From the NCBI GenBank assembly GCA_038045765.1, contig JBBSXN010000003.1, positions 94,356 through 158,355 on the forward strand: a stretch of 64,000 bases of DNA. Direction: 5' to 3'. The stretch comes from Nanobdellota archaeon. GTDB taxonomy: Archaea; Nanobdellota; Nanobdellia; Pacearchaeales; GW2011-AR1. This document shows positions 1 through 64,000 of the stretch, piece by piece. Position numbers and translations under genes: made by a program. Each line of letters starts with the position of its first letter. The stretch's first letter is position 1. A model generated the notes under the pieces. That model was given only the letters and a program-made list of their open reading frames with translations, was not told the origin of the DNA and did not search any database.

Positions 1-2
1 AT

Positions 3-509
3 ACTGCTAAGATTTTTTCTATAAAGATAGGCGCTACAGTATATTCGAAGAGTGAATTTGAAGCAGGTTTAGTTGATTCAAAAACAGTATTTAATCTTGA
101 GTTAATCAGAAATGGTATCATAAAACCTATTATTCTAGATAATAATTTAAAATTTCCTTTTTTTTCAGTATCTTATAGGAGAGAGCTTCATAAAAAATTA
201 TTACCTAATATGTTGCATAATTTAAAGAGGAATTTATCTTTCCAAGATAAATTGGATATGCATACTATTGCTAAGGAAATAGATACAATTATGAAGTTTA
301 TTTTAAGTATATATGATGGAAGGTTAGTTTCAGGCTACAAAGAAGTGCAAGCTGATTTTTATAATATCTTCATTGATTGTCCTAAAATACCTCATGTTTT
401 TGAACTGCTTGAAGGTTTTGATAAGGGAGAATATCATGATCGATGCTGGAAATTTATAGATTATTTAAATAAAAATATTATCTTGCATAATCTTTTAACA
501 AAGACTTAA
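3..509 (+). CDS. hypothetical protein, 5'-truncated by window edge
   Basis: The frame of tracked ORF 210..509 stays open back to nt 3 (read codon by codon, no stop), so the gene probably begins upstream of the window. No motif recognised. Confidence 0.4.
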   Translation, partial: TAKIFSIKIGATVYSKSEFEAGLVDSKTVFNLELIRNGIIKPIILDNNLKFPFFSVSYRRELHKKLLPNMLHNLKRNLSFQDKLDMHTIAKEIDTIMKFILSIYDGRLVSGYKEVQADFYNIFIDCPKIPHVFELLEGFDKGEYHDRCWKFIDYLNKNIILHNLLTKT

Positions 510-573
510 TCATAAAAAATTAAGATTAGGTAGCATTGTGGCTTGGAGAGGAGTATAAATCTTTCAGGAAAGA

Positions 574-581
574 TTTATAAA
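574..581 (+). promoter_or_regulatory. candidate archaeal TATA box for the rpl7ae operon
   Basis: TTTATAAA preceded by purine-rich GGAAAGA (BRE-like), 56 nt upstream of the rpl7ae ATG. GGAGG ribosome-binding site at 628-632. Confidence 0.35.
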
Positions 582-636
582 GCCATTTTTTAATTAAGAT
601 ATAAGCCGATGAAGGTTAACTAAACCAGGAGGTCTA

Positions 637-948
637 ATGGACTTCTACAGTATAATAGAAAAAGCAAGAAAAACAGGAAAAATTGATAAGGGAACGAATG
701 AAGTGACTAAAGCAGTTGAACTAGGTTCTGCTAAATTAGTTGTTTATGCTGCTGATGTTGAACCTAAAGAAATTGTTATGCACTTACCAGCAATATGCAA
801 GCAAAAGGGTATTCCTTGTCATGAAGTTGATTCTAAACAAAAATTAGGTATTTCTGCTGGAATAAAAGTTAGCTGTTCTGCTATTGCGGTTGTTAATGAA
901 GGCGATGCTAAACAGGAGATTGCTTCATTTAAAATGAAAGCACAGTAA
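637..948 (+). CDS. rpl7ae: 50S ribosomal protein L7Ae
   Basis: KGTNEVTKAVE..AKLVVYAADVEPKEIVMHLPAICKQKGIPC matches the L7Ae/L30e/S12e family core. Sits in the conserved archaeal L7Ae-S28e-L24e gene order. Confidence 0.92.
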   Translation: MDFYSIIEKARKTGKIDKGTNEVTKAVELGSAKLVVYAADVEPKEIVMHLPAICKQKGIPCHEVDSKQKLGISAGIKVSCSAIAVVNEGDAKQEIASFKMKAQ

Positions 949-954
949 TAAGTC

Positions 955-1284
955 ATGGCAAAACAACAGTATATTAAAGATAAAGCTGAAGGTGAGTCAA
1001 CTACATCAGGTAAGGGTAAAATTTCTAATGAACCTCCAGTTAATGGTTTGATTGAACAAATTCTTGGAAGAACTGGCGCTAGAGGAGAAGTTACACAAGT
1101 TAAAGTTAAAATTCTTGAAGGAAGAAATGAAGGAAGAAGTTTAAGAAGAAATGTTAAGGGAACTATAAGAGTAGGAGATTTGATTACAATGAGAGAAACT
1201 GAAATTGAAGCTAGAAGAATGAGAACAGCTACATCTGGATTTGCATCAAAGGATTCAAAACCAAGTTATGGGAGTAGCAGATAA
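955..1284 (+). CDS. rps28e: 30S ribosomal protein S28e (with N- and C-terminal extensions)
   Basis: [48 protein letters not shown] is the S28e core. At 109 aa it is longer than the typical roughly 70 aa. Confidence 0.9.
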
Positions 1285-1562
1285 TGGTTAAATGCGTATT
1301 TTGTGGAAAAGAAGAAAGAGAATTTAGAGGACTTCACTTATTAAAGAATGATGGTACAATTGCTTATTTCTGCACTCATAAGTGTAGAATGAATGCTTTG
1401 AAATTACATAGAGATAAAAGAAAAGTTAAATGGACTGAATCTTTTAGAATTGTAAGAAAAGAAGTTGAAGATAAAAGAAAAGATGCTGTAAAGAAAGCTG
1501 AAGATAAAGCTGCTGGAATAGTTACTGAAAAAGTAGTTGAGAAGAAAGGAAAGAAGAAGTAA
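1284..1562 (+). CDS. rpl24e: 50S ribosomal protein L24e
   Basis: N-terminal zinc ribbon CVFCGKE..YFCTHKCRMN plus a lysine-rich tail. The start overlaps the rps28e stop (TAATG). Confidence 0.9.
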   Translation: MVKCVFCGKEEREFRGLHLLKNDGTIAYFCTHKCRMNALKLHRDKRKVKWTESFRIVRKEVEDKRKDAVKKAEDKAAGIVTEKVVEKKGKKK

Positions 1563-1573
1563 TATTTTTTACA

Positions 1574-1855
1574 ATGTCCAACTTATTATATGATTTTGTT
1601 GTTGCTGAATTTGGTGAAGTCAAAAGTGAAAATGATTTTTTATATGATGGTGACTTCGGAGTTGAAGATGTTAATGATGTTAATTTAAAAAGAGGTTATA
1701 GATTAATTTATTTTGATACAGATAATATGGGTAAATCTTTTAATCGTTTAGAAAGTCAACAGAATGCTTTTGAAGAAAGGGGAAGAATTATAAGAAAATC
1801 TATGACTGATCTTACTCAGGGTTTGCATGCTTTTTATTGGGAAACTAGAGATTAA
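1574..1855 (+). CDS. hypothetical protein
   Basis: 93-aa ORF co-directional with the ribosomal operon. No motif recognised. Confidence 0.4.
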   Translation: MSNLLYDFVVAEFGEVKSENDFLYDGDFGVEDVNDVNLKRGYRLIYFDTDNMGKSFNRLESQQNAFEERGRIIRKSMTDLTQGLHAFYWETRD

Positions 1856-1947
1856 TCTCATCATTTGCCGTCGGTAAATTACATATTTACGAGGTAAAGG
1901 TTTATAAAGAGTATATGACTTTGGGTTTTGAAAAGGGGATTTTCTAA

Positions 1948-3843
1948 ATGGCTGAAAACGAAAAGAAAAAATACGATTCTGAAAATATAAAAGTACTTGA
2001 AGGGCTTGAAGCGGTACGTATGCGTCCAGCGATGTATATCGGAAGTACAAGCAAGACTGGACTACATCATTTGGTATGGGAAGTCGTTGATAACTCTGTT
2101 GACGAGGCTATGGGAGGCCATGCAGATACTATTCATGTTACTTTGAACAAGAATGGGAGTGTTACAGTAAGTGATAATGGAAGAGGAATACCTACTGAAA
2201 ATCATCCAACTTATAAGAGACCTGCTTTAGAAATAGTAGTTACAAAACTTCATGCGGGTGGTAAGTTCGATAAAGGAAGTTATGCTGTTTCTGGAGGATT
2301 GCACGGTGTTGGTATAAGTGTTGTTGCTGCTCTTTCTAAACAAATGAAAGTTGTTGTAAGAAGAGGAGGAAAGATTTATCAGCAAGAGTACAAGATTGGA
2401 AAACCAAGTTACGATATGAAAATAACTGGTGATTGTGAAAAGGGAGATACTGGAACAGAAGTTACTTTTATGCCTGACGATACAATATTTTCAACTGTTA
2501 GATTTGAGTTTTCAACTTTAGAATCAAGATTTAGAGAGATTGCTTTCTTAAATAAAGGTTTGAAGATTATTCTTAAAGATGAGAATAATGATAAAAAAGA
2601 AACTTTCCACTATGAGGGTGGATTGATAGAATTTGTTAAATGGATAAATACTGGAAAAGAAGAATTGCATAAACCAGTTTATTTTGTGAAAGAAGAAGAG
2701 AAGGTAATTGTGGAAATAGCTGTGCAGTATAATGATAGTTATCAAGAAAATGTACTTAGTTTTGTAAATACAATCAATACAGTTGAAGGTGGAACTCACG
2801 TAGTTGGATTTAAGACTGCTTTGACTAGAGCAATTAATGATTACGCAAATAAAAATAAGATGCTTAAAGATGGTAACTTAACCGGAGATGACGTTAGAGA
2901 AGGGTTAACTGCTATTGTTTCTGTTAAAGTTCCGGAGCCTCAGTTCGAAGGTCAGACTAAAACAAAGTTAGGAAATTCAGAGGTTAAAGGAATTGTAGAT
3001 AGTGTGTGTATGAAATATTTGACTGAAATATTTGAAGAAAATCCTACAATTGCTAAGAGAGTTCTCACTAAGTGTGTTGATGCGCAAAAAGCAAGAAATG
3101 CTGCTAAAAAAGCAAAAGACTTAGTTAGAAGAAAGAGCGCATTTGGTGGAGGAGGATTACCTGGTAAATTAGCTGATTGTTCTAAGAAGAAATCTGAAGA
3201 GACTGAATTATATATCGTAGAGGGAGATTCTGCTGGTGGTTCAGCTAAGCAAGGAAGAAATAAAGATTTCCAAGCGATATTGCCTTTGAAGGGTAAACCA
3301 TTGAACGTTGAAAAGGCAAACCCTATAAAGGTTTTTGGAAATGAAGAAATTTCCAATTTGATAACTGCTATTGGTACAGGTATTGGAGAGCAGTTCGATC
3401 CTGAAAAGTTAAGATATAGTAAAATAATTATAATGACTGATGCGGACGTTGATGGAGCACACATAAAGACTTTGCTTTTGACCTTCTTCTTTAGATTCAT
3501 GAAGCAATTAATTGAAAAGGGAAATATCTATATTGCAGTTTCACCTTTGTTCAAGATAAGAAAGAAGAGCGATCATTATGTTTATACTGAAGATGAAATG
3601 AAGAAAATTGTTGCTAAACTTGGAGGAAATGTTGTTGTTCAGAGATTCAAAGGTCTTGGAGAGATGAACCCTGAACAGCTTTGGGAGACTACAATGAATC
3701 CTAAGACTAGATTATTAAGAAAAGTTACAATTGTTGATGCAGTTGCTGCAGATCAGGTATTTACTAAATTAATGGGAGATGAAGTTGAACCTAGAAGATT
3801 ATTCATAGCAGAGAGAGCAAAGGAGGCTGAGATAGATATTTAA
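1948..3843 (+). CDS. gyrB: DNA gyrase subunit B
   Basis: LEGLEAVRMRPAMYIGST, HHLVWEVVDNSVDEA (GHKL ATPase), GGLHGVG, EGDSAGG, PLKGK, IMTDADVDGAHI (TOPRIM). Confidence 0.97.
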   Translation: MAENEKKKYDSENIKVLEGLEAVRMRPAMYIGSTSKTGLHHLVWEVVDNSVDEAMGGHADTIHVTLNKNGSVTVSDNGRGIPTENHPTYKRPALEIVVTKLHAGGKFDKGSYAVSGGLHGVGISVVAALSKQMKVVVRRGGKIYQQEYKIGKPSYDMKITGDCEKGDTGTEVTFMPDDTIFSTVRFEFSTLESRFREIAFLNKGLKIILKDENNDKKETFHYEGGLIEFVKWINTGKEELHKPVYFVKEEEKVIVEIAVQYNDSYQENVLSFVNTINTVEGGTHVVGFKTALTRAINDYANKNKMLKDGNLTGDDVREGLTAIVSVKVPEPQFEGQTKTKLGNSEVKGIVDSVCMKYLTEIFEENPTIAKRVLTKCVDAQKARNAAKKAKDLVRRKSAFGGGGLPGKLADCSKKKSEETELYIVEGDSAGGSAKQGRNKDFQAILPLKGKPLNVEKANPIKVFGNEEISNLITAIGTGIGEQFDPEKLRYSKIIIMTDADVDGAHIKTLLLTFFFRFMKQLIEKGNIYIAVSPLFKIRKKSDHYVYTEDEMKKIVAKLGGNVVVQRFKGLGEMNPEQLWETTMNPKTRLLRKVTIVDAVAADQVFTKLMGDEVEPRRLFIAERAKEAEIDI

Positions 3844-3844
3844 A

Positions 3845-4183
3845 ATGGAAATGGAAGAAGGACAATGCATATATGAATTAGTGTTAGATGATGAGCAAAT
3901 AGATTCTCTCATTATTGCTCTAAATGATTTTAAGAGAAGTAAGAATGAATTTGAGTTTGAAGTTAGTGATGATACTTCAATTCCATTTTATCATGTAGAC
4001 TCTCAGCCTAAAGATGAGGAAGATGATAAAGATGACAAAGAGCCTGATGCAGGGGATGACGATGATGAAGGAGATTGGATCGATAATAAAAATGTTGTTG
4101 CAAGTAAGTTTCCTGATGAAGATAATGATGAGAAAGATGACGATGAAGGTAATGATGATGAGGAAGAGGAGGTAGTAGGATGA
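3845..4183 (+). CDS. highly acidic small protein between gyrB and gyrA
   Basis: 112-aa ORF starting 1 nt after the gyrB stop. Its TGA overlaps the gyrA ATG (ATGA). The C-terminal half is dominated by D/E ([40 protein letters not shown]). Confidence 0.6.
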
Positions 4184-6717
4184 GTGAGAGTGAAGATAAA
4201 ATTGAAAAAGAAATAATGGAAGAAGAGAGTAAGAGAAGAGAGAAAGAGCAAGTTGGAGATGAGAAAGGTGTTGGAGCTGCTGAGATTGTTGAAGAGATGG
4301 AGCAAGCTTATATTGACTATGCGATGTCAGTTATTGTTCAGAGAGCCTTGCCTAGTGTTGAAGATGGATTGAAACCAGTACATAGAAGAATTTTATATGC
4401 AATGAATAATCTTGGTCTTGATGCAAGCAAGCAGACAATGAAATCTGCAAGAATTGTTGGAGAGACAATGGGTAAGTATCACCCTCATGGAAACATTGCT
4501 GTTTATGATACTATGGTTAGACTTGCTCAGGATTTCTCTTTAAGATATCCATTAGTTCATGGACAAGGAAACTTTGGTTCAATGGATGGAGACTCTGCAG
4601 CAGCTGACAGATATACTGAAGCTAAATTGAGTAAAATTGCTGAAGAAATGTTAGGAGATATAGAAAAAGATACTGTAAAGATGGTTCCTAACTTTGATAG
4701 TTCGCTTGAAGAGCCTGAAACTTTACCTGCTAAATTGCCTAATCTTTTGATTAATGGAGCGACAGGTATTGCTGTTGGAATGGCTACTAATATTCCTCCT
4801 CACAACTTAACTGAAGTTTGTGAAGCTATTGTAGGTTACATAAATAAACCTGAAATTAAAGTTGAAGATTTAGCAGAAATTGTTAGAGGTCCTGATTTCC
4901 CTACTGGAGGAATTATCAATTCGCAAGGAATTGATGAATTGTATAAGACTGGGAAAGGAAGAGTAATAATTAGAGCGAGAACGACAATTGAAGAAGATAA
5001 GAAAGAAAAATCAAGTATTATTGTGACTGAAATTCCTTATATGGTTAATAAGTCTGATTTGATAAAGAAAATTGCTGAGCTTGCAAATGAGAAAAAACTT
5101 CCTGATGTGAGCGATTTAAGAGATGAATCTGCTAAAGGAAAAGTAAGAATAGTTATTGAAATGAAAAAGGGAGCAGATCCTAAGTTTACATTGAATAAGT
5201 TGTATAAACTTACTAATTTACAAGTTAATTTTGATGCAAACTTACTTGCCTTAGTTGGTAAACAACCTAGAGTTTTGAATTTAAAAGAGATTATAGTTGA
5301 ATATGTTAAATACAGACAAAAAGTTATTAGAGCAAGAAGCCAGTTTGATTTGAAAAAAGCAGAAGACAGATTAGAGATTGTTAATGGTCTTTTGACTGCT
5401 TTAAAGAGTATAGATAGAATTGTTGAATTTATTAAAAAATCTGGAAATGTTCAAGATGCGCACGATGGTTTGATGAAGAAGTTTGAATTAACTACAAGAC
5501 AGGCTAAAGCTGTTTTAGAAATGAGATTACAACAGCTTACTAAATTAGAAGATGGTAAGTTGAAAGATGAAGAAGATAAGTTAAATAATGAGATAAAAAG
5601 TTTAAGAAAACTTCTTGGAAATGAACAAGAAATTTTGGGAGTTATAAAATCTGATGTACAAGAATTAAAGAGAAAGTATGGTGATGAGAGGAGAACTAAA
5701 ATCATTAAATCAATTGCTGAAATTTCTGAAACTGATATGGTTGAGAAGAAAGATGTTATTGTTATGTTAACTGAAGGAGGTTACATAAAGAGAGTAGATA
5801 TGAAAGTGTATAAAGAACAGAGAAGGGGCGGTTCTGGAGTTAGTGGAGGAGAATTGAAGGATGAAGACTTCGTAAGAAAGATGGTAACTTGTTCCACTCA
5901 TGACTTCTTATTGTTCTTCACTTCTAGAGGAAGAGTTTACTGGCTTAAAGCTAATGATGTTCCGGCAAGTGAAAGACAGAGTAAAGGAAAGGCAATTGTT
6001 AATGTATTAAGTTTGAGAGATGAGAAGATAACTAATATTATTCCATTGAAGCATTTTGAAAATGGGTATTTGATGTTTGCTACTAAACTTGGCTTTGTTA
6101 AAAGATTAGCTTTGAAAGATTTGAGCAAGCCTAGAAATACTGGAGTTAGAGCAATTAACCTTCCTGCTGATGGAAGTGATGAATTGATTAATGTTAGGCT
6201 TGTTGAAGATAAACAAGAAGTCTTATTGATTACAAAGAAAGGACAAGCAATAAGATTCGATGGAGATGAAGTCAGAGCAATGAGTAGGGCAAGTTACGGC
6301 GTTCATGGCATTGATTTAGGAAAGAGTGACGAAGTTGTTGCACTTGAAGCATTGCCTTTAGATGGAAAGACAACTATTTTGACTGTTACAAATAAAGGAT
6401 TTGGAAAGAGAACAGATTTAGAAGAATATAGAAAAACTGCAAGAGCAGGTAAGGGAGTTATTAATTTGGCGGTTTCTGATAAATCTGGAGAAGTTGTTGG
6501 TAGTTTAAGCATACATGATAAAGATTCAGTTATAATTACAACAACTAAAGGAATGGTATTAAGAATAAGTATGAAAGATTTGAGAGTTATGGGTAGAGCA
6601 ACACAAGGTGTGCATGTAGTAAATCTTAAACAAATTGGAGATAGAGTTGCTGATGTAGTTAAAGTTCCCAGAGATGATGAAATTCTTAAAGAAGCTGAAT
6701 TAGAAGATAAGAAGTAA
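4180..6717 (+). CDS. gyrA: DNA gyrase subunit A
   Basis: [33 protein letters not shown], the active-site Tyr context [11 protein letters not shown], and the GyrA-box-like [10 protein letters not shown] in the C-terminal domain. Has a charged N-terminal extension of about 40 aa. Confidence 0.97.
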
Positions 6718-6718
6718 A

Positions 6719-6988
6719 TTAATAGATTTTATCGTGATGATCAAAGTCTGAGAATAGAATAAGATCATTAACTTTGTCAAACTTAAAGATTAGGACAAAA
6801 TGTCCTACATGTACTCTTTTAAAATCGCTTAAATCATATCTAAGATTCTTATAATGCTCAATATTATGGCTATTTCTAATTTCATCCATTTTATTAAGAA
6901 GATTCTCGAAAAGCTTTTTATCTTTTTTTTGAAGTTTTATTAAAATTCTATCAAACTCTTTACTAGTTTTAAATTGTCTTGGCAGCAT
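6719..6988 (-). CDS. RelE/ParE-family type II toxin
   Basis: YKNLRYDLSDFKRVHVGHFVLIFKFD..DFDHHDKIY is a typical RelE/StbE-like C-terminus. Paralog of 54751..55023. Confidence 0.75.
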   Translation of the reverse strand: MLPRQFKTSKEFDRILIKLQKKDKKLFENLLNKMDEIRNSHNIEHYKNLRYDLSDFKRVHVGHFVLIFKFDKVNDLILFSDFDHHDKIY

Positions 6989-6989
6989 A

Positions 6990-7250
6990 TTAATTTTTTT
7001 CTATCTTCTTTCTTAGTTGTTCGATAGAATTGAAAGTTTCACCATATCCTTCATTCTCTATTTTCTTCAATTTTACTAGATATTCGGGTCTTAATTCAGG
7101 TTCTAGAATATTGCCACCATATTCGATAACGATTTTAGCGATTGCTTCGCTTTTAGTCTTTAAATTATATCTTGCCTTAATTATATTCAGAATTTGATTA
7201 GCTTCTTCTGGAATTTGAATCATTGCTTGTATATTCTTGTTATTGTTCAT
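6990..7250 (-). CDS. cognate antitoxin (DUF2683/RelB-like)
   Basis: ANQILNIIKARYNLKTKSEAIAKIV resembles archaeal RelB-type antitoxins. Lies 1 nt upstream of the toxin. Paralog of 54482..54751. Confidence 0.65.
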   Translation of the reverse strand: MNNNKNIQAMIQIPEEANQILNIIKARYNLKTKSEAIAKIVIEYGGNILEPELRPEYLVKLKKIENEGYGETFNSIEQLRKKIEKN

Positions 7251-7289
7251 ATATATCTTATATATGTGAAGTATATAAAACCTGCTTTT

Positions 7290-8183
7290 TTAATTTATAT
7301 AAGTCAACCAGTGTTCATATTCTTTGACTTTTCCGTGAACTATATCTGAATATTTTTCTTTTAGATAAGTTGTTACTTCACCTTGTTTTGACTTGAAAGG
7401 TTTTCCATCTATTGATGCTATAGGAGTTACTTCTGCTGCTGTTCCCGCATAGAAAGCTTCATCGTATTCTTGGATGTCTTTTGGATTGATATTTATCTCT
7501 CTTACATGATATCCATCTTTCTTAGCTATTTGAATTAAAGAATCTCTTGTGATGCCTGGAAGAATATTATTTCTTGGAGGAGTTACTAGTAAATCGTGCT
7601 TGATTAGGAAAATGTTCGCCCCTGGGCCTTCTGCTAGGTTCCCTTCATAATCTAAAAGTAAAGCTTCGTCAAATCCTGCATGTTTTGCATCTATGCTTGC
7701 ATTTATTGAATTTACATAGTGTCCTGAGATTTTAGCATGATTGTTTAGAGATTTTGGGTGTATTCTTATGTATTGGGAGATTTTAATTTTAATAGGATCT
7801 AATCCTAGATAAGGAGGCATTGCCCAGGCAGCTATTGCTACATTTATATTTGCACCAATAGGATTTAGAACCATTCTTCCTGAACCGTAGAAAACCAGAG
7901 GTCTTATGTATCCTTTTTTCAAGCCAGTTGCTCTTACTGTTTCAACTATCGCATTAAATATTTCTTCTTCAGAATAAGGCATTTTCATATGCAATGCTTT
8001 AGCTGAATAGAATAATCTATCAACATGTTCTTTGAGTCTGAATATTGCAGGGCCTTTTTCTGTTTGATAGAATCTTATTCCTTCAAAAACTGCAGACCCA
8101 TAGTGAAGAGCATGAGTTAGAAAAGGTATTTTTGCTTCAGACTCAGGTATTAATTTTCCATCAAGCCAGATTGTGTTTTGCAT
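7290..8183 (-). CDS. ilvE: branched-chain amino acid aminotransferase
   Basis: IWLDGKLIPESEAKIPFLTHALHYGSAVFEGIR, EGPGANIF and GITRDS are class IV aminotransferase hallmarks. Confidence 0.9.
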   Translation of the reverse strand: MQNTIWLDGKLIPESEAKIPFLTHALHYGSAVFEGIRFYQTEKGPAIFRLKEHVDRLFYSAKALHMKMPYSEEEIFNAIVETVRATGLKKGYIRPLVFYGSGRMVLNPIGANINVAIAAWAMPPYLGLDPIKIKISQYIRIHPKSLNNHAKISGHYVNSINASIDAKHAGFDEALLLDYEGNLAEGPGANIFLIKHDLLVTPPRNNILPGITRDSLIQIAKKDGYHVREININPKDIQEYDEAFYAGTAAEVTPIASIDGKPFKSKQGEVTTYLKEKYSDIVHGKVKEYEHWLTYIN

Positions 8184-8217
8184 GTTATTTAGATAAATCA
8201 GTAGTTAATAAGTTTTA

Positions 8218-8643
8218 TTATGATTGTTTAAGCCAATCAGCTATATCTTTAGGTTCAATAGTCCTTTTATGAAAAAACTTTATTCCAATTCCTTCTACTG
8301 AGCTTTTTAATGAATCATCTGATGACAGTATTGCAATTTTTGCATTTCTATCTAAAGTTCTAACCCTATCTACTGCTAGAAAGGCATTTAATTCTACCCT
8401 TCCTCCTAATTTTTCAGGAAAGTTACCATCAAATAAGTATGCTTGTGCTATTTTACCTTCTGCTAAGTATTTTTCTAAATCTGATAAATTGCCTCCTTGG
8501 GCAATATTATTTATCCCTTGTCTTCTTAATTGATCTGTAATTGCTGCACGCATAGGTAAGCTATCTTCCAGGTAATAAAGAGGGTGAGAATAATTTTCCA
8601 TTGTTTTATTTATTAAGTTTTCTTTGTGCTTCTCTTGCTGCAT
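8218..8643 (-). CDS. CheY-like receiver domain protein (divergent, orphan)
   Basis: Receiver-like pattern: YYLEDS (acidic pocket), AYLFDGNFPE (phospho-acceptor Asp position), AILSSDD (Thr/Ser position), FFHKR (Lys position). No kinase gene nearby. Confidence 0.5.
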   Translation of the reverse strand: MQQEKHKENLINKTMENYSHPLYYLEDSLPMRAAITDQLRRQGINNIAQGGNLSDLEKYLAEGKIAQAYLFDGNFPEKLGGRVELNAFLAVDRVRTLDRNAKIAILSSDDSLKSSVEGIGIKFFHKRTIEPKDIADWLKQS

Positions 8644-9004
8644 CTCTTGGATCTTTATATGCTTCGCTCAAATCTATAACTATAACTCCTCTTCCATTTT
8701 CACTTAGCAACTTAGCAAGTCCGTTCATTTTCTCTTGAGGAATTTTACCAAGACCTAAGAATAACCGCTTAAGGCTAGAACATAAATAATGCCTTTCTAC
8801 TAAACCGCTTCCCAAGATATTATTATCTCCACGATTATGATATGCTGTATGGAATATATCATAAACTAAAGCATTTTCCTCATTAACTCCTAAAACTGGA
8901 CCAGATTCTTCGTCTTTTCTTGTAGGTAAATTACAAGTCACTAAATAATAAGCAGGACTTTTAGGTAGTGTAAATCCAGGTTGCCAGTAACCATTATTAG
9001 ACAT
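8606..9004 (-). CDS. hypothetical protein
   Basis: 132-aa ORF overlapping the downstream receiver gene by 38 nt. No motif recognised. Confidence 0.4.
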   Translation of the reverse strand: MSNNGYWQPGFTLPKSPAYYLVTCNLPTRKDEESGPVLGVNEENALVYDIFHTAYHNRGDNNILGSGLVERHYLCSSLKRLFLGLGKIPQEKMNGLAKLLSENGRGVIVIDLSEAYKDPRDAAREAQRKLNK

Positions 9005-9006
9005 AA

Positions 9007-9420
9007 TTAGTATCTCCAGTTATAGCTTCCTTGATAAGTGTCAAATCTTGGTTTGTAGTAATAATCGTCAGGATAGTTTGCTTGGCCGTCATTATACCAG
9101 TTTAATACTGGATAATAATATGTTGGTTGGTTTCTGAAGTTGCTTGAACCTGTGTATGGATAGAAGTTAGGACTATTGTATCTAGTAGTTGGATAGTATT
9201 GAGGCAAGAAGTTGTTTACTCTTGATGTTTCAGTTATCTTTGTTGTCTTTCTTTCTGTGCCGTATGGGTGATGAATAACTTCAGTCTTTGATCTTTCAAC
9301 TGAGACAGTTTCTCTTGAGTTCCCATAAGTGTAATCTGGGTAATAGTATGCAGAGGCCATGCTTATTAGGAATAGTGATAAAACAAGTGCGCTAAACAAC
9401 TTAAATAGCATTTTAGTCAT
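9007..9420 (-). CDS. secreted Tyr/Asn/Pro-rich low-complexity protein
   Basis: N-terminal signal or anchor LFSALVLSLFLISMASA followed by repeated YYYP / NFYPY / YYYK segments. Confidence 0.5.
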   Translation of the reverse strand: MTKMLFKLFSALVLSLFLISMASAYYYPDYTYGNSRETVSVERSKTEVIHHPYGTERKTTKITETSRVNNFLPQYYPTTRYNSPNFYPYTGSSNFRNQPTYYYPVLNWYNDGQANYPDDYYYKPRFDTYQGSYNWRY

Positions 9421-9525
9421 AATTCTTAAGGGACAACAGAGTATTTAAATTTTATCTATACTCTGTTGATGAAGTATATTATCTATTACAGATTAGCTTT
9501 TAAATGCTGATTATTGTTTTAAACA

Positions 9526-10086
9526 ATGGTTGAATTGAAAGGAAGTTACGGTGTTCAAGGAGGCTTATTCTACAAGCAAGGGCCAATTAATTTTAAAGGA
9601 GAAATAAATTTCTTTGATGACGGTAAGGTTATAGGTTTAGTCGAAAATATGGGTGTTCCTAGCAGAGGTAAAGAATTAATTTTAGGAGTTCATACTAATC
9701 TTCCTCCTTTTGGAAATGCTTTATCTTTTGTGACTCTTCCTTCGGCTAGGCCAGGCTTAGAAGTAGATAATTTAGTCTCTACAGGTTTTTCTCAAGGAGT
9801 CTTTCACGCGATGGGTCCTTCAACTGTCTCTCAAGGAATATCTAACTCATATGGTGGTTTTCATATTAATGAATTAGCCACATTACCAAACGAAGTTGTT
9901 GATAGAATATATGCTAGTAATTCTTCTTTTCATGATTTATCTAGGCTTAGATCTTTGCCAGTTCCAGAGATTGATAAATTTCTAAAAGGTAAAAGAACTC
10001 TTTTTGATGGAGCTAATAATAATCGTTTAGAAAGTATAGCCACATGTAATGGCCATACTGGCTATTTTATGTTAATGAATAAGTAA
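9526..10086 (+). CDS. hypothetical protein
   Basis: 186-aa ORF with balanced composition. No motif recognised. Confidence 0.45.
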   Translation: MVELKGSYGVQGGLFYKQGPINFKGEINFFDDGKVIGLVENMGVPSRGKELILGVHTNLPPFGNALSFVTLPSARPGLEVDNLVSTGFSQGVFHAMGPSTVSQGISNSYGGFHINELATLPNEVVDRIYASNSSFHDLSRLRSLPVPEIDKFLKGKRTLFDGANNNRLESIATCNGHTGYFMLMNK

Positions 10087-10087
10087 T

Positions 10088-10417
10088 ATGCTTAAAAGAA
10101 ATATACTAGATGAACCAATTGATTTGAATGCTAATTTTTATAAGCCTCTTGCAAGAAGACTTGCGACTGTTTTCAGAAATCCTAATGCTTTAGGAGGATT
10201 AGAAGAAATCTTTCCTAATAACGAGCCTATTGTAACAAATAGAGATTTGCTTAGAGTTGTAGGCGTTTTATCTAGAGAAGATTTACTTCCTGAGAGGATA
10301 GATCCAGTTCTTACCCATAAATTTCAAAATCTTCCCTATGTCGGCGCTCATACTGCAAAATTTCTTTCAGAATATGTAGTTGATAATGGATTAGTTAAGT
10401 ATATTCCTGTTAAATAA
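10088..10417 (+). CDS. hypothetical protein
   Basis: 109-aa ORF starting 1 nt after the previous stop (operonic). No motif recognised. Confidence 0.45.
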   Translation: MLKRNILDEPIDLNANFYKPLARRLATVFRNPNALGGLEEIFPNNEPIVTNRDLLRVVGVLSREDLLPERIDPVLTHKFQNLPYVGAHTAKFLSEYVVDNGLVKYIPVK

Positions 10418-10423
10418 TAATAT

Positions 10424-11179
10424 TTATTCTGGTTTGTGATGATGCTCGTATTTTCTAACTAAAGTCTCTAAATGTTTTGCATGAGCATCTTTTAGTCTAT
10501 CAAGAGGAGGAGAGGGTTCTGTAAAAGAAAGAAATGCACCGATCTGGAAGAAATTAGAATACCCTTCTATATTTGCAAAACTTTTACGATAATCAAATAT
10601 AACTGCATGAGGGTCTCCTACATCTTCTGGTCTATTTTCCTGTCTATTCATTACAAAACTTAATTTTCTTAATCTTTCTGAGTCGACTCTTCTGACAAGT
10701 CCATTACGAAAATCTAAAGTACCAGTTGTAAGTCTTTTATATTCTTTAATAGGGTGAGTAGGATTTCCAGGATTCAATAAACCAACTGCTGAAAGTGAAG
10801 TCAAACCTGGAAACCATGAGTCATTATAACCTGTTCCAATTGAAAAATAAGCTTCTGCTTCTATTCCTGTTTTTTTTCTTGGTGTCCAACAGGCATCTAA
10901 ATGAGGATAATCCGGGTAGCTTCCCCTATCTCCAGTTCCACCATTTGGGAGCAATACAACTGCTACTAACTTTTTCCCTTGTAATCCATCAGGCTGATTT
11001 CTAATTTCTACATCTGCCCTTGCAACATAGCCTTTGTCAGATGTCGCTTTTTGAAATCTAAAAGGACCATATTCATAATCTATTCCTAAAGTATTATTTA
11101 TTCCCACTAATTCAGCTCTTAAAATTGTATTTAATACATCTAATTTCAAATCTGCATTTGTTCCAAAATTGCCACTCAT
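10424..11179 (-). CDS. hypothetical protein
   Basis: 251-aa ORF with globular-like composition. No motif recognised. Confidence 0.5.
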   Translation of the reverse strand: MSGNFGTNADLKLDVLNTILRAELVGINNTLGIDYEYGPFRFQKATSDKGYVARADVEIRNQPDGLQGKKLVAVVLLPNGGTGDRGSYPDYPHLDACWTPRKKTGIEAEAYFSIGTGYNDSWFPGLTSLSAVGLLNPGNPTHPIKEYKRLTTGTLDFRNGLVRRVDSERLRKLSFVMNRQENRPEDVGDPHAVIFDYRKSFANIEGYSNFFQIGAFLSFTEPSPPLDRLKDAHAKHLETLVRKYEHHHKPE

Positions 11180-11226
11180 GTTAAATTTCTCAATTTTAAG
11201 GATATATAAAACTAGTGCTTTATCTT

Positions 11227-11553
11227 TTAAGATTGTTCTGGATACTCGTCAATAGACCCTGGAAATCTATATTCTCTTTGATTAGGATTATTTGTTGCTT
11301 TAAGACTGAGCACAAATCCTGCAATCCCGCTTAAAAAAGCAGCAGTATATAATAATCCACTATTTCTTCTTAATGAGTTAGAATATTCATAATCAGTATT
11401 GGCAGCTTCTACTTTTAATTCATGAGGCTTTGCTTGCACCCTTGTTAATTCTCTATCTAGTTTAACAGCATTTCCACCAGTATAAACTGCCAAAGCTCCA
11501 AATGCAACTGCTGCAAGACCCGAATATATTCTATTCATGTCTGTTCTTCTCAT
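11227..11553 (-). CDS. small membrane protein
   Basis: Two predicted hydrophobic helices (GLAAVAFGALAVY; YTAAFLSGIAGFVLSL). Confidence 0.45.
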   Translation of the reverse strand: MRRTDMNRIYSGLAAVAFGALAVYTGGNAVKLDRELTRVQAKPHELKVEAANTDYEYSNSLRRNSGLLYTAAFLSGIAGFVLSLKATNNPNQREYRFPGSIDEYPEQS

Positions 11554-11634
11554 TATTAAGGTATAAAAATGTTTTTACTAAACATTTTCTATCATTAACA
11601 AGATTTAAAAATCATTTATTCTAACCCTTATTGT

Positions 11635-11707
11635 GCCTCAATCGTATAATGGTTCAGTACACATCCCTGTCGCGGATGAGATCCGGGTCCGATTCCCGGT
11701 TGGGGCG
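11635..11707 (+). tRNA. tRNA-Asp (anticodon GUC)
   Basis: Hand-folded cloverleaf. Acceptor GCCTCAA/TTGGGGC; D-stem GTAT/GTAC; anticodon stem CATCC/GGATG with loop CTGTCGC; T-stem CCGGG/CCCGG; discriminator G; no encoded CCA. Forms a GC-rich island in AT-rich DNA. Caveat: the T-loop TCCGATT has C at position 55. Confidence 0.85.
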
Positions 11708-11710
11708 TTT
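11697..11710 (+). repeat. attL core
   Basis: CGGTTGGGGCGTTT, overlapping the T-stem 3' strand, acceptor 3' strand and 3 nt of trailer of tRNA-Asp. Confidence 0.75.
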
Positions 11711-11752
11711 CTACTTTTTGTCTAGTTTGATGGGTGTACATAAAACATACAT

Positions 11753-12934
11753 GTGGCTTATAAGGAAAAAAGAGGTTACATCCCAATGAAAATAGATCCA
11801 TATAAGCATAAAGAAAGATATTTCAAATGGAAAGAAAAGACCAAAGATGGAATTTTAGACATAAGCGAAACTAATTCTAATTTGATTAAACAATATATTT
11901 CTGATATGGAAAAAGGAATTAACATCGCTTCTAAAGCAGTAAAAGGATCAAGAAGTCCTATTCGTCTTAATACATTGATAGGAAGACTAATATTTTTTGC
12001 TACTAAGTTTAAAAATATTTATTCTATTGATAATATTATTGAGATAACTGAAGATCAGCTCATTAGTTTCTTTTCAGACATGATGAATGGTACTATACTA
12101 AAGGTTGATGGACAAAAATATCAGTCCGTAGACACCTATACGAAGATTTTCAAGGCATTTTGGCACTGGCATCAGAAAGTTAATAGAAAGAAAGGAATTG
12201 AGATAAAAGATATTACTGAAGATTTAGATACTAGACAGGAAAAACCAGATTGGGTTTATCTTACTGAAGACCAAGTAAGAAAACTTTGTAATAAAGCCAA
12301 GTTTGAATACAAAGTTCTAATAATGTTCTTGTTTGATACTGGAATTAGAAGTCCTACTGAGTTAGTTAATGTTAAAGTTTCTGATTTGTATAATGATTGT
12401 AAGGAATTGAACATAAGAGAGGAAACTTCTAAGACTTTTGGAAGAAGAATAAAGATTATGCTCTGTTCTCAGCTTTTAAAAGAATATATTGATAATCTTA
12501 ATCTTAAACCAGAAGATTATTTATTTCAAATTAAAGCACCAAGTGTTAATAAATACCTCAAAAGACTTGCTAAGAGTGTTTTAGGAGATGGAGTAAGTCT
12601 TGCAGGTAAGAAATATAGTGATATAACTCTATATGACTTCAGGCATGTTTCTTGTTGCTATTGGTTACCTCGTTATAAGTCAGAATCAGCATTAAAATAT
12701 AGATTTGGATGGAAAAAGTCAGATAAAATCCATTATTATTCTGAGCTTTTGGGTATGAAAGATACAATTTCAGAAGAAGATATATTTCTAGATACTACCA
12801 AAACCGAGCTAGAAAACAATCTTGAAGCCACAAAAAGAGAAAACACACTCTTACAAGAACGTGTAAATAATATGGAAATTCAAATGCAGAAGATTTTAGA
12901 GGTTACTAGTAGGTTGAATGAAAAATTTAATTAA
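11753..12934 (+). CDS. tyrosine recombinase / integrase
   Basis: FDTGIRSPTEL (Arg I), LYDFRHVSCCYWL (H-x-x-R region), GWKKSDKIHYYSE (catalytic Tyr region). The tracked start is GTG; an in-frame ATG lies at 11786. Confidence 0.85.
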   Translation: MAYKEKRGYIPMKIDPYKHKERYFKWKEKTKDGILDISETNSNLIKQYISDMEKGINIASKAVKGSRSPIRLNTLIGRLIFFATKFKNIYSIDNIIEITEDQLISFFSDMMNGTILKVDGQKYQSVDTYTKIFKAFWHWHQKVNRKKGIEIKDITEDLDTRQEKPDWVYLTEDQVRKLCNKAKFEYKVLIMFLFDTGIRSPTELVNVKVSDLYNDCKELNIREETSKTFGRRIKIMLCSQLLKEYIDNLNLKPEDYLFQIKAPSVNKYLKRLAKSVLGDGVSLAGKKYSDITLYDFRHVSCCYWLPRYKSESALKYRFGWKKSDKIHYYSELLGMKDTISEEDIFLDTTKTELENNLEATKRENTLLQERVNNMEIQMQKILEVTSRLNEKFN

Positions 12935-13200
12935 TTCTCATCTTGATTGCCTTTAAAGTTTTCATAAAACCACATTATTGTTGCAGTAGGAATAAAATCT
13001 AATACTGGAGAAAGTTCTTCCACAAAGTCAACAATTGTAAAAAAGACATTTCCATATAGTTTATAGACTAAAATTGCAGATATCGGCGACCACACAAGAT
13101 CAAATATTTCTCCGATGCCTGGGAAGATATATGAAGTCATACCTATCAAATCTATTCCTAAACTGTAGACTAATTTTATGCCTCTTTTTTTCTTTGCCAT
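12931..13200 (-). CDS. small membrane protein
   Basis: 89 aa with two hydrophobic segments. No family recognised. Confidence 0.4.
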   Translation of the reverse strand: MAKKKRGIKLVYSLGIDLIGMTSYIFPGIGEIFDLVWSPISAILVYKLYGNVFFTIVDFVEELSPVLDFIPTATIMWFYENFKGNQDEN

Positions 13201-13205
13201 TATAT

Positions 13206-13829
13206 TTATTTGGAAGGTATCATTTCAATAGCTTTCTGAAGAGCTCTATCTGGTAAATCTGGAAGAATATCTTTGATAGACTTTTGTATACCTGCAAAAT
13301 TCCATTGTTCGTAAAGATTTCCGTTATTTGAAGTTCTACTATGAAAATGTCTATACCATTCAATCTCTTTTAAGGGAATAACTATAAAGAAAGGTTCATG
13401 GTTATGAACAACTACGAGATGTGCCTCTGGCCAGAATTGAAGATATTCCTTAATTTGAGCATATCTAAAACCAAAAAGTGCCGTCTTAGGTTCTCTATGA
13501 TCTATAAATGATCTATATTTAACATCAATTAACAAAATTTGATTAGTCACTTTATTAACTGCAATAAAATCAGGCATTGATCTAATACGCTTGCCTATAT
13601 TATCCTCATTATTACTTTTCAACAACTTTTTCAGCTCATCAATATGGTTTTCCATACCATATTTTATACATTGCCAATTTGGTGTAGAATTAATCAAGAA
13701 TTCTACTATATTCTCAGCCATATTACCCATAGCTTTATTTTCAGCCCAAGCAGTTTCTGAATCTGTCATTTTATATCTCTGCATAATTATGCAAACGTGC
13801 CTTATAATATTATCTGCTTTATTATGCAT
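13206..13829 (-). CDS. PD-(D/E)XK nuclease-fold protein (restriction-endonuclease-like)
   Basis: SMPDFIAVNKVTNQILLIDVKYRS gives the D..(D/E)xK pattern. The real start is probably Met21 (13769), leaving a 62-nt intergenic region with an operator-like palindrome. Confidence 0.55.
   Translation of the reverse strand: MHNKADNIIRHVCIIMQRYKMTDSETAWAENKAMGNMAENIVEFLINSTPNWQCIKYGMENHIDELKKLLKSNNEDNIGKRIRSMPDFIAVNKVTNQILLIDVKYRSFIDHREPKTALFGFRYAQIKEYLQFWPEAHLVVVHNHEPFFIVIPLKEIEWYRHFHSRTSNNGNLYEQWNFAGIQKSIKDILPDLPDRALQKAIEMIPSK
13780..13793. promoter_or_regulatory. 14-bp perfect palindrome TGCATAATTATGCA (candidate operator)
   Basis: Lies between the divergent nuclease-like and wHTH genes. An extra half-site TTATGCA is at 13822-13828. 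Confidence 0.4.
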
Positions 13830-13831
13830 AT

Positions 13832-14050
13832 ATGGTTAGAAAGCCTATAACTGATATTATTGAAAACATAAAGACACTTTTAGAGAAAGAAAGTGAACTA
13901 TCAATAAGACAGATTTCTCTTAAAACTAAATCTCAATGGAGAACGATAGAGAAGGCATTGGAAACTATGAAATCTTTAGGTGTTGTTAAAGAAAGAAAGG
14001 GTAATGAAACTGAAAGGGTCGAGAGATTGTTTTCAATTAATAGAAAATAA
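13832..14050 (+). CDS. small winged-helix DNA-binding protein
   Basis: 72 aa. SIRQISLKTKSQWRTIEKALETMKSLGVVKE has an HTH-plus-wing pattern. Confidence 0.5.
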   Translation: MVRKPITDIIENIKTLLEKESELSIRQISLKTKSQWRTIEKALETMKSLGVVKERKGNETERVERLFSINRK

Positions 14051-14102
14051 GCAAATTAATTCAGATGAAATCTATTAATAAGGATTTAACAAAATGCCTG
14101 CA

Positions 14103-14200
14103 GTATCCAAAAGATACCACTCAAACGGCGATCCTCGTTTGAAGTACGGAGCAATCCGTCTCATCGAGAATTAAACCTTTACCTCTCCCTTCGGGAGGGG
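14103..14200 (+). ncRNA. candidate structured RNA (or rolling-circle single-strand origin)
   Basis: Four consecutive hairpins in a locally GC-enriched stretch: GTATC/GATAC (14103-14117), TCAAACG/CGTTTGA (14121-14142), ACGGA-GCAA-TCCGT with a GNRA loop (14146-14159), and CCTCTCC/GGAGGGG (14182-14200). Confidence 0.3.
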
Positions 14201-14213
14201 TTTTTTATTTTTT
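14182..14213 (+). terminator. hairpin plus T-tract terminator
   Basis: 7-bp GC-rich stem CCTCTCC-CTTCG-GGAGGGG followed by TTTTTTATTTTTT. It abuts the stop codon of the convergent 369-aa gene. Confidence 0.6.
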
Positions 14214-15321
14214 AAAAATTAAGTTCTGTCTGATCAACTGTCTTTTCAGGCGTTTTAAGCTCGTCAGTTTCTTTATTCATAGCTCGTAATATAAATTTTA
14301 ATTCATCTTTTTCAGGTAAGCTTCTATATCTCACTTTAAATATTTTATCTTCATTTTCTCCAATTAGTTCAACTGCTGAATCAAAATTTTGAGTTCTTTC
14401 ATTTTTGAATTTTATTTTTTGAAAACCTTTCATTGCATCCATAATTAAGGTTTTATTAAATTGGAGTCTATCATTACTATTAAATGAGGGTAGGGTGTAC
14501 ATATCCTTCAAATATTTAACTAAATCACTTAGTTTTACTTCAAATACGTGCTCTTTCTTATCTTTCCATTCTATTATTTTCTCAATATCTCCTTTATTTA
14601 TAAGTTCTGGGAAAATTTCAGTCCACATAAGCACCATGATATATTCTATAGGAGTTTTGTCAGCTTCCTCGTATATCTTAAACTTTCCTAAATCTTCTTT
14701 TAACTCACTAGACATTTTTTTATAGCCAATTTTGAGTAATTCAGTAATAGAAGAATCGGATAACTCTCCTTTTTCTAAATCAAGCATTATAAATTCAGTC
14801 TGGGCACCGTTAGTTATTGAATATGTTATTAACGCGAATTTATTATTAAACATTTTAATTCCCTCTTTCTCCTTTTTTTCAAGATATTTTACTTTAAGAT
14901 AGCCTACTGCTTCAATATCTCTTTTAGGTAGCATTAAAATTAAATCATGTTCAATTGAATCAATTTCTTTAAAACTATTATCATAACTTTTTAGTTGATT
15001 TATTATTCTAGACTCTATATAATCTTTAATATAATCTTTGTTTTTTGGAAAGTTTTCTGGTTTACATAAAGATTTCTTAATTTCTCCTACCCAAAAACCA
15101 TTAGGTAATTTAACAAGAATATCTGGAGTTAAAGTTTTGTTAGATTCTTTCAAATTTAAATTTGCTCCAAAATAAAATGTCCCATTAGCTTTCTCCATTA
15201 CAAATCTTCTAAAACAGAGAAGCGATTTTAGAGCAGTTATATAGTTAGATATTTCTACCATTTTTTTACTTATCATTTCACTAGATTCAGCTTTGTTTTC
15301 CATCAATAACCTCCCCATCAT
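14212..15321 (-). CDS. uncharacterised protein with N-terminal PD-(D/E)XK-like motif (last gene of the R-M-linked operon)
   Basis: TPDILVKLPNGFWVGEIKKS gives D..ExK. The remainder has no recognisable motif. Overlaps the upstream gene by 35 nt. Confidence 0.55.
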   Translation of the reverse strand: MMGRLLMENKAESSEMISKKMVEISNYITALKSLLCFRRFVMEKANGTFYFGANLNLKESNKTLTPDILVKLPNGFWVGEIKKSLCKPENFPKNKDYIKDYIESRIINQLKSYDNSFKEIDSIEHDLILMLPKRDIEAVGYLKVKYLEKKEKEGIKMFNNKFALITYSITNGAQTEFIMLDLEKGELSDSSITELLKIGYKKMSSELKEDLGKFKIYEEADKTPIEYIMVLMWTEIFPELINKGDIEKIIEWKDKKEHVFEVKLSDLVKYLKDMYTLPSFNSNDRLQFNKTLIMDAMKGFQKIKFKNERTQNFDSAVELIGENEDKIFKVRYRSLPEKDELKFILRAMNKETDELKTPEKTVDQTELNF

Positions 15322-16354
15322 AATTTCTCATAAGAAAATTTACTAATCCGTTAAAAGACAAGGAAGTAACTTGAGTCTGAGGAATAACTATTATCTCTGA
15401 AGAAGAAGTAATAAGTAGTTCGTAACTAGATCCAGCATTATAATCATGTATTAGCATAAATAGATGTATTCCCTCCTTAAAGAGTATCGAATAACCCCAG
15501 TTATTAAGTGTTTTGTGTATAGAATTAATAAACTGATCTATGTCTTCTGGTTGTCGAAATACCTCTTCATCCATAACAAATTTAATAGGTTTTGGCTCTA
15601 AGCTAGTTAGATTTCTAGACCTCTCTTTTAATATATCTTCATAAAATTTACTATATTTAGAGATAATCTTTTCTAGAAACAATTTTTCTATTGTAGAATA
15701 TAACAAAGACCCATATTGAATAATTCCCTTTCTATTTATTCTTACACTGCCGGAATTACCTCTTTCACTTATAGATAATTGTATTCCATCTACCCATAAA
15801 AAGTTTTCATTAGCTTTATTAAATAGTTCCTTATAAGTTATATTTTCCCATGCTAAATCAATTTTCTTTTTTACATAATATCTTTTTAAAACGTAACTTT
15901 TTACGGCTATTTCTGCTTTGTCTTCATTTTCAATTTTCTCAAGTATTTCCTTAATTTCAAAAGACCTTAAATATATTCTAGACAATATGGGGGAATATCT
16001 ATTTAAAAGAGATAAAATCTTATTGAAACCATCTTTATCTATATTGGTAATTAAGACTACAAACGGGGCATTTTTAGCAATTAGTAAATAATTTTTAATT
16101 TTATCTTTTACTTTTTCATCATGATTTTCTAATATTATCTTTAGAAGCTTAACTTCATCATTTTCATATTCTGTTAAGAAATTTATGCCTTCAATATCGA
16201 TAGGTTTTAATTTTTCAAGCAATTCATATAATGGCTTACGATTATCATATAAGAAAACTAGCGATCTTAATGGTTTATTGGGTAGAGGTTTAATACTATC
16301 TAATATTTTAAAAACTTCTCCTTCTTTAGTGAAATGAAATATCTTATAATCCAT
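15287..16354 (-). CDS. uncharacterised protein (fourth gene of the R-M-linked operon)
   Basis: 355-aa ORF starting 24 nt downstream of the DUF2779-like gene. No motif recognised. Confidence 0.55.
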   Translation of the reverse strand: MDYKIFHFTKEGEVFKILDSIKPLPNKPLRSLVFLYDNRKPLYELLEKLKPIDIEGINFLTEYENDEVKLLKIILENHDEKVKDKIKNYLLIAKNAPFVVLITNIDKDGFNKILSLLNRYSPILSRIYLRSFEIKEILEKIENEDKAEIAVKSYVLKRYYVKKKIDLAWENITYKELFNKANENFLWVDGIQLSISERGNSGSVRINRKGIIQYGSLLYSTIEKLFLEKIISKYSKFYEDILKERSRNLTSLEPKPIKFVMDEEVFRQPEDIDQFINSIHKTLNNWGYSILFKEGIHLFMLIHDYNAGSSYELLITSSSEIIVIPQTQVTSLSFNGLVNFLMRNYDGEVIDGKQS

Positions 16355-16378
16355 ATTTTTACTTGATAAACTACCTTT

Positions 16379-17917
16379 TTAACTTTTTATAATCTTGTTT
16401 AGTCTCTCCAATATCCACACCATCCCTTCAGTATCTTGTCCACAATACTTCTCTAAATCTGTCCTAACTTTCTTAATTTCTCGGGGTGTTGCCTTTTTTC
16501 CATCAAAAGAACCATGAGTAATAAAAAGATATTCAAGAGAAGCTTCAGTTCCATTACCTATTTCCATATCTCCATATCCTTTACCAGTAAGTGCTGGTAA
16601 AACTTCCTTTAATGATGCTGAACCTTTCTGTATAGGATTATAGTAAGCAAAATTTTTGAATGGATCATATAAATCAAGTATTCTCTCAAAAATAGATTCT
16701 ACCCAAGAAGCATTCTCTGGAAAGAATTCTGCTATTTCTTTTAATCTACTCTTTTCAAAAGGTTGATAGTATGCAAGAATAGTTCCTTCTTTGCCTAATG
16801 CTTTCTTAAGCTCTTTGGTAAACTCTGGTCTTGGGTCATCGCTTCCAAATGCAATAAATGAATGATGTTTGGGTTTAGTTCCTTTCTTTTCTATAACATG
16901 AACTGAGAATTGGAAAGGAAGGGCTTGGTAAGGCTTTAATTTGTCATATAAAGGTATTGCTGTTGCATATGTCTCAAAATCCATAAAATATAGAGGATAC
17001 TTTAAACTTTGAATGAATTCTTTTAGTTCATCCTTATTATGGTATGTTTTTCCAGTTTTAGTTGCATCATATTGTATTTTTTGTTGTTTTTTCTGAGCTC
17101 TTGTAGTAAAATTATTTTCACCCATATCTTTAATAGACAAAATACCTTCATTGAATAATTCTATTGCTTTCTTTCCACCATAATATAAATCAAATATATT
17201 ACATTCAGGATTTTCTTTCCAAAATGTATCGTTTTTATGAATTTCTTCAAAATTCTTCTTATAATATTCCTCTTTTCCTAAACAACAAGAATCTCCTACT
17301 TTTATCTCAGGGCATTTTTTTAGATTTATTATTTTGAATAGCTTTTCTATATTTTCAGGAACATTTTTTATCTCATCTTCAACTTTATCTGTTACTGAGG
17401 CTATAACAAAGAATTCTTTAGCTTTTATCTTTCCTTGTTTAACATATTCATTGTTTATATGTACAACAAAACAATTTCTCACTTTTAACCCAGCCGATTC
17501 ATAACAATATCTTTGAAATGCAATATCCAAAATATACTCTTCCTTAACTTTAGTTGCACTTTTAACTTCATAAATATCCCATTCATCTTTTCCAACAGGA
17601 ACTAAAATATCTGCTCTCGCATAACATTTACCATCTTTATGAATAAAACCAGCTTCAAATATTGGTTTTCTTTTTTTTAGTAATTCCCTAGTCTCTTTAT
17701 CATTCTCTTTATGGTTTAATTGCTCTTTTACTTCAATTCCATCGGGAAAAAGAGTCTTGGATAATTCTCCAATTCTATGTCCTTCATCAAATCTATGTTG
17801 CATAGCATCATCAACTTTAGGAAGTTCTGAAGGATTATTGAATGCTAACCAGATGTATTTCTTGCATTCTAATCCAGATATATACTTGGATTTTGTGAGA
17901 TAGGTTTGATATTTCAT
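16379..17917 (-). CDS. DUF2779-like protein: Cas4/RecB-type PD-(D/E)XK nuclease domain plus C-terminal DFET..PFQFS domain
   Basis: RADILVPVGKDEWDIYEVKS (D..ExK), DIAFQRYCYE (QxxxY), Cys residues at GLECKKY and KKCPEIKVGDSCC, then YFMDFETYATAIPLYDKLKPYQALPFQFSVH as I recall for DUF2779. Confidence 0.65.
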   Translation of the reverse strand: MKYQTYLTKSKYISGLECKKYIWLAFNNPSELPKVDDAMQHRFDEGHRIGELSKTLFPDGIEVKEQLNHKENDKETRELLKKRKPIFEAGFIHKDGKCYARADILVPVGKDEWDIYEVKSATKVKEEYILDIAFQRYCYESAGLKVRNCFVVHINNEYVKQGKIKAKEFFVIASVTDKVEDEIKNVPENIEKLFKIINLKKCPEIKVGDSCCLGKEEYYKKNFEEIHKNDTFWKENPECNIFDLYYGGKKAIELFNEGILSIKDMGENNFTTRAQKKQQKIQYDATKTGKTYHNKDELKEFIQSLKYPLYFMDFETYATAIPLYDKLKPYQALPFQFSVHVIEKKGTKPKHHSFIAFGSDDPRPEFTKELKKALGKEGTILAYYQPFEKSRLKEIAEFFPENASWVESIFERILDLYDPFKNFAYYNPIQKGSASLKEVLPALTGKGYGDMEIGNGTEASLEYLFITHGSFDGKKATPREIKKVRTDLEKYCGQDTEGMVWILERLNKIIKS

Positions 17918-17921
17918 TGAA

Positions 17922-20567
17922 TTAGTCTAAAGCATTAATTAGCTCATCTTTAAATTCATTTTCTTTACTTTCATTATAGAATGGAAGACCAATTAATTTA
18001 TATTTTCTCGTTTCTATAAACTTAACACTCTTAGAAGACTTATATTTTTCCTTTATTTCTTTCATAAAGTCTTCCTTCCATCCCTCTTTGCCAGTCTTAA
18101 ACGTTCCATCAGCACCTAAGAATTGAGAACCTTTTGGTTCAATGAATATTTGATAAGTTAGGCTCTCTCCAGATTTATTTTTCATAAAAAGAACAAAATC
18201 GGGGGAACAAGCTTGACCATCTTTAAAGTTATAAATTTTAAAATGTAATTCATTTCTAATAAGATAAATATCTTTGTATTTATCTTTAAAGTTCTCTTCA
18301 ATTAATCTATTTATTAAATTAATACAAGCCTTTTCTTCGCTAGTTCCAAAATTAGCATTGAAAACATACCACTCTTTATTCTTTAGAAAGTCTTCCTGAC
18401 CATCAGCCCTTTCAGATCCACTCTCTAGTTTGATTGTTTTATCATGGAATATATCTACTATTCTATTTGGAGTGAAGTCGGTTGAACCTTTATAATCTAT
18501 AAAATTACCCTTTAGTTTATCTTCTATTTCATCAAGAACTTTAATTACTGCATAGTATTTATCTTTATTAGTTAGATTAGATATATCTTCCTTTGTAGCC
18601 CAAAAAGTTATCTTTATGTCTGCAAGATACTCTTTCTTACTAATGAAGTCTCGAATAGAATCAATATTTTTGCAGAATCTTCTAAGGTTATTGAATTTAT
18701 AAAATTCTTTTTTTGATAATGCAGAATAAACTATGTGATAGTCAATTTCTTTTATTGACAAAGTCTTTGGCTCTTTCTTTATATTTAAATTGTCATACAC
18801 CCCATCAGTCATTACTTGAGAAACGCTTCCTTTATACGAAAAGAGATCATATTTGAAATCTTTCTCTTTGACACCCAAGTCTTCAAATGATTTAACATAT
18901 GAATAATCATTCTCAATTTTAGAGTTCAAATATATCTTTCCATCTCTATAGAAGATGGTTTTTTTGAAATTCTCCTTTAATTTTAACTCTTTTTCAATTG
19001 TTTTATCATCAATTAAACCTTCATTGACTAACGCAGTTTTTAGCTCAGCTATATATCTAGATTCATTAAAACTATGGAAATGAAGTTCTTCTAATATTCT
19101 TAAATCATTCTCAAGATCTTCATCGAACTTTCGTTTGTAAACATCTAAGTCTATATTTGAAACCTTAAATGGATAGTATCTTGCTCCTCTACCTATTAAC
19201 TGTGCTTCTGAGATTGTTGATGGAGATACTCCTCCTTTTGTTCCTCCTCCTGCGGATTGCCCTTCATATACTCTTACGATGTCATATAAATTGAGAACAT
19301 CCCACCCTTCGTTTAATTTTTGAACTGCAAAAATAGCTCTAATCTTATTATCTTTATCTTCTAATGAATTAAGTGTCAATTGATAATCATCCATTTCTTT
19401 TTCGTCATTTACACTTAAACACTTATTTGGTTCAAAACTAGATCTTAATTTTTGAATTAATAGTTCGGTTGAAATCCCTCCTTTTTCATAGAAGCTGAAA
19501 GCTCTTTTTATCTCTTTTATATCAGTCTTCTTCTTTAGTTCTTCTATATCCTTTTTAGATAATTCATCAATTATTTTATGAAAAAGTTGTTTATTTTCCT
19601 TAGATTGTTCGATGGTTTTTTGAGCTTTAAATAAAATAATTGGTTTTAGATCAATACCATACTTGCTAGCAATATCTTGTCTATACTGATTTAGAATAAT
19701 TGCTAAAAGTATTCTTCCCTTTTTATCTGCATCAGACCTTAATATTTCAATATCTTTAGAATACTTATCTCCCCTAAATGATCTTAAATCATATTTATAT
19801 ATAACTTTATTAATATATTTTTGTTCAATAGATTTATTCATAAAATCCATTGTTGCTGTAAATTCTAACAAGATATTTTCTTTATTTTTACCAAATATAT
19901 TCAAGACGGTATTTTCCCAATTTGGCTTTTCAAATTCTCTTAAAAGTGTTTGTTGCTTAGTGTGAACCTGTCCATGATGGGCTTCATCAGAAATGAAAAC
20001 GATTTTATTTTCCTTAAAATCTTCAAAAGTTAATGAGTTTTCTTTTTCAGTATATAAATCAGAGTGTAATTTTTGAATAGTTGTAAAACATATATTTATA
20101 CCATCATTATTTGTCCCATCAAAATTATCAACTTTGTTTATTTTTATCTGCTTGTTATTAAATATTATCTTTTTATTAAATAAATATTTGCTTGAATCTT
20201 CCTTTGTGAAATTTTCTATTGTCTTTTTTATTATATTACTAGAATTTACAAAAAAAAGAAAGTTTCTATATCCCTTTTCGTATAAGTAAAGCATCAGTCC
20301 AGCCATGATTAACGTTTTACCACTACCCGTAGCCATGTTAAAGAGTAATTGTGTTGGGTTTTGTTTTTCGGGATTCTTCCCACTCATATAATAAAAAAAT
20401 CTAGTAAAAGCTTCTTTTTGATAAGGCCTTAATGGAAATTTTGGATTAAGATTCTCGCTTAACGTCTTTGGAATGTTTTTATACTCATCTAAAAAACCGA
20501 AACCAGAAAAATTATCAAATTTTTCATACAAGTAATTTTGTTTAACTGCTAGTGTTGTCTCTGACAT
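17922..20567 (-). CDS. res: type III restriction enzyme Res subunit (helicase-nuclease)
   Basis: NMATGSGKT (motif I), ISDEAHHG (DEAH), QLIGRGAR (motif VI), and the C-terminal nuclease CSPDFVLF..IFIEPKG. Confidence 0.85.
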   Translation of the reverse strand: MSETTLAVKQNYLYEKFDNFSGFGFLDEYKNIPKTLSENLNPKFPLRPYQKEAFTRFFYYMSGKNPEKQNPTQLLFNMATGSGKTLIMAGLMLYLYEKGYRNFLFFVNSSNIIKKTIENFTKEDSSKYLFNKKIIFNNKQIKINKVDNFDGTNNDGINICFTTIQKLHSDLYTEKENSLTFEDFKENKIVFISDEAHHGQVHTKQQTLLREFEKPNWENTVLNIFGKNKENILLEFTATMDFMNKSIEQKYINKVIYKYDLRSFRGDKYSKDIEILRSDADKKGRILLAIILNQYRQDIASKYGIDLKPIILFKAQKTIEQSKENKQLFHKIIDELSKKDIEELKKKTDIKEIKRAFSFYEKGGISTELLIQKLRSSFEPNKCLSVNDEKEMDDYQLTLNSLEDKDNKIRAIFAVQKLNEGWDVLNLYDIVRVYEGQSAGGGTKGGVSPSTISEAQLIGRGARYYPFKVSNIDLDVYKRKFDEDLENDLRILEELHFHSFNESRYIAELKTALVNEGLIDDKTIEKELKLKENFKKTIFYRDGKIYLNSKIENDYSYVKSFEDLGVKEKDFKYDLFSYKGSVSQVMTDGVYDNLNIKKEPKTLSIKEIDYHIVYSALSKKEFYKFNNLRRFCKNIDSIRDFISKKEYLADIKITFWATKEDISNLTNKDKYYAVIKVLDEIEDKLKGNFIDYKGSTDFTPNRIVDIFHDKTIKLESGSERADGQEDFLKNKEWYVFNANFGTSEEKACINLINRLIEENFKDKYKDIYLIRNELHFKIYNFKDGQACSPDFVLFMKNKSGESLTYQIFIEPKGSQFLGADGTFKTGKEGWKEDFMKEIKEKYKSSKSVKFIETRKYKLIGLPFYNESKENEFKDELINALD

Positions 20568-20569
20568 GG

Positions 20570-22519
20570 TTAATTATAAAACTTTTTATTTAATTCTTTA
20601 TCTTCTTTACTTATTTTAAACTCTGCATCTTCCATCTCTGATAAATTTACATATAATTGGTTTTTATTTAACATCTCACAAAGTAATTTCTTTTGGTTAG
20701 TCAATGATAATTTTTCAAATTCAGATTTATTATCATCAAATTTCTTAATATCTACATCATAATTTAAGAAATATTTACCACACATCTCATTCCATATTTT
20801 TAGCAATTGTTTTGTGTCTTTTGCATCTTGTATTCCTTCCATTGCTTCTTCGTTATGTTTCATTAGTTCACAATAGACAATATTAGAATGGGAAATACCT
20901 TGTTTTGAGTCTAATTCTATTACTTTGTTGAGTCTCTTAAGAATAACCTCTGCATGTGCATCCAATTGTTCAATTAAAATAAACTTTCTATTTCCTCCAT
21001 CTTCTTTGTTTAATTCTAAAGTAGCATGTCCAGTTGTACCACTTCCTGCAAAAAAATCTAAGATTATGTCTTCTTTATCAGCCATAATTTTTATTGTGTC
21101 TAAAACAGCATAAAGTGGCTTAGGATAACTAAATATTCTTTTTCCAAGTAGTTCTTCTAGCAATTTAGTACCATTATTAATCGCATTATATCTTGTGCCA
21201 ATCCAATGAGTTTTTATTACCTGGCCCTTTTCTTCCCTATATTTTTCATAAATTTGCACCTTTTTATTCTCATCTATTTGCGCTACTATTTCTCCATCAC
21301 CTATTTGTTTGGAAAGAGTTTCTTTGATGGTTTTCCAAGTTCTTTCTTGCCCTGAATTAGTTATTGGAAGAATTTCAGAGTAATCTTCTTTTTTTTCCAA
21401 AGTTATTTTTTTCAAATCTTTACTAACATATACTGGATAAAAAAAGTGAGTTTTATTTTTCCTAAGATTTTGATCCCCTCCACCTAACCTTATGTAATTA
21501 TTAAGTCTATATCTTCCAAGAGAATCATTTTTATTAAAAGATTCTTTTTTCTCTTCATCTAATATTACTCCTCTAAAATTAGCTAAATCTTTATTTTTAG
21601 AATAAACTAGCATAAAATCATTGGAAGTTCCAAAAAATTTTTCTTGATTTCTTCCCTCAGGTTTGTGAACTACTGATACTACCCCGATCCTATTTTCTCT
21701 TCTGAATATATCATCTGCCAATGCTCCTAAATAGAATAGTTCATAGTGATCAATGGCTATAGCAATAAATCCATCTTCTCGTAACAATTCTTTTGCAATC
21801 TCTAATCTATTCTTCATAAAAGTTAGCCATGTAGAGTGACTGAAAGTATTGTTATAAGTGAAAGTTTCAGTATTCCCTTGAGTGTTGTATGGTGGATCAA
21901 TATAAATTAGTTTAACTTTTCCAGCAAATTCCTTCTTCAAAGAATGTAGGGCGATAAGATTATTCCCTTTAATGATTAAATTATCATTTATTGTTCCGCT
22001 TTTATCGCGGTTAAAATCTTTAACTTTTTCTTCACCCTTAGAATTGTATTTTTTAAAATTGGTTAAAATTTTTGGATCTAATAGTCTATCAATCTCATCT
22101 TGAGCCAAAATCTCATTAAAGAATATTTCGTTTCTTTTTTCATCTTCTTTTGTCATTCCACCTTCCAATACACAATCTTTGAATGGCCAGACAAGAGAGA
22201 CTTCTTTTCTTTCATTTAAGAATTTTCCATCAATATTTAATCCAATCTTATTCTTGAATTTAGTATATGAATCGCTTAAAAAGTTCTTATCCTGAACATA
22301 GGAAACAAAGAGGTTTATCTCGAAAATCCAATGTCCTTTAATCTCTGAAAAAAATTTACTCTTTACTTCCTTATCTTCCAATAAAAGAGATATTAACTCC
22401 TTATCTATCTTATATGCACTATTTACAACTTCGTTCCGTATTAATTCTCCAGATTCTTCATCTACTAATCTTAAATCCTTCTTTAACAAAGATATGAGTT
22501 TTTGATTAAATTTGTCCAT
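20570..22519 (-). CDS. mod: type III (beta-class) DNA methyltransferase Mod subunit
   Basis: KLIYIDPPYNT (motif IV DPPY) precedes LDFFAGSGTTGHA (motif I FxGxG). This is the beta-class order typical of Mod/N6-N4 methyltransferases. Confidence 0.85.
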   Translation of the reverse strand: MDKFNQKLISLLKKDLRLVDEESGELIRNEVVNSAYKIDKELISLLLEDKEVKSKFFSEIKGHWIFEINLFVSYVQDKNFLSDSYTKFKNKIGLNIDGKFLNERKEVSLVWPFKDCVLEGGMTKEDEKRNEIFFNEILAQDEIDRLLDPKILTNFKKYNSKGEEKVKDFNRDKSGTINDNLIIKGNNLIALHSLKKEFAGKVKLIYIDPPYNTQGNTETFTYNNTFSHSTWLTFMKNRLEIAKELLREDGFIAIAIDHYELFYLGALADDIFRRENRIGVVSVVHKPEGRNQEKFFGTSNDFMLVYSKNKDLANFRGVILDEEKKESFNKNDSLGRYRLNNYIRLGGGDQNLRKNKTHFFYPVYVSKDLKKITLEKKEDYSEILPITNSGQERTWKTIKETLSKQIGDGEIVAQIDENKKVQIYEKYREEKGQVIKTHWIGTRYNAINNGTKLLEELLGKRIFSYPKPLYAVLDTIKIMADKEDIILDFFAGSGTTGHATLELNKEDGGNRKFILIEQLDAHAEVILKRLNKVIELDSKQGISHSNIVYCELMKHNEEAMEGIQDAKDTKQLLKIWNEMCGKYFLNYDVDIKKFDDNKSEFEKLSLTNQKKLLCEMLNKNQLYVNLSEMEDAEFKISKEDKELNKKFYN

Positions 22520-22556
22520 TTTGCCTGAGTATTATTAGGAATAACTAATTAAAAAC

Positions 22557-23513
22557 CTATCCAATAAAGTCATTCAAGTCTTTTGGTGGTGGCTCTCGCT
22601 TATATCTCCCAACTCCAAAAATCATATCATATTCTTCAGAACCCTCATAAATATACATGTATCTACCACCACAATCTTTACAGACTCTTTTTTCTTTTGT
22701 TATCTTAGGAATATCATAAAAGTCTCCGAAAGTAAATAATAATCTACGTCCAAAAGTCTTTTCAAAGAATTCTGCTTTTTGTTTATCGGTTAAATCAATA
22801 ATGCCCTTTGTAAGATATTTTAAAACATATCTTAATGCACCTTCACGACCCTTTACAGGCCTAATATCGACTATATAACTTCCCTTGGAGCATCTTTTCC
22901 AGACTTCAACAAGTTTTGTATCTTGACCTGTTTTATTATGAGATCTCATGTCTAAATAACGAGAGTCTATAATAAAGTGTGCATGAACATTCCATAAGCC
23001 ATCATTGCCTACTTTTACTTCAATACATCCCAAACCTCCATAAATATGCTCTTTTACATATTTATCTCTCTTAAAACGAGTGATGCTTTCAAAAAGTTCA
23101 TCTATGGCTTTAATCATATCGCTCTGATTAACTATGGTTAATGTAAGAAACTTTAAACCTCTTCCATTAAAATAGTGAGGAATAGGTTTTACCTTTATTA
23201 TTTCTATATACTTATCATAGAATTTATATGATCTAATTTTCCCACAAAATTCACAAACCCGATAGTTACATCTTTTCTTAACTTTGAGAATATTACAATT
23301 GCATATAAATATATGAAATCCTTTACCGCAATTTCTTAGTCTTATACTTTGAGTTTTTAATTCATCAGATAGATGCATACTTATTTGTATATTATCAAGT
23401 AAAGGGCGTTCTTCGAACGCCTGGGGAGGGGAGGTAGGAAAAACGCAATTTTCTCCTGCTAAAGCTGGAGGAGAAAATTGCTCTGACTCAGAGATGGCTG
23501 GGAGAGTATTCAT
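22557..23513 (-). CDS. rep: rolling-circle replication initiator, pC194/Rep_1-like HUH endonuclease
   Basis: FLTLTIVNQ (motif 1), NVHAHFII (HUH motif 2), ALRYVLKYLTKG (Tyr motif 3), and the zinc-ribbon-like CNCN..CNYRVCEFCGK. The true start may be Met46 (23378) because the first 45 codons are GC-rich and hold origin-like sequence. Confidence 0.75.
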   Translation of the reverse strand: MNTLPAISESEQFSPPALAGENCVFPTSPPQAFEERPLLDNIQISMHLSDELKTQSIRLRNCGKGFHIFICNCNILKVKKRCNYRVCEFCGKIRSYKFYDKYIEIIKVKPIPHYFNGRGLKFLTLTIVNQSDMIKAIDELFESITRFKRDKYVKEHIYGGLGCIEVKVGNDGLWNVHAHFIIDSRYLDMRSHNKTGQDTKLVEVWKRCSKGSYIVDIRPVKGREGALRYVLKYLTKGIIDLTDKQKAEFFEKTFGRRLLFTFGDFYDIPKITKEKRVCKDCGGRYMYIYEGSEEYDMIFGVGRYKREPPPKDLNDFIG

Positions 23514-23710
23514 TTATTACTCCTAGATAGCTTTTTCTCTATCTGTTCAAGTCTAAGCTCAATTCTTGTTAATCTAGAAATATTTCTAAGTTTCTGCCTA
23601 CATAGTTCATTAACAGAGAGATTATTATCAGAAGCTTCTTTTTTCAGAATATTATGAAGCTCAGTCTCAAGAACTAGATGAACATGAGAGTTTTTCTTTC
23701 CCATTAGCAC
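23510..23710 (-). CDS. CopG/ribbon-helix-helix-like protein
   Basis: HVHLVLETELHNILKKEASDNNLSVNELCRQKL has beta-strand-helix-helix spacing. Its stop overlaps the rep ATG (ATGA). The tracked start is GTG, with an ATG 6 nt downstream. Confidence 0.55.
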   Translation of the reverse strand: MLMGKKNSHVHLVLETELHNILKKEASDNNLSVNELCRQKLRNISRLTRIELRLEQIEKKLSRSNK

Positions 23711-23827
23711 CCCTTTTTAGATCGTCTACTTTCCTTTCTATTTCTCTAAGGTTTTCTAGGATTTGTTCGCTTATATCTTTCATAAATAGAAATAATTATA
23801 TTAACTTAAGATTTCCCCACACTAACT

Positions 23828-24700
23828 ATGGAAAGACATAAGAGTGACACATATAATAGAAAAGAAATATTAGAAAATCGTGAAGAGAGATATAAAAGAA
23901 TCTTAAGTCTTCTAGAGCCACAGCCAAAGTCAGATATAGAAAGGCCTTCTTCTAGAAAAGAGATATTAAGCAAATTAAAAGAAGAAGGGTTAGTAGGTAT
24001 ATCTGAAACAGCTTTAATTAAGGATTATTTGGATCATATGGTTGCTAAGAGACAAATTGGCTATATTGATAAGTCTTTTGAGAATGATAATTATAAATGG
24101 ATATTTGAATATGCTTATGGTAAGAAATGGAATAAAAAGAAAAACAGATATTACTTTCGTACTAACCTCTCTGAAAAATTGTTTAATGAGCTCTTTAGAA
24201 TGACTGAAGGCATCCAAGATAAAGAAATGATTTTAGAACTGATAGATGAAATAACTGCATCATTTAGAGTCATTGAAGTTAATTCTAAACTTACTGAAGC
24301 TAGATTACTAAATGAAAAAGTTGTAAAGATAACTTTTAGAGATAAAAAGTCTCTTTCAAATGAAGAGATTAAAAGAAAAATAGAACAAGCTAAAATATAT
24401 ATTGATAATTTTTCCAAAATCAAGCTTTTTACTAAAACTGGTTTAGATGGTATTCCTGGAGTAAAGAGGATAGATGAAAAAAGATTCACTATATTTGATA
24501 AAGAGGTTGATATTGAGAAACTAAATAAGTTTTTTGCAATACCTAGAGTTTATATGACTCCTATCATGTTTTGGACAGCCTATAGAGAGAACATAGTAAA
24601 GGATAAGGGGCAAATCACTAACCCTCACGCAAATAATATCGATGCCAAAATGATTTTGCTCTTTATTGAATTGGAAAAGGTATTATACAAAAATATATAA
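23828..24700 (+). CDS. hypothetical protein of the integrated element
   Basis: 290-aa ORF, the last gene before attR. No motif recognised. Confidence 0.5.
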   Translation: MERHKSDTYNRKEILENREERYKRILSLLEPQPKSDIERPSSRKEILSKLKEEGLVGISETALIKDYLDHMVAKRQIGYIDKSFENDNYKWIFEYAYGKKWNKKKNRYYFRTNLSEKLFNELFRMTEGIQDKEMILELIDEITASFRVIEVNSKLTEARLLNEKVVKITFRDKKSLSNEEIKRKIEQAKIYIDNFSKIKLFTKTGLDGIPGVKRIDEKRFTIFDKEVDIEKLNKFFAIPRVYMTPIMFWTAYRENIVKDKGQITNPHANNIDAKMILLFIELEKVLYKNI

Positions 24701-24772
24701 ACTCCTTAGATTATAGATAAACATAAGATCACAATGTTAATCCCTTAGGATTAGACATAAAGTAGTTCTGCT

Positions 24773-24786
24773 CGGTTGGGGCGTTT
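24773..24786 (+). repeat. attR core
   Basis: Identical CGGTTGGGGCGTTT copy. No tRNA body precedes it, so it is a displaced tRNA 3' end. Confidence 0.75.
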
Positions 24787-24807
24787 GTATAAATTTATAT
24801 AATATAA

Positions 24808-25374
24808 ATGTATATGACTCTAAAGATGGTGGGAGAAAATACTGTTGTTATTAATAAGCAAAAATATAGATTTTTACCTTATAGTGCAGAATACCCATCA
24901 ATGTTTTTGAAAGAGAGAAATAAAATAACAAAATCGCTTGGTAAGAATATTACCATAGAACATGTTGGTAGCACATCAATTCCAGGGTTGGGAGGTAAAG
25001 GAATAATTGATATTGCGATAAAAACTCCAAGAAAAAAGATTAATCAGTATATAAGAGGATTAGAGAAATTAGGGTATAGAACTGATCCAGAACACCTAAG
25101 AGATGGTAGAAGAATATATCTTAAAAAGATAGTAAGATATAGAGGAAAAGAAAGTAGAGTACATATTCACCTTACTCTTAATGATGGGTATTGGAATACT
25201 TATATTGTTTTTCGAGAGTATCTTAAAAAACATAGTAAAGAGCTCGAGAAGTATGCCCAAATAAAGAAAGAAGCTGTTAATTATGCAAAAGGTGAAGGTA
25301 AGAAGTATCGCGAGTATAAAGATAAGTTCTTGAATAATATGATGAAAAAGGCATTGAAAATGAAGTTAGATTAA
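24808..25374 (+). CDS. GrpB family protein
   Basis: IEHVGSTSIPGLGGKGIIDIAI and the later HIHL segment match the GrpB/UPF0157 nucleotidyltransferase-like family. Confidence 0.8.
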   Translation: MYMTLKMVGENTVVINKQKYRFLPYSAEYPSMFLKERNKITKSLGKNITIEHVGSTSIPGLGGKGIIDIAIKTPRKKINQYIRGLEKLGYRTDPEHLRDGRRIYLKKIVRYRGKESRVHIHLTLNDGYWNTYIVFREYLKKHSKELEKYAQIKKEAVNYAKGEGKKYREYKDKFLNNMMKKALKMKLD

Positions 25375-25435
25375 TTTTTAGAAAGAATTTATATATACTT
25401 TTAACTTAATTGATATATATTAAAGGGAGGTAAAA

Positions 25436-25630
25436 ATGGAAAAAAATATGAAGATTACAATGACTGCATGGACAATAGTTCTTATTGCCTCATTTGATGT
25501 AGGATTATCACAATGGTTTAGTCTTATAGGGCTTCTTACTAACGCAACCGCAATAATGCTTGTTAAGTATTTGGTTTTAATATCTGCTATCTATGCAACA
25601 TATAGTATGTGTACAATGAAGCATAAGTAA
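25436..25630 (+). CDS. small two-helix membrane protein (DUF378-like)
   Basis: 64 aa with two hydrophobic helices laid out like YuzA/DUF378. GGAGGT ribosome-binding site upstream. Confidence 0.4.
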   Translation: MEKNMKITMTAWTIVLIASFDVGLSQWFSLIGLLTNATAIMLVKYLVLISAIYATYSMCTMKHK

Positions 25631-25696
25631 ATTATAAAATTTATTATTTTTATTTTTTTAAGCAGGGTTTATATAGAAGTTATACCTCTAGTATTT

Positions 25697-26053
25697 ATGA
25701 GAAAGATTGTATTTATGTTGATTTCTTTTGTTTTTTTAGTTAGTTTGTTTTCATTAGTTATGGCTGAGAAGTCTGATAATGATTCAGCTAAGATGGAGAG
25801 GGCTGATAAAGTTGGAAAGAATATGACTTATGGCTCATGTGTTTCTGAAAATGCTAAAGTTAAGAATGAGTGCTATGTTGCTGTTAAGAATGCTAGGGCA
25901 TCTTGTTTGTTGAATGCAAGTGATTCTGATTTATGTCAACCTGCTTACAAGAAGGATTTGAAGCAATGTAAAACTGATTTCAAGGCTTCAAAGAAAGAAT
26001 GCAAGAAGATAAAGCATAACTTCTTTGAGACGGTAAGATATTCTGTTGCTTAA
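25697..26053 (+). CDS. secreted Cys-containing small protein
   Basis: Signal peptide MLISFVFLVSLFSLVMA. The mature part has 7 Cys and is Lys-rich. Confidence 0.5.
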   Translation: MRKIVFMLISFVFLVSLFSLVMAEKSDNDSAKMERADKVGKNMTYGSCVSENAKVKNECYVAVKNARASCLLNASDSDLCQPAYKKDLKQCKTDFKASKKECKKIKHNFFETVRYSVA

Positions 26054-26112
26054 CTATCTGACATATTTCTATTAAAGGCAGATTTAAATAACTTATTCTA
26101 TTTAATATTACA

Positions 26113-26244
26113 ATGGCTAAGAAAAAAGGTATTTGTATTCAATGTAAAAGAGAGGTAATTGGTGATATAAGATGTAAATCATGCAGGGCTAAAAGTAAGC
26201 ATGCTTCTCCAAATCAGCAAAGACTTCGGAGAAGAAGACAGTAA
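26113..26244 (+). CDS. 43-aa zinc-ribbon protein (below ORF-track cutoff)
   Basis: Hand-translated as MAKKKGICIQCKREVIGDIRCKSCRAKSKHASPNQQRLRRRRQ, with CxxC..CxxC and a basic tail. Confidence 0.4.
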   Translation: MAKKKGICIQCKREVIGDIRCKSCRAKSKHASPNQQRLRRRRQ

Positions 26245-26319
26245 TTTGATAATTGATAATTAATACATAAAATAAAAAAATAATTCTGTATTAAAAATTT
26301 AAGATTTAAATAGGAAAGT

Positions 26320-26514
26320 TTATGCTTTCTTAGTGATTTTAACTGCTTTAAGACCTTTGTCGCCTTTTTCCCCTTCAAATGCAACTTCGTCTCCTTCTGT
26401 AACTGTTAATCCAGTAGCTAAGCTAGTCATATGGAAATAATAGTCCTGTTTATCGTCACCAGCTATAAATCCAAATCCTTTCATTTTGTTGAAAAATTTT
26501 ATTTTGCCGTTCAT
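26320..26514 (-). CDS. cold-shock domain protein
   Basis: GKIKFFNKMKGFGFI (RNP1-like) and DYYFHMTS (RNP2-like). 64 aa. Confidence 0.9.
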   Translation of the reverse strand: MNGKIKFFNKMKGFGFIAGDDKQDYYFHMTSLATGLTVTEGDEVAFEGEKGDKGLKAVKITKKA

Positions 26515-26568
26515 GTTATACCTCCCTCAATCAAAAGGGAGGCAAATGAGGGCTTATAAATCGTTGCA

Positions 26569-27750
26569 TCAGGCTTTCTTTCTTAATGACTTTCTGTTTA
26601 TGTATGCATAGCAGAATAGGATGAGAGTGATAACTGATATTACTGAATATGCATAGATATTTCCTATTTTATCTATCATGATACCGAAAAGGATTGGGCC
26701 TAGTATCGCTCCAATCGTACTGAATCCATTTAATGATCCATCTACTTCTCCAAGATGAGTTTTATCTGCTATTCTTGCTAGAATTCCTTTATTCACTAGA
26801 TAAAAGCATTCAAATATTAAACTCGTAAAGAATACTGCTAGTAATATTACATAATATTCTCGTGTGTATGCTAAAATGCTTACAAGAAAGATTATTGCTA
26901 TTAGTCCGAATAAATATAATTTCTCTTTGTATTTGTCAGCTATCTTTCCTGTAAAGTCTCCTAGGAGGTAAGGAAGAGTATAAACTAAAACAATTATTAT
27001 TGATTGAGTTATGCTTCCTCCGCGAGTGTAAGAAAGTATTGGTGCGAAAAAGAATATTGCTGAACTTATTATTCCAAATCCAAATGCAAGTACTGCGAGT
27101 ACTTTTAATCCAGGAGTGAAATTCTTTATATCTTCAAATGTTTCTTTGTATGCATTCTTTATTGAAAACTTTATTTTTTTATATTTTTCTTTCTCTTTTA
27201 TATTGCTGAATATGAGTAAAGCGAGGAAAGAAGTTGGAGCTATCATTAAGAAAAGCCAGTGCACTTCAACATATTTTACTAAAAACATTCCTATTAATAC
27301 TGCTGATACCCACCAAAAGTTTGTTATTAAGTCAAAATGTCCGAATACTCTGGACTCCTGGCTGTCTTTTACATGTTTTATAATATAAGTTTCTCTACTT
27401 GTTTGATCTAGGGAATAAGATAGACCGTTTAATGCCCTAGCTAGTATCAAGAATATTACCATGCTAGTTAGGCCGGCTAAGAAGTAGCCTAGACCTACGA
27501 ATATGTAGAGAATCATTGCCGAAAGAATTATTTTCTTTATTCTATAGTTATCTGCAAGATATCCTGCAATGGGAAGAAATAATAGAAACATAATGTTATA
27601 TACTGATGATAGAAGACCAGTTTCAAAGAAGCTATTAGTGAACTTAAGAAGAAATAAGGGTATTAATGCTTCTCCCAAACCCCACCCAAACCATCTTATT
27701 GCAGTACCTATTCTTAGTAATCTAACCCCAGGGTACTTTTCTCTTTTCAT
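26569..27750 (-). CDS. MFS-type transporter
   Basis: 393 aa with about 12 hydrophobic segments. The ADNYRIKK loop after TM2 resembles MFS motif A. Confidence 0.6.
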   Translation of the reverse strand: MKREKYPGVRLLRIGTAIRWFGWGLGEALIPLFLLKFTNSFFETGLLSSVYNIMFLLFLPIAGYLADNYRIKKIILSAMILYIFVGLGYFLAGLTSMVIFLILARALNGLSYSLDQTSRETYIIKHVKDSQESRVFGHFDLITNFWWVSAVLIGMFLVKYVEVHWLFLMIAPTSFLALLIFSNIKEKEKYKKIKFSIKNAYKETFEDIKNFTPGLKVLAVLAFGFGIISSAIFFFAPILSYTRGGSITQSIIIVLVYTLPYLLGDFTGKIADKYKEKLYLFGLIAIIFLVSILAYTREYYVILLAVFFTSLIFECFYLVNKGILARIADKTHLGEVDGSLNGFSTIGAILGPILFGIMIDKIGNIYAYSVISVITLILFCYAYINRKSLRKKA

Positions 27751-28015
27751 ATCTTTAGATTGAGTCTATTACTTAAAAATCTATATATGTTTGAGCTTTT
27801 TTAGGTTGGTTAAGTTAGATTTATATAGACCATTTGCTAATTATATTTATGGCAGCAACAGCACCTGGAGCAAGAAAGAAGAAATTAGAGTATAATGTAG
27901 ATGGTGCAGTTTATGATGATTTTATGAAGGCTTGTAGCAAAAAGGGATTTGCTCCACAGATAATTCTTGAACAGGCAATGAAAAAGTTCTCACAAACTGG
28001 CCAGATTTAATAGGG

Positions 28016-28714
28016 ATGATAGAGATAATAAGGTCAGAGCAAAGGGGAAAGAGTAAACTGGATTGGCTTGATAGTAAACATACATTTAGTTTTGGAAGAT
28101 ATAATAATCCTGAGAGAATTAACTTTGGTAAGTTAATTGTTTTTAATGATGATATTGTTAAGCCTGGAAAAGGTTTTGGAGCACATCCTCACGAAAATGC
28201 CGAAATAATCTCTTTAGTTTTAAAGGGAAAGTTAAAACATGAAGATAGTAAAGGAAATAAAGGAATTTTGAATGAAGGTGAATTGCAGAGAATTTCTGCT
28301 GGAAGTGGGGTGTGGCATTCTGAGTTTAATGCAAGTAATACTGAAGAAGTACATTTTTTACAAATATGGATAGAACCTAATAAATTAAATGTCTCTCCGA
28401 GTTATGAACAGAAGTCAATTAAAAATTTTGAGCATAATAAATTAAATTTAGTAGTTTCTGGAGAGGATAAGAAAGATATTATTCAGATAAATCAAGATGC
28501 ATCCATTTTTTTAGGTAAATTTGATGAAGGAAAGGAAATTGAATATAAAATTAAGAATAAGAGAAAAGTTTACCTTTTTGTTATTGGAGGAAAGTTAATA
28601 GTGAATGATAATTTTATTGAAATGGGAGATTCCGCACTTATTTCTGATATTTCTTTGTTGAATATCAGATTTAACTCTAATTCTGAGGTTATGTTGATTG
28701 AAGTAGGTAATTAA
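28016..28714 (+). CDS. pirin family protein
   Basis: GFGAHPHENAEIISLVLKGKLKHEDSKGN matches the pirin cupin metal site. Confidence 0.85.
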   Translation: MIEIIRSEQRGKSKLDWLDSKHTFSFGRYNNPERINFGKLIVFNDDIVKPGKGFGAHPHENAEIISLVLKGKLKHEDSKGNKGILNEGELQRISAGSGVWHSEFNASNTEEVHFLQIWIEPNKLNVSPSYEQKSIKNFEHNKLNLVVSGEDKKDIIQINQDASIFLGKFDEGKEIEYKIKNKRKVYLFVIGGKLIVNDNFIEMGDSALISDISLLNIRFNSNSEVMLIEVGN

Positions 28715-29019
28715 GAAGCGTATCTTTCTACAAATGTTCTTATTGTTGCTAAATGATCTTTTCCTATTGGAGAGGTTTCATAATCTTCTGGATAATAATC
28801 TTCTGAAGCAACATTTGTGAAAAGTCTCTCCTTACCATTTATTTTAACTTCTATTGTTGGACCATGATTACATCTTCCTAAACACTCAGTTGTTGTTATC
28901 TCTAATTCGTTTATTTTTCCTATGTCTGCTGGCTTAAGTTGTGATAACATGCTATACATTCTTCTACCATAATCGCAAGTATCGCAGACAGTTATGCTTA
29001 CTTTTTCTGGATTTTCCAT
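28711..29019 (-). CDS. thioredoxin-like [2Fe-2S] ferredoxin family protein
   Basis: VCDTCDYG and CLGRCNHGPTIEV provide the Cys ligand spacing of the thioredoxin-like ferredoxin family. Confidence 0.5.
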   Translation of the reverse strand: MENPEKVSITVCDTCDYGRRMYSMLSQLKPADIGKINELEITTTECLGRCNHGPTIEVKINGKERLFTNVASEDYYPEDYETSPIGKDHLATIRTFVERYAS

Positions 29020-29059
29020 AAAAAAGAGGTTAATTTTCCTTATTTAAATCTAATCTTCA

Positions 29060-29890
29060 TTAGAACATTGCTTCTATTTGGTCTGAGTAATCTGGGTTTT
29101 GAATTTTATTTCTTCTTTCTATTTCTTCTAGGCAGGCTTGTCTTTTACTGTTAAATAGGTCATTTATTTCACCAATAGGGTATTTTCTTATATCTGTTCC
29201 ATATTCTAATAGCTGGTCTGCTATTCTATTAAGTTCTAGTCTAAAATCATCTATATCTTCTAAACCAAAGGTATAATCTTTAGAGACCCCTAGTTTTAGA
29301 TAATGGAAACTTGTTTTTGAGGGAATTATGTTCTTCTTTTGATGTAATAATAGATTGTAAAATAATGCTTGGCGTTCAAAATTCTCATTTCTGCTTATGC
29401 TATTACTTGTTTTGTAATCTATAATTACTAATTTATCATCTTCTTTTTTTGTTGCTTGTAGATCTATAACTCCCTTTATGCCTATTTTCATCTTTTCATT
29501 TTCTTTCAAAGGAAAGGATATAATTTCTTCAGTAATATGATTATCATGAGCATCTACTACTTGAATTCCTTGCAACATAGCAGTTAGATATTCTATGGAA
29601 TTTAGAGAATTACCTCTTAGGTCTTTATGCATGTTAAGATTGTGAGTTTCCCATTTGTCTAATAAATGTAAACAAGCTTGGTCTTTATCTAAGTCTTTTT
29701 TTGCATATTTTTCAAGGCAGTCGTGGACAATTTTACCTGAAAGAGAATAGCAAACTGGAACTTTTGTATCATCTTCTACTTTCGCTATATATGTAAGATA
29801 AAATAAAAGTGGACTTTGATAAAATATGTTAAGACTAGATGGAGATAAATTAAATGAGATCTTATCTATGCCTTCTTTTTTCAAATCCAT
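29060..29890 (-). CDS. PD-(D/E)XK (RecB/Cas4-like) nuclease
   Basis: GVIDLQATKKEDDKLVIIDYKTS (D..DxK) and RQALFYNLL (QxxxY). Confidence 0.65.
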   Translation of the reverse strand: MDLKKEGIDKISFNLSPSSLNIFYQSPLLFYLTYIAKVEDDTKVPVCYSLSGKIVHDCLEKYAKKDLDKDQACLHLLDKWETHNLNMHKDLRGNSLNSIEYLTAMLQGIQVVDAHDNHITEEIISFPLKENEKMKIGIKGVIDLQATKKEDDKLVIIDYKTSNSISRNENFERQALFYNLLLHQKKNIIPSKTSFHYLKLGVSKDYTFGLEDIDDFRLELNRIADQLLEYGTDIRKYPIGEINDLFNSKRQACLEEIERRNKIQNPDYSDQIEAMF

Positions 29891-29913
29891 GGTTTTCTAT
29901 AAGATTTTAGGGC

Positions 29914-30792
29914 TTATAGATTTGTTCTTTCTTTGATCGTGGTTAAGTAAATTGGTTTAGGAGGGTGTTCTTTACAGAATTTTATGAATTCTTCTTTTAT
30001 CTCTTTTAATCCTTTAGGAATAAATTGAATATTTTCTATATCTTTTTTAATTTCTAGGAAGCAATTAGGGTTTTTCATAGCCTCTCTGCCAAGCATTACT
30101 CCCTTTATGTTTTTTCTATTTTCTGGAGAGATACTTTCAATTAATTTTTTCATGTCTTCATAATTTCTTATTCCGCCGTTAATTATAAGTGGAACTTTAT
30201 AAGAAGCTAATTCATTAAGTAAGGAATAATTATATACCTTTGAGGAAGATTCTTGAGCGTGTTTAAAGTGTACTGTTACATTTGTGAAATTTGAGTTTTC
30301 TTGTGCTATTTTTTCTAATTCTTTAAATAAAGTAAATATCTTTCTTTGTTTTACTTCGAATTCATTTAAACCTAACCTTACTTTTACACCTACTTTATAC
30401 TTATCTTGTTTGAGTAACTCTTTTATGATATTACTTACCTTGGTTGAACGTTTGATTAAAGCAGGGCCTTGTCCTATACTTATCAAGCCAGGAGAAGGAC
30501 AAGAACAATTTAGCTGAATTCCGTAAATATTGTCTTTTTCAGGATGTTTCTTAATTTCTTCTTCTAATTTCTTTAGGAAAGCATAGCATTCGGTTTCTTT
30601 TGATGTAGCTATTTGAATCCATTGTCGTTGTCCTTGAATAGAGAAAGTATCTACTTCATCCCAAGTATTACTTCTTTTTACTAAATTGGTTAAGCTTAAC
30701 ATTCCAGTGTATGAATCTGAAGCTCCTGTGTATATCCTTCTAAATGCCCAACAAGATACATTTTCTAAAGGCGCTAAGTGAAGTTCCATCAT
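29914..30792 (-). CDS. tRNA-dihydrouridine synthase-like flavoprotein
   Basis: LAPLENVSCWAFRRI, IQLNCSCPSP and the overall TIM-barrel-like layout resemble the Dus family. Confidence 0.6.
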   Translation of the reverse strand: MMELHLAPLENVSCWAFRRIYTGASDSYTGMLSLTNLVKRSNTWDEVDTFSIQGQRQWIQIATSKETECYAFLKKLEEEIKKHPEKDNIYGIQLNCSCPSPGLISIGQGPALIKRSTKVSNIIKELLKQDKYKVGVKVRLGLNEFEVKQRKIFTLFKELEKIAQENSNFTNVTVHFKHAQESSSKVYNYSLLNELASYKVPLIINGGIRNYEDMKKLIESISPENRKNIKGVMLGREAMKNPNCFLEIKKDIENIQFIPKGLKEIKEEFIKFCKEHPPKPIYLTTIKERTNL

Positions 30793-30853
30793 TAACTGAG
30801 AAAATAAGCATTATTTAAGCTTCTCTTTTACAGTTTTATGTGAAATTATTATG

Positions 30854-30968
30854 TCAAGATTCTTGACAGAAAACCATGCACTTTAGTGCATGGTGAATCT
30901 TGAGCATCCAAAAAACGAGTGCTATCAAACCATGTCCTAAAGGACATGGTGCACATCGTTTTTTTGAT
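30854..30968. repeat. two tandem stem-enclosed hairpin modules (candidate structured RNA or twin operators)
   Basis: Module 1: outer stem TCAAGATTC/GAATCTTGA enclosing the hairpin ACCATGCAC-TTTA-GTGCATGGT. Module 2: outer stem ATCCAAAAAACGA/TCGTTTTTTTGAT (12 of 13 pairs) enclosing ACCATGTCC-TAAA-GGACATGGT. Confidence 0.6.
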
Positions 30969-31005
30969 CCGTAAGGATTTTAAGCAGGTCTAACTTGTTT
31001 TATTA

Positions 31006-31587
31006 ATGAAAAAAGAGGTTAGAGGTAAATTATTACTTTTAGGAATACTATCATTAATCTCTTTATTATTTACAGTTATTATTTATTATTCTGGGTTTGA
31101 TAAACCAGTAGAGAATTATTTTCATTATGAAAATGAAGGATTTTTTAATTTAATTATGAATTATATTACTTTACTTGGAGGAAGAGAGGGAATAATGGTT
31201 ATTTCTTTATTTATTGTTAGTTTTCTTTTAATTAAGAAGATGTATAATTACATTTTATTCTATTTAGTGAGTGTTGCTGGTGCGACACTTTTCAATTATG
31301 AATTGAAGAATTTATTCCAGAGAGTAAGACCTGAAGTTTATGGAAGTGAATTTGCTTTTCCGAGTGGACATACAATGGCTTCTACTGTTGCTTTTGGAGC
31401 TTTAGCTTTATTGTTATGGCCTAAAAATAAAAAATTAGCTATTGGTTTACTTGTATTTCCATTATTAATCGGATTTAGCAGAATTTACTTAGATGTGCAT
31501 TGGTTGAGTGATATATTTGGAGGATTTTTCTTTGCAACTCTCTGGTTAGCTATCACATTTTATCTTTTCTATGGGTGGAAAAAGTGA
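31006..31587 (+). CDS. PAP2 family lipid phosphatase
   Basis: KNLFQRVRP, PSGH and SRIYLDVHWLSD form the tripartite PAP2 motif. Confidence 0.85.
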   Translation: MKKEVRGKLLLLGILSLISLLFTVIIYYSGFDKPVENYFHYENEGFFNLIMNYITLLGGREGIMVISLFIVSFLLIKKMYNYILFYLVSVAGATLFNYELKNLFQRVRPEVYGSEFAFPSGHTMASTVAFGALALLLWPKNKKLAIGLLVFPLLIGFSRIYLDVHWLSDIFGGFFFATLWLAITFYLFYGWKK

Positions 31588-32630
31588 AGAAATCTGTTAA
31601 AATTCCCATTGGTTCTTTTAGAATTGGTAAAGACTTGAAAAGTTACGAGTTAACTAAAAATGGTTGGAAGAAATCAGGAAAGGAATTTCCTGAAGCAGTT
31701 CACGCTGTTAAACTGTTTAAAGCGAATGGAAGACTCTCTGAATTGATTGATAAGAATGAGAAGAGATTTTTGAAGGGTTATATGTCTAATGGAGAGATAA
31801 AAGGTGCAAGGTTGAATATGTTGCCAAATGGCGATAAATTGGATAAGGCTTACTCTCTTTTTGCTGAAAACCTGGCAATTCATGATGAAAAGTCTCATGA
31901 TCACTGGGATGTTATTTATAAAAATCCTAATGGAGAGTATGCTTATGTTTATACTCTTAAGAAAGATATAAGTTCAAAAAATGAGAAATATAGAAAAGTT
32001 AAGGAATTTGAGAAGATATTTCCTAAGCTGAAAAAGAATGTATCTTTGGCTTTGAATAAGCATGAACCCATGGCTTTACCTATGCTTACTTTACTTAATA
32101 CTCATATCAGGATAGGCAATGAGATTTATTATAAGTTGCATAAGCATAAAGGCCTTTCTACTTTAATGAAAAAGGATGTCAATATTAAGAAAGATAATGT
32201 AATTTTTCATTATCTTGGTAAGGATGGAGTTCCTATTGATATAAATAAGGAATTTCCTGAAGGGTATATATCTCAATTAAAACATTTACTTAGTAAAATA
32301 GGTAATAATGATTTTATATTTAAAAATTCTAATGGGAATTTATTGAAAGAAAGTGATTTTAAAGGTGCTTTCAAGAAGTATTGTGGAGAAGAGTTTTATC
32401 CACATATTGTTAGGTCTTATATCGCTACGGAAAAAGCAAAAGAATTTCTAAATAAACATAAATCTGCTAAGAAAGAGGAAGTAAAAGACCTTTTTAATTC
32501 GATTGCATCAGAACTAGGACATAAGAAGTTTGATAAAAAGAGTGGGGAATGGAAAGATAGCTATAATGTTACAATTCATCATTATATTGAACCAAGTTTA
32601 GTTGAAAAGATTCAAAATTTAGTTAATTGA
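31575..32630 (+). CDS. DNA topoisomerase IB (small viral/bacterial type)
   Basis: THIRIGNEIYYK, KGLSTL, FHYLGKDGVP, PHIVRSYIAT, ELGHK and the catalytic-Tyr context HHYIEP follow the TopIB R-K-R-H-Y order. Confidence 0.6.
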   Translation: MEKVKKSVKIPIGSFRIGKDLKSYELTKNGWKKSGKEFPEAVHAVKLFKANGRLSELIDKNEKRFLKGYMSNGEIKGARLNMLPNGDKLDKAYSLFAENLAIHDEKSHDHWDVIYKNPNGEYAYVYTLKKDISSKNEKYRKVKEFEKIFPKLKKNVSLALNKHEPMALPMLTLLNTHIRIGNEIYYKLHKHKGLSTLMKKDVNIKKDNVIFHYLGKDGVPIDINKEFPEGYISQLKHLLSKIGNNDFIFKNSNGNLLKESDFKGAFKKYCGEEFYPHIVRSYIATEKAKEFLNKHKSAKKEEVKDLFNSIASELGHKKFDKKSGEWKDSYNVTIHHYIEPSLVEKIQNLVN

Positions 32631-32639
32631 TGGAATAAT

Positions 32640-32930
32640 TTATCTTCCATTTACATACATAACTGCAGTTACATAGAATGGACTCTCAGTTTCTTTAACG
32701 CCTCTGAAAACTTTAGGTTTGCCTTCTAAAACATAGCCTTCAGCGTTTATATCGTGCTTTCTTGCATGTTCTTCGGCTGCAATCATCATTTCTTTATACG
32801 GGGTAGGGTCATCTTCGAATCTTACTGCTGGTATCTTAGCCATATCAACTTTTCTGATTAAGGTTGCTGGTTTTCCAACTATGGAAAAAGCACTAGGACT
32901 AGCTGTAAATCTTGAAGTTAAATCTTTCAT
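32640..32930 (-). CDS. hypothetical protein
   Basis: 96-aa ORF. No motif recognised. Confidence 0.4.
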   Translation of the reverse strand: MKDLTSRFTASPSAFSIVGKPATLIRKVDMAKIPAVRFEDDPTPYKEMMIAAEEHARKHDINAEGYVLEGKPKVFRGVKETESPFYVTAVMYVNGR

Positions 32931-33001
32931 ATAAAATTCTTCTTAAGAGGGCTTATAAATCTAACTCTTATTAGATTTATAATTGGTAATTGAGAGATAT
33001 A

Positions 33002-33889
33002 TTACTTGCCATCATAAGCTTTCTGAAGTTCTTTAACATCTAGCTTGACCATTTTAAGCATTGCTTGCATTACTCTTCCCGATTTATCTTTACTCATCAA
33101 TTCATTCAATTGTTGCGGAACAATTTGCCAGGATACTCCGAACTTGTCTTTTAACCAGCCACATTGTACTTTCTTTCCACCCTTAGATAAGGCTTCCCAG
33201 AAGTAATCTACTTCTTCTTGGTCTTTACAGTCCACTAAGAATGAAATAGAATCATTGAATGAGAATTTATGATTTCCAAGGCCATCCATTGCTGTGAATC
33301 TCTGATTTTCTAAAAGGAAAGATGAATATTTTATAGTTCCAGGCTTTCCATTCGGTTCTCCTTTTTTATATTTCTCCATAACATCTATCTTTGAATTTTT
33401 GAATATCTTTGTGTATAATTTCATTGCTTCTTCAGCATTGCCGAAATTATCGCCTACAAATAAAAGAGAAGGTACTATTTTGCTTTCTTTTGCATTTTCT
33501 GTATACATTAATTGCCAGGATACTCCGAATCTATCTTGTATGAATGCATATCTCGCGCTGAATGGATATTTATCAAGCGCCATCATTACTAATCCCTTTT
33601 CAGATAATTTAGAGTAATACTTATCTACTTCCTCTGCAGTTTTGCAATGAACCATAAATGAAACTGCTGGATTTAATTTATCATGCACACCTGCCCTCAT
33701 TAAACTGAAACCTAAACCCATTAACTCAATATCAATTATATCTATTTTTCCCCCTGGAGTGTCTGATGGTGTATTATTGAATGATGATTGGCTCTTTATC
33801 TTTGACCTTGGGAATGTGGAAGTGTATAATTTTGCTGCTTCACGGGCTTCTTTTTCATACCAAATGAATGGTGTTATTTTCTGAGTCAT
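33002..33889 (-). CDS. VOC-superfamily protein with two PhnB-like (3-demethylubiquinone-9 3-methyltransferase-type) domains
   Basis: N-terminus QKITPFIWYEKEAREAAKLYTSTF, plus the duplicated FGVSWQLM / FGVSWQIVP. Confidence 0.75.
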   Translation of the reverse strand: MTQKITPFIWYEKEAREAAKLYTSTFPRSKIKSQSSFNNTPSDTPGGKIDIIDIELMGLGFSLMRAGVHDKLNPAVSFMVHCKTAEEVDKYYSKLSEKGLVMMALDKYPFSARYAFIQDRFGVSWQLMYTENAKESKIVPSLLFVGDNFGNAEEAMKLYTKIFKNSKIDVMEKYKKGEPNGKPGTIKYSSFLLENQRFTAMDGLGNHKFSFNDSISFLVDCKDQEEVDYFWEALSKGGKKVQCGWLKDKFGVSWQIVPQQLNELMSKDKSGRVMQAMLKMVKLDVKELQKAYDGK

Positions 33890-33952
33890 ATTACTTCAAG
33901 GGTTTTATATTATTTAAATGTGCGGGAGATATCTTGATGATTTGAAATTTAT

Positions 33953-34108
33953 TTATTCGTCATCCAAATCTTCAAACTTGATTTTCCACTGATTATCCCA
34001 CATCTTCTTCCTCTTTTTACTGCATTTATCACAGTATTTTCTTACAAATCTTGCTTTTGGCTTGACTTCAAATTCTTTCTTACATTCAAGGCACTTTTTC
34101 ATTTTCAT
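33953..34108 (-). CDS. 51-aa zinc-ribbon protein (below ORF-track cutoff)
   Basis: Hand-translated as MKMKKCLECKKEFEVKPKARFVRKYCDKCSKKRKKMWDNQWKIKFEDLDDE (CxxC..CxxC). Directly downstream of the Fic gene. Confidence 0.4.
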   Translation of the reverse strand: MKMKKCLECKKEFEVKPKARFVRKYCDKCSKKRKKMWDNQWKIKFEDLDDE

Positions 34109-34159
34109 AAAATGTTGACGGAAAGTTTGGTTAAATAGTTTTGCTTTGCCCGGATTAGT

Positions 34160-35020
34160 TTATTGTTTGAGGTATCTCTTTTTGTGAACCATTATGTATC
34201 TTCTTGTGAAATAGGATGTAAAACCTTCTTCATCTTTCTGTAATGCTTTGTAGTATGACTTTCTCCTTTTGTATTCTATTATTATCATGGGGTATCCTGC
34301 ATGCCAAAGTATATGATTCATAAGCAAACGGCCTATTCTGCCATTTCCATCTCCGAATGGATGCACTTTCTCAAATTTATAATGCGCTCTTGCAGAAAGT
34401 TCAACAGGATTTATCTTTTTGTTATTTTTCATAAATTCAATGAGCTGTTTCATCATCTCATTAACTTCTTGCCAGTCAGGAGCAAGATAAGGACCTACTC
34501 GCACTATATAATCTCTAAATTTTCCAGATATATCTGATTTGGTTGACTCAAAAATTCTTTTATGCCAATCTAATAAAATTTCATTAGTTATTTCTTCTTT
34601 TTTATTAAGCATTTCAAGAAATACTTGGCTATGGTACTCTGTTTCTTTTACATCTCTTAATGGCTTATTTGGAGAGACTTTATCATGTATAATCTCTCTC
34701 GCTTCCTCTAAGGTAATAGTTGAGCCTTCAATAGCGTTTGTGTTATATGTAAATGCTACAGATATTTCTTCCAGTTCTTTTTTTCTCGCACTTTCAGGTA
34801 TTCTTTTCCATTCTGACTGGAAATTATCTTTTATTAATTCTAGCTTTTTGTTCAAGTCACTTTTTATTTCTTTCATGAAGTTTTTCTTTATTTCTTCAAT
34901 ATCTTTAGGTATCTCAGAACCCAAATACTTTTCTTTTGTTATTACTTTATTTCCTTTTCTAAATGAATGTTGCAAGTAATAATAGTTTTTTAGGCCTTTT
35001 TTTCTTTGAATTATTCTCAT
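34160..35020 (-). CDS. Fic family protein (AMPylase-type)
   Basis: HPFGDGNGRIGRLLMN is the Fic active-site motif. The N-terminal TNAIEG fits the [S/T]xxxE[G/N] inhibitory-helix motif. Confidence 0.9.
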   Translation of the reverse strand: MRIIQRKKGLKNYYYLQHSFRKGNKVITKEKYLGSEIPKDIEEIKKNFMKEIKSDLNKKLELIKDNFQSEWKRIPESARKKELEEISVAFTYNTNAIEGSTITLEEAREIIHDKVSPNKPLRDVKETEYHSQVFLEMLNKKEEITNEILLDWHKRIFESTKSDISGKFRDYIVRVGPYLAPDWQEVNEMMKQLIEFMKNNKKINPVELSARAHYKFEKVHPFGDGNGRIGRLLMNHILWHAGYPMIIIEYKRRKSYYKALQKDEEGFTSYFTRRYIMVHKKRYLKQ

Positions 35021-35096
35021 AACTATTTGTACATTACAAAGTATTTAAATATTGCTAATTATCACTAAATGTAATGGTAATCTTGGGCATAAAGGA

Positions 35097-35387
35097 TTAA
35101 AAAGTGAATTCAGGCATAAAAGAGTCTAAATCTCTAATTACTTTACCTTCTCCAGGATTAGTGTCTTGGTACATAACTGGTATTTGATAACTTGCTTGAA
35201 ATTCACGAGCTTCTTTTTTTACTAAATTGAAAGCTGATTCCAGTCCTTCTTTTCCATTTTTATCTGCTATGGCTGTGTAAAGGTTTATAGTTTTAGCTCC
35301 TTCTGACCTAAGCTGAAGATAAAAGCCTCTTGGCTTATTTGGCAGTCTGGCGTCTCCGCCTTCTTTGATGAATAGTTTCATTCCCAT
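35097..35387 (-). CDS. hypothetical protein
   Basis: 96-aa ORF. No motif recognised. Confidence 0.4.
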   Translation of the reverse strand: MGMKLFIKEGGDARLPNKPRGFYLQLRSEGAKTINLYTAIADKNGKEGLESAFNLVKKEAREFQASYQIPVMYQDTNPGEGKVIRDLDSFMPEFTF

Positions 35388-35440
35388 AAAAATTAGGATT
35401 AAAATGAGTATTTAAGAGTTTAGTTTAGAACAATTATTTT

Positions 35441-36211
35441 TCAGGAGTTTACTGCTTTAGTCATACTTGAGCAGAGTTGTGCTATTGAATCTTGCATGGC
35501 TTGAGGGTTGTTTAGATTTTTTTCTATTAAGTTGCATAATGCTGAACCACAAATTGCTCCATCTGCTCCATAACTAATTACTTTCTTTGCATGTTCCGGT
35601 GTTGAAATACCGAATCCAACATAAACTGGAATTGGAAAATATTTCTTTGTCTGTTTAATAAGGTCTTGTAATGTCTGTTCTAGATTTGTTCTTACTCCTG
35701 TTGTTCCTAAAAGAGAGACTAGGTAAACATACCCTCTGTATAATTCCGATAGTTTTTTCATTCTTTCTTGAGAAGTTGTTAGAGATACTATGCATATTTG
35801 TTCAACATTATGTTCTTTTGCACTTTTCATGAATATTTCTGATTCTTCAAGAGGAATATCGGGGCATAAAACTGCTTCTATTGAAATTTCTTTACATTTT
35901 TTATAAAATTTGTCTAATCCATACTGAAGAGCAATATTTGCACTCACCAAAAGACTTATTGGAATGTTTGAGTATTTTCTTATTTCTTTTAAAATTTCAA
36001 AGCTCTTTTCAGTAGTTATGCCGTTTGCTAATGCCCTATTATTTGCTTTCTGAACTGTTGGACCGTCTGCAATTGGATCACTGAAAGCAAAACCAAGTTC
36101 CAATGCTCCTGCTCCATTATCAATTAATGTTTTAATTAATTTTAATGATGTATCGTAATCTGGATCTCCTAAGACAAGAAAAGGAACAAATACTTTATTC
36201 TTAAATTTCAT
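35441..36211 (-). CDS. trpA: tryptophan synthase alpha chain
   Basis: LELGFAFSDPIADGPTVQ and GFGISTPEH. Overlaps trpB by 11 nt. Confidence 0.92.
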   Translation of the reverse strand: MKFKNKVFVPFLVLGDPDYDTSLKLIKTLIDNGAGALELGFAFSDPIADGPTVQKANNRALANGITTEKSFEILKEIRKYSNIPISLLVSANIALQYGLDKFYKKCKEISIEAVLCPDIPLEESEIFMKSAKEHNVEQICIVSLTTSQERMKKLSELYRGYVYLVSLLGTTGVRTNLEQTLQDLIKQTKKYFPIPVYVGFGISTPEHAKKVISYGADGAICGSALCNLIEKNLNNPQAMQDSIAQLCSSMTKAVNS

Positions 36212-37364
36212 GACGCAGCTCCATTACTTGTCCGACATCTTTGTCGCCTCTTCCAGAGAGATTTATTATTACACAATCTGAAGGCTTGAAGTTAGCTTTG
36301 TTTTTTACTACGTATGCAACTGCATGTGCAGATTCTAAAGCTGGAAGTATCCCTTCCATTCTAGAAAGATATACTAAAGCATCTAAAGCCTCTTGGTCAG
36401 TTATACCCTCATATTTTGCTCTACCCGAGTCTTTTAGGAAACTATGCACAGGTCCAACTCCAGGATAATCAAGGCCTGCTGAGATGCTATGCGCTTCATC
36501 AATCTGTCCATCAGAGTTTTGAAGTACAAAAGATTTACTTCCTTGGAATATTCCAACTTTTCCTTTGCTTAGAGTTAGTCCGTGCTTTTTGTTATCTCCT
36601 GCTGCTTCAACTCCAATTAATTCTACTGGATCTTTCAAGAATGCGTCAAAGATTCCAATTGAATTTGAACCTCCACCAACACAAGCGACAATTGATGTGG
36701 GTAGTTTTCCATGTAATTTAATAATTTGTTCTCTTGTTTCTTCTCCTATAATCTTTTGAAATTCTTGCACCATTTTAGGATAAGGATGAGGTCCAACAAC
36801 ACTTCCAATTAAATAATAGGCTGTTTTTACATTTGAAAGAAAGTAACGTAGAGCATCATTTACAGCATCTTTAAGTGTTTTGCTTCCGCTTGTTACCGGG
36901 ATGACTTCAGCGCCGAATAATTTCATTCTGTAAACATTTAATTTTTGTCTTTCAATATCTTTTTCTCCCATGAATACTTTAACTGGTATCTTAAGAAGCG
37001 CCCCTACAACTGCTGTTGCAACTCCATGCTGGCCTGCTCCTGTTTCTGCAATAATCTCTTTCTTTCCCATGTATTTAGCAAGTAATGCTTGACCAAGAGC
37101 ATTATTTATTTTATGAGAGCCAGTATGAAGCAAGTCTTCTCTCTTTAGATAAATTTGAAATCCAAGATCTTTAGACATTGCTTTTGCATGATATAAAATA
37201 CTTGGTCTTCCTGCAAAGTTTTTTAGCAAGTCTTTTAATTCTTCTTGGAATTTTTTAGAATGAACGTGAGTTAAGTACGCTTCCTCAACTTCTTCCATTG
37301 CAGGAATCATCATTTCTGGAACGAATGTTCCACCAAAGTTACCAAAATAAGAATCGCTTTTCAT
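36201..37364 (-). CDS. trpB: tryptophan synthase beta chain
   Basis: YFGNFGGTFVPE, REDLLHTGSHKINN (PLP Lys) and GGGSNSIG. Confidence 0.95.
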   Translation of the reverse strand: MKSDSYFGNFGGTFVPEMMIPAMEEVEEAYLTHVHSKKFQEELKDLLKNFAGRPSILYHAKAMSKDLGFQIYLKREDLLHTGSHKINNALGQALLAKYMGKKEIIAETGAGQHGVATAVVGALLKIPVKVFMGEKDIERQKLNVYRMKLFGAEVIPVTSGSKTLKDAVNDALRYFLSNVKTAYYLIGSVVGPHPYPKMVQEFQKIIGEETREQIIKLHGKLPTSIVACVGGGSNSIGIFDAFLKDPVELIGVEAAGDNKKHGLTLSKGKVGIFQGSKSFVLQNSDGQIDEAHSISAGLDYPGVGPVHSFLKDSGRAKYEGITDQEALDALVYLSRMEGILPALESAHAVAYVVKNKANFKPSDCVIINLSGRGDKDVGQVMELRHEI

Positions 37365-37774
37365 GCTGCCTCTGCAAGAAAAGGACCTACACCCATATTA
37401 TTGCTTAAAAATCCTGTGAGCTGGTCTAAATCTCTAAAGTTAGGAGAGAGACCTATCCTTATCGAATCTCTTTCTTCAGTTATTATTATTGGTAATCCTA
37501 TTTCTTTTGCTCTTACTGCTAATTGAGCTGAAGGTGTAAATGCAAATCTCCCCATATCTAATAAACGCAAAGCGTCAAGATCTGACTGCGGAGTTGATTC
37601 TGGTAAAGAGCATAGAATTTCTGGAGCAACGTATCTTTGAGTATTAGAATCAATTTTTGCTCTATATACTCTACTTAGAAATGGAGTGTTATCTCTAACT
37701 GAAAGCGCAGGTGTTGTTCTTGCGCTTTGGGATTCATATGCTGTTCTTTGATCTGATGTATAAAGGTCATCCAT
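37361..37774 (-). CDS. hypothetical protein translationally coupled to trpB
   Basis: 137-aa ORF whose stop overlaps the trpB start by 4 nt. No motif recognised. Confidence 0.45.
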   Translation of the reverse strand: MDDLYTSDQRTAYESQSARTTPALSVRDNTPFLSRVYRAKIDSNTQRYVAPEILCSLPESTPQSDLDALRLLDMGRFAFTPSAQLAVRAKEIGLPIIITEERDSIRIGLSPNFRDLDQLTGFLSNNMGVGPFLAEAA

Positions 37775-37857
37775 ACATTTATGGAGATTTTTACCCTATT
37801 TATATATTAGGTCATAAATAGATAGATATATAAAGAAAAGACCTATATCTATATTAT

Positions 37858-38496
37858 ATGTCACAAATAGAACAAGAATTTAGGCAATTTATGGCCAAAA
37901 GGCCTGAAATAGGTAAGTGTTACAAGTCTGGATTGATTAATCGGAGGTCTCTTGCTAGATATTTAATTGATAACAAACTAGCTAAAGGAAATCAATTAGA
38001 AGCAGTTATTGCAATGCTCCGAAGGTATGATTTTGGAAAATCAGGGGTTCATGGTTCTACTTTAGATATAAAGAGAACTACAATGAAAGATAATATTTTG
38101 ATATTGGATTTTGAAAAGCAGAAAGAATTTTTGAAGGAATTGCAGAGAATAATAACTCATATAGATTATGATCAGGGAGACACTTTGAAAGTTGTTGTTG
38201 GTTCTAGCTCTATAAAATTATTTATTGACAAGCAAAAAGAAGCTGAGCTAAAGGATATTATCAGTAAATTCAAGTTAAAGAGAAGATTTGATAAGATTTC
38301 AGAACTTAGTCTTATCTTCGGAGAAGAACCAATTGACTCAAAAGGAATTTTATCTTTGATAACCCAGGAGTTGTTGATTCATGATATTGTTGTTGTGGAG
38401 ATGCTTACCTCTAGTCCAGAGCTTATACTTTATCTTAAAGAAGATGATGTTCTAAAGGCTTATGATGTTATAAAGGATTTAAGGAAGTCGATTTAA
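37858..38496 (+). CDS. hypothetical protein (possible C-terminal ACT-like domain)
   Basis: 212 aa. The C-terminal GILSLITQELLIHDIVVVEMLTS..LILYLKEDD resembles an ACT fold pattern; weak. Confidence 0.4.
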   Translation: MSQIEQEFRQFMAKRPEIGKCYKSGLINRRSLARYLIDNKLAKGNQLEAVIAMLRRYDFGKSGVHGSTLDIKRTTMKDNILILDFEKQKEFLKELQRIITHIDYDQGDTLKVVVGSSSIKLFIDKQKEAELKDIISKFKLKRRFDKISELSLIFGEEPIDSKGILSLITQELLIHDIVVVEMLTSSPELILYLKEDDVLKAYDVIKDLRKSI

Positions 38497-38504
38497 CTTT
38501 AATT

Positions 38505-39392
38505 ATGGAATTAGGTAAAATTGTCTCAAAATTAGATAAAGACTTTGATATTAATAATGTCAATGATGATTGGGAGTGGATGTTTGATGAGCTCTTTTTA
38601 GAGAAATCACTTGCTTCTTTTAGAAAAACTGGAAAAAATACTGGTCTCATGATTAAAAATTCTGATGAAGTTAATAAAATATATACTGCTTTTTCTCCTA
38701 GCAGATATGTTTTAGAGGAAATAATGATGAAAGGAATAGTTAATTGCCTACTTATTGTAAAACATCCCTTTGACTGGGATGGGAGAAGAAATGGACCAGG
38801 TTTTATATTTTTTAAAGAAAGAGATTATCAGTTAATGGAAGGTATGGGTGTATCCATATATTCATTACATACTCCTCTTGATAAGAATAGAAATAATAAA
38901 GTTGTTTCTACAGCATATGCATTCGCAAAGATTTTAAAATTAAAAGTAGAAGATGAATTAGCTAGTGATGTTGTTAATCCAAGTTTAAATTTAGGTTTAA
39001 TAGGAAAAGTGCCTGAAAAAAAGCTTAATAACTTGATAAAAAGATTAAATGGTTTACTAGATTATAGAGTTAAAGTTGATAGAGTTAATGAGTTTGTTGG
39101 AAAAGTTGCCATTGTAACTGGATCAGGTTTTATTCCTGAAATTGTAGAAAAAGCTAAAGAGAAAGGAGTTAACACATACATTACTGGTGTTATTAGCCCG
39201 AATGCTTCTGAATATGATAAAAAGACATACAAAGAAAAGTTTTCTAAAATAAGAAAAATGGGATTAAATATAATCGGTTGTTCTCACTATTTAACTGAAA
39301 AATGGACTATGTTATATTCAATCCCTTATTTTTCAGATATATGTAAATCGGAATTTATAGAAGACAAAGAAGCTTTGAATCTTCTCGAGTAA
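38505..39392 (+). CDS. NIF3-family (dinuclear metal centre) protein
   Basis: IVKHPFDWDG, LHTPLDK and the C-terminal CSHYLTEK resemble NIF3 metal-ligand segments. Confidence 0.5.
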   Translation: MELGKIVSKLDKDFDINNVNDDWEWMFDELFLEKSLASFRKTGKNTGLMIKNSDEVNKIYTAFSPSRYVLEEIMMKGIVNCLLIVKHPFDWDGRRNGPGFIFFKERDYQLMEGMGVSIYSLHTPLDKNRNNKVVSTAYAFAKILKLKVEDELASDVVNPSLNLGLIGKVPEKKLNNLIKRLNGLLDYRVKVDRVNEFVGKVAIVTGSGFIPEIVEKAKEKGVNTYITGVISPNASEYDKKTYKEKFSKIRKMGLNIIGCSHYLTEKWTMLYSIPYFSDICKSEFIEDKEALNLLE

Positions 39393-39413
39393 AATTGTTT
39401 TTTAGATGAGTAT

Positions 39414-39821
39414 TTAAGAGTTTAGTCTAGAACAGTTTGTTTCTTCGTAGATGAATAAATTACCAAGACCGTTATCTATTATTTTTTTATTTACTAATGT
39501 ATTGTCTTCAGTATAGACCCAAGCTAAGGTTCTATTATATTTGTCAATGCCTTGTTCTTCAAGAGTTAGATTTTGGTTTTTTATCAGTTGGAAGAGGAAA
39601 TTTGAGGCTTCTTCATATCCATTTTGACCTTTTTCTGGAGTATCTACACATAGAAGACGAATTGTTTTTTCCTGGTAGATGAAAGTGTCTCCATCAATTA
39701 CTTGAAGGTTATTGGTAGTATTGTAAGTATTTGCTTGTTTGTTGGAAATAATGTAAGAAGCAAGAATTAATAGAAATAGGATAGATAATAGTGAAATGGT
39801 TATGATTGTTCTCTTTTTCAT
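39414..39821 (-). CDS. membrane-anchored thermonuclease (SNase-like)
   Basis: N-terminal anchor, then VIDGDTF, IRLLCVDTPE and DKYNRTLAWVY. Confidence 0.8.
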   Translation of the reverse strand: MKKRTIITISLLSILFLLILASYIISNKQANTYNTTNNLQVIDGDTFIYQEKTIRLLCVDTPEKGQNGYEEASNFLFQLIKNQNLTLEEQGIDKYNRTLAWVYTEDNTLVNKKIIDNGLGNLFIYEETNCSRLNS

Positions 39822-39899
39822 ATGTCTAACTGTTGTTTTTATATTATTAAAAGTTTGTCTTATCTATAATTTTAAAAACTCCTTCAGTGTTGATTAATT

Positions 39900-40904
39900 A
39901 TGGATAAAATTGTAAATGCTTATGCTGCTAAGAAGGCTGGTACTAAACTTGAGCATTTTTCTTACAAGGCTAAGGAGCTTGGTTTGCTTGATGTTGAAAT
40001 AAAAATAACTCATTGCGGGATATGCCATAGCGACATTCATTTGATTAATGGTGATTGGGGAGATTATTTTCCAATTGTACCTGGCCATGAAATTATTGGA
40101 AATGTTAGTGCTTTGGGTAAAAATGTTAAGGATCTTAAAATGGGCGAGCGAGTTGGTGTTGGTTGGCAGGCTGGTTCTTGTATGAAATGTGAATATTGCT
40201 TGAAGGGGGAAGAAAATCTTTGTCCGGAAGAAAAAGCTACATGCCAAGGAAATCATGGGGGTTATGCCGATTCAATAAGAGTTGACAGCAGATTTGCATT
40301 TTCTATTCCTGAAGAGTTGAAATCCGAAAATGCTGCGCCTTTAATGTGTGGAGGAATTACGGTTTATTCTCCCATCTTTAGATATGCGAAGCCGGGGATG
40401 AAAGTTGGAGTTATAGGAATTGGTGGTCTTGGACATTTAGCAGTTCAATTTGCTAAAGCTCTTGGATGTGAAGTTACTGCCTTTTCAACTTCAGAAGATA
40501 AGGAACAGGAAGCTAGGAAACTAGGAGCTAGTAAATTTATTCTAAGTACAGATTCAGAACAAATGAAAAAAGTAGAAGATACTCTTGATTTTATTCTTTC
40601 TACAGTTAATGTTACAGTAGATTATGCCCAATACTTCAAAATATTGCGTAAAAACGGTAATTATTGCCAAGTCGGAGCTTTGTCAAAACCATTCGAGATA
40701 CCTTCAAATCAAGTTATCGTTAATCAGAAATCTTTGACTGGAAGCCTTACTGGAAATTGCAAGACAATAAGAGAAATGCTTGAATTTTGTGCCCAACATA
40801 ATATATCTGCTAAAACTCAGGCTATGCCTATGTCGGAAGCTAATGAGGGTATTGAAAAGGTAAAGAAGAATAAGGCGAGATATAGAATTGTACTGAAGAA
40901 TTGA
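39900..40904 (+). CDS. zinc-dependent alcohol dehydrogenase (cinnamyl-ADH/YahK-like)
   Basis: HCGICHSDIH, GHEIIG, structural zinc CMKCEYCLKGEENLC, and GIGGLGH (Rossmann). Confidence 0.9.
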   Translation: MDKIVNAYAAKKAGTKLEHFSYKAKELGLLDVEIKITHCGICHSDIHLINGDWGDYFPIVPGHEIIGNVSALGKNVKDLKMGERVGVGWQAGSCMKCEYCLKGEENLCPEEKATCQGNHGGYADSIRVDSRFAFSIPEELKSENAAPLMCGGITVYSPIFRYAKPGMKVGVIGIGGLGHLAVQFAKALGCEVTAFSTSEDKEQEARKLGASKFILSTDSEQMKKVEDTLDFILSTVNVTVDYAQYFKILRKNGNYCQVGALSKPFEIPSNQVIVNQKSLTGSLTGNCKTIREMLEFCAQHNISAKTQAMPMSEANEGIEKVKKNKARYRIVLKN

Positions 40905-40974
40905 ATTAAGCTTGACCAAAACCCTTAAATATTATTCCATCTTTGCTTTATTGTAAAAAGATGGTGTATGATAA

Positions 40975-41280
40975 ATGGTTTTAGATGCTGTTCTGTTGAA
41001 TGATATAGTTTATCCTGCTGTGCTTGGTGGAATTGGAGGATTGACAAGAGGCATTGTTGGACTGTTGAAAGCACTTTCACTTAGAAGAAGAATACTTTGG
41101 GGTTATTATGCTATTACGGTGTTAGTTGCTGCGATAATTGGTGTTTTTGTGGGAATTGTATTTAATTTTGATTATAGATTATCTTTACTTGCAGGTTATG
41201 CTGGAACTGATATATTAGAAGGAATTTACAAATCATTTGCAGTACAGAAGATTTATGTGGAGAGTAAAAGAGCTAAATGA
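40975..41280 (+). CDS. small membrane protein
   Basis: 101 aa with three hydrophobic segments. Confidence 0.45.
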   Translation: MVLDAVLLNDIVYPAVLGGIGGLTRGIVGLLKALSLRRRILWGYYAITVLVAAIIGVFVGIVFNFDYRLSLLAGYAGTDILEGIYKSFAVQKIYVESKRAK

Positions 41281-41729
41281 TAAATAAATTATTTTTACTC
41301 TTTTTAATCTGCTCTTTTGCTAGTATATTTTATGTATCTGCTGCGATGGATCCTTCAAGACCATATTGTGAGAGAATGGGTTATGGTGTAGAAGTTATTA
41401 ATGAAACTCATTATTGTGTATTTGATGATGGTGTGAAATGTGAACTCTGGACTTTTTATAGAAATGAATGTGGGGCTGATAAAATTAAACCATTACCTTG
41501 TGTTCCTTTGGGAGAACCTATATTTCAAGGAGAGTCATGTTGTGAGGGTGGTAAGGGTTATCTTCCCCCTGGTTACGTAGGACAATCTAGTTGTAGACCT
41601 GTGGAAGAAGTTGAGGAAGTACAGAAGGCATCTTACCTTAAATTAACTCTTTGGTTTTTATTAGCAATTTTAGCATTTGTTTTTATAATTTATGTTATAT
41701 CTAAAATAATTAAACTAATAAGAAAATGA
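41277..41729 (+). CDS. DUF333-like secreted protein with C-terminal anchor
   Basis: CERMGYGVEVINETHYCVFDDGVKCELWTFYRNECG resembles the DUF333 (putative hemolysin) Cys pattern. Confidence 0.55.
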   Translation: MINKLFLLFLICSFASIFYVSAAMDPSRPYCERMGYGVEVINETHYCVFDDGVKCELWTFYRNECGADKIKPLPCVPLGEPIFQGESCCEGGKGYLPPGYVGQSSCRPVEEVEEVQKASYLKLTLWFLLAILAFVFIIYVISKIIKLIRK

Positions 41730-41947
41730 GTAAAAACATAACATTGAAGATTGATTCTGAATTGTATCTTGCTTTGGAGAAAAGAGCTAAGAAGGAATTT
41801 CTCGAAGTTAATGAGCTTATTGAAGATATTGTAAGAAGAAGTATGTTATCTTATCATAAAGGAAATGTAATTGGAGATGGAAAGGTTGATGATAAGTTAA
41901 TTGGGATATTTTCAAGGTCTAAGAAAGGAAGAAAGAAGAGAAAGTAG
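41726..41947 (+). CDS. small ribbon-helix-helix-like protein
   Basis: ITLKIDSELYLALEKRAKKEFLEVNELIEDIVRR has RHH-like spacing. Confidence 0.4.
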   Translation: MSKNITLKIDSELYLALEKRAKKEFLEVNELIEDIVRRSMLSYHKGNVIGDGKVDDKLIGIFSRSKKGRKKRK

Positions 41948-42526
41948 TTATTTTCTTCTAAATGGTAGATATCTAAAAACTTTTTCTAAACCTGCTTGAT
42001 AAGATCTACCAGCAAATAATAGATTTATGTGTGTTGTATGTGAATATGATTTCTTTGGAGGATTGTGTGCTGAAAAAGTAACTATATTTGGAACTGGTCT
42101 TTTATTTTCGTCTAATAGGCCTGTGGTAGACATGAATAAGTGGTATTCATCATGTTTTTTTAAGAAATCAACCAATCTACTTACTTCTTCTATACCTGAA
42201 GTACGTAAGTCTAAATATCTGTCAATTGTATCCTTGCCTCTTCTTTGTAAGGGTTTATCTTTATCCTTTGAAACTACTAGCGGTTCATGGCCTAGAAAGA
42301 GATTTGCAATTAGGCAAGTTGATTTGGGTTTTGGAAGTCCACACAGCCCAATCTTATTTAGGTGCTTTAAATGATCTATTCTATGGTCTTCATCGCGTAG
42401 TTCTCCATTTACAGGATAAAACCATTCAAATTCCCAGGTATGTATTGTCTCATGTGGGCCAAAACGCATTGGTTCGGCATTTCTCATTAGATTATATCTA
42501 TGTAATTTCATGGGTGTTTGATTCAC
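41948..42526 (-). CDS. hypothetical protein
   Basis: 192 aa with balanced composition. The two plus-strand ORFs overlapping it look spurious. Confidence 0.5.
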   Translation of the reverse strand: MNQTPMKLHRYNLMRNAEPMRFGPHETIHTWEFEWFYPVNGELRDEDHRIDHLKHLNKIGLCGLPKPKSTCLIANLFLGHEPLVVSKDKDKPLQRRGKDTIDRYLDLRTSGIEEVSRLVDFLKKHDEYHLFMSTTGLLDENKRPVPNIVTFSAHNPPKKSYSHTTHINLLFAGRSYQAGLEKVFRYLPFRRK

Positions 42527-42582
42527 AAACTGGCTTTTTAAACCTTGACAAGTTTTATAAAGTGTCGACGGTAATTTAATAT

Positions 42583-43071
42583 ATGAAAGATAAAAAATAT
42601 GAAGAAGCGTGTTTTGGAGCAGGATGTTTTTGGGGCGTACAAAGTGCTTTTGATGAAATAAAGGGAGTTATTTCAACTGAAGTTGGATTTATGGGTGGAA
42701 ATGTTAAGTTAGATAGTGGAAATCCATATAGGGCAGTTTGTTCTGGAGATACTGGTCATGCTGAAGTTGTTTATATTAAGTATAATAGTAAAATTTTGAG
42801 TTATCAAGATTTACTGGCTAAATTCTTTGAGCTCCATGATCCTACACAAATCAATAGGCAAGGGCCAGATGTGGGTGATCAGTATAGGTCTGCAATATTT
42901 TATTATAATGCTAGACAGAAGCAGGAAGCTATGGATTTTATAAAAAAGAGCCAGAATAATTTCAAGAATAAAATAGCTACGCAAGTTGTGAAAGCGGAAG
43001 AATTTTTCAAGGCGGAAGAATATCATCAAAAATATTTATCTAAGCAGGGTTTGGGAAGCTGTTATATTTAA
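42583..43071 (+). CDS. msrA: peptide methionine (S)-sulfoxide reductase
   Basis: FGAGCFWGVQSAF, GHAEVV and YHQKYL. Confidence 0.95.
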   Translation: MKDKKYEEACFGAGCFWGVQSAFDEIKGVISTEVGFMGGNVKLDSGNPYRAVCSGDTGHAEVVYIKYNSKILSYQDLLAKFFELHDPTQINRQGPDVGDQYRSAIFYYNARQKQEAMDFIKKSQNNFKNKIATQVVKAEEFFKAEEYHQKYLSKQGLGSCYI

Positions 43072-43095
43072 ATATCCTATTTTCTTAATTCATAT

Positions 43096-43986
43096 ATGGG
43101 TTTTGGAAAAGGGGCGTTGATTGTTGTTTTGTCTTTTTTATTGATTTTGACTAGTTTTTCATTGTCTTTCTTTTTAAGTGCTAATTTATTGCTTGAACCT
43201 GAAACTTATGAGAAAACCTTTGAAAAGAATAATCTTTACGAGGATTTGTATAAACAATTTTTTGGAGGGAATGAATTAAGTGAGAATAAAATACATATTT
43301 CTCCTTCTGATTTAAAGAATACTGTAAATGGGATGGTCAGAGGGGTTTTAGATTTTGCAAAGGGAGATAATGATGACATTTATCTTTATATAAATAATAA
43401 TTCCTTGAAAAATTTCTTTATTAAGCAGGTTGAAAATGTGAGGGTTTGTAATCCTGGTGAAAGTTCATTTGATAGTTCTAGTGAAGTTGTTTGCAGACCT
43501 GCTGGAAAATCAAGTGATGAGCTTGTAAATGAGATGTTTGAAAAGAGAAATATGAGTCAGGTTTTAGCTACGGATAAAGTAAATATGGGTGATTTGTTTG
43601 GAAAATATAAGGATTTTCAGAAAATGCAGAGGTTTATCACTTATTATTATAATTCCATCTTCATTTTAAGTGTACTATTGATAGGACTTATAATTCTGAT
43701 ATTTATGATTGATAAAAATGACTGGAAAAAAGGTTTGAAGATAAGTGGGATAAGCATATTTGTTGCTGGACTAGTCTCAGTATTGACTGTTAAATTTATA
43801 GAATTTATTTTATCAAGATATATTGAATTAACTCCTGAGACAATGTATCTACAGAATAGTTTGCTGGATTTAGTTAAAGAGGTGCTTTCTACAGTTAACT
43901 TGATTGGAATTATTGCTATGGTAATTGAAGGAGCTATATTGTTGTATCTTTATATTAAAGGAAAGAAAGAAGATCATAAAAAATAG
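43096..43986 (+). CDS. membrane protein
   Basis: N-terminal TM, an extracytoplasmic domain, and three C-terminal TMs. Confidence 0.5.
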   Translation: MGFGKGALIVVLSFLLILTSFSLSFFLSANLLLEPETYEKTFEKNNLYEDLYKQFFGGNELSENKIHISPSDLKNTVNGMVRGVLDFAKGDNDDIYLYINNNSLKNFFIKQVENVRVCNPGESSFDSSSEVVCRPAGKSSDELVNEMFEKRNMSQVLATDKVNMGDLFGKYKDFQKMQRFITYYYNSIFILSVLLIGLIILIFMIDKNDWKKGLKISGISIFVAGLVSVLTVKFIEFILSRYIELTPETMYLQNSLLDLVKEVLSTVNLIGIIAMVIEGAILLYLYIKGKKEDHKK

Positions 43987-43987
43987 A

Positions 43988-44476
43988 TTAATTGTCTTTT
44001 AATATCACTATATTATTCATTCCCCTTCTCTTTCGTTCTATATATCCTTGACCTTCTAGTCTATCAAGAATTCTAGTGATCTTGGCTTTGTTTAATCCAG
44101 ACTTTTCTATTAAATCTGCTTGGAAAATCGCTTTGTTGCTCTTTATAATATTGAATATATCTTTTTCTTCTTTTTTTAGATTGTTTAAGTTAAATTCCTT
44201 TTGAATTTGTTTTTCTTTTATCTTTCTTATTATTATTTTTTCATTCGGCTTTGAGAATATCAGGAAAAGCCCAGTTATTATTAAAATTCCTACTATGGAT
44301 AATGCTAGATAGGTTTGTCTATCTATTGTTTCATACATTGGACAATAACCTCCTCCGTGTGCGATAGTGCAACTAGCATCAACAAAGCTATTTAATGCGC
44401 TGTTAAATATGAATATTATTACTATTATTAATATAGAGATTCCTATGAGGAGATAACCTACATTTTTATTTTCCAT
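43988..44476 (-). CDS. membrane-tethered winged-helix regulator (paralog of 46177..46674)
   Basis: TM1, a Cys-containing loop (DASCTIAHGGGYCPMY), TM2, then the wHTH FQADLIEKSGLNKAKITRILDRLEGQGYIERKRRG. Confidence 0.6.
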   Translation of the reverse strand: MENKNVGYLLIGISILIIVIIFIFNSALNSFVDASCTIAHGGGYCPMYETIDRQTYLALSIVGILIITGLFLIFSKPNEKIIIRKIKEKQIQKEFNLNNLKKEEKDIFNIIKSNKAIFQADLIEKSGLNKAKITRILDRLEGQGYIERKRRGMNNIVILKDN

Positions 44477-44565
44477 AGTTTATTTAATGGTTATGAGTAT
44501 AATAAAGTTGCTGTTTTTCAATGTGAAACTAGTTTCATACAAGGAATTATAAAGTATTTTTCATT

Positions 44566-45258
44566 ATGTTTTTTATGACATTTAAAGAGTTTGTTAAGGA
44601 TCTGGGTAATGATAAAGTAGAGGGAGAGATAGTTAAGACTATGTTTTATTCTCTGCTTGTTAGTTTCATTACTTTTGGAGTATTTTACTTTCTTAAGCTT
44701 AAAGATATAGAAAATCTTTTTCCTAAGTATGGTTTCTATATGTTCTTCGCATTTCTTAGTTATGCCATAATTTTGTCTGCATTTAGGCAAGTTAGATGTT
44801 TTAAGGAATTTCCTTGTATGTCTGGAATGATGATTGGTATGACTATGGGTATGATGTCTGGTTTCTTAGCAGGGTATTTTGTTGGAGCTATAAATGGAAT
44901 GTTCTATGGAGGAATATTTGGAATGGCTGTGGGAATTGGATTTGGTATATTTAATGGAAGTTGCTGTGGAGTTATGGGTATTTTGGAAGGAATAATGGCT
45001 GGATTTATGGGTGGCTTGATGGGGGCTATGACTGCAGTTATGATGATAAATGATAGTATGAAAATTATGGGTGGCATAGTATTTGTTGTTTGTGCAGTTA
45101 TTATGATTGGCTTAAATTATATGGTTCATAAAGAGAGTAATGGACTGGAGAGAAATAATAAGATCGATCAGTTTTCTACAGTAGTTATAAGCTTTATACT
45201 TACTACAATTACTATTTGGCTAATGGTCTTTGGACCAAGGAGTGCATTTTTACAATGA
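44566..45258 (+). CDS. Met/Gly-rich polytopic membrane protein
   Basis: CMSGMMIGMTMGMMSGFLAGYF..GIMAGFMGGLMGAMTAVMMI. Met-rich helices in a copper-gene neighbourhood. Confidence 0.5.
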   Translation: MFFMTFKEFVKDLGNDKVEGEIVKTMFYSLLVSFITFGVFYFLKLKDIENLFPKYGFYMFFAFLSYAIILSAFRQVRCFKEFPCMSGMMIGMTMGMMSGFLAGYFVGAINGMFYGGIFGMAVGIGFGIFNGSCCGVMGILEGIMAGFMGGLMGAMTAVMMINDSMKIMGGIVFVVCAVIMIGLNYMVHKESNGLERNNKIDQFSTVVISFILTTITIWLMVFGPRSAFLQ

Positions 45259-45743
45259 TAATTAAAAAAGGTCAAGGTTATATTGCTGGAATTTTTATTT
45301 TGATATTAGCTTTTGGAATATTATTCTTTTCTCAAAACAGTTTTACTGGTAATGTGGTCTCCATTGTCTCAGCTCAGGGAGATAATGTACAAGTAGCCAA
45401 GTTATCTGTTTCTGGACTTAATTATATTTTATCACCTTCAACATTTAAGAAGGGAATTCCAGTTAAAATAGAAACAGATATTGCGAATATGCCTGGATGT
45501 TCTAAGTCTGTTGTTATTTCAGCTTTTAATGTGATGAAGGGTGTTTCTTCTTCAGATAATATAATAGAATTTATGCCTGATAAAACAGGTACATTTAATA
45601 TTGCTTGTTCTATGAATATGTATCATGCGACATTTAATGTAGTTGATGATTCTGGTAAAGCTGCAAATTATGTTCAACCACAAAGTGCTTCTGCAGGAAG
45701 CTGTGGTATGGGTGCCGGGTGTGGTTGCGGAGGAATGAGATGA
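45255..45743 (+). CDS. cupredoxin-like domain protein (paralog 1)
   Basis: TM anchor, then GIPVKIETD..PGCSKSVVI..TGTFNIACSMNMYHATFNVV and a C-terminal Cys/Gly tail CGMGAGCGCGG. I chose the ATG overlapping the upstream stop (ATGA). Confidence 0.6.
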   Translation: MIIKKGQGYIAGIFILILAFGILFFSQNSFTGNVVSIVSAQGDNVQVAKLSVSGLNYILSPSTFKKGIPVKIETDIANMPGCSKSVVISAFNVMKGVSSSDNIIEFMPDKTGTFNIACSMNMYHATFNVVDDSGKAANYVQPQSASAGSCGMGAGCGCGGMR

Positions 45744-46123
45744 TAATTAAAAAATCTGTGTTATATACTGGATTGGTTTTAGTCTTAATTGTGATTGGAG
45801 CTTTTTTATTCTTTAGGTCAAGTGATAGTAATACTAATGGAAACGATATTAATGGAAAAACTGTAGATGTACAGAATGTGGTAATTGGAATAAAGAATGC
45901 CAATTATTATCCTAACACTATTAATGTTAAAGCTGAAGTACCTGTAAGAATCAGTCTTGATTCAAGTGTAACTGGATGCTATAGAGGATTTAATATTAAA
46001 CAATTAGGTGTAAGCAAATTGTTGAAAACTCCAAATGATTATGTTGAGTTTACTCCTACGAAGGGAACTTACAGGTTTACTTGTAGTATGGGTATGGGTA
46101 CTGGAACTTTAATTGTGGAATAA
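45740..46123 (+). CDS. cupredoxin-like domain protein (paralog 2)
   Basis: NYYPNTINVKAEVPVRISLDSSVTGCYRGFNI..KGTYRFTCSMGMGTGTLIVE. The start overlaps the upstream stop. Confidence 0.65.
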   Translation: MIIKKSVLYTGLVLVLIVIGAFLFFRSSDSNTNGNDINGKTVDVQNVVIGIKNANYYPNTINVKAEVPVRISLDSSVTGCYRGFNIKQLGVSKLLKTPNDYVEFTPTKGTYRFTCSMGMGTGTLIVE

Positions 46124-46176
46124 AATGAGAATCTTTCATAATCTATATAAAGCTAAGGGAATATACTTAATTGTTT

Positions 46177-46674
46177 ATGGAAAATAAAAAGCTAGGAGTG
46201 TTATTGATGGTTATCGCATTGGTTGTTGGGGGATTGTTCATTTATTATAATGAAAAATTAAGTGAACAAAGTTTGGAGATGGGATGTTTTCCAAATCAAG
46301 ATTGTATTAAGATTGAGAGGACCTTATCTTTTACTCATTTGGCAGTAGGAGTATTTTCTTTTATCTTAGCTCTTGGATTTTATTTGCTATTATTTAACAA
46401 GACTGAGAAAGCAATTATTGAAAGACTTGAAAATGATAAAAATGAAAAGATTCAAGATGCTAGATTTGAAATGCTTTTGAGAGCACTTGATCCATTTGAG
46501 CAAAAAGTAGTCAAGATGGTGCGTGAACAACCTGGAATTACTCAGAGTACTTTACGCATTAAAGCAGAGATGTCTAAAGCCAAGTTAAGTTATGTTCTTC
46601 AGGAACTTGAAAAAAGAGGAATAATAAAAAGGATTGAGAAAGGTAAGACTCTGTCTATTTATTTGAAAGTATGA
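46177..46674 (+). CDS. membrane-tethered winged-helix regulator (paralog of 43988..44476)
   Basis: TM1, Cys loop (MGCFPNQDCIKIE), TM2, then the wHTH ITQSTLRIKAEMSKAKLSYVLQELEKRGIIKRIEKG. ATG at 46177 preferred over the tracked TTG at 46171. Confidence 0.6.
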   Translation: MENKKLGVLLMVIALVVGGLFIYYNEKLSEQSLEMGCFPNQDCIKIERTLSFTHLAVGVFSFILALGFYLLLFNKTEKAIIERLENDKNEKIQDARFEMLLRALDPFEQKVVKMVREQPGITQSTLRIKAEMSKAKLSYVLQELEKRGIIKRIEKGKTLSIYLKV

Positions 46675-46694
46675 GTCATATTTAAAAAGTTATT

Positions 46695-47129
46695 GTGCTT
46701 AAGCAAAGAGTGATTAAACATTATCAAATTCGCAATGTGTATCCTTTGATAGGAACAATTATTTCAGGCATACTCTTCTTTTTTTATTGGGATGGTGGTT
46801 TAAAAAAATTTATTTCATTATTCTTAATGATTTTAGGCCTTATTATTTGGTGGGTAGCATCAATCACACTTGGAAAATATTTTTCTATAATGCCTAAAGC
46901 TAGTGGCCTTATTCAGACAGGTATTTATTCAAAAATTAGAAATCCTATTTATGTAGGGGTTTCTCTAACTGGAATTGGATGGGCAGTATTGACCCAAAAT
47001 AGTTTACTAATTTTACTAGCTTTTGCTACGGTGGTCAGCTCATTTGTTAGGGCAAAGTTAGAAGAAGAAAAGCTTTTTAAAAAATTTGGAAAGAAATATT
47101 TAGATTATAAGGAAAAAACTTGGTTCTAA
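46695..47129 (+). CDS. ICMT/PEMT-family membrane methyltransferase
   Basis: LIQTGIYSKIRNPIYVGVSL and EEEKLFKKFGKKYLDYK are typical of isoprenylcysteine carboxyl methyltransferase-like proteins. GTG start. Confidence 0.65.
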   Translation: MLKQRVIKHYQIRNVYPLIGTIISGILFFFYWDGGLKKFISLFLMILGLIIWWVASITLGKYFSIMPKASGLIQTGIYSKIRNPIYVGVSLTGIGWAVLTQNSLLILLAFATVVSSFVRAKLEEEKLFKKFGKKYLDYKEKTWF

Positions 47130-47234
47130 TTTGCCTTTATGAACGTTAAAAAGCTCAAATAAGGGCTTTTTAGCCATTTTAAGCTTCATCGTTCATACCC
47201 TAAATGCTATATAGCCTAATTTCTATGAGATAAT

Positions 47235-47816
47235 ATGAAAAAGATGAGTGAGTTGATAAAAATATGGAAAGAGATATTTTTCAGTATTAAATATTTAGGA
47301 ATTGCTATTTTCGGAGCTTTAATTTTTTATATTGTTAATGTTCTAATTACTAATTCTGGTAATCTGATATATAGCTTCCGTTATGAAGGAATAAGTAAGA
47401 CTCTTAGCTTGTTAAAAATATTTTTATTAACTTTTCATCAAACAATTTTACCTTCTTCAGTTATAACTCTTATTTTAATAAGTATTTTGACAGGTATTCT
47501 TATTGGATTGCTGGCTTTTCGTTTCCAGAAAGTAAATGCGTTCTCAGGCAAGGTAGGTTTCTTTACTGGAATTGGTGTTTTTCTAGGAATGCTGGCCCCT
47601 GGTTGTATATCTTGTGGAATAGGACTTTCAGGAATATTAGGTTTAGGAGCAAGTTTGGCTTTTCTCCCATTCAAAGGTCTTGAGATCAGCTTTCTTGCTA
47701 TAATCTTTCTTTTATTCTCAATAGTTAAAATATCCCTTGCAATCGTAGAACCATTAACTTGTAAAATAGACAGGAATTTATATTCACATAATATGAAAGG
47801 AGGTAATAAAAAATGA
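47235..47816 (+). CDS. polytopic membrane protein with intramembrane CxxC
   Basis: APGCISCGIGLSGILGLG sits within a hydrophobic segment. The stop overlaps the DsbA-like gene start. Confidence 0.5.
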   Translation: MKKMSELIKIWKEIFFSIKYLGIAIFGALIFYIVNVLITNSGNLIYSFRYEGISKTLSLLKIFLLTFHQTILPSSVITLILISILTGILIGLLAFRFQKVNAFSGKVGFFTGIGVFLGMLAPGCISCGIGLSGILGLGASLAFLPFKGLEISFLAIIFLLFSIVKISLAIVEPLTCKIDRNLYSHNMKGGNKK

Positions 47817-48541
47817 GTGTTGATACAATAACTATAAAGAAAGATGATCTTTGGAAGTATTCAACTTTTTTTCTTTTAGCTATTTTAATAATTGGAGGAA
47901 TTGTTGTATTTACTGGAGATAAAACTCCTACAGTATATGCTGTACCTAGTGGAAATAATGATGTTCCTGGTGCTGTAGCTAGAGCAGAAGTAAGTGCAGA
48001 TGATGATGCAGTGTTAGGAGACAAAAATGCCCCCGTAACTGTAATAGAATTTTCAGATTATCAGTGTCCTTTCTGTAGAAAATTCTGGCAAGATACTATG
48101 CCTGAATTGAAGAAAAATTATATTGATACTGGAAAAGTAAAGTTTGTTTATAGGGATTTTCCTTTAGGTTTTCATGATGGAGCAATACCTTATGCAATGG
48201 CTGCTGAATGTGCAAGAGAGAAAGGAGGAGATAAAGCTTATTTCAAAATGCATGACAAGATTTTTGCTGAGCAAAATATTTTAGATGGAGGTGGAGTAAG
48301 TTCTACAGTTCAATACCCTGGAGCAGAGACTTTGAAAAAGTGGGCTAAGGATATTGGATATGATATAGGAAGCTGTCTTGATAATGGAAAATACAAGAGT
48401 GAAATACAAAAAGATCTTACAGATGGAAGCAATTCAGGAGTTCAGGGAACGCCTGGCTTTTTCGTTAATGGGCAAGTCTTAAGTGGTGCGCAGCCGTATT
48501 CAGCTTTCAAGCAGTTAATTGATGCAGAATTAGCCAAATAA
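47813..48541 (+). CDS. DsbA-family thiol:disulfide oxidoreductase (membrane-anchored)
   Basis: EFSDYQCPFCRKFW (CPFC active site) and GTPGFFVNG (cis-Pro loop region). Confidence 0.85.
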   Translation: MSVDTITIKKDDLWKYSTFFLLAILIIGGIVVFTGDKTPTVYAVPSGNNDVPGAVARAEVSADDDAVLGDKNAPVTVIEFSDYQCPFCRKFWQDTMPELKKNYIDTGKVKFVYRDFPLGFHDGAIPYAMAAECAREKGGDKAYFKMHDKIFAEQNILDGGGVSSTVQYPGAETLKKWAKDIGYDIGSCLDNGKYKSEIQKDLTDGSNSGVQGTPGFFVNGQVLSGAQPYSAFKQLIDAELAK

Positions 48542-48611
48542 ATAACATTTTTTTATTTTTTTTTATTTTATTTGGAAAATGACTCGATAAATATAAGTTA
48601 GGAATAAAAAG

Positions 48612-49262
48612 ATGGCAAAACAATATTGTGTGATATGCGATAGAAACTTCAAGGATGAAGAGGGTTTAGCAATGCATGAAAAAGCAAAACATCCCGAAAA
48701 TGTTCCTAAAGAAATAAATGAGAATAATAAATTTAATTTTAAAAAGATTCGCAATTGGAGTGTTTTTATAGCTATCTTGATATTAATTGTATTAATGGTT
48801 TTTTATTTAATACCTGGTTATGAAATATCTAATTTGAATGTTGATAATGAAAAATTAGAATCCAATTCTATTCCTCCTGGAGCAGTTCATTGGCATCCTA
48901 GATTAAGTATAATTATTGATGGAAAGATTACTCCTTTAACAGAAAACTTAGGTCATACAGAAGGTAGAATAATCGATACTCACCTTAGTGGTATGGGTAT
49001 GTCTCCATTACACACTCATAAAGAGAAAGATGGAACAATTCATCTTGAAAATAGTAATCCTAGCTCTAAACCTGAAACATTAGCTCTGGGTTACTTTTTT
49101 TATGTTTGGGATAAGGTATTTAATTCTACTTGTATATTTGAATATTGTAATGATAAGGGGGAAATGAAAATGTTTGTGAATGGAAATGAAAATTTTGAAT
49201 TTCAGAACTATATTATGAAGGATAAAGATATTATAAAAATTGAGTATATTACTAAAAAATGA
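48612..49262 (+). CDS. C2H2 zinc-finger / TM / His-rich extracytoplasmic domain protein
   Basis: CVICDRNFKDEEGLAMHEKAKH (C2H2), one TM, then VHWHPRLSIIIDG and LHTHKEKDGTIHLE. Confidence 0.55.
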   Translation: MAKQYCVICDRNFKDEEGLAMHEKAKHPENVPKEINENNKFNFKKIRNWSVFIAILILIVLMVFYLIPGYEISNLNVDNEKLESNSIPPGAVHWHPRLSIIIDGKITPLTENLGHTEGRIIDTHLSGMGMSPLHTHKEKDGTIHLENSNPSSKPETLALGYFFYVWDKVFNSTCIFEYCNDKGEMKMFVNGNENFEFQNYIMKDKDIIKIEYITKK

Positions 49263-49302
49263 AATTCAAAAGATATAAAAATGGGAGAAATTATAAAATA
49301 AT

Positions 49303-49671
49303 ATGAATTATAAAATATTATGGGGTGTTGTTTTTTTAATTATTATTGGGGCAGGAGTATTTTTCTTAGATGGTTCTAAAAGTCAAGGAAAAAGTGTTTT
49401 AAATACTGGTGAGGTGCAATTAGTTACTTTGAGTGAAAAAAATATGAATTATTATCCTAATACTATTAATGTTAAGGTTGGACAACCAGTCAGCATCACT
49501 TTAGATTCGAGTGTTGCAGGATGTTTAAGGTCTTTCAATATAAAAGATTTAGGTGTTAAAGGATATTCACAAAATCCCGGACAAACTATTGATTTTACAC
49601 CTAGCAAGAAAGGAACTTATAGATTCGCATGTAGTATGGGAATGGGTTATGGAAATATTATTGTTGAATAA
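49303..49671 (+). CDS. cupredoxin-like domain protein (paralog 3)
   Basis: NYYPNTINVKVGQPVSITLDSSVAGCLRSFNI..KGTYRFACSMGMGYGNIIVE, close to paralog 2. Confidence 0.65.
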   Translation: MNYKILWGVVFLIIIGAGVFFLDGSKSQGKSVLNTGEVQLVTLSEKNMNYYPNTINVKVGQPVSITLDSSVAGCLRSFNIKDLGVKGYSQNPGQTIDFTPSKKGTYRFACSMGMGYGNIIVE

Positions 49672-49715
49672 TAACTATCGAAATGTTTAAATAGTTATAT
49701 GTATGATATTATCAT

Positions 49716-50087
49716 ATGATAAATAAAGCCATATTAAAAGAATGTTGTTCTGAAGGATTTACTGAGAAAGAGTTATATGATTCTTATAAAATATTTTTTG
49801 GAACCCTAAATTCTGAACCAAGATTAAGAATAATTAACTTTTTAAGAAAGGGTAAAAAGAATGTTTCAGAGATAATGGGAGAACTTACTATGGATCAGAC
49901 TTCTGTTAGTCACAATCTTGCTAGATTAAAGGAGTGTGGATTTGTCAATGTAGATATATCTGGTAAATTTAGAGATTATTCTCTAAATGAAAAAACTATC
50001 TTACCTTTAATAGAAATTATTGAAAAACACATGGGTCAGTATTGTATACATATATTGAGGGCAATGAAAGGAGAAGAGATAAAATGA
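49716..50087 (+). CDS. ArsR/SmtB-family metalloregulator
   Basis: RLRIINFLRKGKKNVSEIMGELTMDQTSVSHNLARLKECGFV. Confidence 0.85.
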   Translation: MINKAILKECCSEGFTEKELYDSYKIFFGTLNSEPRLRIINFLRKGKKNVSEIMGELTMDQTSVSHNLARLKECGFVNVDISGKFRDYSLNEKTILPLIEIIEKHMGQYCIHILRAMKGEEIK

Positions 50088-50320
50088 AAAACAAAGAAAA
50101 TATAATTACATTCTTTATTTTATTATTGGTAGTATTCTTTATTTTTGGAGGTTTTGGTATGATCAGTTTTGATAGTTATAATTCTAGTGGAATGATGGGA
50201 AATTTTGGATATGGCTTTGGTGGAATGTGGATATTTGGATTTTTATTTATGACTTTAATTTCAGTAGCTCTTGTTTTATTTATTCTATGGTTAATTAAAC
50301 AGTTGGGAGAAGGCAAATGA
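50084..50320 (+). CDS. small Gly/Phe/Met-rich membrane protein
   Basis: The internal ATG at 50084 overlaps the ArsR stop (ATGA). Two TM helices flank GMMGNFGYGFGGMW. Confidence 0.45.
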   Translation: MKNKENIITFFILLLVVFFIFGGFGMISFDSYNSSGMMGNFGYGFGGMWIFGFLFMTLISVALVLFILWLIKQLGEGK

Positions 50321-51942
50321 TATCTAAAAATAACTTATCTTATCTTATCTTAGGAGGTTTAGTTCTTTTTGGATTTTTCTATTTTATAATTGATTTATTT
50401 GGCTCTTCTATTTTATCTGAGCATTGTGCTATGTTGCCTGGTGCCGATGGATGTGAAAAATATGAAGGAGAATATACTGAAACCAGTAAGCTTTTAACAC
50501 GAGATACTACTGATCTCTCTTTGGTAAAAAAATCAACAGTATATGAAGCATCTCAAGGTAAATTAATGCAATTAAAGATTGATCCTGTTAAAAAGATGAT
50601 TGGTGGTAAAGAGATAAGAATGTATGGATATAATAGCCAAATTCCAGGTCCGTTGATAAAAGTTAGTCAAGGTGAGACGATTTATGTTAATGTTAGTAAT
50701 AATTTAGATATGGAAACCACAGTCCATTGGCATGGAATAAGACTAAAAAATCAATTTGATGGTGTGCCTCATACTACTCAAGAAGCCATTCGTCCTGGAA
50801 GTTCTTTTATGTACGAATTAACATTCCCTGATGCAGGAATTTATTGGTATCACCCTCATGTAAGGGAAGATTATCAGCAGGAATTAGGACTTTATGGGAA
50901 TATACTAGTTATCCCAGAAAAAGAAGATTATTACAATAAAGTAAATAAAGAAGAATTTATATTTTTAGATGATATTCAGATGACTGGAAATGATATAACT
51001 CCAGTTTACAAAGAAAAAATAAATCAAGTTCTAATGGGCAGATTTGGTAATACTATGCTCATAAATGGAGAAGAAAGATATGACATTAATGTAAAAAAGG
51101 GAGACGTTGTTAGATTTTATCTGACGAATGCGGCTAATACTCGGTTGTTTAACTTTTCCATAAAAGATTCTAAGTTAAAAGTGATTGGAAGTGATGGAGG
51201 CAATTATGAAAAAGAATTTCTTGCAGATTCAGTTATTATCTCGCCTTCTGAAAGAAGCGTAGTTGAAGCACTTTTCGATAAACCTGGAAATTATAATATA
51301 TTGCATACTAATCCTGATAAAACATATATTTTAGGTTCTGTAAATGTATTAAATGAAAAGACTAATATTGATTACTCTTCACAATTTAATAAAATAAAAA
51401 ATAATGAACAAGTATCAGAAAATATTGAAAAATATAAGTCATGGATTAATAATGAGCCAGATGTGAATCTAAAACTCGATGTAGACTTGCCTGGAATGCG
51501 TATGATGGGACAACATATGCAGATGAATCATGCAGATGAATCTGGATTAGAATGGGAAGATGTTATGCAAATGATGAATTTGGGTAGTTCAGACAGAGTT
51601 ATAGATTGGAAGATTACTGATATTCAGACTGGAAAATCAAATATGGATATAAAATATACTTGGAAAGTGGGTGATAAAGTTAAGATTAGAATAAAAAATG
51701 ATGAAAATTCCCCTCATCCTATGCAACATCCAATACATTTACACGGACAAAGATTCTTAGTTTTAGCAAATGACGGAGTCCCTAATGACAATATGGTTTG
51801 GAAAGATACTGTTCTTGTACCTACTGGTAAGGAAATTGAGATTTTAGTTGATATGACCAATCCCGGAAAATGGATGACTCATTGCCATATAGCAGAACAT
51901 TTAAGTGATGGAATGATGTTTGAATTTGAGGTTAAAGAATAA
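50317..51942 (+). CDS. multicopper oxidase
   Basis: All four copper motifs are present: HWHGIRL, WYHPHV, HPIHLHG and HCHIAEHLSDGMM. Confidence 0.93.
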   Translation: MISKNNLSYLILGGLVLFGFFYFIIDLFGSSILSEHCAMLPGADGCEKYEGEYTETSKLLTRDTTDLSLVKKSTVYEASQGKLMQLKIDPVKKMIGGKEIRMYGYNSQIPGPLIKVSQGETIYVNVSNNLDMETTVHWHGIRLKNQFDGVPHTTQEAIRPGSSFMYELTFPDAGIYWYHPHVREDYQQELGLYGNILVIPEKEDYYNKVNKEEFIFLDDIQMTGNDITPVYKEKINQVLMGRFGNTMLINGEERYDINVKKGDVVRFYLTNAANTRLFNFSIKDSKLKVIGSDGGNYEKEFLADSVIISPSERSVVEALFDKPGNYNILHTNPDKTYILGSVNVLNEKTNIDYSSQFNKIKNNEQVSENIEKYKSWINNEPDVNLKLDVDLPGMRMMGQHMQMNHADESGLEWEDVMQMMNLGSSDRVIDWKITDIQTGKSNMDIKYTWKVGDKVKIRIKNDENSPHPMQHPIHLHGQRFLVLANDGVPNDNMVWKDTVLVPTGKEIEILVDMTNPGKWMTHCHIAEHLSDGMMFEFEVKE

Positions 51943-51943
51943 A

Positions 51944-52156
51944 ATGAATAAAACAAAATTAACTATTGAAGGAATGCATTGTGCTAGTTGTGGTGGAAAT
52001 GTTGAGAGGGCTTTGAAGAAGATTAAAGGAGTAAATGGTGTGAGTGTTAGTGTTCTTTTGAAAAAAGCAAGTGTTGAAAGTGACATGAAGATAAGCGAGG
52101 ATGATTTGAAGAAAGCTGTTGCATCTGCAGGATATAAACTTGTGAAGGTGGAGTAA
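51944..52156 (+). CDS. copZ: heavy-metal-associated copper chaperone
   Basis: KLTIEGMHCASCGGNVERAL (GMxCxxC). ATG at 51944, just after the multicopper oxidase stop, preferred over the tracked 51920. Confidence 0.88.
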   Translation: MNKTKLTIEGMHCASCGGNVERALKKIKGVNGVSVSVLLKKASVESDMKISEDDLKKAVASAGYKLVKVE

Positions 52157-52498
52157 ATGAATAAGAAGATATTGTTAGTTTATGCATCTTTAATTGTATT
52201 TCAGTTATTACATGTCTTAGAAGAATTATATGGTCAAGCCTATTTCATAAATACAGTTTATGGGGGAACAATTAATTTCTTAGCAATTATGTTAATATTA
52301 TTAATAATCCCTATAATTTTACTTTATTTAACCTATAAAAAGAAGAAAATTGCATATTTCTTGAGTTATGGATATGCAGTTATTATAATAATGGATGGAA
52401 TTGATCATCTTATAACTCAAGTTGCTGGTGTTTATACTAGTGTAGGATTCATAATTGGAGGTATATTTTTAATATATAATTTAAAAAATGGAGCATGA
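52157..52498 (+). CDS. small polytopic membrane protein
   Basis: 113 aa with 3-4 TM helices, between copZ and copA. Confidence 0.45.
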
Positions 52499-54446
52499 GC
52501 ATATGCAGATGGATGGAGAAAATGTTGAAGAAGATTCTGAGATAAAGGGTTGGAAGAAAAAACTTATCTTGGCTTGGTTATTTACTATTCCTCTTGCTAT
52601 TTTGATGTATTCTGAAGATGTTTTTGGAGCAGGAATATTATCTGAGAGAAATACTCATTATGTTGTGCTTTTACTTGCTTTGCCGGTTGTTTTTTATGTA
52701 GGTTATGAGACCTTGCGTGCTGGTTTTAGAGGATTTGTTAATTTTTACTTTAGTATGGATTCTCTTATTGCTCTTGGAACTGTTGTTGCTTACCTTACTG
52801 GAATTTTACATTTAATTGATAAAAGCTTTACGGATTATTCTGGAATAAGTGCTATGATTATGGCTATTTTTATAACTGGAAAGTATATTGAGGCATTGGC
52901 TAAAGGAAGAGCAAGTCAGGAGATAAAGAAATTACTTGAGTTGGGGGCTAAAAAAGCAAGAGTTTTGAGAGGAAAAGAAGAAATTGAAATTCCTATTGAA
53001 GAAGTTAAAGTTGGAGATGTTTTAGTTGTTAAACCTGGAGAGAAAATACCTACAGATGGGATAGTTGTGAGGGGAGAGAGTTCTGTTGATGAAAGCATGG
53101 TTACTGGGGAAAGTTTGCCAGTTGATAAGAAAAAAGGAGATAATGTTATCGGAGCTACTATAAATCAAGATGGTATTTTATATGTGAAAGCTAGTAAAGT
53201 TGGAAGTGATACATTCTTAGCACATATTATTGAATTGGTTGAACAGACACAAGTTTCTAAAGTCCCAATACAGAAAGTAGCTGATAAAATAACTAATGTT
53301 TTTGTTCCAGTTATAATTGTTCTTGCTGTTTTAACTTTTGCTAATTGGTGGTTTTTTACAGATATTAGCAGAGCTTTTGGAGTTGCTATCTCTGTTTTAG
53401 TAATTGCTTGCCCGTGTTCTCTAGGACTAGCAGTTCCAATTGCTTTGATGGTTGGTTCTGGTTTAGGAGCTAAACATGGAATTTTGATTAGAAAAGGGGA
53501 AGCTATTCAAACTATGAAAGAAGTTAAGACAATTGTTTTTGATAAAACTGGAACTATAACTAAAGGTAAGCCAGAGGTTACAAATGTTTATTCTATTGTA
53601 AAAGAAAATTATTTATTGGAAGTGTGTGCTTCTCTTGAAAAATTAAGTGAACATCCTGTTGCTAAGGCTGTTGTAAATTACGTCAAGTTGAAGAAGTATA
53701 AGAAAGTTTCCCAATTTATTAATTTAAGAGGTAAAGGTGTTAAGGGAAAGATTGCTGGTAAAGAGATATTGATTGGTAATAGGCTTCTTATGAATGAAAA
53801 TAATGTTTCTTTGAAGACAATTGAAAAGATTATTGATGGTTTTGAAAAACAAGGAAAGACTACTCTAATTGCAAGTGAAAGTGGAAAAGTTCTTGGTGTT
53901 TTAGCTGTTGCAGATGCTTTGAAAGAAGATTCGATTATTGCTGTTCAAAGGCTTAAGCAGATGGGATATAAAACTGTAATGATTACTGGAGATAATGAAA
54001 GGACTGCTAATGCAATTGCTAAAGAAGTTGGAATTGATGAGGTTATTGCAAATGTTTTGCCTGAAGAAAAAGCTAAAAGAGTTGAGGAATTACAGAAAGA
54101 GGGAATGGTTGCTTTTGTTGGTGATGGTATAAATGATGCGCCTGCTTTGAAACAGAGCAATGTAGGTATTGCAATGGGAACTGGAACTGATATTGCTATT
54201 GAAGCTGGTGATTTAGTGCTTGTTAAAGGAAGTTTGATTGGTGTTGTTGAAGCTATTAATTTAAGCAAGGCTACATTTAGAAAGATTAAGCAAAATCTTT
54301 TCTGGGCCTTTGCATATAATACTATTGCTATCCCTGTTGCTGTTGCTGGTCTTCTGCCACCAGTATTTGCCGAGATTGCTATGGCTTTGTCTTCAATAAG
54401 TGTTGTTGTGAATGCTAATTTATTGAGAAGAAAGAAGATTGATTAA
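52488..54446 (+). CDS. copA: copper-translocating P1B-type ATPase (no N-terminal HMA domain)
   Basis: [19 protein letters not shown] (CPC), DKTGTITKG and VGDGINDAP. Confidence 0.95.
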
Positions 54447-54481
54447 AAGAAAAAGATTTATATACATGGTGTGCACATAAC

Positions 54482-54751
54482 ATGCATATGGAAAGCAATA
54501 GTATAAGCGCAAGAATTGAACTGACTCCTTATGCAAATAAAGTCTTAGCCATTCTTAAAGCTAAATATGGTCTGAAAGATAAATCTGAAGCAATAAATAA
54601 GTTTGCAGACTTATATGGTGATGAGATATCTGAGAGAGATGCAAAAGAAGAATATGTTAAAGATATGATGAATGGTGTTAATGAACATATAAAAAAATAT
54701 AAAAATAGAAGGATGACTTCTGAAGAGCTAGATGCTCTGTTTGAGGTTTAA
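54482..54751 (+). CDS. antitoxin (DUF2683/RelB-like), second copy
   Basis: ANKVLAILKAKYGLKDKSEAINKF parallels the 6990..7250 product. Confidence 0.65.
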   Translation: MHMESNSISARIELTPYANKVLAILKAKYGLKDKSEAINKFADLYGDEISERDAKEEYVKDMMNGVNEHIKKYKNRRMTSEELDALFEV

Positions 54752-55023
54752 TGTTTGAATATGATTTTAGAGAGGAATTGAAACTTAAAATAAAGAAGAT
54801 TTTGAAAAAAGATAAGAAGAAAGCAGAAATTATTTATAAGAAAATTAAAGAGATTGTCAATAATGACTCTGAGACTATAAAAAGATACAAGAATTTGAGA
54901 CATGACTTAAGTGACTTGAAAAGAGTTCATATTGATAAGTCATTTGTACTAACTTTCAAAGTTGATATTGCCGATAACTTTATTCTCTTTTGGGATTTCG
55001 ATCATCATGATAATATCTATTGA
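54751..55023 (+). CDS. RelE/ParE-family toxin, second copy
   Basis: YKNLRHDLSDLKRVHIDKSFVLTFKVD..DFDHHDNIY. The start overlaps the antitoxin stop. Confidence 0.75.
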   Translation: MFEYDFREELKLKIKKILKKDKKKAEIIYKKIKEIVNNDSETIKRYKNLRHDLSDLKRVHIDKSFVLTFKVDIADNFILFWDFDHHDNIY

Positions 55024-55054
55024 TTAGATTACGAATAAATGATTGAAAAACTAT

Positions 55055-55390
55055 TTAGCAATCACAATCCATATCTTTATCCTTACCATTATTTGCTTTA
55101 TCTCTATTCCTTCTATAATCTTCAAATTCATCCTCATCTTCCCCTCTCTGATAAGCTAAAGTAGTCCCATTCTTGAATTTAATCTCCATTTTAACATCTT
55201 TAACACCTTCACAGAAATACATTCCCTGACCTATTTTAGATAAAGCTTTTTGATCCAATCTAGGCACTTTAGGCTTCCTGCCTAATCTCGGCATTTCTCT
55301 TTCTAATTTATATATTTTCATGAAATAACATCTCTCTACTGATAAAATTTTCAACATATCCTTCTTTGGGAATAAATACAACTCCAGCAC
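55055..55390 (-). CDS. hypothetical protein (basic N-terminus, acidic C-terminus, terminal CDC)
   Basis: ORF-track call. An internal Met at 55321 would cut the overlap with the upstream gene to 14 nt. No motif recognised. Confidence 0.35.
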   Translation of the reverse strand: MLELYLFPKKDMLKILSVERCYFMKIYKLEREMPRLGRKPKVPRLDQKALSKIGQGMYFCEGVKDVKMEIKFKNGTTLAYQRGEDEDEFEDYRRNRDKANNGKDKDMDCDC

Positions 55391-55682
55391 TCATTAACTT
55401 CCAAAACAATTTATTAATCTCTTTCTTAGATATTCTTTTATTCAATAGTTTAAAGTTATCCTTAGCTGATCTTTCAAACTCAGAATAAGGAATTAATAGA
55501 CCCATTTTATCCTCAAGATTCCTAATGGAATCATAGACAATCACTACTTTCTCAATCATATCACTATCACCTTTTTTGGACTTCTGCATGTTCTTCCTTG
55601 CATATCTCTCTATATCCTTTAAACTATTAATATCTCTAACAAACTTTCTTTTACCATGATATTTAGAATAATTATCACCCAT
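55308..55682 (-). CDS. hypothetical protein
   Basis: 124-aa ORF. No motif recognised. Confidence 0.4.
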   Translation of the reverse strand: MGDNYSKYHGKRKFVRDINSLKDIERYARKNMQKSKKGDSDMIEKVVIVYDSIRNLEDKMGLLIPYSEFERSAKDNFKLLNKRISKKEINKLFWKLMSAGVVFIPKEGYVENFISREMLFHENI

Positions 55683-55858
55683 AATACCCTCATAAAATAC
55701 CTTTTCTTTAAATATATAATAAGAAGTACAATGAGATTATCTCGCAATAATTTAATTTATATATCGAGTTACTTTTGAGTGACCCTCGGCTAGTAATTCT
55801 GAAGAGTAGTTACTTAGGATAGAATAGATTTTTATAATGATTAGTCCAAATAAGTAAC

Positions 55859-56320
55859 ATGAAAGAGTTTGATTACTATATTTTCATTGATTATTCTGAA
55901 GAGATATTAGGATATATGATTGTAGAGAATATAAGAATAAAGGAGTTATTACCTAAAATATCTAAATTTGGACATTATCGTGAATTAAGGCATAAATCTT
56001 CCTACATTCATTCTATTAAGAAGAGACTAGAAAGAGATAAACTGAGAGAATATTTATTTAAATTAAAAATAAAGAAAATTATCGATAGTCCTGAGATTTA
56101 TGCAGACATAGCCGTTTTCTTGAAAAATCATAATAATTGCATAATCTTTATCTCTATTGATAATAAACAATATTCTAATTTTGAAAGACTTGTTCAAGTA
56201 ATTAATGATAAAAATATTAGAGTAATTAAAGAAAGTCAACTGAAATATGGCTCGAAAGAGTATCAAATGAGCCTCGTTTTGGATACCTTATTAAATATTG
56301 AAAGATTAAAAAGAGTATAA
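55859..56320 (+). CDS. hypothetical protein
   Basis: 153-aa ORF. The N-terminal YIFIDYSEE is reminiscent of an acidic catalytic strand (PIN or RNase H-like) but is unproven. Confidence 0.4.
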   Translation: MKEFDYYIFIDYSEEILGYMIVENIRIKELLPKISKFGHYRELRHKSSYIHSIKKRLERDKLREYLFKLKIKKIIDSPEIYADIAVFLKNHNNCIIFISIDNKQYSNFERLVQVINDKNIRVIKESQLKYGSKEYQMSLVLDTLLNIERLKRV

Positions 56321-56337
56321 AATACTGAAAAAACTCG

Positions 56338-56418
56338 ATAGGGTAAGGGCGTCCGTCAATCCTACTAACCGCATCATCGCAAAGCGAGCACGGGATTCGT
56401 CAGGTCGCGTTCCCCTAT
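56338..56418. ncRNA. candidate structured RNA (GC-rich imperfect long hairpin)
   Basis: An approximately 80-nt stretch clearly more GC-rich than its surroundings. Closing stem ATAGGG/CCCTAT, internal pairs GCG/CGC, CC/GG and AATCC/GGATT, and an apical TCGC-AAA-GCGA hairpin. No ORF. Confidence 0.3.
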
Positions 56419-56484
56419 ACATAAACCACAAGTCTATGAAATTTATAAACCTTACGTTTAATAGTTTTATATGTAATTACTCTT

Positions 56485-56646
56485 TCACTTCTTCCTCAAC
56501 CTAACTTCACCCTTACTCACAGAAGGCTCAAGTTCATCGCCTTCTTTTAATCCTGCTTCTTTAATCAAATCCTCAGATAAAACAACAACATACTTATGAT
56601 ATATTTTATTTCCCCTTTTCTTAGATAACTGTCTCTGCAACTTCAT
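56485..56646 (-). CDS. AbrB/SpoVT-like small DNA-binding protein (below ORF-track cutoff)
   Basis: Hand-translated as MKLQRQLSKKRGNKIYHKYVVVLSEDLIKEAGLKEGDELEPSVSKGEVRLRKK. The LSEDLIKEAGLKEGDEL segment resembles the AbrB swapped-hairpin motif. Confidence 0.5.
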   Translation of the reverse strand: MKLQRQLSKKRGNKIYHKYVVVLSEDLIKEAGLKEGDELEPSVSKGEVRLRKK

Positions 56647-56703
56647 AATAGAATTAGTTATTTTTTAACTCAGTATAAAATTATTTAAAAATTTAGAAAT
56701 AGT

Positions 56704-59415
56704 TCATTTCAAACTATCTTCAATAATCTTTTGCTCTTCTTTTGTTATTCCATATAGATTATAGATATCTTGGTCAATTTCATAGTCTATATTTTTTATC
56801 TGTTGTTCTAATCTTTCTTTTTCATTACCAGAGATTTTATCTTCAAGAATCTTTCTCTGTATTTTGGATCTCTCTTCAACGAAAATCACTAGCTTTTCTT
56901 GTATTTTTTTATCAGATTTTGGTACTGGGATTTGTTTAGCATATGCCTCATAAAAATCCATTGAACGAATTGCATTCTGATAGATAAATTTGTAAACATA
57001 ATATTGCACAATGTTAGAATTAAGAAGTAATAGGACAAATTGACTATCGTAATGCTTATCTTGAACTATTATGTTAGTTACCGTATTAAATGTAAATAAT
57101 CCTTCTTCATCGAAAGCAGCAGTTATCTTAATATGATTTTTTATGTGTGCAACAATTCTTTGTGCGACGATCTTAGGTCTATAAAACTTTTGCATTTGAT
57201 TTTTGTACTTATTCAACTCTTTATCTAGAGGGTTATAATACCAACATCCCCTAATATGCAATCTTTGTACATCGTTACCACCTAAGGCTTTTTTGTAATC
57301 TTTTTTTGGATTTTCTATAAAGTTATCCATTCCTTGTATGCCCAATCCTAGAAATATCTCAGATATATCTCCTAAAGTTAAATCACTCTTTTCCATCTTT
57401 TCCTTAATAAAATAAGCCCTTTTATCTGGTTCAAGATAAATCTTATTTTCTTCTTTACATAACTCTTGTGGGATGGAAATAGTGTCAATTATTTGGTTGT
57501 TATTAAAAATTTTACCAATATACATCTGATGAGAATTATCTGCTTTCTTGTTTTTAAGACAAAATATGATTTGCTCAAGTAAAACATCATCAAAAGCCTT
57601 ACCTGCATCAACAACATTATTTAAACAGCTACTCAAAAGAATTTTTCTTCTAACTTTTTCCCAAGATTCTGTAAAAGCTAACATTTTAGGAACAATCATC
57701 CCCATAAAACCTTCTTTCTTTGTTAATTCTAATCCTCTAACAATAAAAATAGCGGCTGCATTCATCATACCACTTTTAATCTCTAAATAAGTTTTTGTTT
57801 TTTTTATTGGGTCTGATTCTCTAATTTTGAAATAGGGAGGATTACCTATAACAATATCAAAACCTCCATTTTGAAAAACTTCTCGGAATTGTGCTTCCCA
57901 CTTAAATGCTCTATCTGAAATAGATGAATCATCAATAAGAGAATTACCATTTTTTATGTTGCTAAGGAGAGTAGGTAATCTTTTATTCGTCAATGTTTGA
58001 TCTTCATCTTCTAATATCTTTAAAAGAAGGTTTAATTGTGCAAGTTCAACTGCCTTCTCATCTAAGTCTACTCCATAAATACAATTAGATAATATCATGG
58101 CTTTTTGGTCTATTGTTAACCTATCTCTATATTTATCAAAAGTAAATGATTTTCCCCTCTTTCCTTCCTTTAATCTATTTTCAACAGTATTACATACTTC
58201 TTGAAATGCTCTAATGAGAAAAGAACCAGACCCACACGCAGGGTCAACTATTCTAACTTCTAAAATTTCATCTATTGTCTTATCTTTAATATATTCTCCA
58301 ACTGTGTTTTTTACTATATAATCTACAATATAAGATGGAGTATAATAAATACCCATCTTCTTACGCTTACCTGAGTTAGAGTCTAGTTTTACTCTTTTCT
58401 CAGTGCCTTCGAGTATCGTCCCAAGATATTGTTCATAAATTGTACCTAGCAAATCTCCCGGAATAATGTCAAACATATATCTTTCCTGCTGTCCTTCATT
58501 ACCGAAGTACAATTCTTTAATTACTTTGATTAAAATTTGATCATCAAAAAATCCTTCTTTTTCTAATAGGCCTTCAGCGAAAAGCTTTGAATTATATTCT
58601 TTATCAAAAATCTTGAATTTTATTTTTAGAGATTCCCATAATCTCTTTTCAGTTCTACCTTCTTGAAAATCTTTTGTCATCTTTAGTAAGAAATCTTTTT
58701 CCTCTAGACCTCTGTCTTCAACTGAACGTATAAAAATAAGTCTATCAATTAGAATCTGGACAATTTCATCTATCTGCTCTTTTGTTAGATGTGTTCTCAA
58801 TTTCTTAAGATCTTTTGAGAGCCATTCTCTAATTTCTAAAAGATCGTCTAATATACTCTTGTCAATAGGTTTTGAGGACTTTTCATCTTTCTTTGAAAGT
58901 AATTGATTTAATTCTTTCTTTTCAATACTTTCTCTTGAGAGAAGTTGTAACTTATCAAAATTATATATTAATTGCTCGAATGTAAATTTGAAATAACCTC
59001 CAGACTCAAACTTTAGTAAGTTTCTGTCGATATTTCTGATGTTACTTAGGGCGTGATACACCCTAATTTCTTTAAAATTTGTTAGAACGGCGAATTTTAT
59101 CTTTCTATGATATGCGTAAGAAACAGCTTGTCTACCTTCTTCCTCTGTTAATGGAACATTAACCTTTTTAGCTTCAATAACTAAAACCTCTTCGTTTCCT
59201 ATCTTTAAAATATAGTCTGCTCTACCTTTTAGAACACGAGTTTCTTTGAACATATCCCATCTAGTCCAACCTAGAGCTTCAAATAATGGTTCAATATAAT
59301 GATTCTTTATATTCTCTTCAGACTGACTATTGATATAGTCTTTATTTTTAGAAGCTTGAGAAAATTGCTCAATTAGCTCTTTAATTTTAGTCTTAGATTG
59401 TTCTATATCTAACAT
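56704..59415 (-). CDS. type IIG restriction-modification fusion (nuclease + N6-adenine methyltransferase + specificity domain)
   Basis: N-terminal PD-(D/E)XK GRADYILKIGNEEVLVIEAKK, then VDPACGSGSFL (motif I), VIGNPPYF (motif IV NPPY), and a long C-terminal region consistent with a target-recognition domain. Confidence 0.8.
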   Translation of the reverse strand: MLDIEQSKTKIKELIEQFSQASKNKDYINSQSEENIKNHYIEPLFEALGWTRWDMFKETRVLKGRADYILKIGNEEVLVIEAKKVNVPLTEEEGRQAVSYAYHRKIKFAVLTNFKEIRVYHALSNIRNIDRNLLKFESGGYFKFTFEQLIYNFDKLQLLSRESIEKKELNQLLSKKDEKSSKPIDKSILDDLLEIREWLSKDLKKLRTHLTKEQIDEIVQILIDRLIFIRSVEDRGLEEKDFLLKMTKDFQEGRTEKRLWESLKIKFKIFDKEYNSKLFAEGLLEKEGFFDDQILIKVIKELYFGNEGQQERYMFDIIPGDLLGTIYEQYLGTILEGTEKRVKLDSNSGKRKKMGIYYTPSYIVDYIVKNTVGEYIKDKTIDEILEVRIVDPACGSGSFLIRAFQEVCNTVENRLKEGKRGKSFTFDKYRDRLTIDQKAMILSNCIYGVDLDEKAVELAQLNLLLKILEDEDQTLTNKRLPTLLSNIKNGNSLIDDSSISDRAFKWEAQFREVFQNGGFDIVIGNPPYFKIRESDPIKKTKTYLEIKSGMMNAAAIFIVRGLELTKKEGFMGMIVPKMLAFTESWEKVRRKILLSSCLNNVVDAGKAFDDVLLEQIIFCLKNKKADNSHQMYIGKIFNNNQIIDTISIPQELCKEENKIYLEPDKRAYFIKEKMEKSDLTLGDISEIFLGLGIQGMDNFIENPKKDYKKALGGNDVQRLHIRGCWYYNPLDKELNKYKNQMQKFYRPKIVAQRIVAHIKNHIKITAAFDEEGLFTFNTVTNIIVQDKHYDSQFVLLLLNSNIVQYYVYKFIYQNAIRSMDFYEAYAKQIPVPKSDKKIQEKLVIFVEERSKIQRKILEDKISGNEKERLEQQIKNIDYEIDQDIYNLYGITKEEQKIIEDSLK

Positions 59416-59460
59416 TAGAATTTTTAGTATATGATGTATAAAAACTTAATCTTCTTAACT

Positions 59461-59970
59461 TCACTCAAAACTCAAACTACCTTCATCATCAATTCTACCA
59501 ACTTGCCAGATATAATTCTTTTTTGATATAACTGTCTTAATCTGTTTTCTTATGGTGTTTAGGGAGGCTATCTTAGAGATTTTTGATAAAAAGATAATGT
59601 CTTTTATATTATCATTATCAGTCATTCCATTAAATACTAGAAAATCAATAGGACTAAGGACAGGTTTAACATCAAAAGGGTTTAGCTTTAATTTTCTAAA
59701 GATGGGTAAAATAACTTTATTTACAATCTTTTTAGCTTCATTTCTTCCTTTCTCAACGGCTAAATCTCTAATCTTCCTTTCTTTTTCCTCAAATTTTATC
59801 TCTTGTTCACTCATTGCAATTATCTTAGATTCATAAGTATCTAACCAAGTTTTCTCAATTGGTTTTTTTACTTTCAGATGTAAGTCTGAAACTCGAACTA
59901 TTTCTCCACAACATGGACAAATACAGAGTATCTTTCTTAATTCTCCAAATTCTTCAAATAGATTACTCAT
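59461..59970 (-). CDS. Holliday-junction-resolvase-related endonuclease paralog, probably catalytically inactive
   Basis: N-terminal zinc ribbon CICPCCGE. The core SPIDFLVFNG..IIFLSKISKIASLN aligns with the neighbour's EPIDLIIFHG..RFLEVKSGKAKLN, but Ser and Ile replace the E and K of ExK. Confidence 0.55.
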   Translation of the reverse strand: MSNLFEEFGELRKILCICPCCGEIVRVSDLHLKVKKPIEKTWLDTYESKIIAMSEQEIKFEEKERKIRDLAVEKGRNEAKKIVNKVILPIFRKLKLNPFDVKPVLSPIDFLVFNGMTDNDNIKDIIFLSKISKIASLNTIRKQIKTVISKKNYIWQVGRIDDEGSLSFE

Positions 59971-60449
59971 TTAAATTCCTCATATCTTACTTTATTATTT
60001 TCAATAGCTTCTTTGACTTGTTTTTGATGTTCGTTAAGCTTAGCCTTCCCACTTTTAACTTCTAGAAATCTGATAGATTCAACTTTTCCTGCTGTTAAGC
60101 CATGAAAGATTATAAGATCTATTGGTTCACCTAAAAATCGACAATCGGATAATTCCCACTCAAAATCACTCATAGTGGGAAAGACTTTCTCTAATAATTT
60201 ACCAACATTGACTGATTTAGCAGTATTCTCAGCTCCAGTTGTAGCTCTCTTCATGCCTTTTTTCAGCTCTTCTTGTCTTTTATTTAATGCTTCTTCTAGA
60301 TTTTTTTGAACTTCAATTGCTTCAAAAGGAAATGGCTTTGTTCCATCAAATAACAATGCTTCAGAAATCTTAAACTCACCACCACAACCTGAATGCTCTG
60401 CGTAAATATCAGATTCTTTTAATAATTGTATTATCTCTTCAGTCTTCAC
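59967..60449 (-). CDS. endonuclease related to archaeal Holliday junction resolvase (COG4741/Endonuc_Holl-like)
   Basis: GEPIDLIIFHGLTAGKVESIRFLEVKSGKAKLNEHQKQVKEAI gives D..ExK followed by the conserved Q. The stop overlaps the paralog start by 4 nt. Confidence 0.6.
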   Translation of the reverse strand: MKTEEIIQLLKESDIYAEHSGCGGEFKISEALLFDGTKPFPFEAIEVQKNLEEALNKRQEELKKGMKRATTGAENTAKSVNVGKLLEKVFPTMSDFEWELSDCRFLGEPIDLIIFHGLTAGKVESIRFLEVKSGKAKLNEHQKQVKEAIENNKVRYEEFK

Positions 60450-60533
60450 TTTATCAAATAGAGGGCAGATTATTTAAATCTGCGTTTTAAGTAAATTCAA
60501 TTAGCTTTTTATATCTATAAAATAGATAAGATT

Positions 60534-61661
60534 ATGGTTTTTGACGTAATTGCTAGGGATAAGAAGAGCAAGGCGAGGACTGGTATTTTACATACAAAGT
60601 CAGGTGATATAGAAACTCCTTTCTTTATGCCTGTTGCGACTAAGATGACTTCAAAGTTTGTCTCCCCTGATGACTTTACTAATATGGATGCGAAAGCAGT
60701 AATAAGTAATGCATTCATTTTGAGTTTGAAGCCTGGAAGCAAAGTGATAAAACGGGCTGGAGGAATTGGTAAGATGATGGCTTGGAATGGAATTAATTTT
60801 ACTGATTCAGGAGGATTTCAGATGTATACTGATTCTCTTTATCTTGGAAGCGATAAAAATGGAGTTAGATTCAAGAATCCTTATACTGGAAAGGAATTAT
60901 ATATTACTCCTGAGAAAGATATGGATATTCAATTAGATATAAATTCTGATGTTGCTATGTGTTTGGATAGTATGCCTTTGATTGAGAATTCAAAGGAAGA
61001 GATAAAGAAAGCAATTGAAAAGACTACGGATTGGGCTAGAAAGTGCAAGATATATCATGATAAGAAACAGCACAAATTGCCTTTGAATGAAAGACAGATT
61101 TTATTTGGGATTATACAGGGAGGAATTCATTCTGACTTAAGAAAGATAAGTTCTAAGGAATTAACTGCATTGAATTTTCAAGGATATAGTATTGGAGGTT
61201 TGGCACTTGGAGAACCTAAATCTGAGGAGTATAAGATGATTGAAGTTTGTAAGAAGATAATTCCTGAAGAAAAGCCCGTTTATTTGATGGGTGCTGGGCA
61301 TCCTCTTGAATTGTTGGAAGCTATTAATCGGGGATGTGATATGTTTGATTCAAGATTTCCAACAAGAAATGCGAGACATGGAAGTTTGTATACTTGGAAG
61401 GGGAAAATAAATTTACTGAATAAAAAGCATGAAAATGATTTAAGACCTATTGATGAAATGTGTGATTGTTTTTCATGCAAAACTTATTCAAAAGTTTATA
61501 TTAGGTTTTTATTGAAACAAAAAGAAGGAACTGGATATAGATTGGCTAGTATTCACAACTTGCATTTCCTTCAAAGTCTTATGAAAAAGGCAAGAGAGAG
61601 TATAAAAGAAGGAAAATTCCAGAAATTATTGAAAGATTTTAGGAAATATTATAAGGAATAA
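60534..61661 (+). CDS. tgt: tRNA-guanine transglycosylase (catalytic domain only)
   Basis: TPFFMPVATK, FTDSGGFQ, LMGAGHP and the zinc site CDCFSCKTYSKVYIRF. No C-terminal PUA extension. Confidence 0.88.
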   Translation: MVFDVIARDKKSKARTGILHTKSGDIETPFFMPVATKMTSKFVSPDDFTNMDAKAVISNAFILSLKPGSKVIKRAGGIGKMMAWNGINFTDSGGFQMYTDSLYLGSDKNGVRFKNPYTGKELYITPEKDMDIQLDINSDVAMCLDSMPLIENSKEEIKKAIEKTTDWARKCKIYHDKKQHKLPLNERQILFGIIQGGIHSDLRKISSKELTALNFQGYSIGGLALGEPKSEEYKMIEVCKKIIPEEKPVYLMGAGHPLELLEAINRGCDMFDSRFPTRNARHGSLYTWKGKINLLNKKHENDLRPIDEMCDCFSCKTYSKVYIRFLLKQKEGTGYRLASIHNLHFLQSLMKKARESIKEGKFQKLLKDFRKYYKE

Positions 61662-61713
61662 AATTTCTGGTTTTTATAGAAATATTTAAAACTCTTTCTT
61701 TAGTGCTGTTTTT

Positions 61714-62532
61714 ATGGATTCTGATAAAGAAAAAAGGAAATTTATTATTGATACGAGTGCATTTACAGTAGGTTCCAATGAGAAAATTGATAATGGGCTT
61801 GCCAATCGTGTTCATCAAGGTTTATTCGCTCAGAGTGAAGAACCTTTAGATATATTAAATCAGCATGGGCTGTTGCTTGCTGAATTAGATAATTTTTTTA
61901 GATCACATGATTCCGTATTCATTAACGAAGTCTTAAAAGAAAATGGGAATTTTATATCTACTCTTAAAGAAAAAATTAAAGTTGTTTCAGATTATGAAGA
62001 ACTGGCAAGAGATGACGATGAAAATACCGAATTTAATAGTCAACTAAGATTATATGACCGTTCTTTTGCTAAAAGACTTGAAAATTATGTAGATAACTTT
62101 ACAGCTTTTAACGCTTATTTTAGAAGAAGGGCTTTTTGTTTGGATGATTTCAATCCTTTACAAAAACTTGTTTATGATCGTGTTCTAGAGAAAGCTAGGA
62201 GGATACACCTAAGTCATAAAGAAAGGGGTGACAAACAGACTCCTGGAGATAGATTAGAAACAGATAGAAAATTAATTGCTACATCTATTGCAATGGCTGT
62301 TAAATATCCTGTAACTTTAATATCTAGAGATATTCAACTTATTGGAGAGCCTAACTTACAAAAAGTCGGTTCATTAAGAAAGGTCATAGAGGAATGTCGG
62401 TTCTGGACAAGAACAAGTGATGGGTTGAATGTTAATCCTCAGGAAATTAGTGTGTATAATCCCAATAGATCAGATAATGGATTTTATGATTCTGAAAAAG
62501 AAAGAGTTGTTTATGAGAGAAGGAATAATTAG
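61714..62532 (+). CDS. PIN-like domain protein with a large insertion
   Basis: FIIDTSAF (first acidic strand) and TDRKLIATSIAMAVKYPVTLISRDIQL (last PIN strand), separated by about 170 aa. Confidence 0.45.
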   Translation: MDSDKEKRKFIIDTSAFTVGSNEKIDNGLANRVHQGLFAQSEEPLDILNQHGLLLAELDNFFRSHDSVFINEVLKENGNFISTLKEKIKVVSDYEELARDDDENTEFNSQLRLYDRSFAKRLENYVDNFTAFNAYFRRRAFCLDDFNPLQKLVYDRVLEKARRIHLSHKERGDKQTPGDRLETDRKLIATSIAMAVKYPVTLISRDIQLIGEPNLQKVGSLRKVIEECRFWTRTSDGLNVNPQEISVYNPNRSDNGFYDSEKERVVYERRNN

Positions 62533-62819
62533 TCAAATCTAGGTTTGCTTCGTTCTTCTAACGACTTAAAAATTGTTTTTACACGATCATCAAAAATAGA
62601 AAATCTAAGAGCATCACTAGGTTGCACTCTAATTACTGTTAATTCACCAGTATTGACCACTTGCGCTACATAACCTCCATTGGGTAAGCTAGTTTTATCT
62701 ATTCCTGTAAAAAAATATCCTTCCCCTCTTACAAAAAATTCATCACCCTTAGTAGAATTACTCATTCTCTCTAGGAGAGGTATAACCTCATTCCTTAAAA
62801 CTGTTTCATAATCGTCCAT
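62529..62819 (-). CDS. hypothetical protein
   Basis: 96-aa ORF. No motif recognised. Confidence 0.4.
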   Translation of the reverse strand: MDDYETVLRNEVIPLLERMSNSTKGDEFFVRGEGYFFTGIDKTSLPNGGYVAQVVNTGELTVIRVQPSDALRFSIFDDRVKTIFKSLEERSKPRFD

Positions 62820-62863
62820 AATTTTATTCTTGAAATTGGCTATTTAAAACTATTTTATTTAAA

Positions 62864-63439
62864 TTAATCAAATCCAGGTCTTTCTTTTAAATGTTTGATG
62901 ATTTGCTTTGACATTAATGCCTTGCCTTTTACTGCTGGGTATCTGAAAGGAAGAATAACTGATTCTATCTCATTTACTTCAATTTCTGGAGAGTCTATAA
63001 ATTCAATTTTACTTAATGGTGTGCCTGAAAGTATTTTATGAGCTACATAAGCTGCGTTGTCTGTTGATAGTTGTTCTTTTCCTAGATCTCTTTTTTCTGA
63101 ATTAGGCATAAAAATGGTAATTAGTTCCTCTGTTCTTTTCTTTGCTGGATAGTCTCCTAAGATACCTCCAATTATTATATATTTGAATCTAGATTTATCT
63201 TCTGGTGATAATGTTTGAGTTGCTTCTGGGTCTAATATGCAAGTATCTTTTAGATTCATGTCTTTTACTGATTGAGTGAAGACTTTCCCATAACTTGATA
63301 GCTTCTTTATGTCTTTTTCTTCAATATTTGTAAACCAGAGATTATCTTTACCTACAAATTTTGATATTCTTTTATATTCAATTAAAGACCAGGCAAAAAG
63401 TTCTGCGTCTAAATGCTCTAGGATATATATTTGATTCAT
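62864..63439 (-). CDS. SPOUT methyltransferase of the SFM1/DUF431 family
   Basis: YILEHLD..WSLIEY and CILDPEATQTLSPEDKSRFKYIIIGGILGDYPAKKRTEEL closely parallel yeast Sfm1 as I recall it. Confidence 0.7.
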   Translation of the reverse strand: MNQIYILEHLDAELFAWSLIEYKRISKFVGKDNLWFTNIEEKDIKKLSSYGKVFTQSVKDMNLKDTCILDPEATQTLSPEDKSRFKYIIIGGILGDYPAKKRTEELITIFMPNSEKRDLGKEQLSTDNAAYVAHKILSGTPLSKIEFIDSPEIEVNEIESVILPFRYPAVKGKALMSKQIIKHLKERPGFD

Positions 63440-63565
63440 TCTTATAAGTCAAAATTACTATTAATAAATCTTTTTTATGGTCTTCCCCATATAACACTTA
63501 TAAGTGTTAAGTGCCTAAGATTTGTTTTTCATACATTTTAAATAGGTTATTAGTAGAGGAGAGTT

Positions 63566-64000
63566 ATGAAAGTAAGTGATTTTAGAAAGGCTGAAAATGA
63601 TGTTAGGGATATATTTCTTAATAGATGGAGTGCTAGAGCTATGTCTGGGGAGAAAGTCAGCAAGAAAGAATTAATGAGTTTATTTGAGGCTGCTAGATGG
63701 GCTCCTAGTTCTAGTAATGAACAACCTTGGAGATTTGTTTATGTCTTGAAAGAAAGCAAGAATTGGAAGAAGTTTTTTGATTTGGTAGTTCCTGGAAATC
63801 AGGCTTGGATTGAAAAAGCTGGTGCTTTGATAGTTGTTATTTCAAGAAAGAATTGGAAGGAAGATGGAAGTTTTAATCCAACTCATAGTTTTGATACTGG
63901 AGCTGCTTGGGAGAATTTTGCTTTAGAAGGTTCTTTGAAAAAACTAGTTGTTCATGGAATGGCTGGATTTGATTATGATAAAGCTAAGGAGATGCTTAAA
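63566..64000 (+). CDS. nitroreductase family protein, 3'-truncated by window edge
   Basis: Open frame from the ATG at 63566 to the window end. RWSARAMSGE, EAARWAPSSSNEQPWRF and THSFDTGAAWENFALEG. Confidence 0.8.
   Translation, partial: MKVSDFRKAENDVRDIFLNRWSARAMSGEKVSKKELMSLFEAARWAPSSSNEQPWRFVYVLKESKNWKKFFDLVVPGNQAWIEKAGALIVVISRKNWKEDGSFNPTHSFDTGAAWENFALEGSLKKLVVHGMAGFDYDKAKEMLK

Follow-up and report, generated by a model that had tools for sequence, protein, structure and literature searches.

In the lambda RexA–RexB phage exclusion system, two genes form a module on a mobile element. RexA has a fold of the RdgC/IML3/CHL4 type and, as a dimer, shows non-specific DNA binding (PMC11077077). 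RdgC is a DNA-binding ring protein associated with recombination, encoded by a stand-alone housekeeping gene that has no nuclease partner. Shedu (SduA), Hachiman (HamA), Gabija and the restriction–modification (R-M) endonucleases have a PD-(D/E)XK effector, sit in defence islands or mobile elements, and form small operons with a partner. DUF2779 is a known, uncharacterised family of fusions between a Cas4-like domain and a DEDD exonuclease (PMC3985635, PMC13621843). It is quasi-essential in JCVI-syn3.0 (PMC13621843) and is not recognised as a defence gene.

For comparison, we analyzed a five-gene block in a 64,000-nt stretch of archaeal DNA (the window, taken at its full length). The original prediction was a candidate composite defence system made up of all five, with three genes extending a type III R-M operon. 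Sequence comparisons point instead to the two-gene module at the end of the block, termed A–B, as what is new here, rather than to type III R-M extended to five genes. Like RexA–RexB, A–B is a two-gene module on a mobile element, and the structures matched by protein A (RdgC, Iml3/CENP-L and CENP-N) come close to the set that has been grouped with RexA (PMC11077077). Yet A exceeds RexA in size and has three alpha/beta modules, B is predicted to be a soluble nuclease whereas RexB is a membrane protein, and the distribution of A–B is mainly archaeal. With Shedu, Hachiman, Gabija and R-M, A–B shares the small operon, the genomic setting and, by prediction, the PD-(D/E)XK effector. It differs from them in having no helicase or ATPase, and in that the fold of A differs from that of any system listed. 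PADLOC v2, including its PDC and HEC candidates, gave no match for A, B or 100 superfamily members.

Layout of the block and its mobile element

All five genes lie on the minus strand, at the coordinates originally given, in the window's list of open reading frames (ORFs) and translations. The type III modification subunit, Mod (20570–22519, 649 aa), is followed by the restriction subunit, Res (17922–20567, 881 aa), the DUF2779 protein (16379–17917, 512 aa), gene A (15287–16354, 355 aa) and gene B (14212–15303). The tight packing was confirmed when the junctions were recomputed, with gaps of 2 nt (Mod/Res), 4 nt (Res/DUF2779) and 24 nt (DUF2779/A). The reported 35-nt overlap of A and B holds for the longest ORF of gene B, which starts at 15321 and encodes 369 aa. 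More probably, gene B starts at the seventh codon of this ORF, an ATG at 15303 with GGGGAGG ahead of it. The database copy of the protein is 363 aa long, as expected from this ATG, which reduces the overlap from 35 to 17 nt.

Both ends of the unit needed revision. A G+C-rich hairpin is indeed present at 14181–14201, between gene B and a convergent 72-aa gene, and is listed without a strand. But it is the plus strand that carries the T-tract, and on that strand the hairpin scores as a canonical terminator. On the minus (coding) strand, an A-tract precedes the hairpin and only UAAAGGUUUAAUU follows it, so the element is at best a bidirectional terminator. Nor does the array start at Mod. A Rep_1 gene for rolling-circle replication (22557–23513, minus strand; PF01446, 2.2e-13) ends 37 nt upstream of Mod on the same strand, and a 66-aa gene that overlaps it runs in the same direction, giving seven co-directional genes.

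The prediction that the block is mobile-element cargo is supported: the five genes belong to an element of ∼13 kb integrated in tRNA-Asp (11634–11708). Next to this tRNA gene is a tyrosine integrase gene (11753–12934, plus strand; PF00589, 1.1e-8; PHROG 1 integrase, 6e-21). The 14-nt repeat CGGTTGGGGCGTTT occurs as attL at 11697–11710 (plus strand), covering the 3' end of tRNA-Asp and 2 nt beyond, and as an exact second copy, attR, at 24773–24786 (plus strand), which sets the size of the element at about 13.1 kb. Two matches to this repeat were seen in 0 of 100 shuffles. With its integrase and rolling-circle Rep, the element would carry a small defence island of three independent units, namely the type III R-M system, a solo DUF2779 nuclease and the unannotated A–B module. 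We put at about an even chance the reading that the block is a defence island on a mobile element, made up of systems that are independent of one another, one of them a candidate new two-gene nuclease system.

Type III R-M and DUF2779 genes

By their sequences, Mod and Res form a standard, complete type III R-M system, as originally proposed. Mod contains DPPY and FAGSG and matches PF01555 (1e-31), PF12564 TypeIII_RM_meth (1.1e-21) and PADLOC MTase_III (1.9e-146). Res contains GSGKT, DEAH and a C-terminal PDF..EPK, and matches PF04851 ResIII (1.4e-32) and PADLOC REase_III (1.4e-128, spanning residues 31–878). All motifs first quoted for Mod, Res, the 512-aa protein and the 369-aa protein were found in the translations. 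The two subunits thus fit the family definitions of type III R-M (EcoP15I type), whereas the three downstream genes fall outside that system, and their linkage to it was not found in other loci.

The 512-aa protein was correctly recognised as DUF2779-like. It matches PF11074 (4e-41) at residues 310–435, with a weak Cas4 match (0.0069) at the N-terminus, and the NCBIfam models UU173 (1.3e-11) and TM0106 RecB-like (1.8e-6). It contains the motifs D..EVK, QRYCY, a Cys cluster and DFET..PFQFS, and is assigned as a Cas4-like PD-(D/E)XK domain fused to a DEDD-type 3'–5' exonuclease domain. This is the two-domain fusion of the DUF2779/solo-Cas4-DEDD nucleases (PF11074; MMSYN1_0389, TM0106-like), of which the protein is a member. 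No DUF2779 homologue was found in 17 A–B loci (11 of them distinct and outside the window), and neither type III R-M nor A/B was present in six DUF2779 plasmid contexts. On these plasmids the neighbours vary, and include AAA or SbcC-like ATPases, helicases, PLD, WYL and dGTPase. DUF2779 thus appears to be a stand-alone neighbour, independent of the A–B module.

These data bear on the composite reading, in which DUF2779, A and B would extend type III R-M mechanistically. Very tight packing and common orientation in the window speak for it, as do independently assembled copies of the element, also from this groundwater site, in which the arrangement is identical. Yet the arrangement is unique to this element. 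Neither mod/res nor DUF2779 lies beside A–B in any of the 11 other distinct close-family loci, the DUF2779 plasmids likewise lack any such linkage, and in at least five loci A–B occurs by itself, preceded by an intergenic region of its own. Moreover, Mod and Res are complete without the extra genes. Comparative genomics has largely refuted the composite reading, which we regard as extremely improbable. Of the proposed linkage among the three extra genes, the adjacency of A and B was borne out in every case, but that of DUF2779 to A/B, and of all three to type III R-M, was not.

The A–B pair

We compared A–B pairing across 15 metagenomic or MAG loci. B follows A in 12/12 distinct close-family loci and in all three remote superfamily members tested (hhalign 98.4%, 96.1% and 97.3%). 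The same order is seen on six plasmids of cultured haloarchaea and Arthrobacter. At the start/stop junction the two genes overlap by up to 26 nt or lie at most 5 nt apart, and pairwise identities of A and B co-vary (Pearson 0.92 over 105 locus pairs). A and B are hence an obligate, co-diverging pair. Pairs occur in Thermoplasmatales, Asgard (Borrarchaeum), Micrarchaeota, Methanomassiliicoccaceae, Marsarchaeota, Nanoarchaeota, Pacearchaeota and Halobacteria, as well as CPR Buchananbacteria and Arthrobacter. This distribution, which takes in many archaea and a few bacterial groups, has the patchiness of mobile genes. IMG/VR and PHROGs yielded no relative, a result that is consistent with a cellular defence gene and uninformative on function.

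As first described, protein A has no recognisable motif, with no family match in Pfam (including the RdgC family), PADLOC, NCBIfam or PHROG. Its close relatives form 20 clusters among 5.8e9 proteins. An exhaustive profile search places it, on sequence, in a superfamily that has no name and comprises at least 451 representative clusters at E≤1e-3, of which 266 reach E≤1e-10; almost all are 340–396 aa long. Its AF2 model is confident (pLDDT 89, pTM 0.88), and the best Foldseek matches are to RdgC (2owy/2owl; E 7.5e-5 to 2.5e-4, probability 1.0), with others to Iml3/CENP-L, CENP-N and RnlA. The RdgC alignments cover about 290–300 columns at 8–10% identity, and since TM is only 0.31–0.37 and rmsd about 10 Å, the likeness is at the domain level. 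RexA is absent among the 50 Foldseek matches listed, and Pfam gave no match that would indicate sequence similarity to RexA. Invariant basic residues (R126, R130, K157, R158, R205, R208 and R247) sit in a basic central segment with a pI of 9.4. Modelling thus suggests that A resembles an RdgC/RexA/Iml3-like DNA-binding fold.

Protein B likewise matched no known family, in line with the view that both proteins are undescribed; there was no Pfam or PDB profile match. Within its PDILV..GEIKK stretch and beyond, T65-P66-D67, (E/D)80, K82, E103 and Q109 are conserved (369-aa numbering), all invariant save for the E/D alternation at 80, and TPD-x(10-15)-(G/S)(D/E)xK is found in 15/15 loci. The AF2 model (pLDDT 82) places D67 ahead of one strand and E80/K82 at the end of the one after it, with a helix and then another strand beyond. 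Foldseek matches are weak and mostly to nucleases (Bax1, N.BspD6I, the R2 restriction-like endonuclease, RecE and a phage restriction endonuclease). None is significant; the best PDB match has an E of 0.029, and Bax1, the best nuclease, 0.058. Among the B-like partners from haloarchaea and Arthrobacter, several lack the catalytic acidic residues or the lysine. Together, the conserved motif and the modelled core make B a predicted PD-(D/E)XK-type nuclease.

Genomic neighbourhoods and possible roles

By raw counts, most close-family A–B loci are defence islands, and A–B sits among diverse defence genes. No neighbour recurs across loci. PADLOC identified a GajA/OLD-like gene (L011), a TIR gene (L009) and PDC-S02 (L010, 1.9e-138) near A–B; other neighbours are type ISP R-M (L001), type I R-M (L004), a C5 methylase (L015) and, in several loci, integrases. 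The gene upstream of A is divergent in at least five loci (L004, L009, L010, L011 and L015), at a spacing of 178–552 nt, so A–B must have its own promoter there.

In five loci, A starts 2–36 nt after a co-directional gene. This gene is DUF2779, after type III R-M, in the window; type IIG R-M in L002 (PADLOC, 4.8e-61); an LmuB-like gene in L006 (PADLOC, 1.7e-29); a 202-aa gene in L020; and a 447-aa gene in L008, after HKD-Snf2 and a IIG/DrmMI-like methylase (PADLOC). A type III-like methylase and a helicase also lie 1.6 kb from the pair on Arthrobacter pJ337-114. Such placements would suit an accessory that degrades or processes DNA cut or marked by a preceding R-M or SMC-type system. Yet co-directional stacking of unrelated systems is usual in defence islands, which counts against this idea, and the loci with a divergent gene ahead have no DNA-targeting partner in the same operon. 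As some loci also have only housekeeping neighbours, we consider such a role unlikely.

Those housekeeping loci (L013, L017 and L018) speak for a different role, in which A–B would assist recombination, repair or replication on mobile elements and certain chromosomes, as an RdgC-like modulator of recombination with a structure-specific nuclease, and would have no immune function. The recombination association of RdgC favors this, and plasmid pairs lie near ParA/ParB, DNA ligase and DprA. One bacterial pair lies 12 nt upstream of full-length recG, which would also fit a repair role. But the close family is rare and patchy, unlike core repair genes, and mostly occupies defence islands. Recombination modules are common in viral collections, from which A–B is absent. 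We see this role as possible, if rather doubtful. An addiction module, in which A restrains a toxic nuclease B and so stabilises the plasmid or element, would account for a translationally coupled two-gene operon on plasmids and integrative elements, and A weakly matches the fold of the N-terminal domains of the RnlA toxin. The RnlA matches, however, extend no further than generic alpha/beta domains (TM 0.18). A and B are both sizeable, at about 355 and 365 aa, and of near-constant length across the superfamily, and Pfam, NCBIfam and PADLOC gave no toxin–antitoxin family match, making this explanation very unlikely.

In an independent defence module, A would dimerise into a ring or horseshoe, bind DNA via its basic central module, and so sense or clamp DNA that is invading or abnormal. 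B would be kept at a fixed ratio by translational coupling with A, and would cleave the DNA once A has engaged it. Binding of DNA (for A), nuclease activity (for B), physical interaction of the two, and a role against viruses or plasmids are thus candidate functions, and A–B is a good candidate new immune system.

Layout of the gene array and of the element around it

The five minus-strand genes of interest are mod (20570–22519; 649 aa), res (17922–20567; 881 aa), a 512-aa gene (16379–17917), gene A (15287–16354; 355 aa) and gene B (14212–15321; 369 aa). Their placement is exactly that of the original prediction, as are the junctions of 2 nt (mod to res), 4 nt and 24 nt and, with the 369-aa start of B, the 35-nt overlap of A and B. 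All motifs quoted at the time were found in the translations. By sequence, the start of B is most likely its seventh codon, the ATG at 15303, because GGGGAGG lies just upstream and the database and gene-call versions of the protein have 363 aa. With this start, the A/B overlap is 17 nt. A Rep_1 gene (22557–23513) precedes mod in the same orientation, with a gap of 37 nt, and is itself overlapped by a 66-aa gene, so the co-directional array comprises seven genes. A scan for sigma-70 promoters gave 62 sites, versus 65.9 expected.

The downstream end of the unit had been placed at a hairpin plus T-tract, a claim that did not hold up. The T-tract of this hairpin (14181–14201) is on the plus strand, where a terminator scan called it; on the coding strand, an A-tract precedes the hairpin and no U-run follows it. 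Folding of the 81-nt hairpin region was no better than that of shuffled sequences (z = -0.76). The hairpin is a canonical terminator for a convergent 72-aa winged-helix gene (13832–14050), and for the gene array it is at best a bidirectional one.

The array is part of an integrated element. A tyrosine integrase gene (11753–12934) immediately follows tRNA-Asp (11634–11708), whose final 12 bases, with the next 2 bases, form the repeat CGGTTGGGGCGTTT. An exact second copy lies at 24773–24786, and two matches were seen in none of 100 shuffles. The repeat at these two sites bounds an element of ∼13.1 kb, whose cargo consists of the integrase, several small ORFs, the five genes, Rep_1, the 66-aa Arc-like protein and a 290-aa ORF. 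Identical copies are present in assemblies of Hainich groundwater samples. One of the ORFs inside the element (13206–13829, minus strand; 207 aa) contains MPDF...LLIDVKY, which resembles another PD-(D/E)XK motif, and had no match in Pfam, PADLOC, NCBIfam or PHROG.

From the genes flanking the element, its host is probably a bacterium of low GC content: among them are gyrase A/B and a TGT of 375 aa, with a match of 7e-94 to bacterial queuine TGT versus 1e-25 to archaeosine TGT. Besides gyrase, the window of this apparently bacterial genome encodes a eukaryotic-type topoisomerase IB catalytic core (31575–32630, plus strand; PF01028, 8.3e-14). Amid housekeeping genes outside the element lie a PDDEXK_1 nuclease (29060–29890, minus strand) and a Fic/DOC family protein (34160–35020, minus strand). 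A second R-M gene, ∼34 kb from the element (56704–59415, minus strand), encodes a 903-aa type IIG/MmeI-like fusion with HSDR_N_2, N6_Mtase, Eco57I, MmeI_Mtase and TaqI_C domains, and two small co-directional ORFs (59461–60449) lie downstream of it.

Genes of known type and the proposed composite system

Two parts of the block are ordinary, namely the type III R-M genes and the DUF2779 gene. Mod matched PF01555 (1e-31), the type III-specific N-terminal domain PF12564 (1.1e-21) and the PADLOC model MTase_III (1.9e-146), and carries the DPPY and FxGxG motifs. Res matched PF04851 (ResIII; 1.4e-32) and, over residues 31–878, REase_III of PADLOC (1.4e-128), and has a C-terminal PDF..EPK motif. With the Mod domains, a Res helicase plus PD-(D/E)XK and adjacent genes, the two subunits make up a complete type III R-M system of the usual kind, as originally predicted. 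The 512-aa protein matched DUF2779 (PF11074, 4e-41) with 140.7 bits, well above the Pfam gathering threshold of 23.3. Its N-terminus gave weak matches to Cas4 (0.0069 in Pfam, 0.001 in PADLOC) and to RecB-like families, and the protein has the D..EVK, QxxxY and Cys motifs. As classified in PMC3985635, DUF2779 belongs to the 3'-5' exonuclease clade within the RNase H-like superfamily and occurs together with a DUF83/Cas4 domain. In a 2026 analysis (PMC13621843), it figures as an uncharacterised fusion of Cas4-like and DEDDh/y parts that is quasi-essential in JCVI-syn3.0.

All five genes had been read as one composite defence system, and we compared genomic contexts to assess this. At the 11 other distinct loci of close relatives of A and B, contexts and BLAST revealed no type III mod/res or DUF2779 homologue adjoining the pair. 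Conversely, none of six plasmid contexts of DUF2779 had type III R-M, A or B nearby; neighbors there were AAA or SbcC-like ATPases, helicases, PLD, WYL and dGTPase. Across the loci compared, mod/res, DUF2779, A and B showed no conserved co-occurrence as a set. Thus, the predicted linkage was confirmed for A with B and failed for type III R-M and DUF2779. Tight as it is, the packing of genes on a mobile element is no evidence for a single system, and on these comparisons of A–B loci and DUF2779 plasmids we reject the five-gene composite, which now appears extremely improbable. On the best-supported reading, the window contains a mobile defence island of independent units, with A–B as a new candidate two-gene system.

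Conservation, reach and neighbors of the A–B pair

B follows A in all 12 distinct loci of the close family, as judged from contexts and BLAST. In 15 of 15 metagenomic or MAG loci, A is followed directly by B and the two proteins co-diverge: their pairwise identities are correlated (Pearson 0.92, Spearman 0.90, n = 105), with printed p-values that overstate the significance, since the pairs are not independent. In a Methanomassiliicoccaceae MAG (locus L001, 11040–13094), B is shortened to 166 aa and followed by a DDE transposase; this is probably a copy inactivated by insertion.

Close relatives are rare. Among 5.8 billion proteins, we found 20 close clusters for A and 13–20 for B, every one unnamed or 'hypothetical' and lacking any Pfam domain, and a metagenome scan with the close family contributed no more than a few short loci. 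The reach was greater when the A alignment served as the profile in an exhaustive search, which gave 451 representative clusters at E ≤ 1e-3, of which 266 scored E ≤ 1e-10; lengths were 340–396 aa in nearly all of them. In 100 members of this superfamily, no Pfam, PADLOC or NCBIfam family recurred, and the sole name in ten sampled clusters was 'hypothetical protein'. For three remote members (∼20–25% identity to A), a B homologue follows in each case, with overlaps of 14, 1 and 4 nt and hhalign probabilities of 98.4, 96.1 and 97.3%, respectively.

By tblastn, the A–B arrangement was also found on six plasmids of cultured organisms: Haloarcula marismortui pNG100, those of Halosimplex aquaticum, Natrinema sp. 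DC36 and Halosegnis marinus, and two from Arthrobacter. The A-like protein of pNG100 matched the superfamily profile at E 3e-44. A local B HMM detected four of the six B partners, the haloarchaeal ones (9e-17 to 8e-6); the Arthrobacter partners were not detected by this HMM. One of the latter plasmids, pJ337-114 (L040, 10423–14690), has a type III-like methyltransferase and a DEAD/DEAH helicase 1.6 kb from the A–B-like pair. Apart from the window, this is the one place at which we saw the module close to type III-like R-M. The plasmid's A-like gene has been annotated only as a 114-aa fragment. Overall, the pair ranges over DPANN, Asgard, Thermoplasmatota, methanogen and haloarchaeal genomes and some bacteria. 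A viral origin was considered and rejected, no relative being present in IMG/VR or PHROGs.

A–B corresponds to no family in four profile libraries (Pfam, PADLOC, NCBIfam and PHROG), and neither protein matched a known anti-phage family in PADLOC v2.0.0, including its PDC and HEC candidates. By family match, the pair falls in no known system. The literature, as far as could be found, holds no description of the pair, which to that extent is undescribed. A and B likewise match no known toxin or antitoxin family (Pfam, PADLOC, NCBIfam). That they form an addiction module seems very unlikely.

The gene upstream of A is different at every locus, and all-against-all BLAST of the neighbors found no recurrent partner. 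Examples are a type IIG R-M gene in L002 (PADLOC 4.8e-61), an LmuB-like SMC ATPase gene in L006 (1.7e-29) and, upstream or nearby in L008, genes for HKD-Snf2, a IIG/DrmMI-like methylase and an unknown 447-aa protein. In five loci (L004, L009, L010, L011 and L015), the upstream gene is divergent and 178–552 nt away, an arrangement that requires a separate promoter for the pair. By raw count, the association with defence genes is strong: a recognized R-M or defence gene lies within 10 kb at 10 of 12 close-family loci, often adjacent, and integrases occur near several loci. The pair could in principle be an add-on to whichever DNA-targeting system lies upstream; set beside the divergent arrangements, this seems distinctly unlikely. 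We also considered a conserved third gene. The upstream genes of ∼440–480 aa in L001, L008, L013, Halosimplex and Natrinema are mostly non-homologous, and this idea was dropped. Those of Halosimplex (L037, 5390–6712) and Natrinema (L038, 5326–6711), directly upstream of A–B and ∼440–460 aa long, are homologous to each other (25% identity, E 2e-52) and unrelated to the ∼450-aa genes of L001, L008 and L013; they may mark a three-gene variant limited to haloarchaea. At L036 (875–4826), which belongs to a bacterial and distant branch of the superfamily, a RecG helicase gene of full length (1gm5, 7.5e-129) comes 12 nt after A–B.

Predicted folds and a possible role for A and B

The model of B (pLDDT 82) has a long N-terminal helix and then a beta-beta-beta-alpha-beta unit, in which D67 precedes one strand and E80-x-K82 closes the next. 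As modeled, this is the classical PD-(D/E)XK layout. D67 and K82 do not vary among close-family members, which have either E or D at position 80; the D...(D/E)xK motif is present at all 15 loci. By conserved motif and by the order of secondary structure in the model, B is a predicted PD-(D/E)XK protein. Foldseek matches were weak and mostly to nucleases, including Bax1, N.BspD6I, the R2 restriction-like endonuclease, RecE and a phage restriction endonuclease (best E 0.029 in PDB and 1.3e-3 in BFVD, probability up to 0.92). Comparison of the A3 alignment profile with PDB sequences gave nothing meaningful; B had no Pfam match, and the weak Pfam matches that recur across its family include no nuclease family. 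Several distant B-like partners (from L028, L037, L038, L040 and L041) are without the acidic or the lysine residue of the motif, with AP-T...ADV in pNG100, PD...AK in Natrinema and Halosimplex and PD...GEIA in Arthrobacter. Their sequences suggest that these may be inactivated or rewired nucleases.

The model of A (pLDDT 89, pTM 0.88) consists of three strand-rich alpha/beta modules. Against PDB, Foldseek matched RdgC (E 7.5e-5, probability 1.0), Iml3/CENP-L (probability 0.99–1.0 for Iml3), CENP-N and RnlA. TM scores were 0.18–0.37 overall, and 0.25–0.37 with rmsd of 8–12 Å for RdgC/Iml3, values so low that the modeled similarity is at the level of domains, not of the whole protein. The structure paper on lambda RexA groups RexA, RdgC, IML3 and CHL4 in one fold, whose dimers form through an extended sheet and whose binding to DNA is non-specific (PMC11077077). 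The structures matched by A come close to that set, with RexA itself absent among the 50 matches listed. At the sequence level, neither A nor the 100 superfamily members had a Pfam match to RdgC or RexA, and profiles of alignments A2 and A4 found nothing relevant among PDB sequences. The central segment of A is basic (pI 9.4) and carries seven invariant basic residues (R126, R130, K157, R158, R205, R208 and R247). Its C-terminal module is acidic (pI 4.7); DYxSGSS and PQTQ, the motifs with the widest conservation, are located there. A second-tier subfamily (alignment A5, P0048–P0059) has an inserted invariant CxxC pair (C89, C92), suggestive of an added zinc-binding element. We weighed Kiwa KwaB (DUF4868) as a possible precedent of the RdgC-like kind and set it aside: the PADLOC Kiwa models gave no match, and RdgC is unmentioned in the Kiwa preprint (PMC11785009).

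We see an even chance that A and B work together as sensor and effector. A would be a dimer of the RdgC/RexA type that acts as a DNA clamp or sensor, and B a nuclease effector held at a fixed ratio to A through translational coupling. RdgC biology, the A–B–recG locus and those loci that have housekeeping neighbors alone also speak for a different role, as an accessory of recombination, repair or plasmid maintenance; we regard this as unlikely, the pair being found repeatedly inside defence islands. Our broader proposal, held with somewhat less than even confidence, takes A–B as the founding case of a large, cross-domain and largely archaeal immune family of at least 451 clusters at 50% identity, in which a ring protein of the RdgC/RexA fold would detect foreign DNA and thereby license its dedicated PD-(D/E)XK nuclease. 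If so, A–B would parallel the Rex exclusion system in a soluble form armed with a nuclease, and the family would have been wholly missed by present defence-finding tools.

Archaeal immunity is poorly charted. In a 2026 survey of 7747 archaeal genomes, nearly one third had nothing detectable beyond CRISPR-Cas and R-M, and a search for archaeal-specific defence systems was called for (PMC12988326). The A–B family is large, spans both domains and has cultured hosts at hand, with immunity as its candidate function. It is directly testable, because versions lie on plasmids of cultured organisms (pNG100, Halosegnis, Natrinema, Halosimplex and Arthrobacter). If A–B does act in defence, it would represent a new sensor–effector combination, an RdgC/RexA-fold DNA binder with a nuclease, and the RexA fold would gain a second, independent example as a DNA sensor in immunity.
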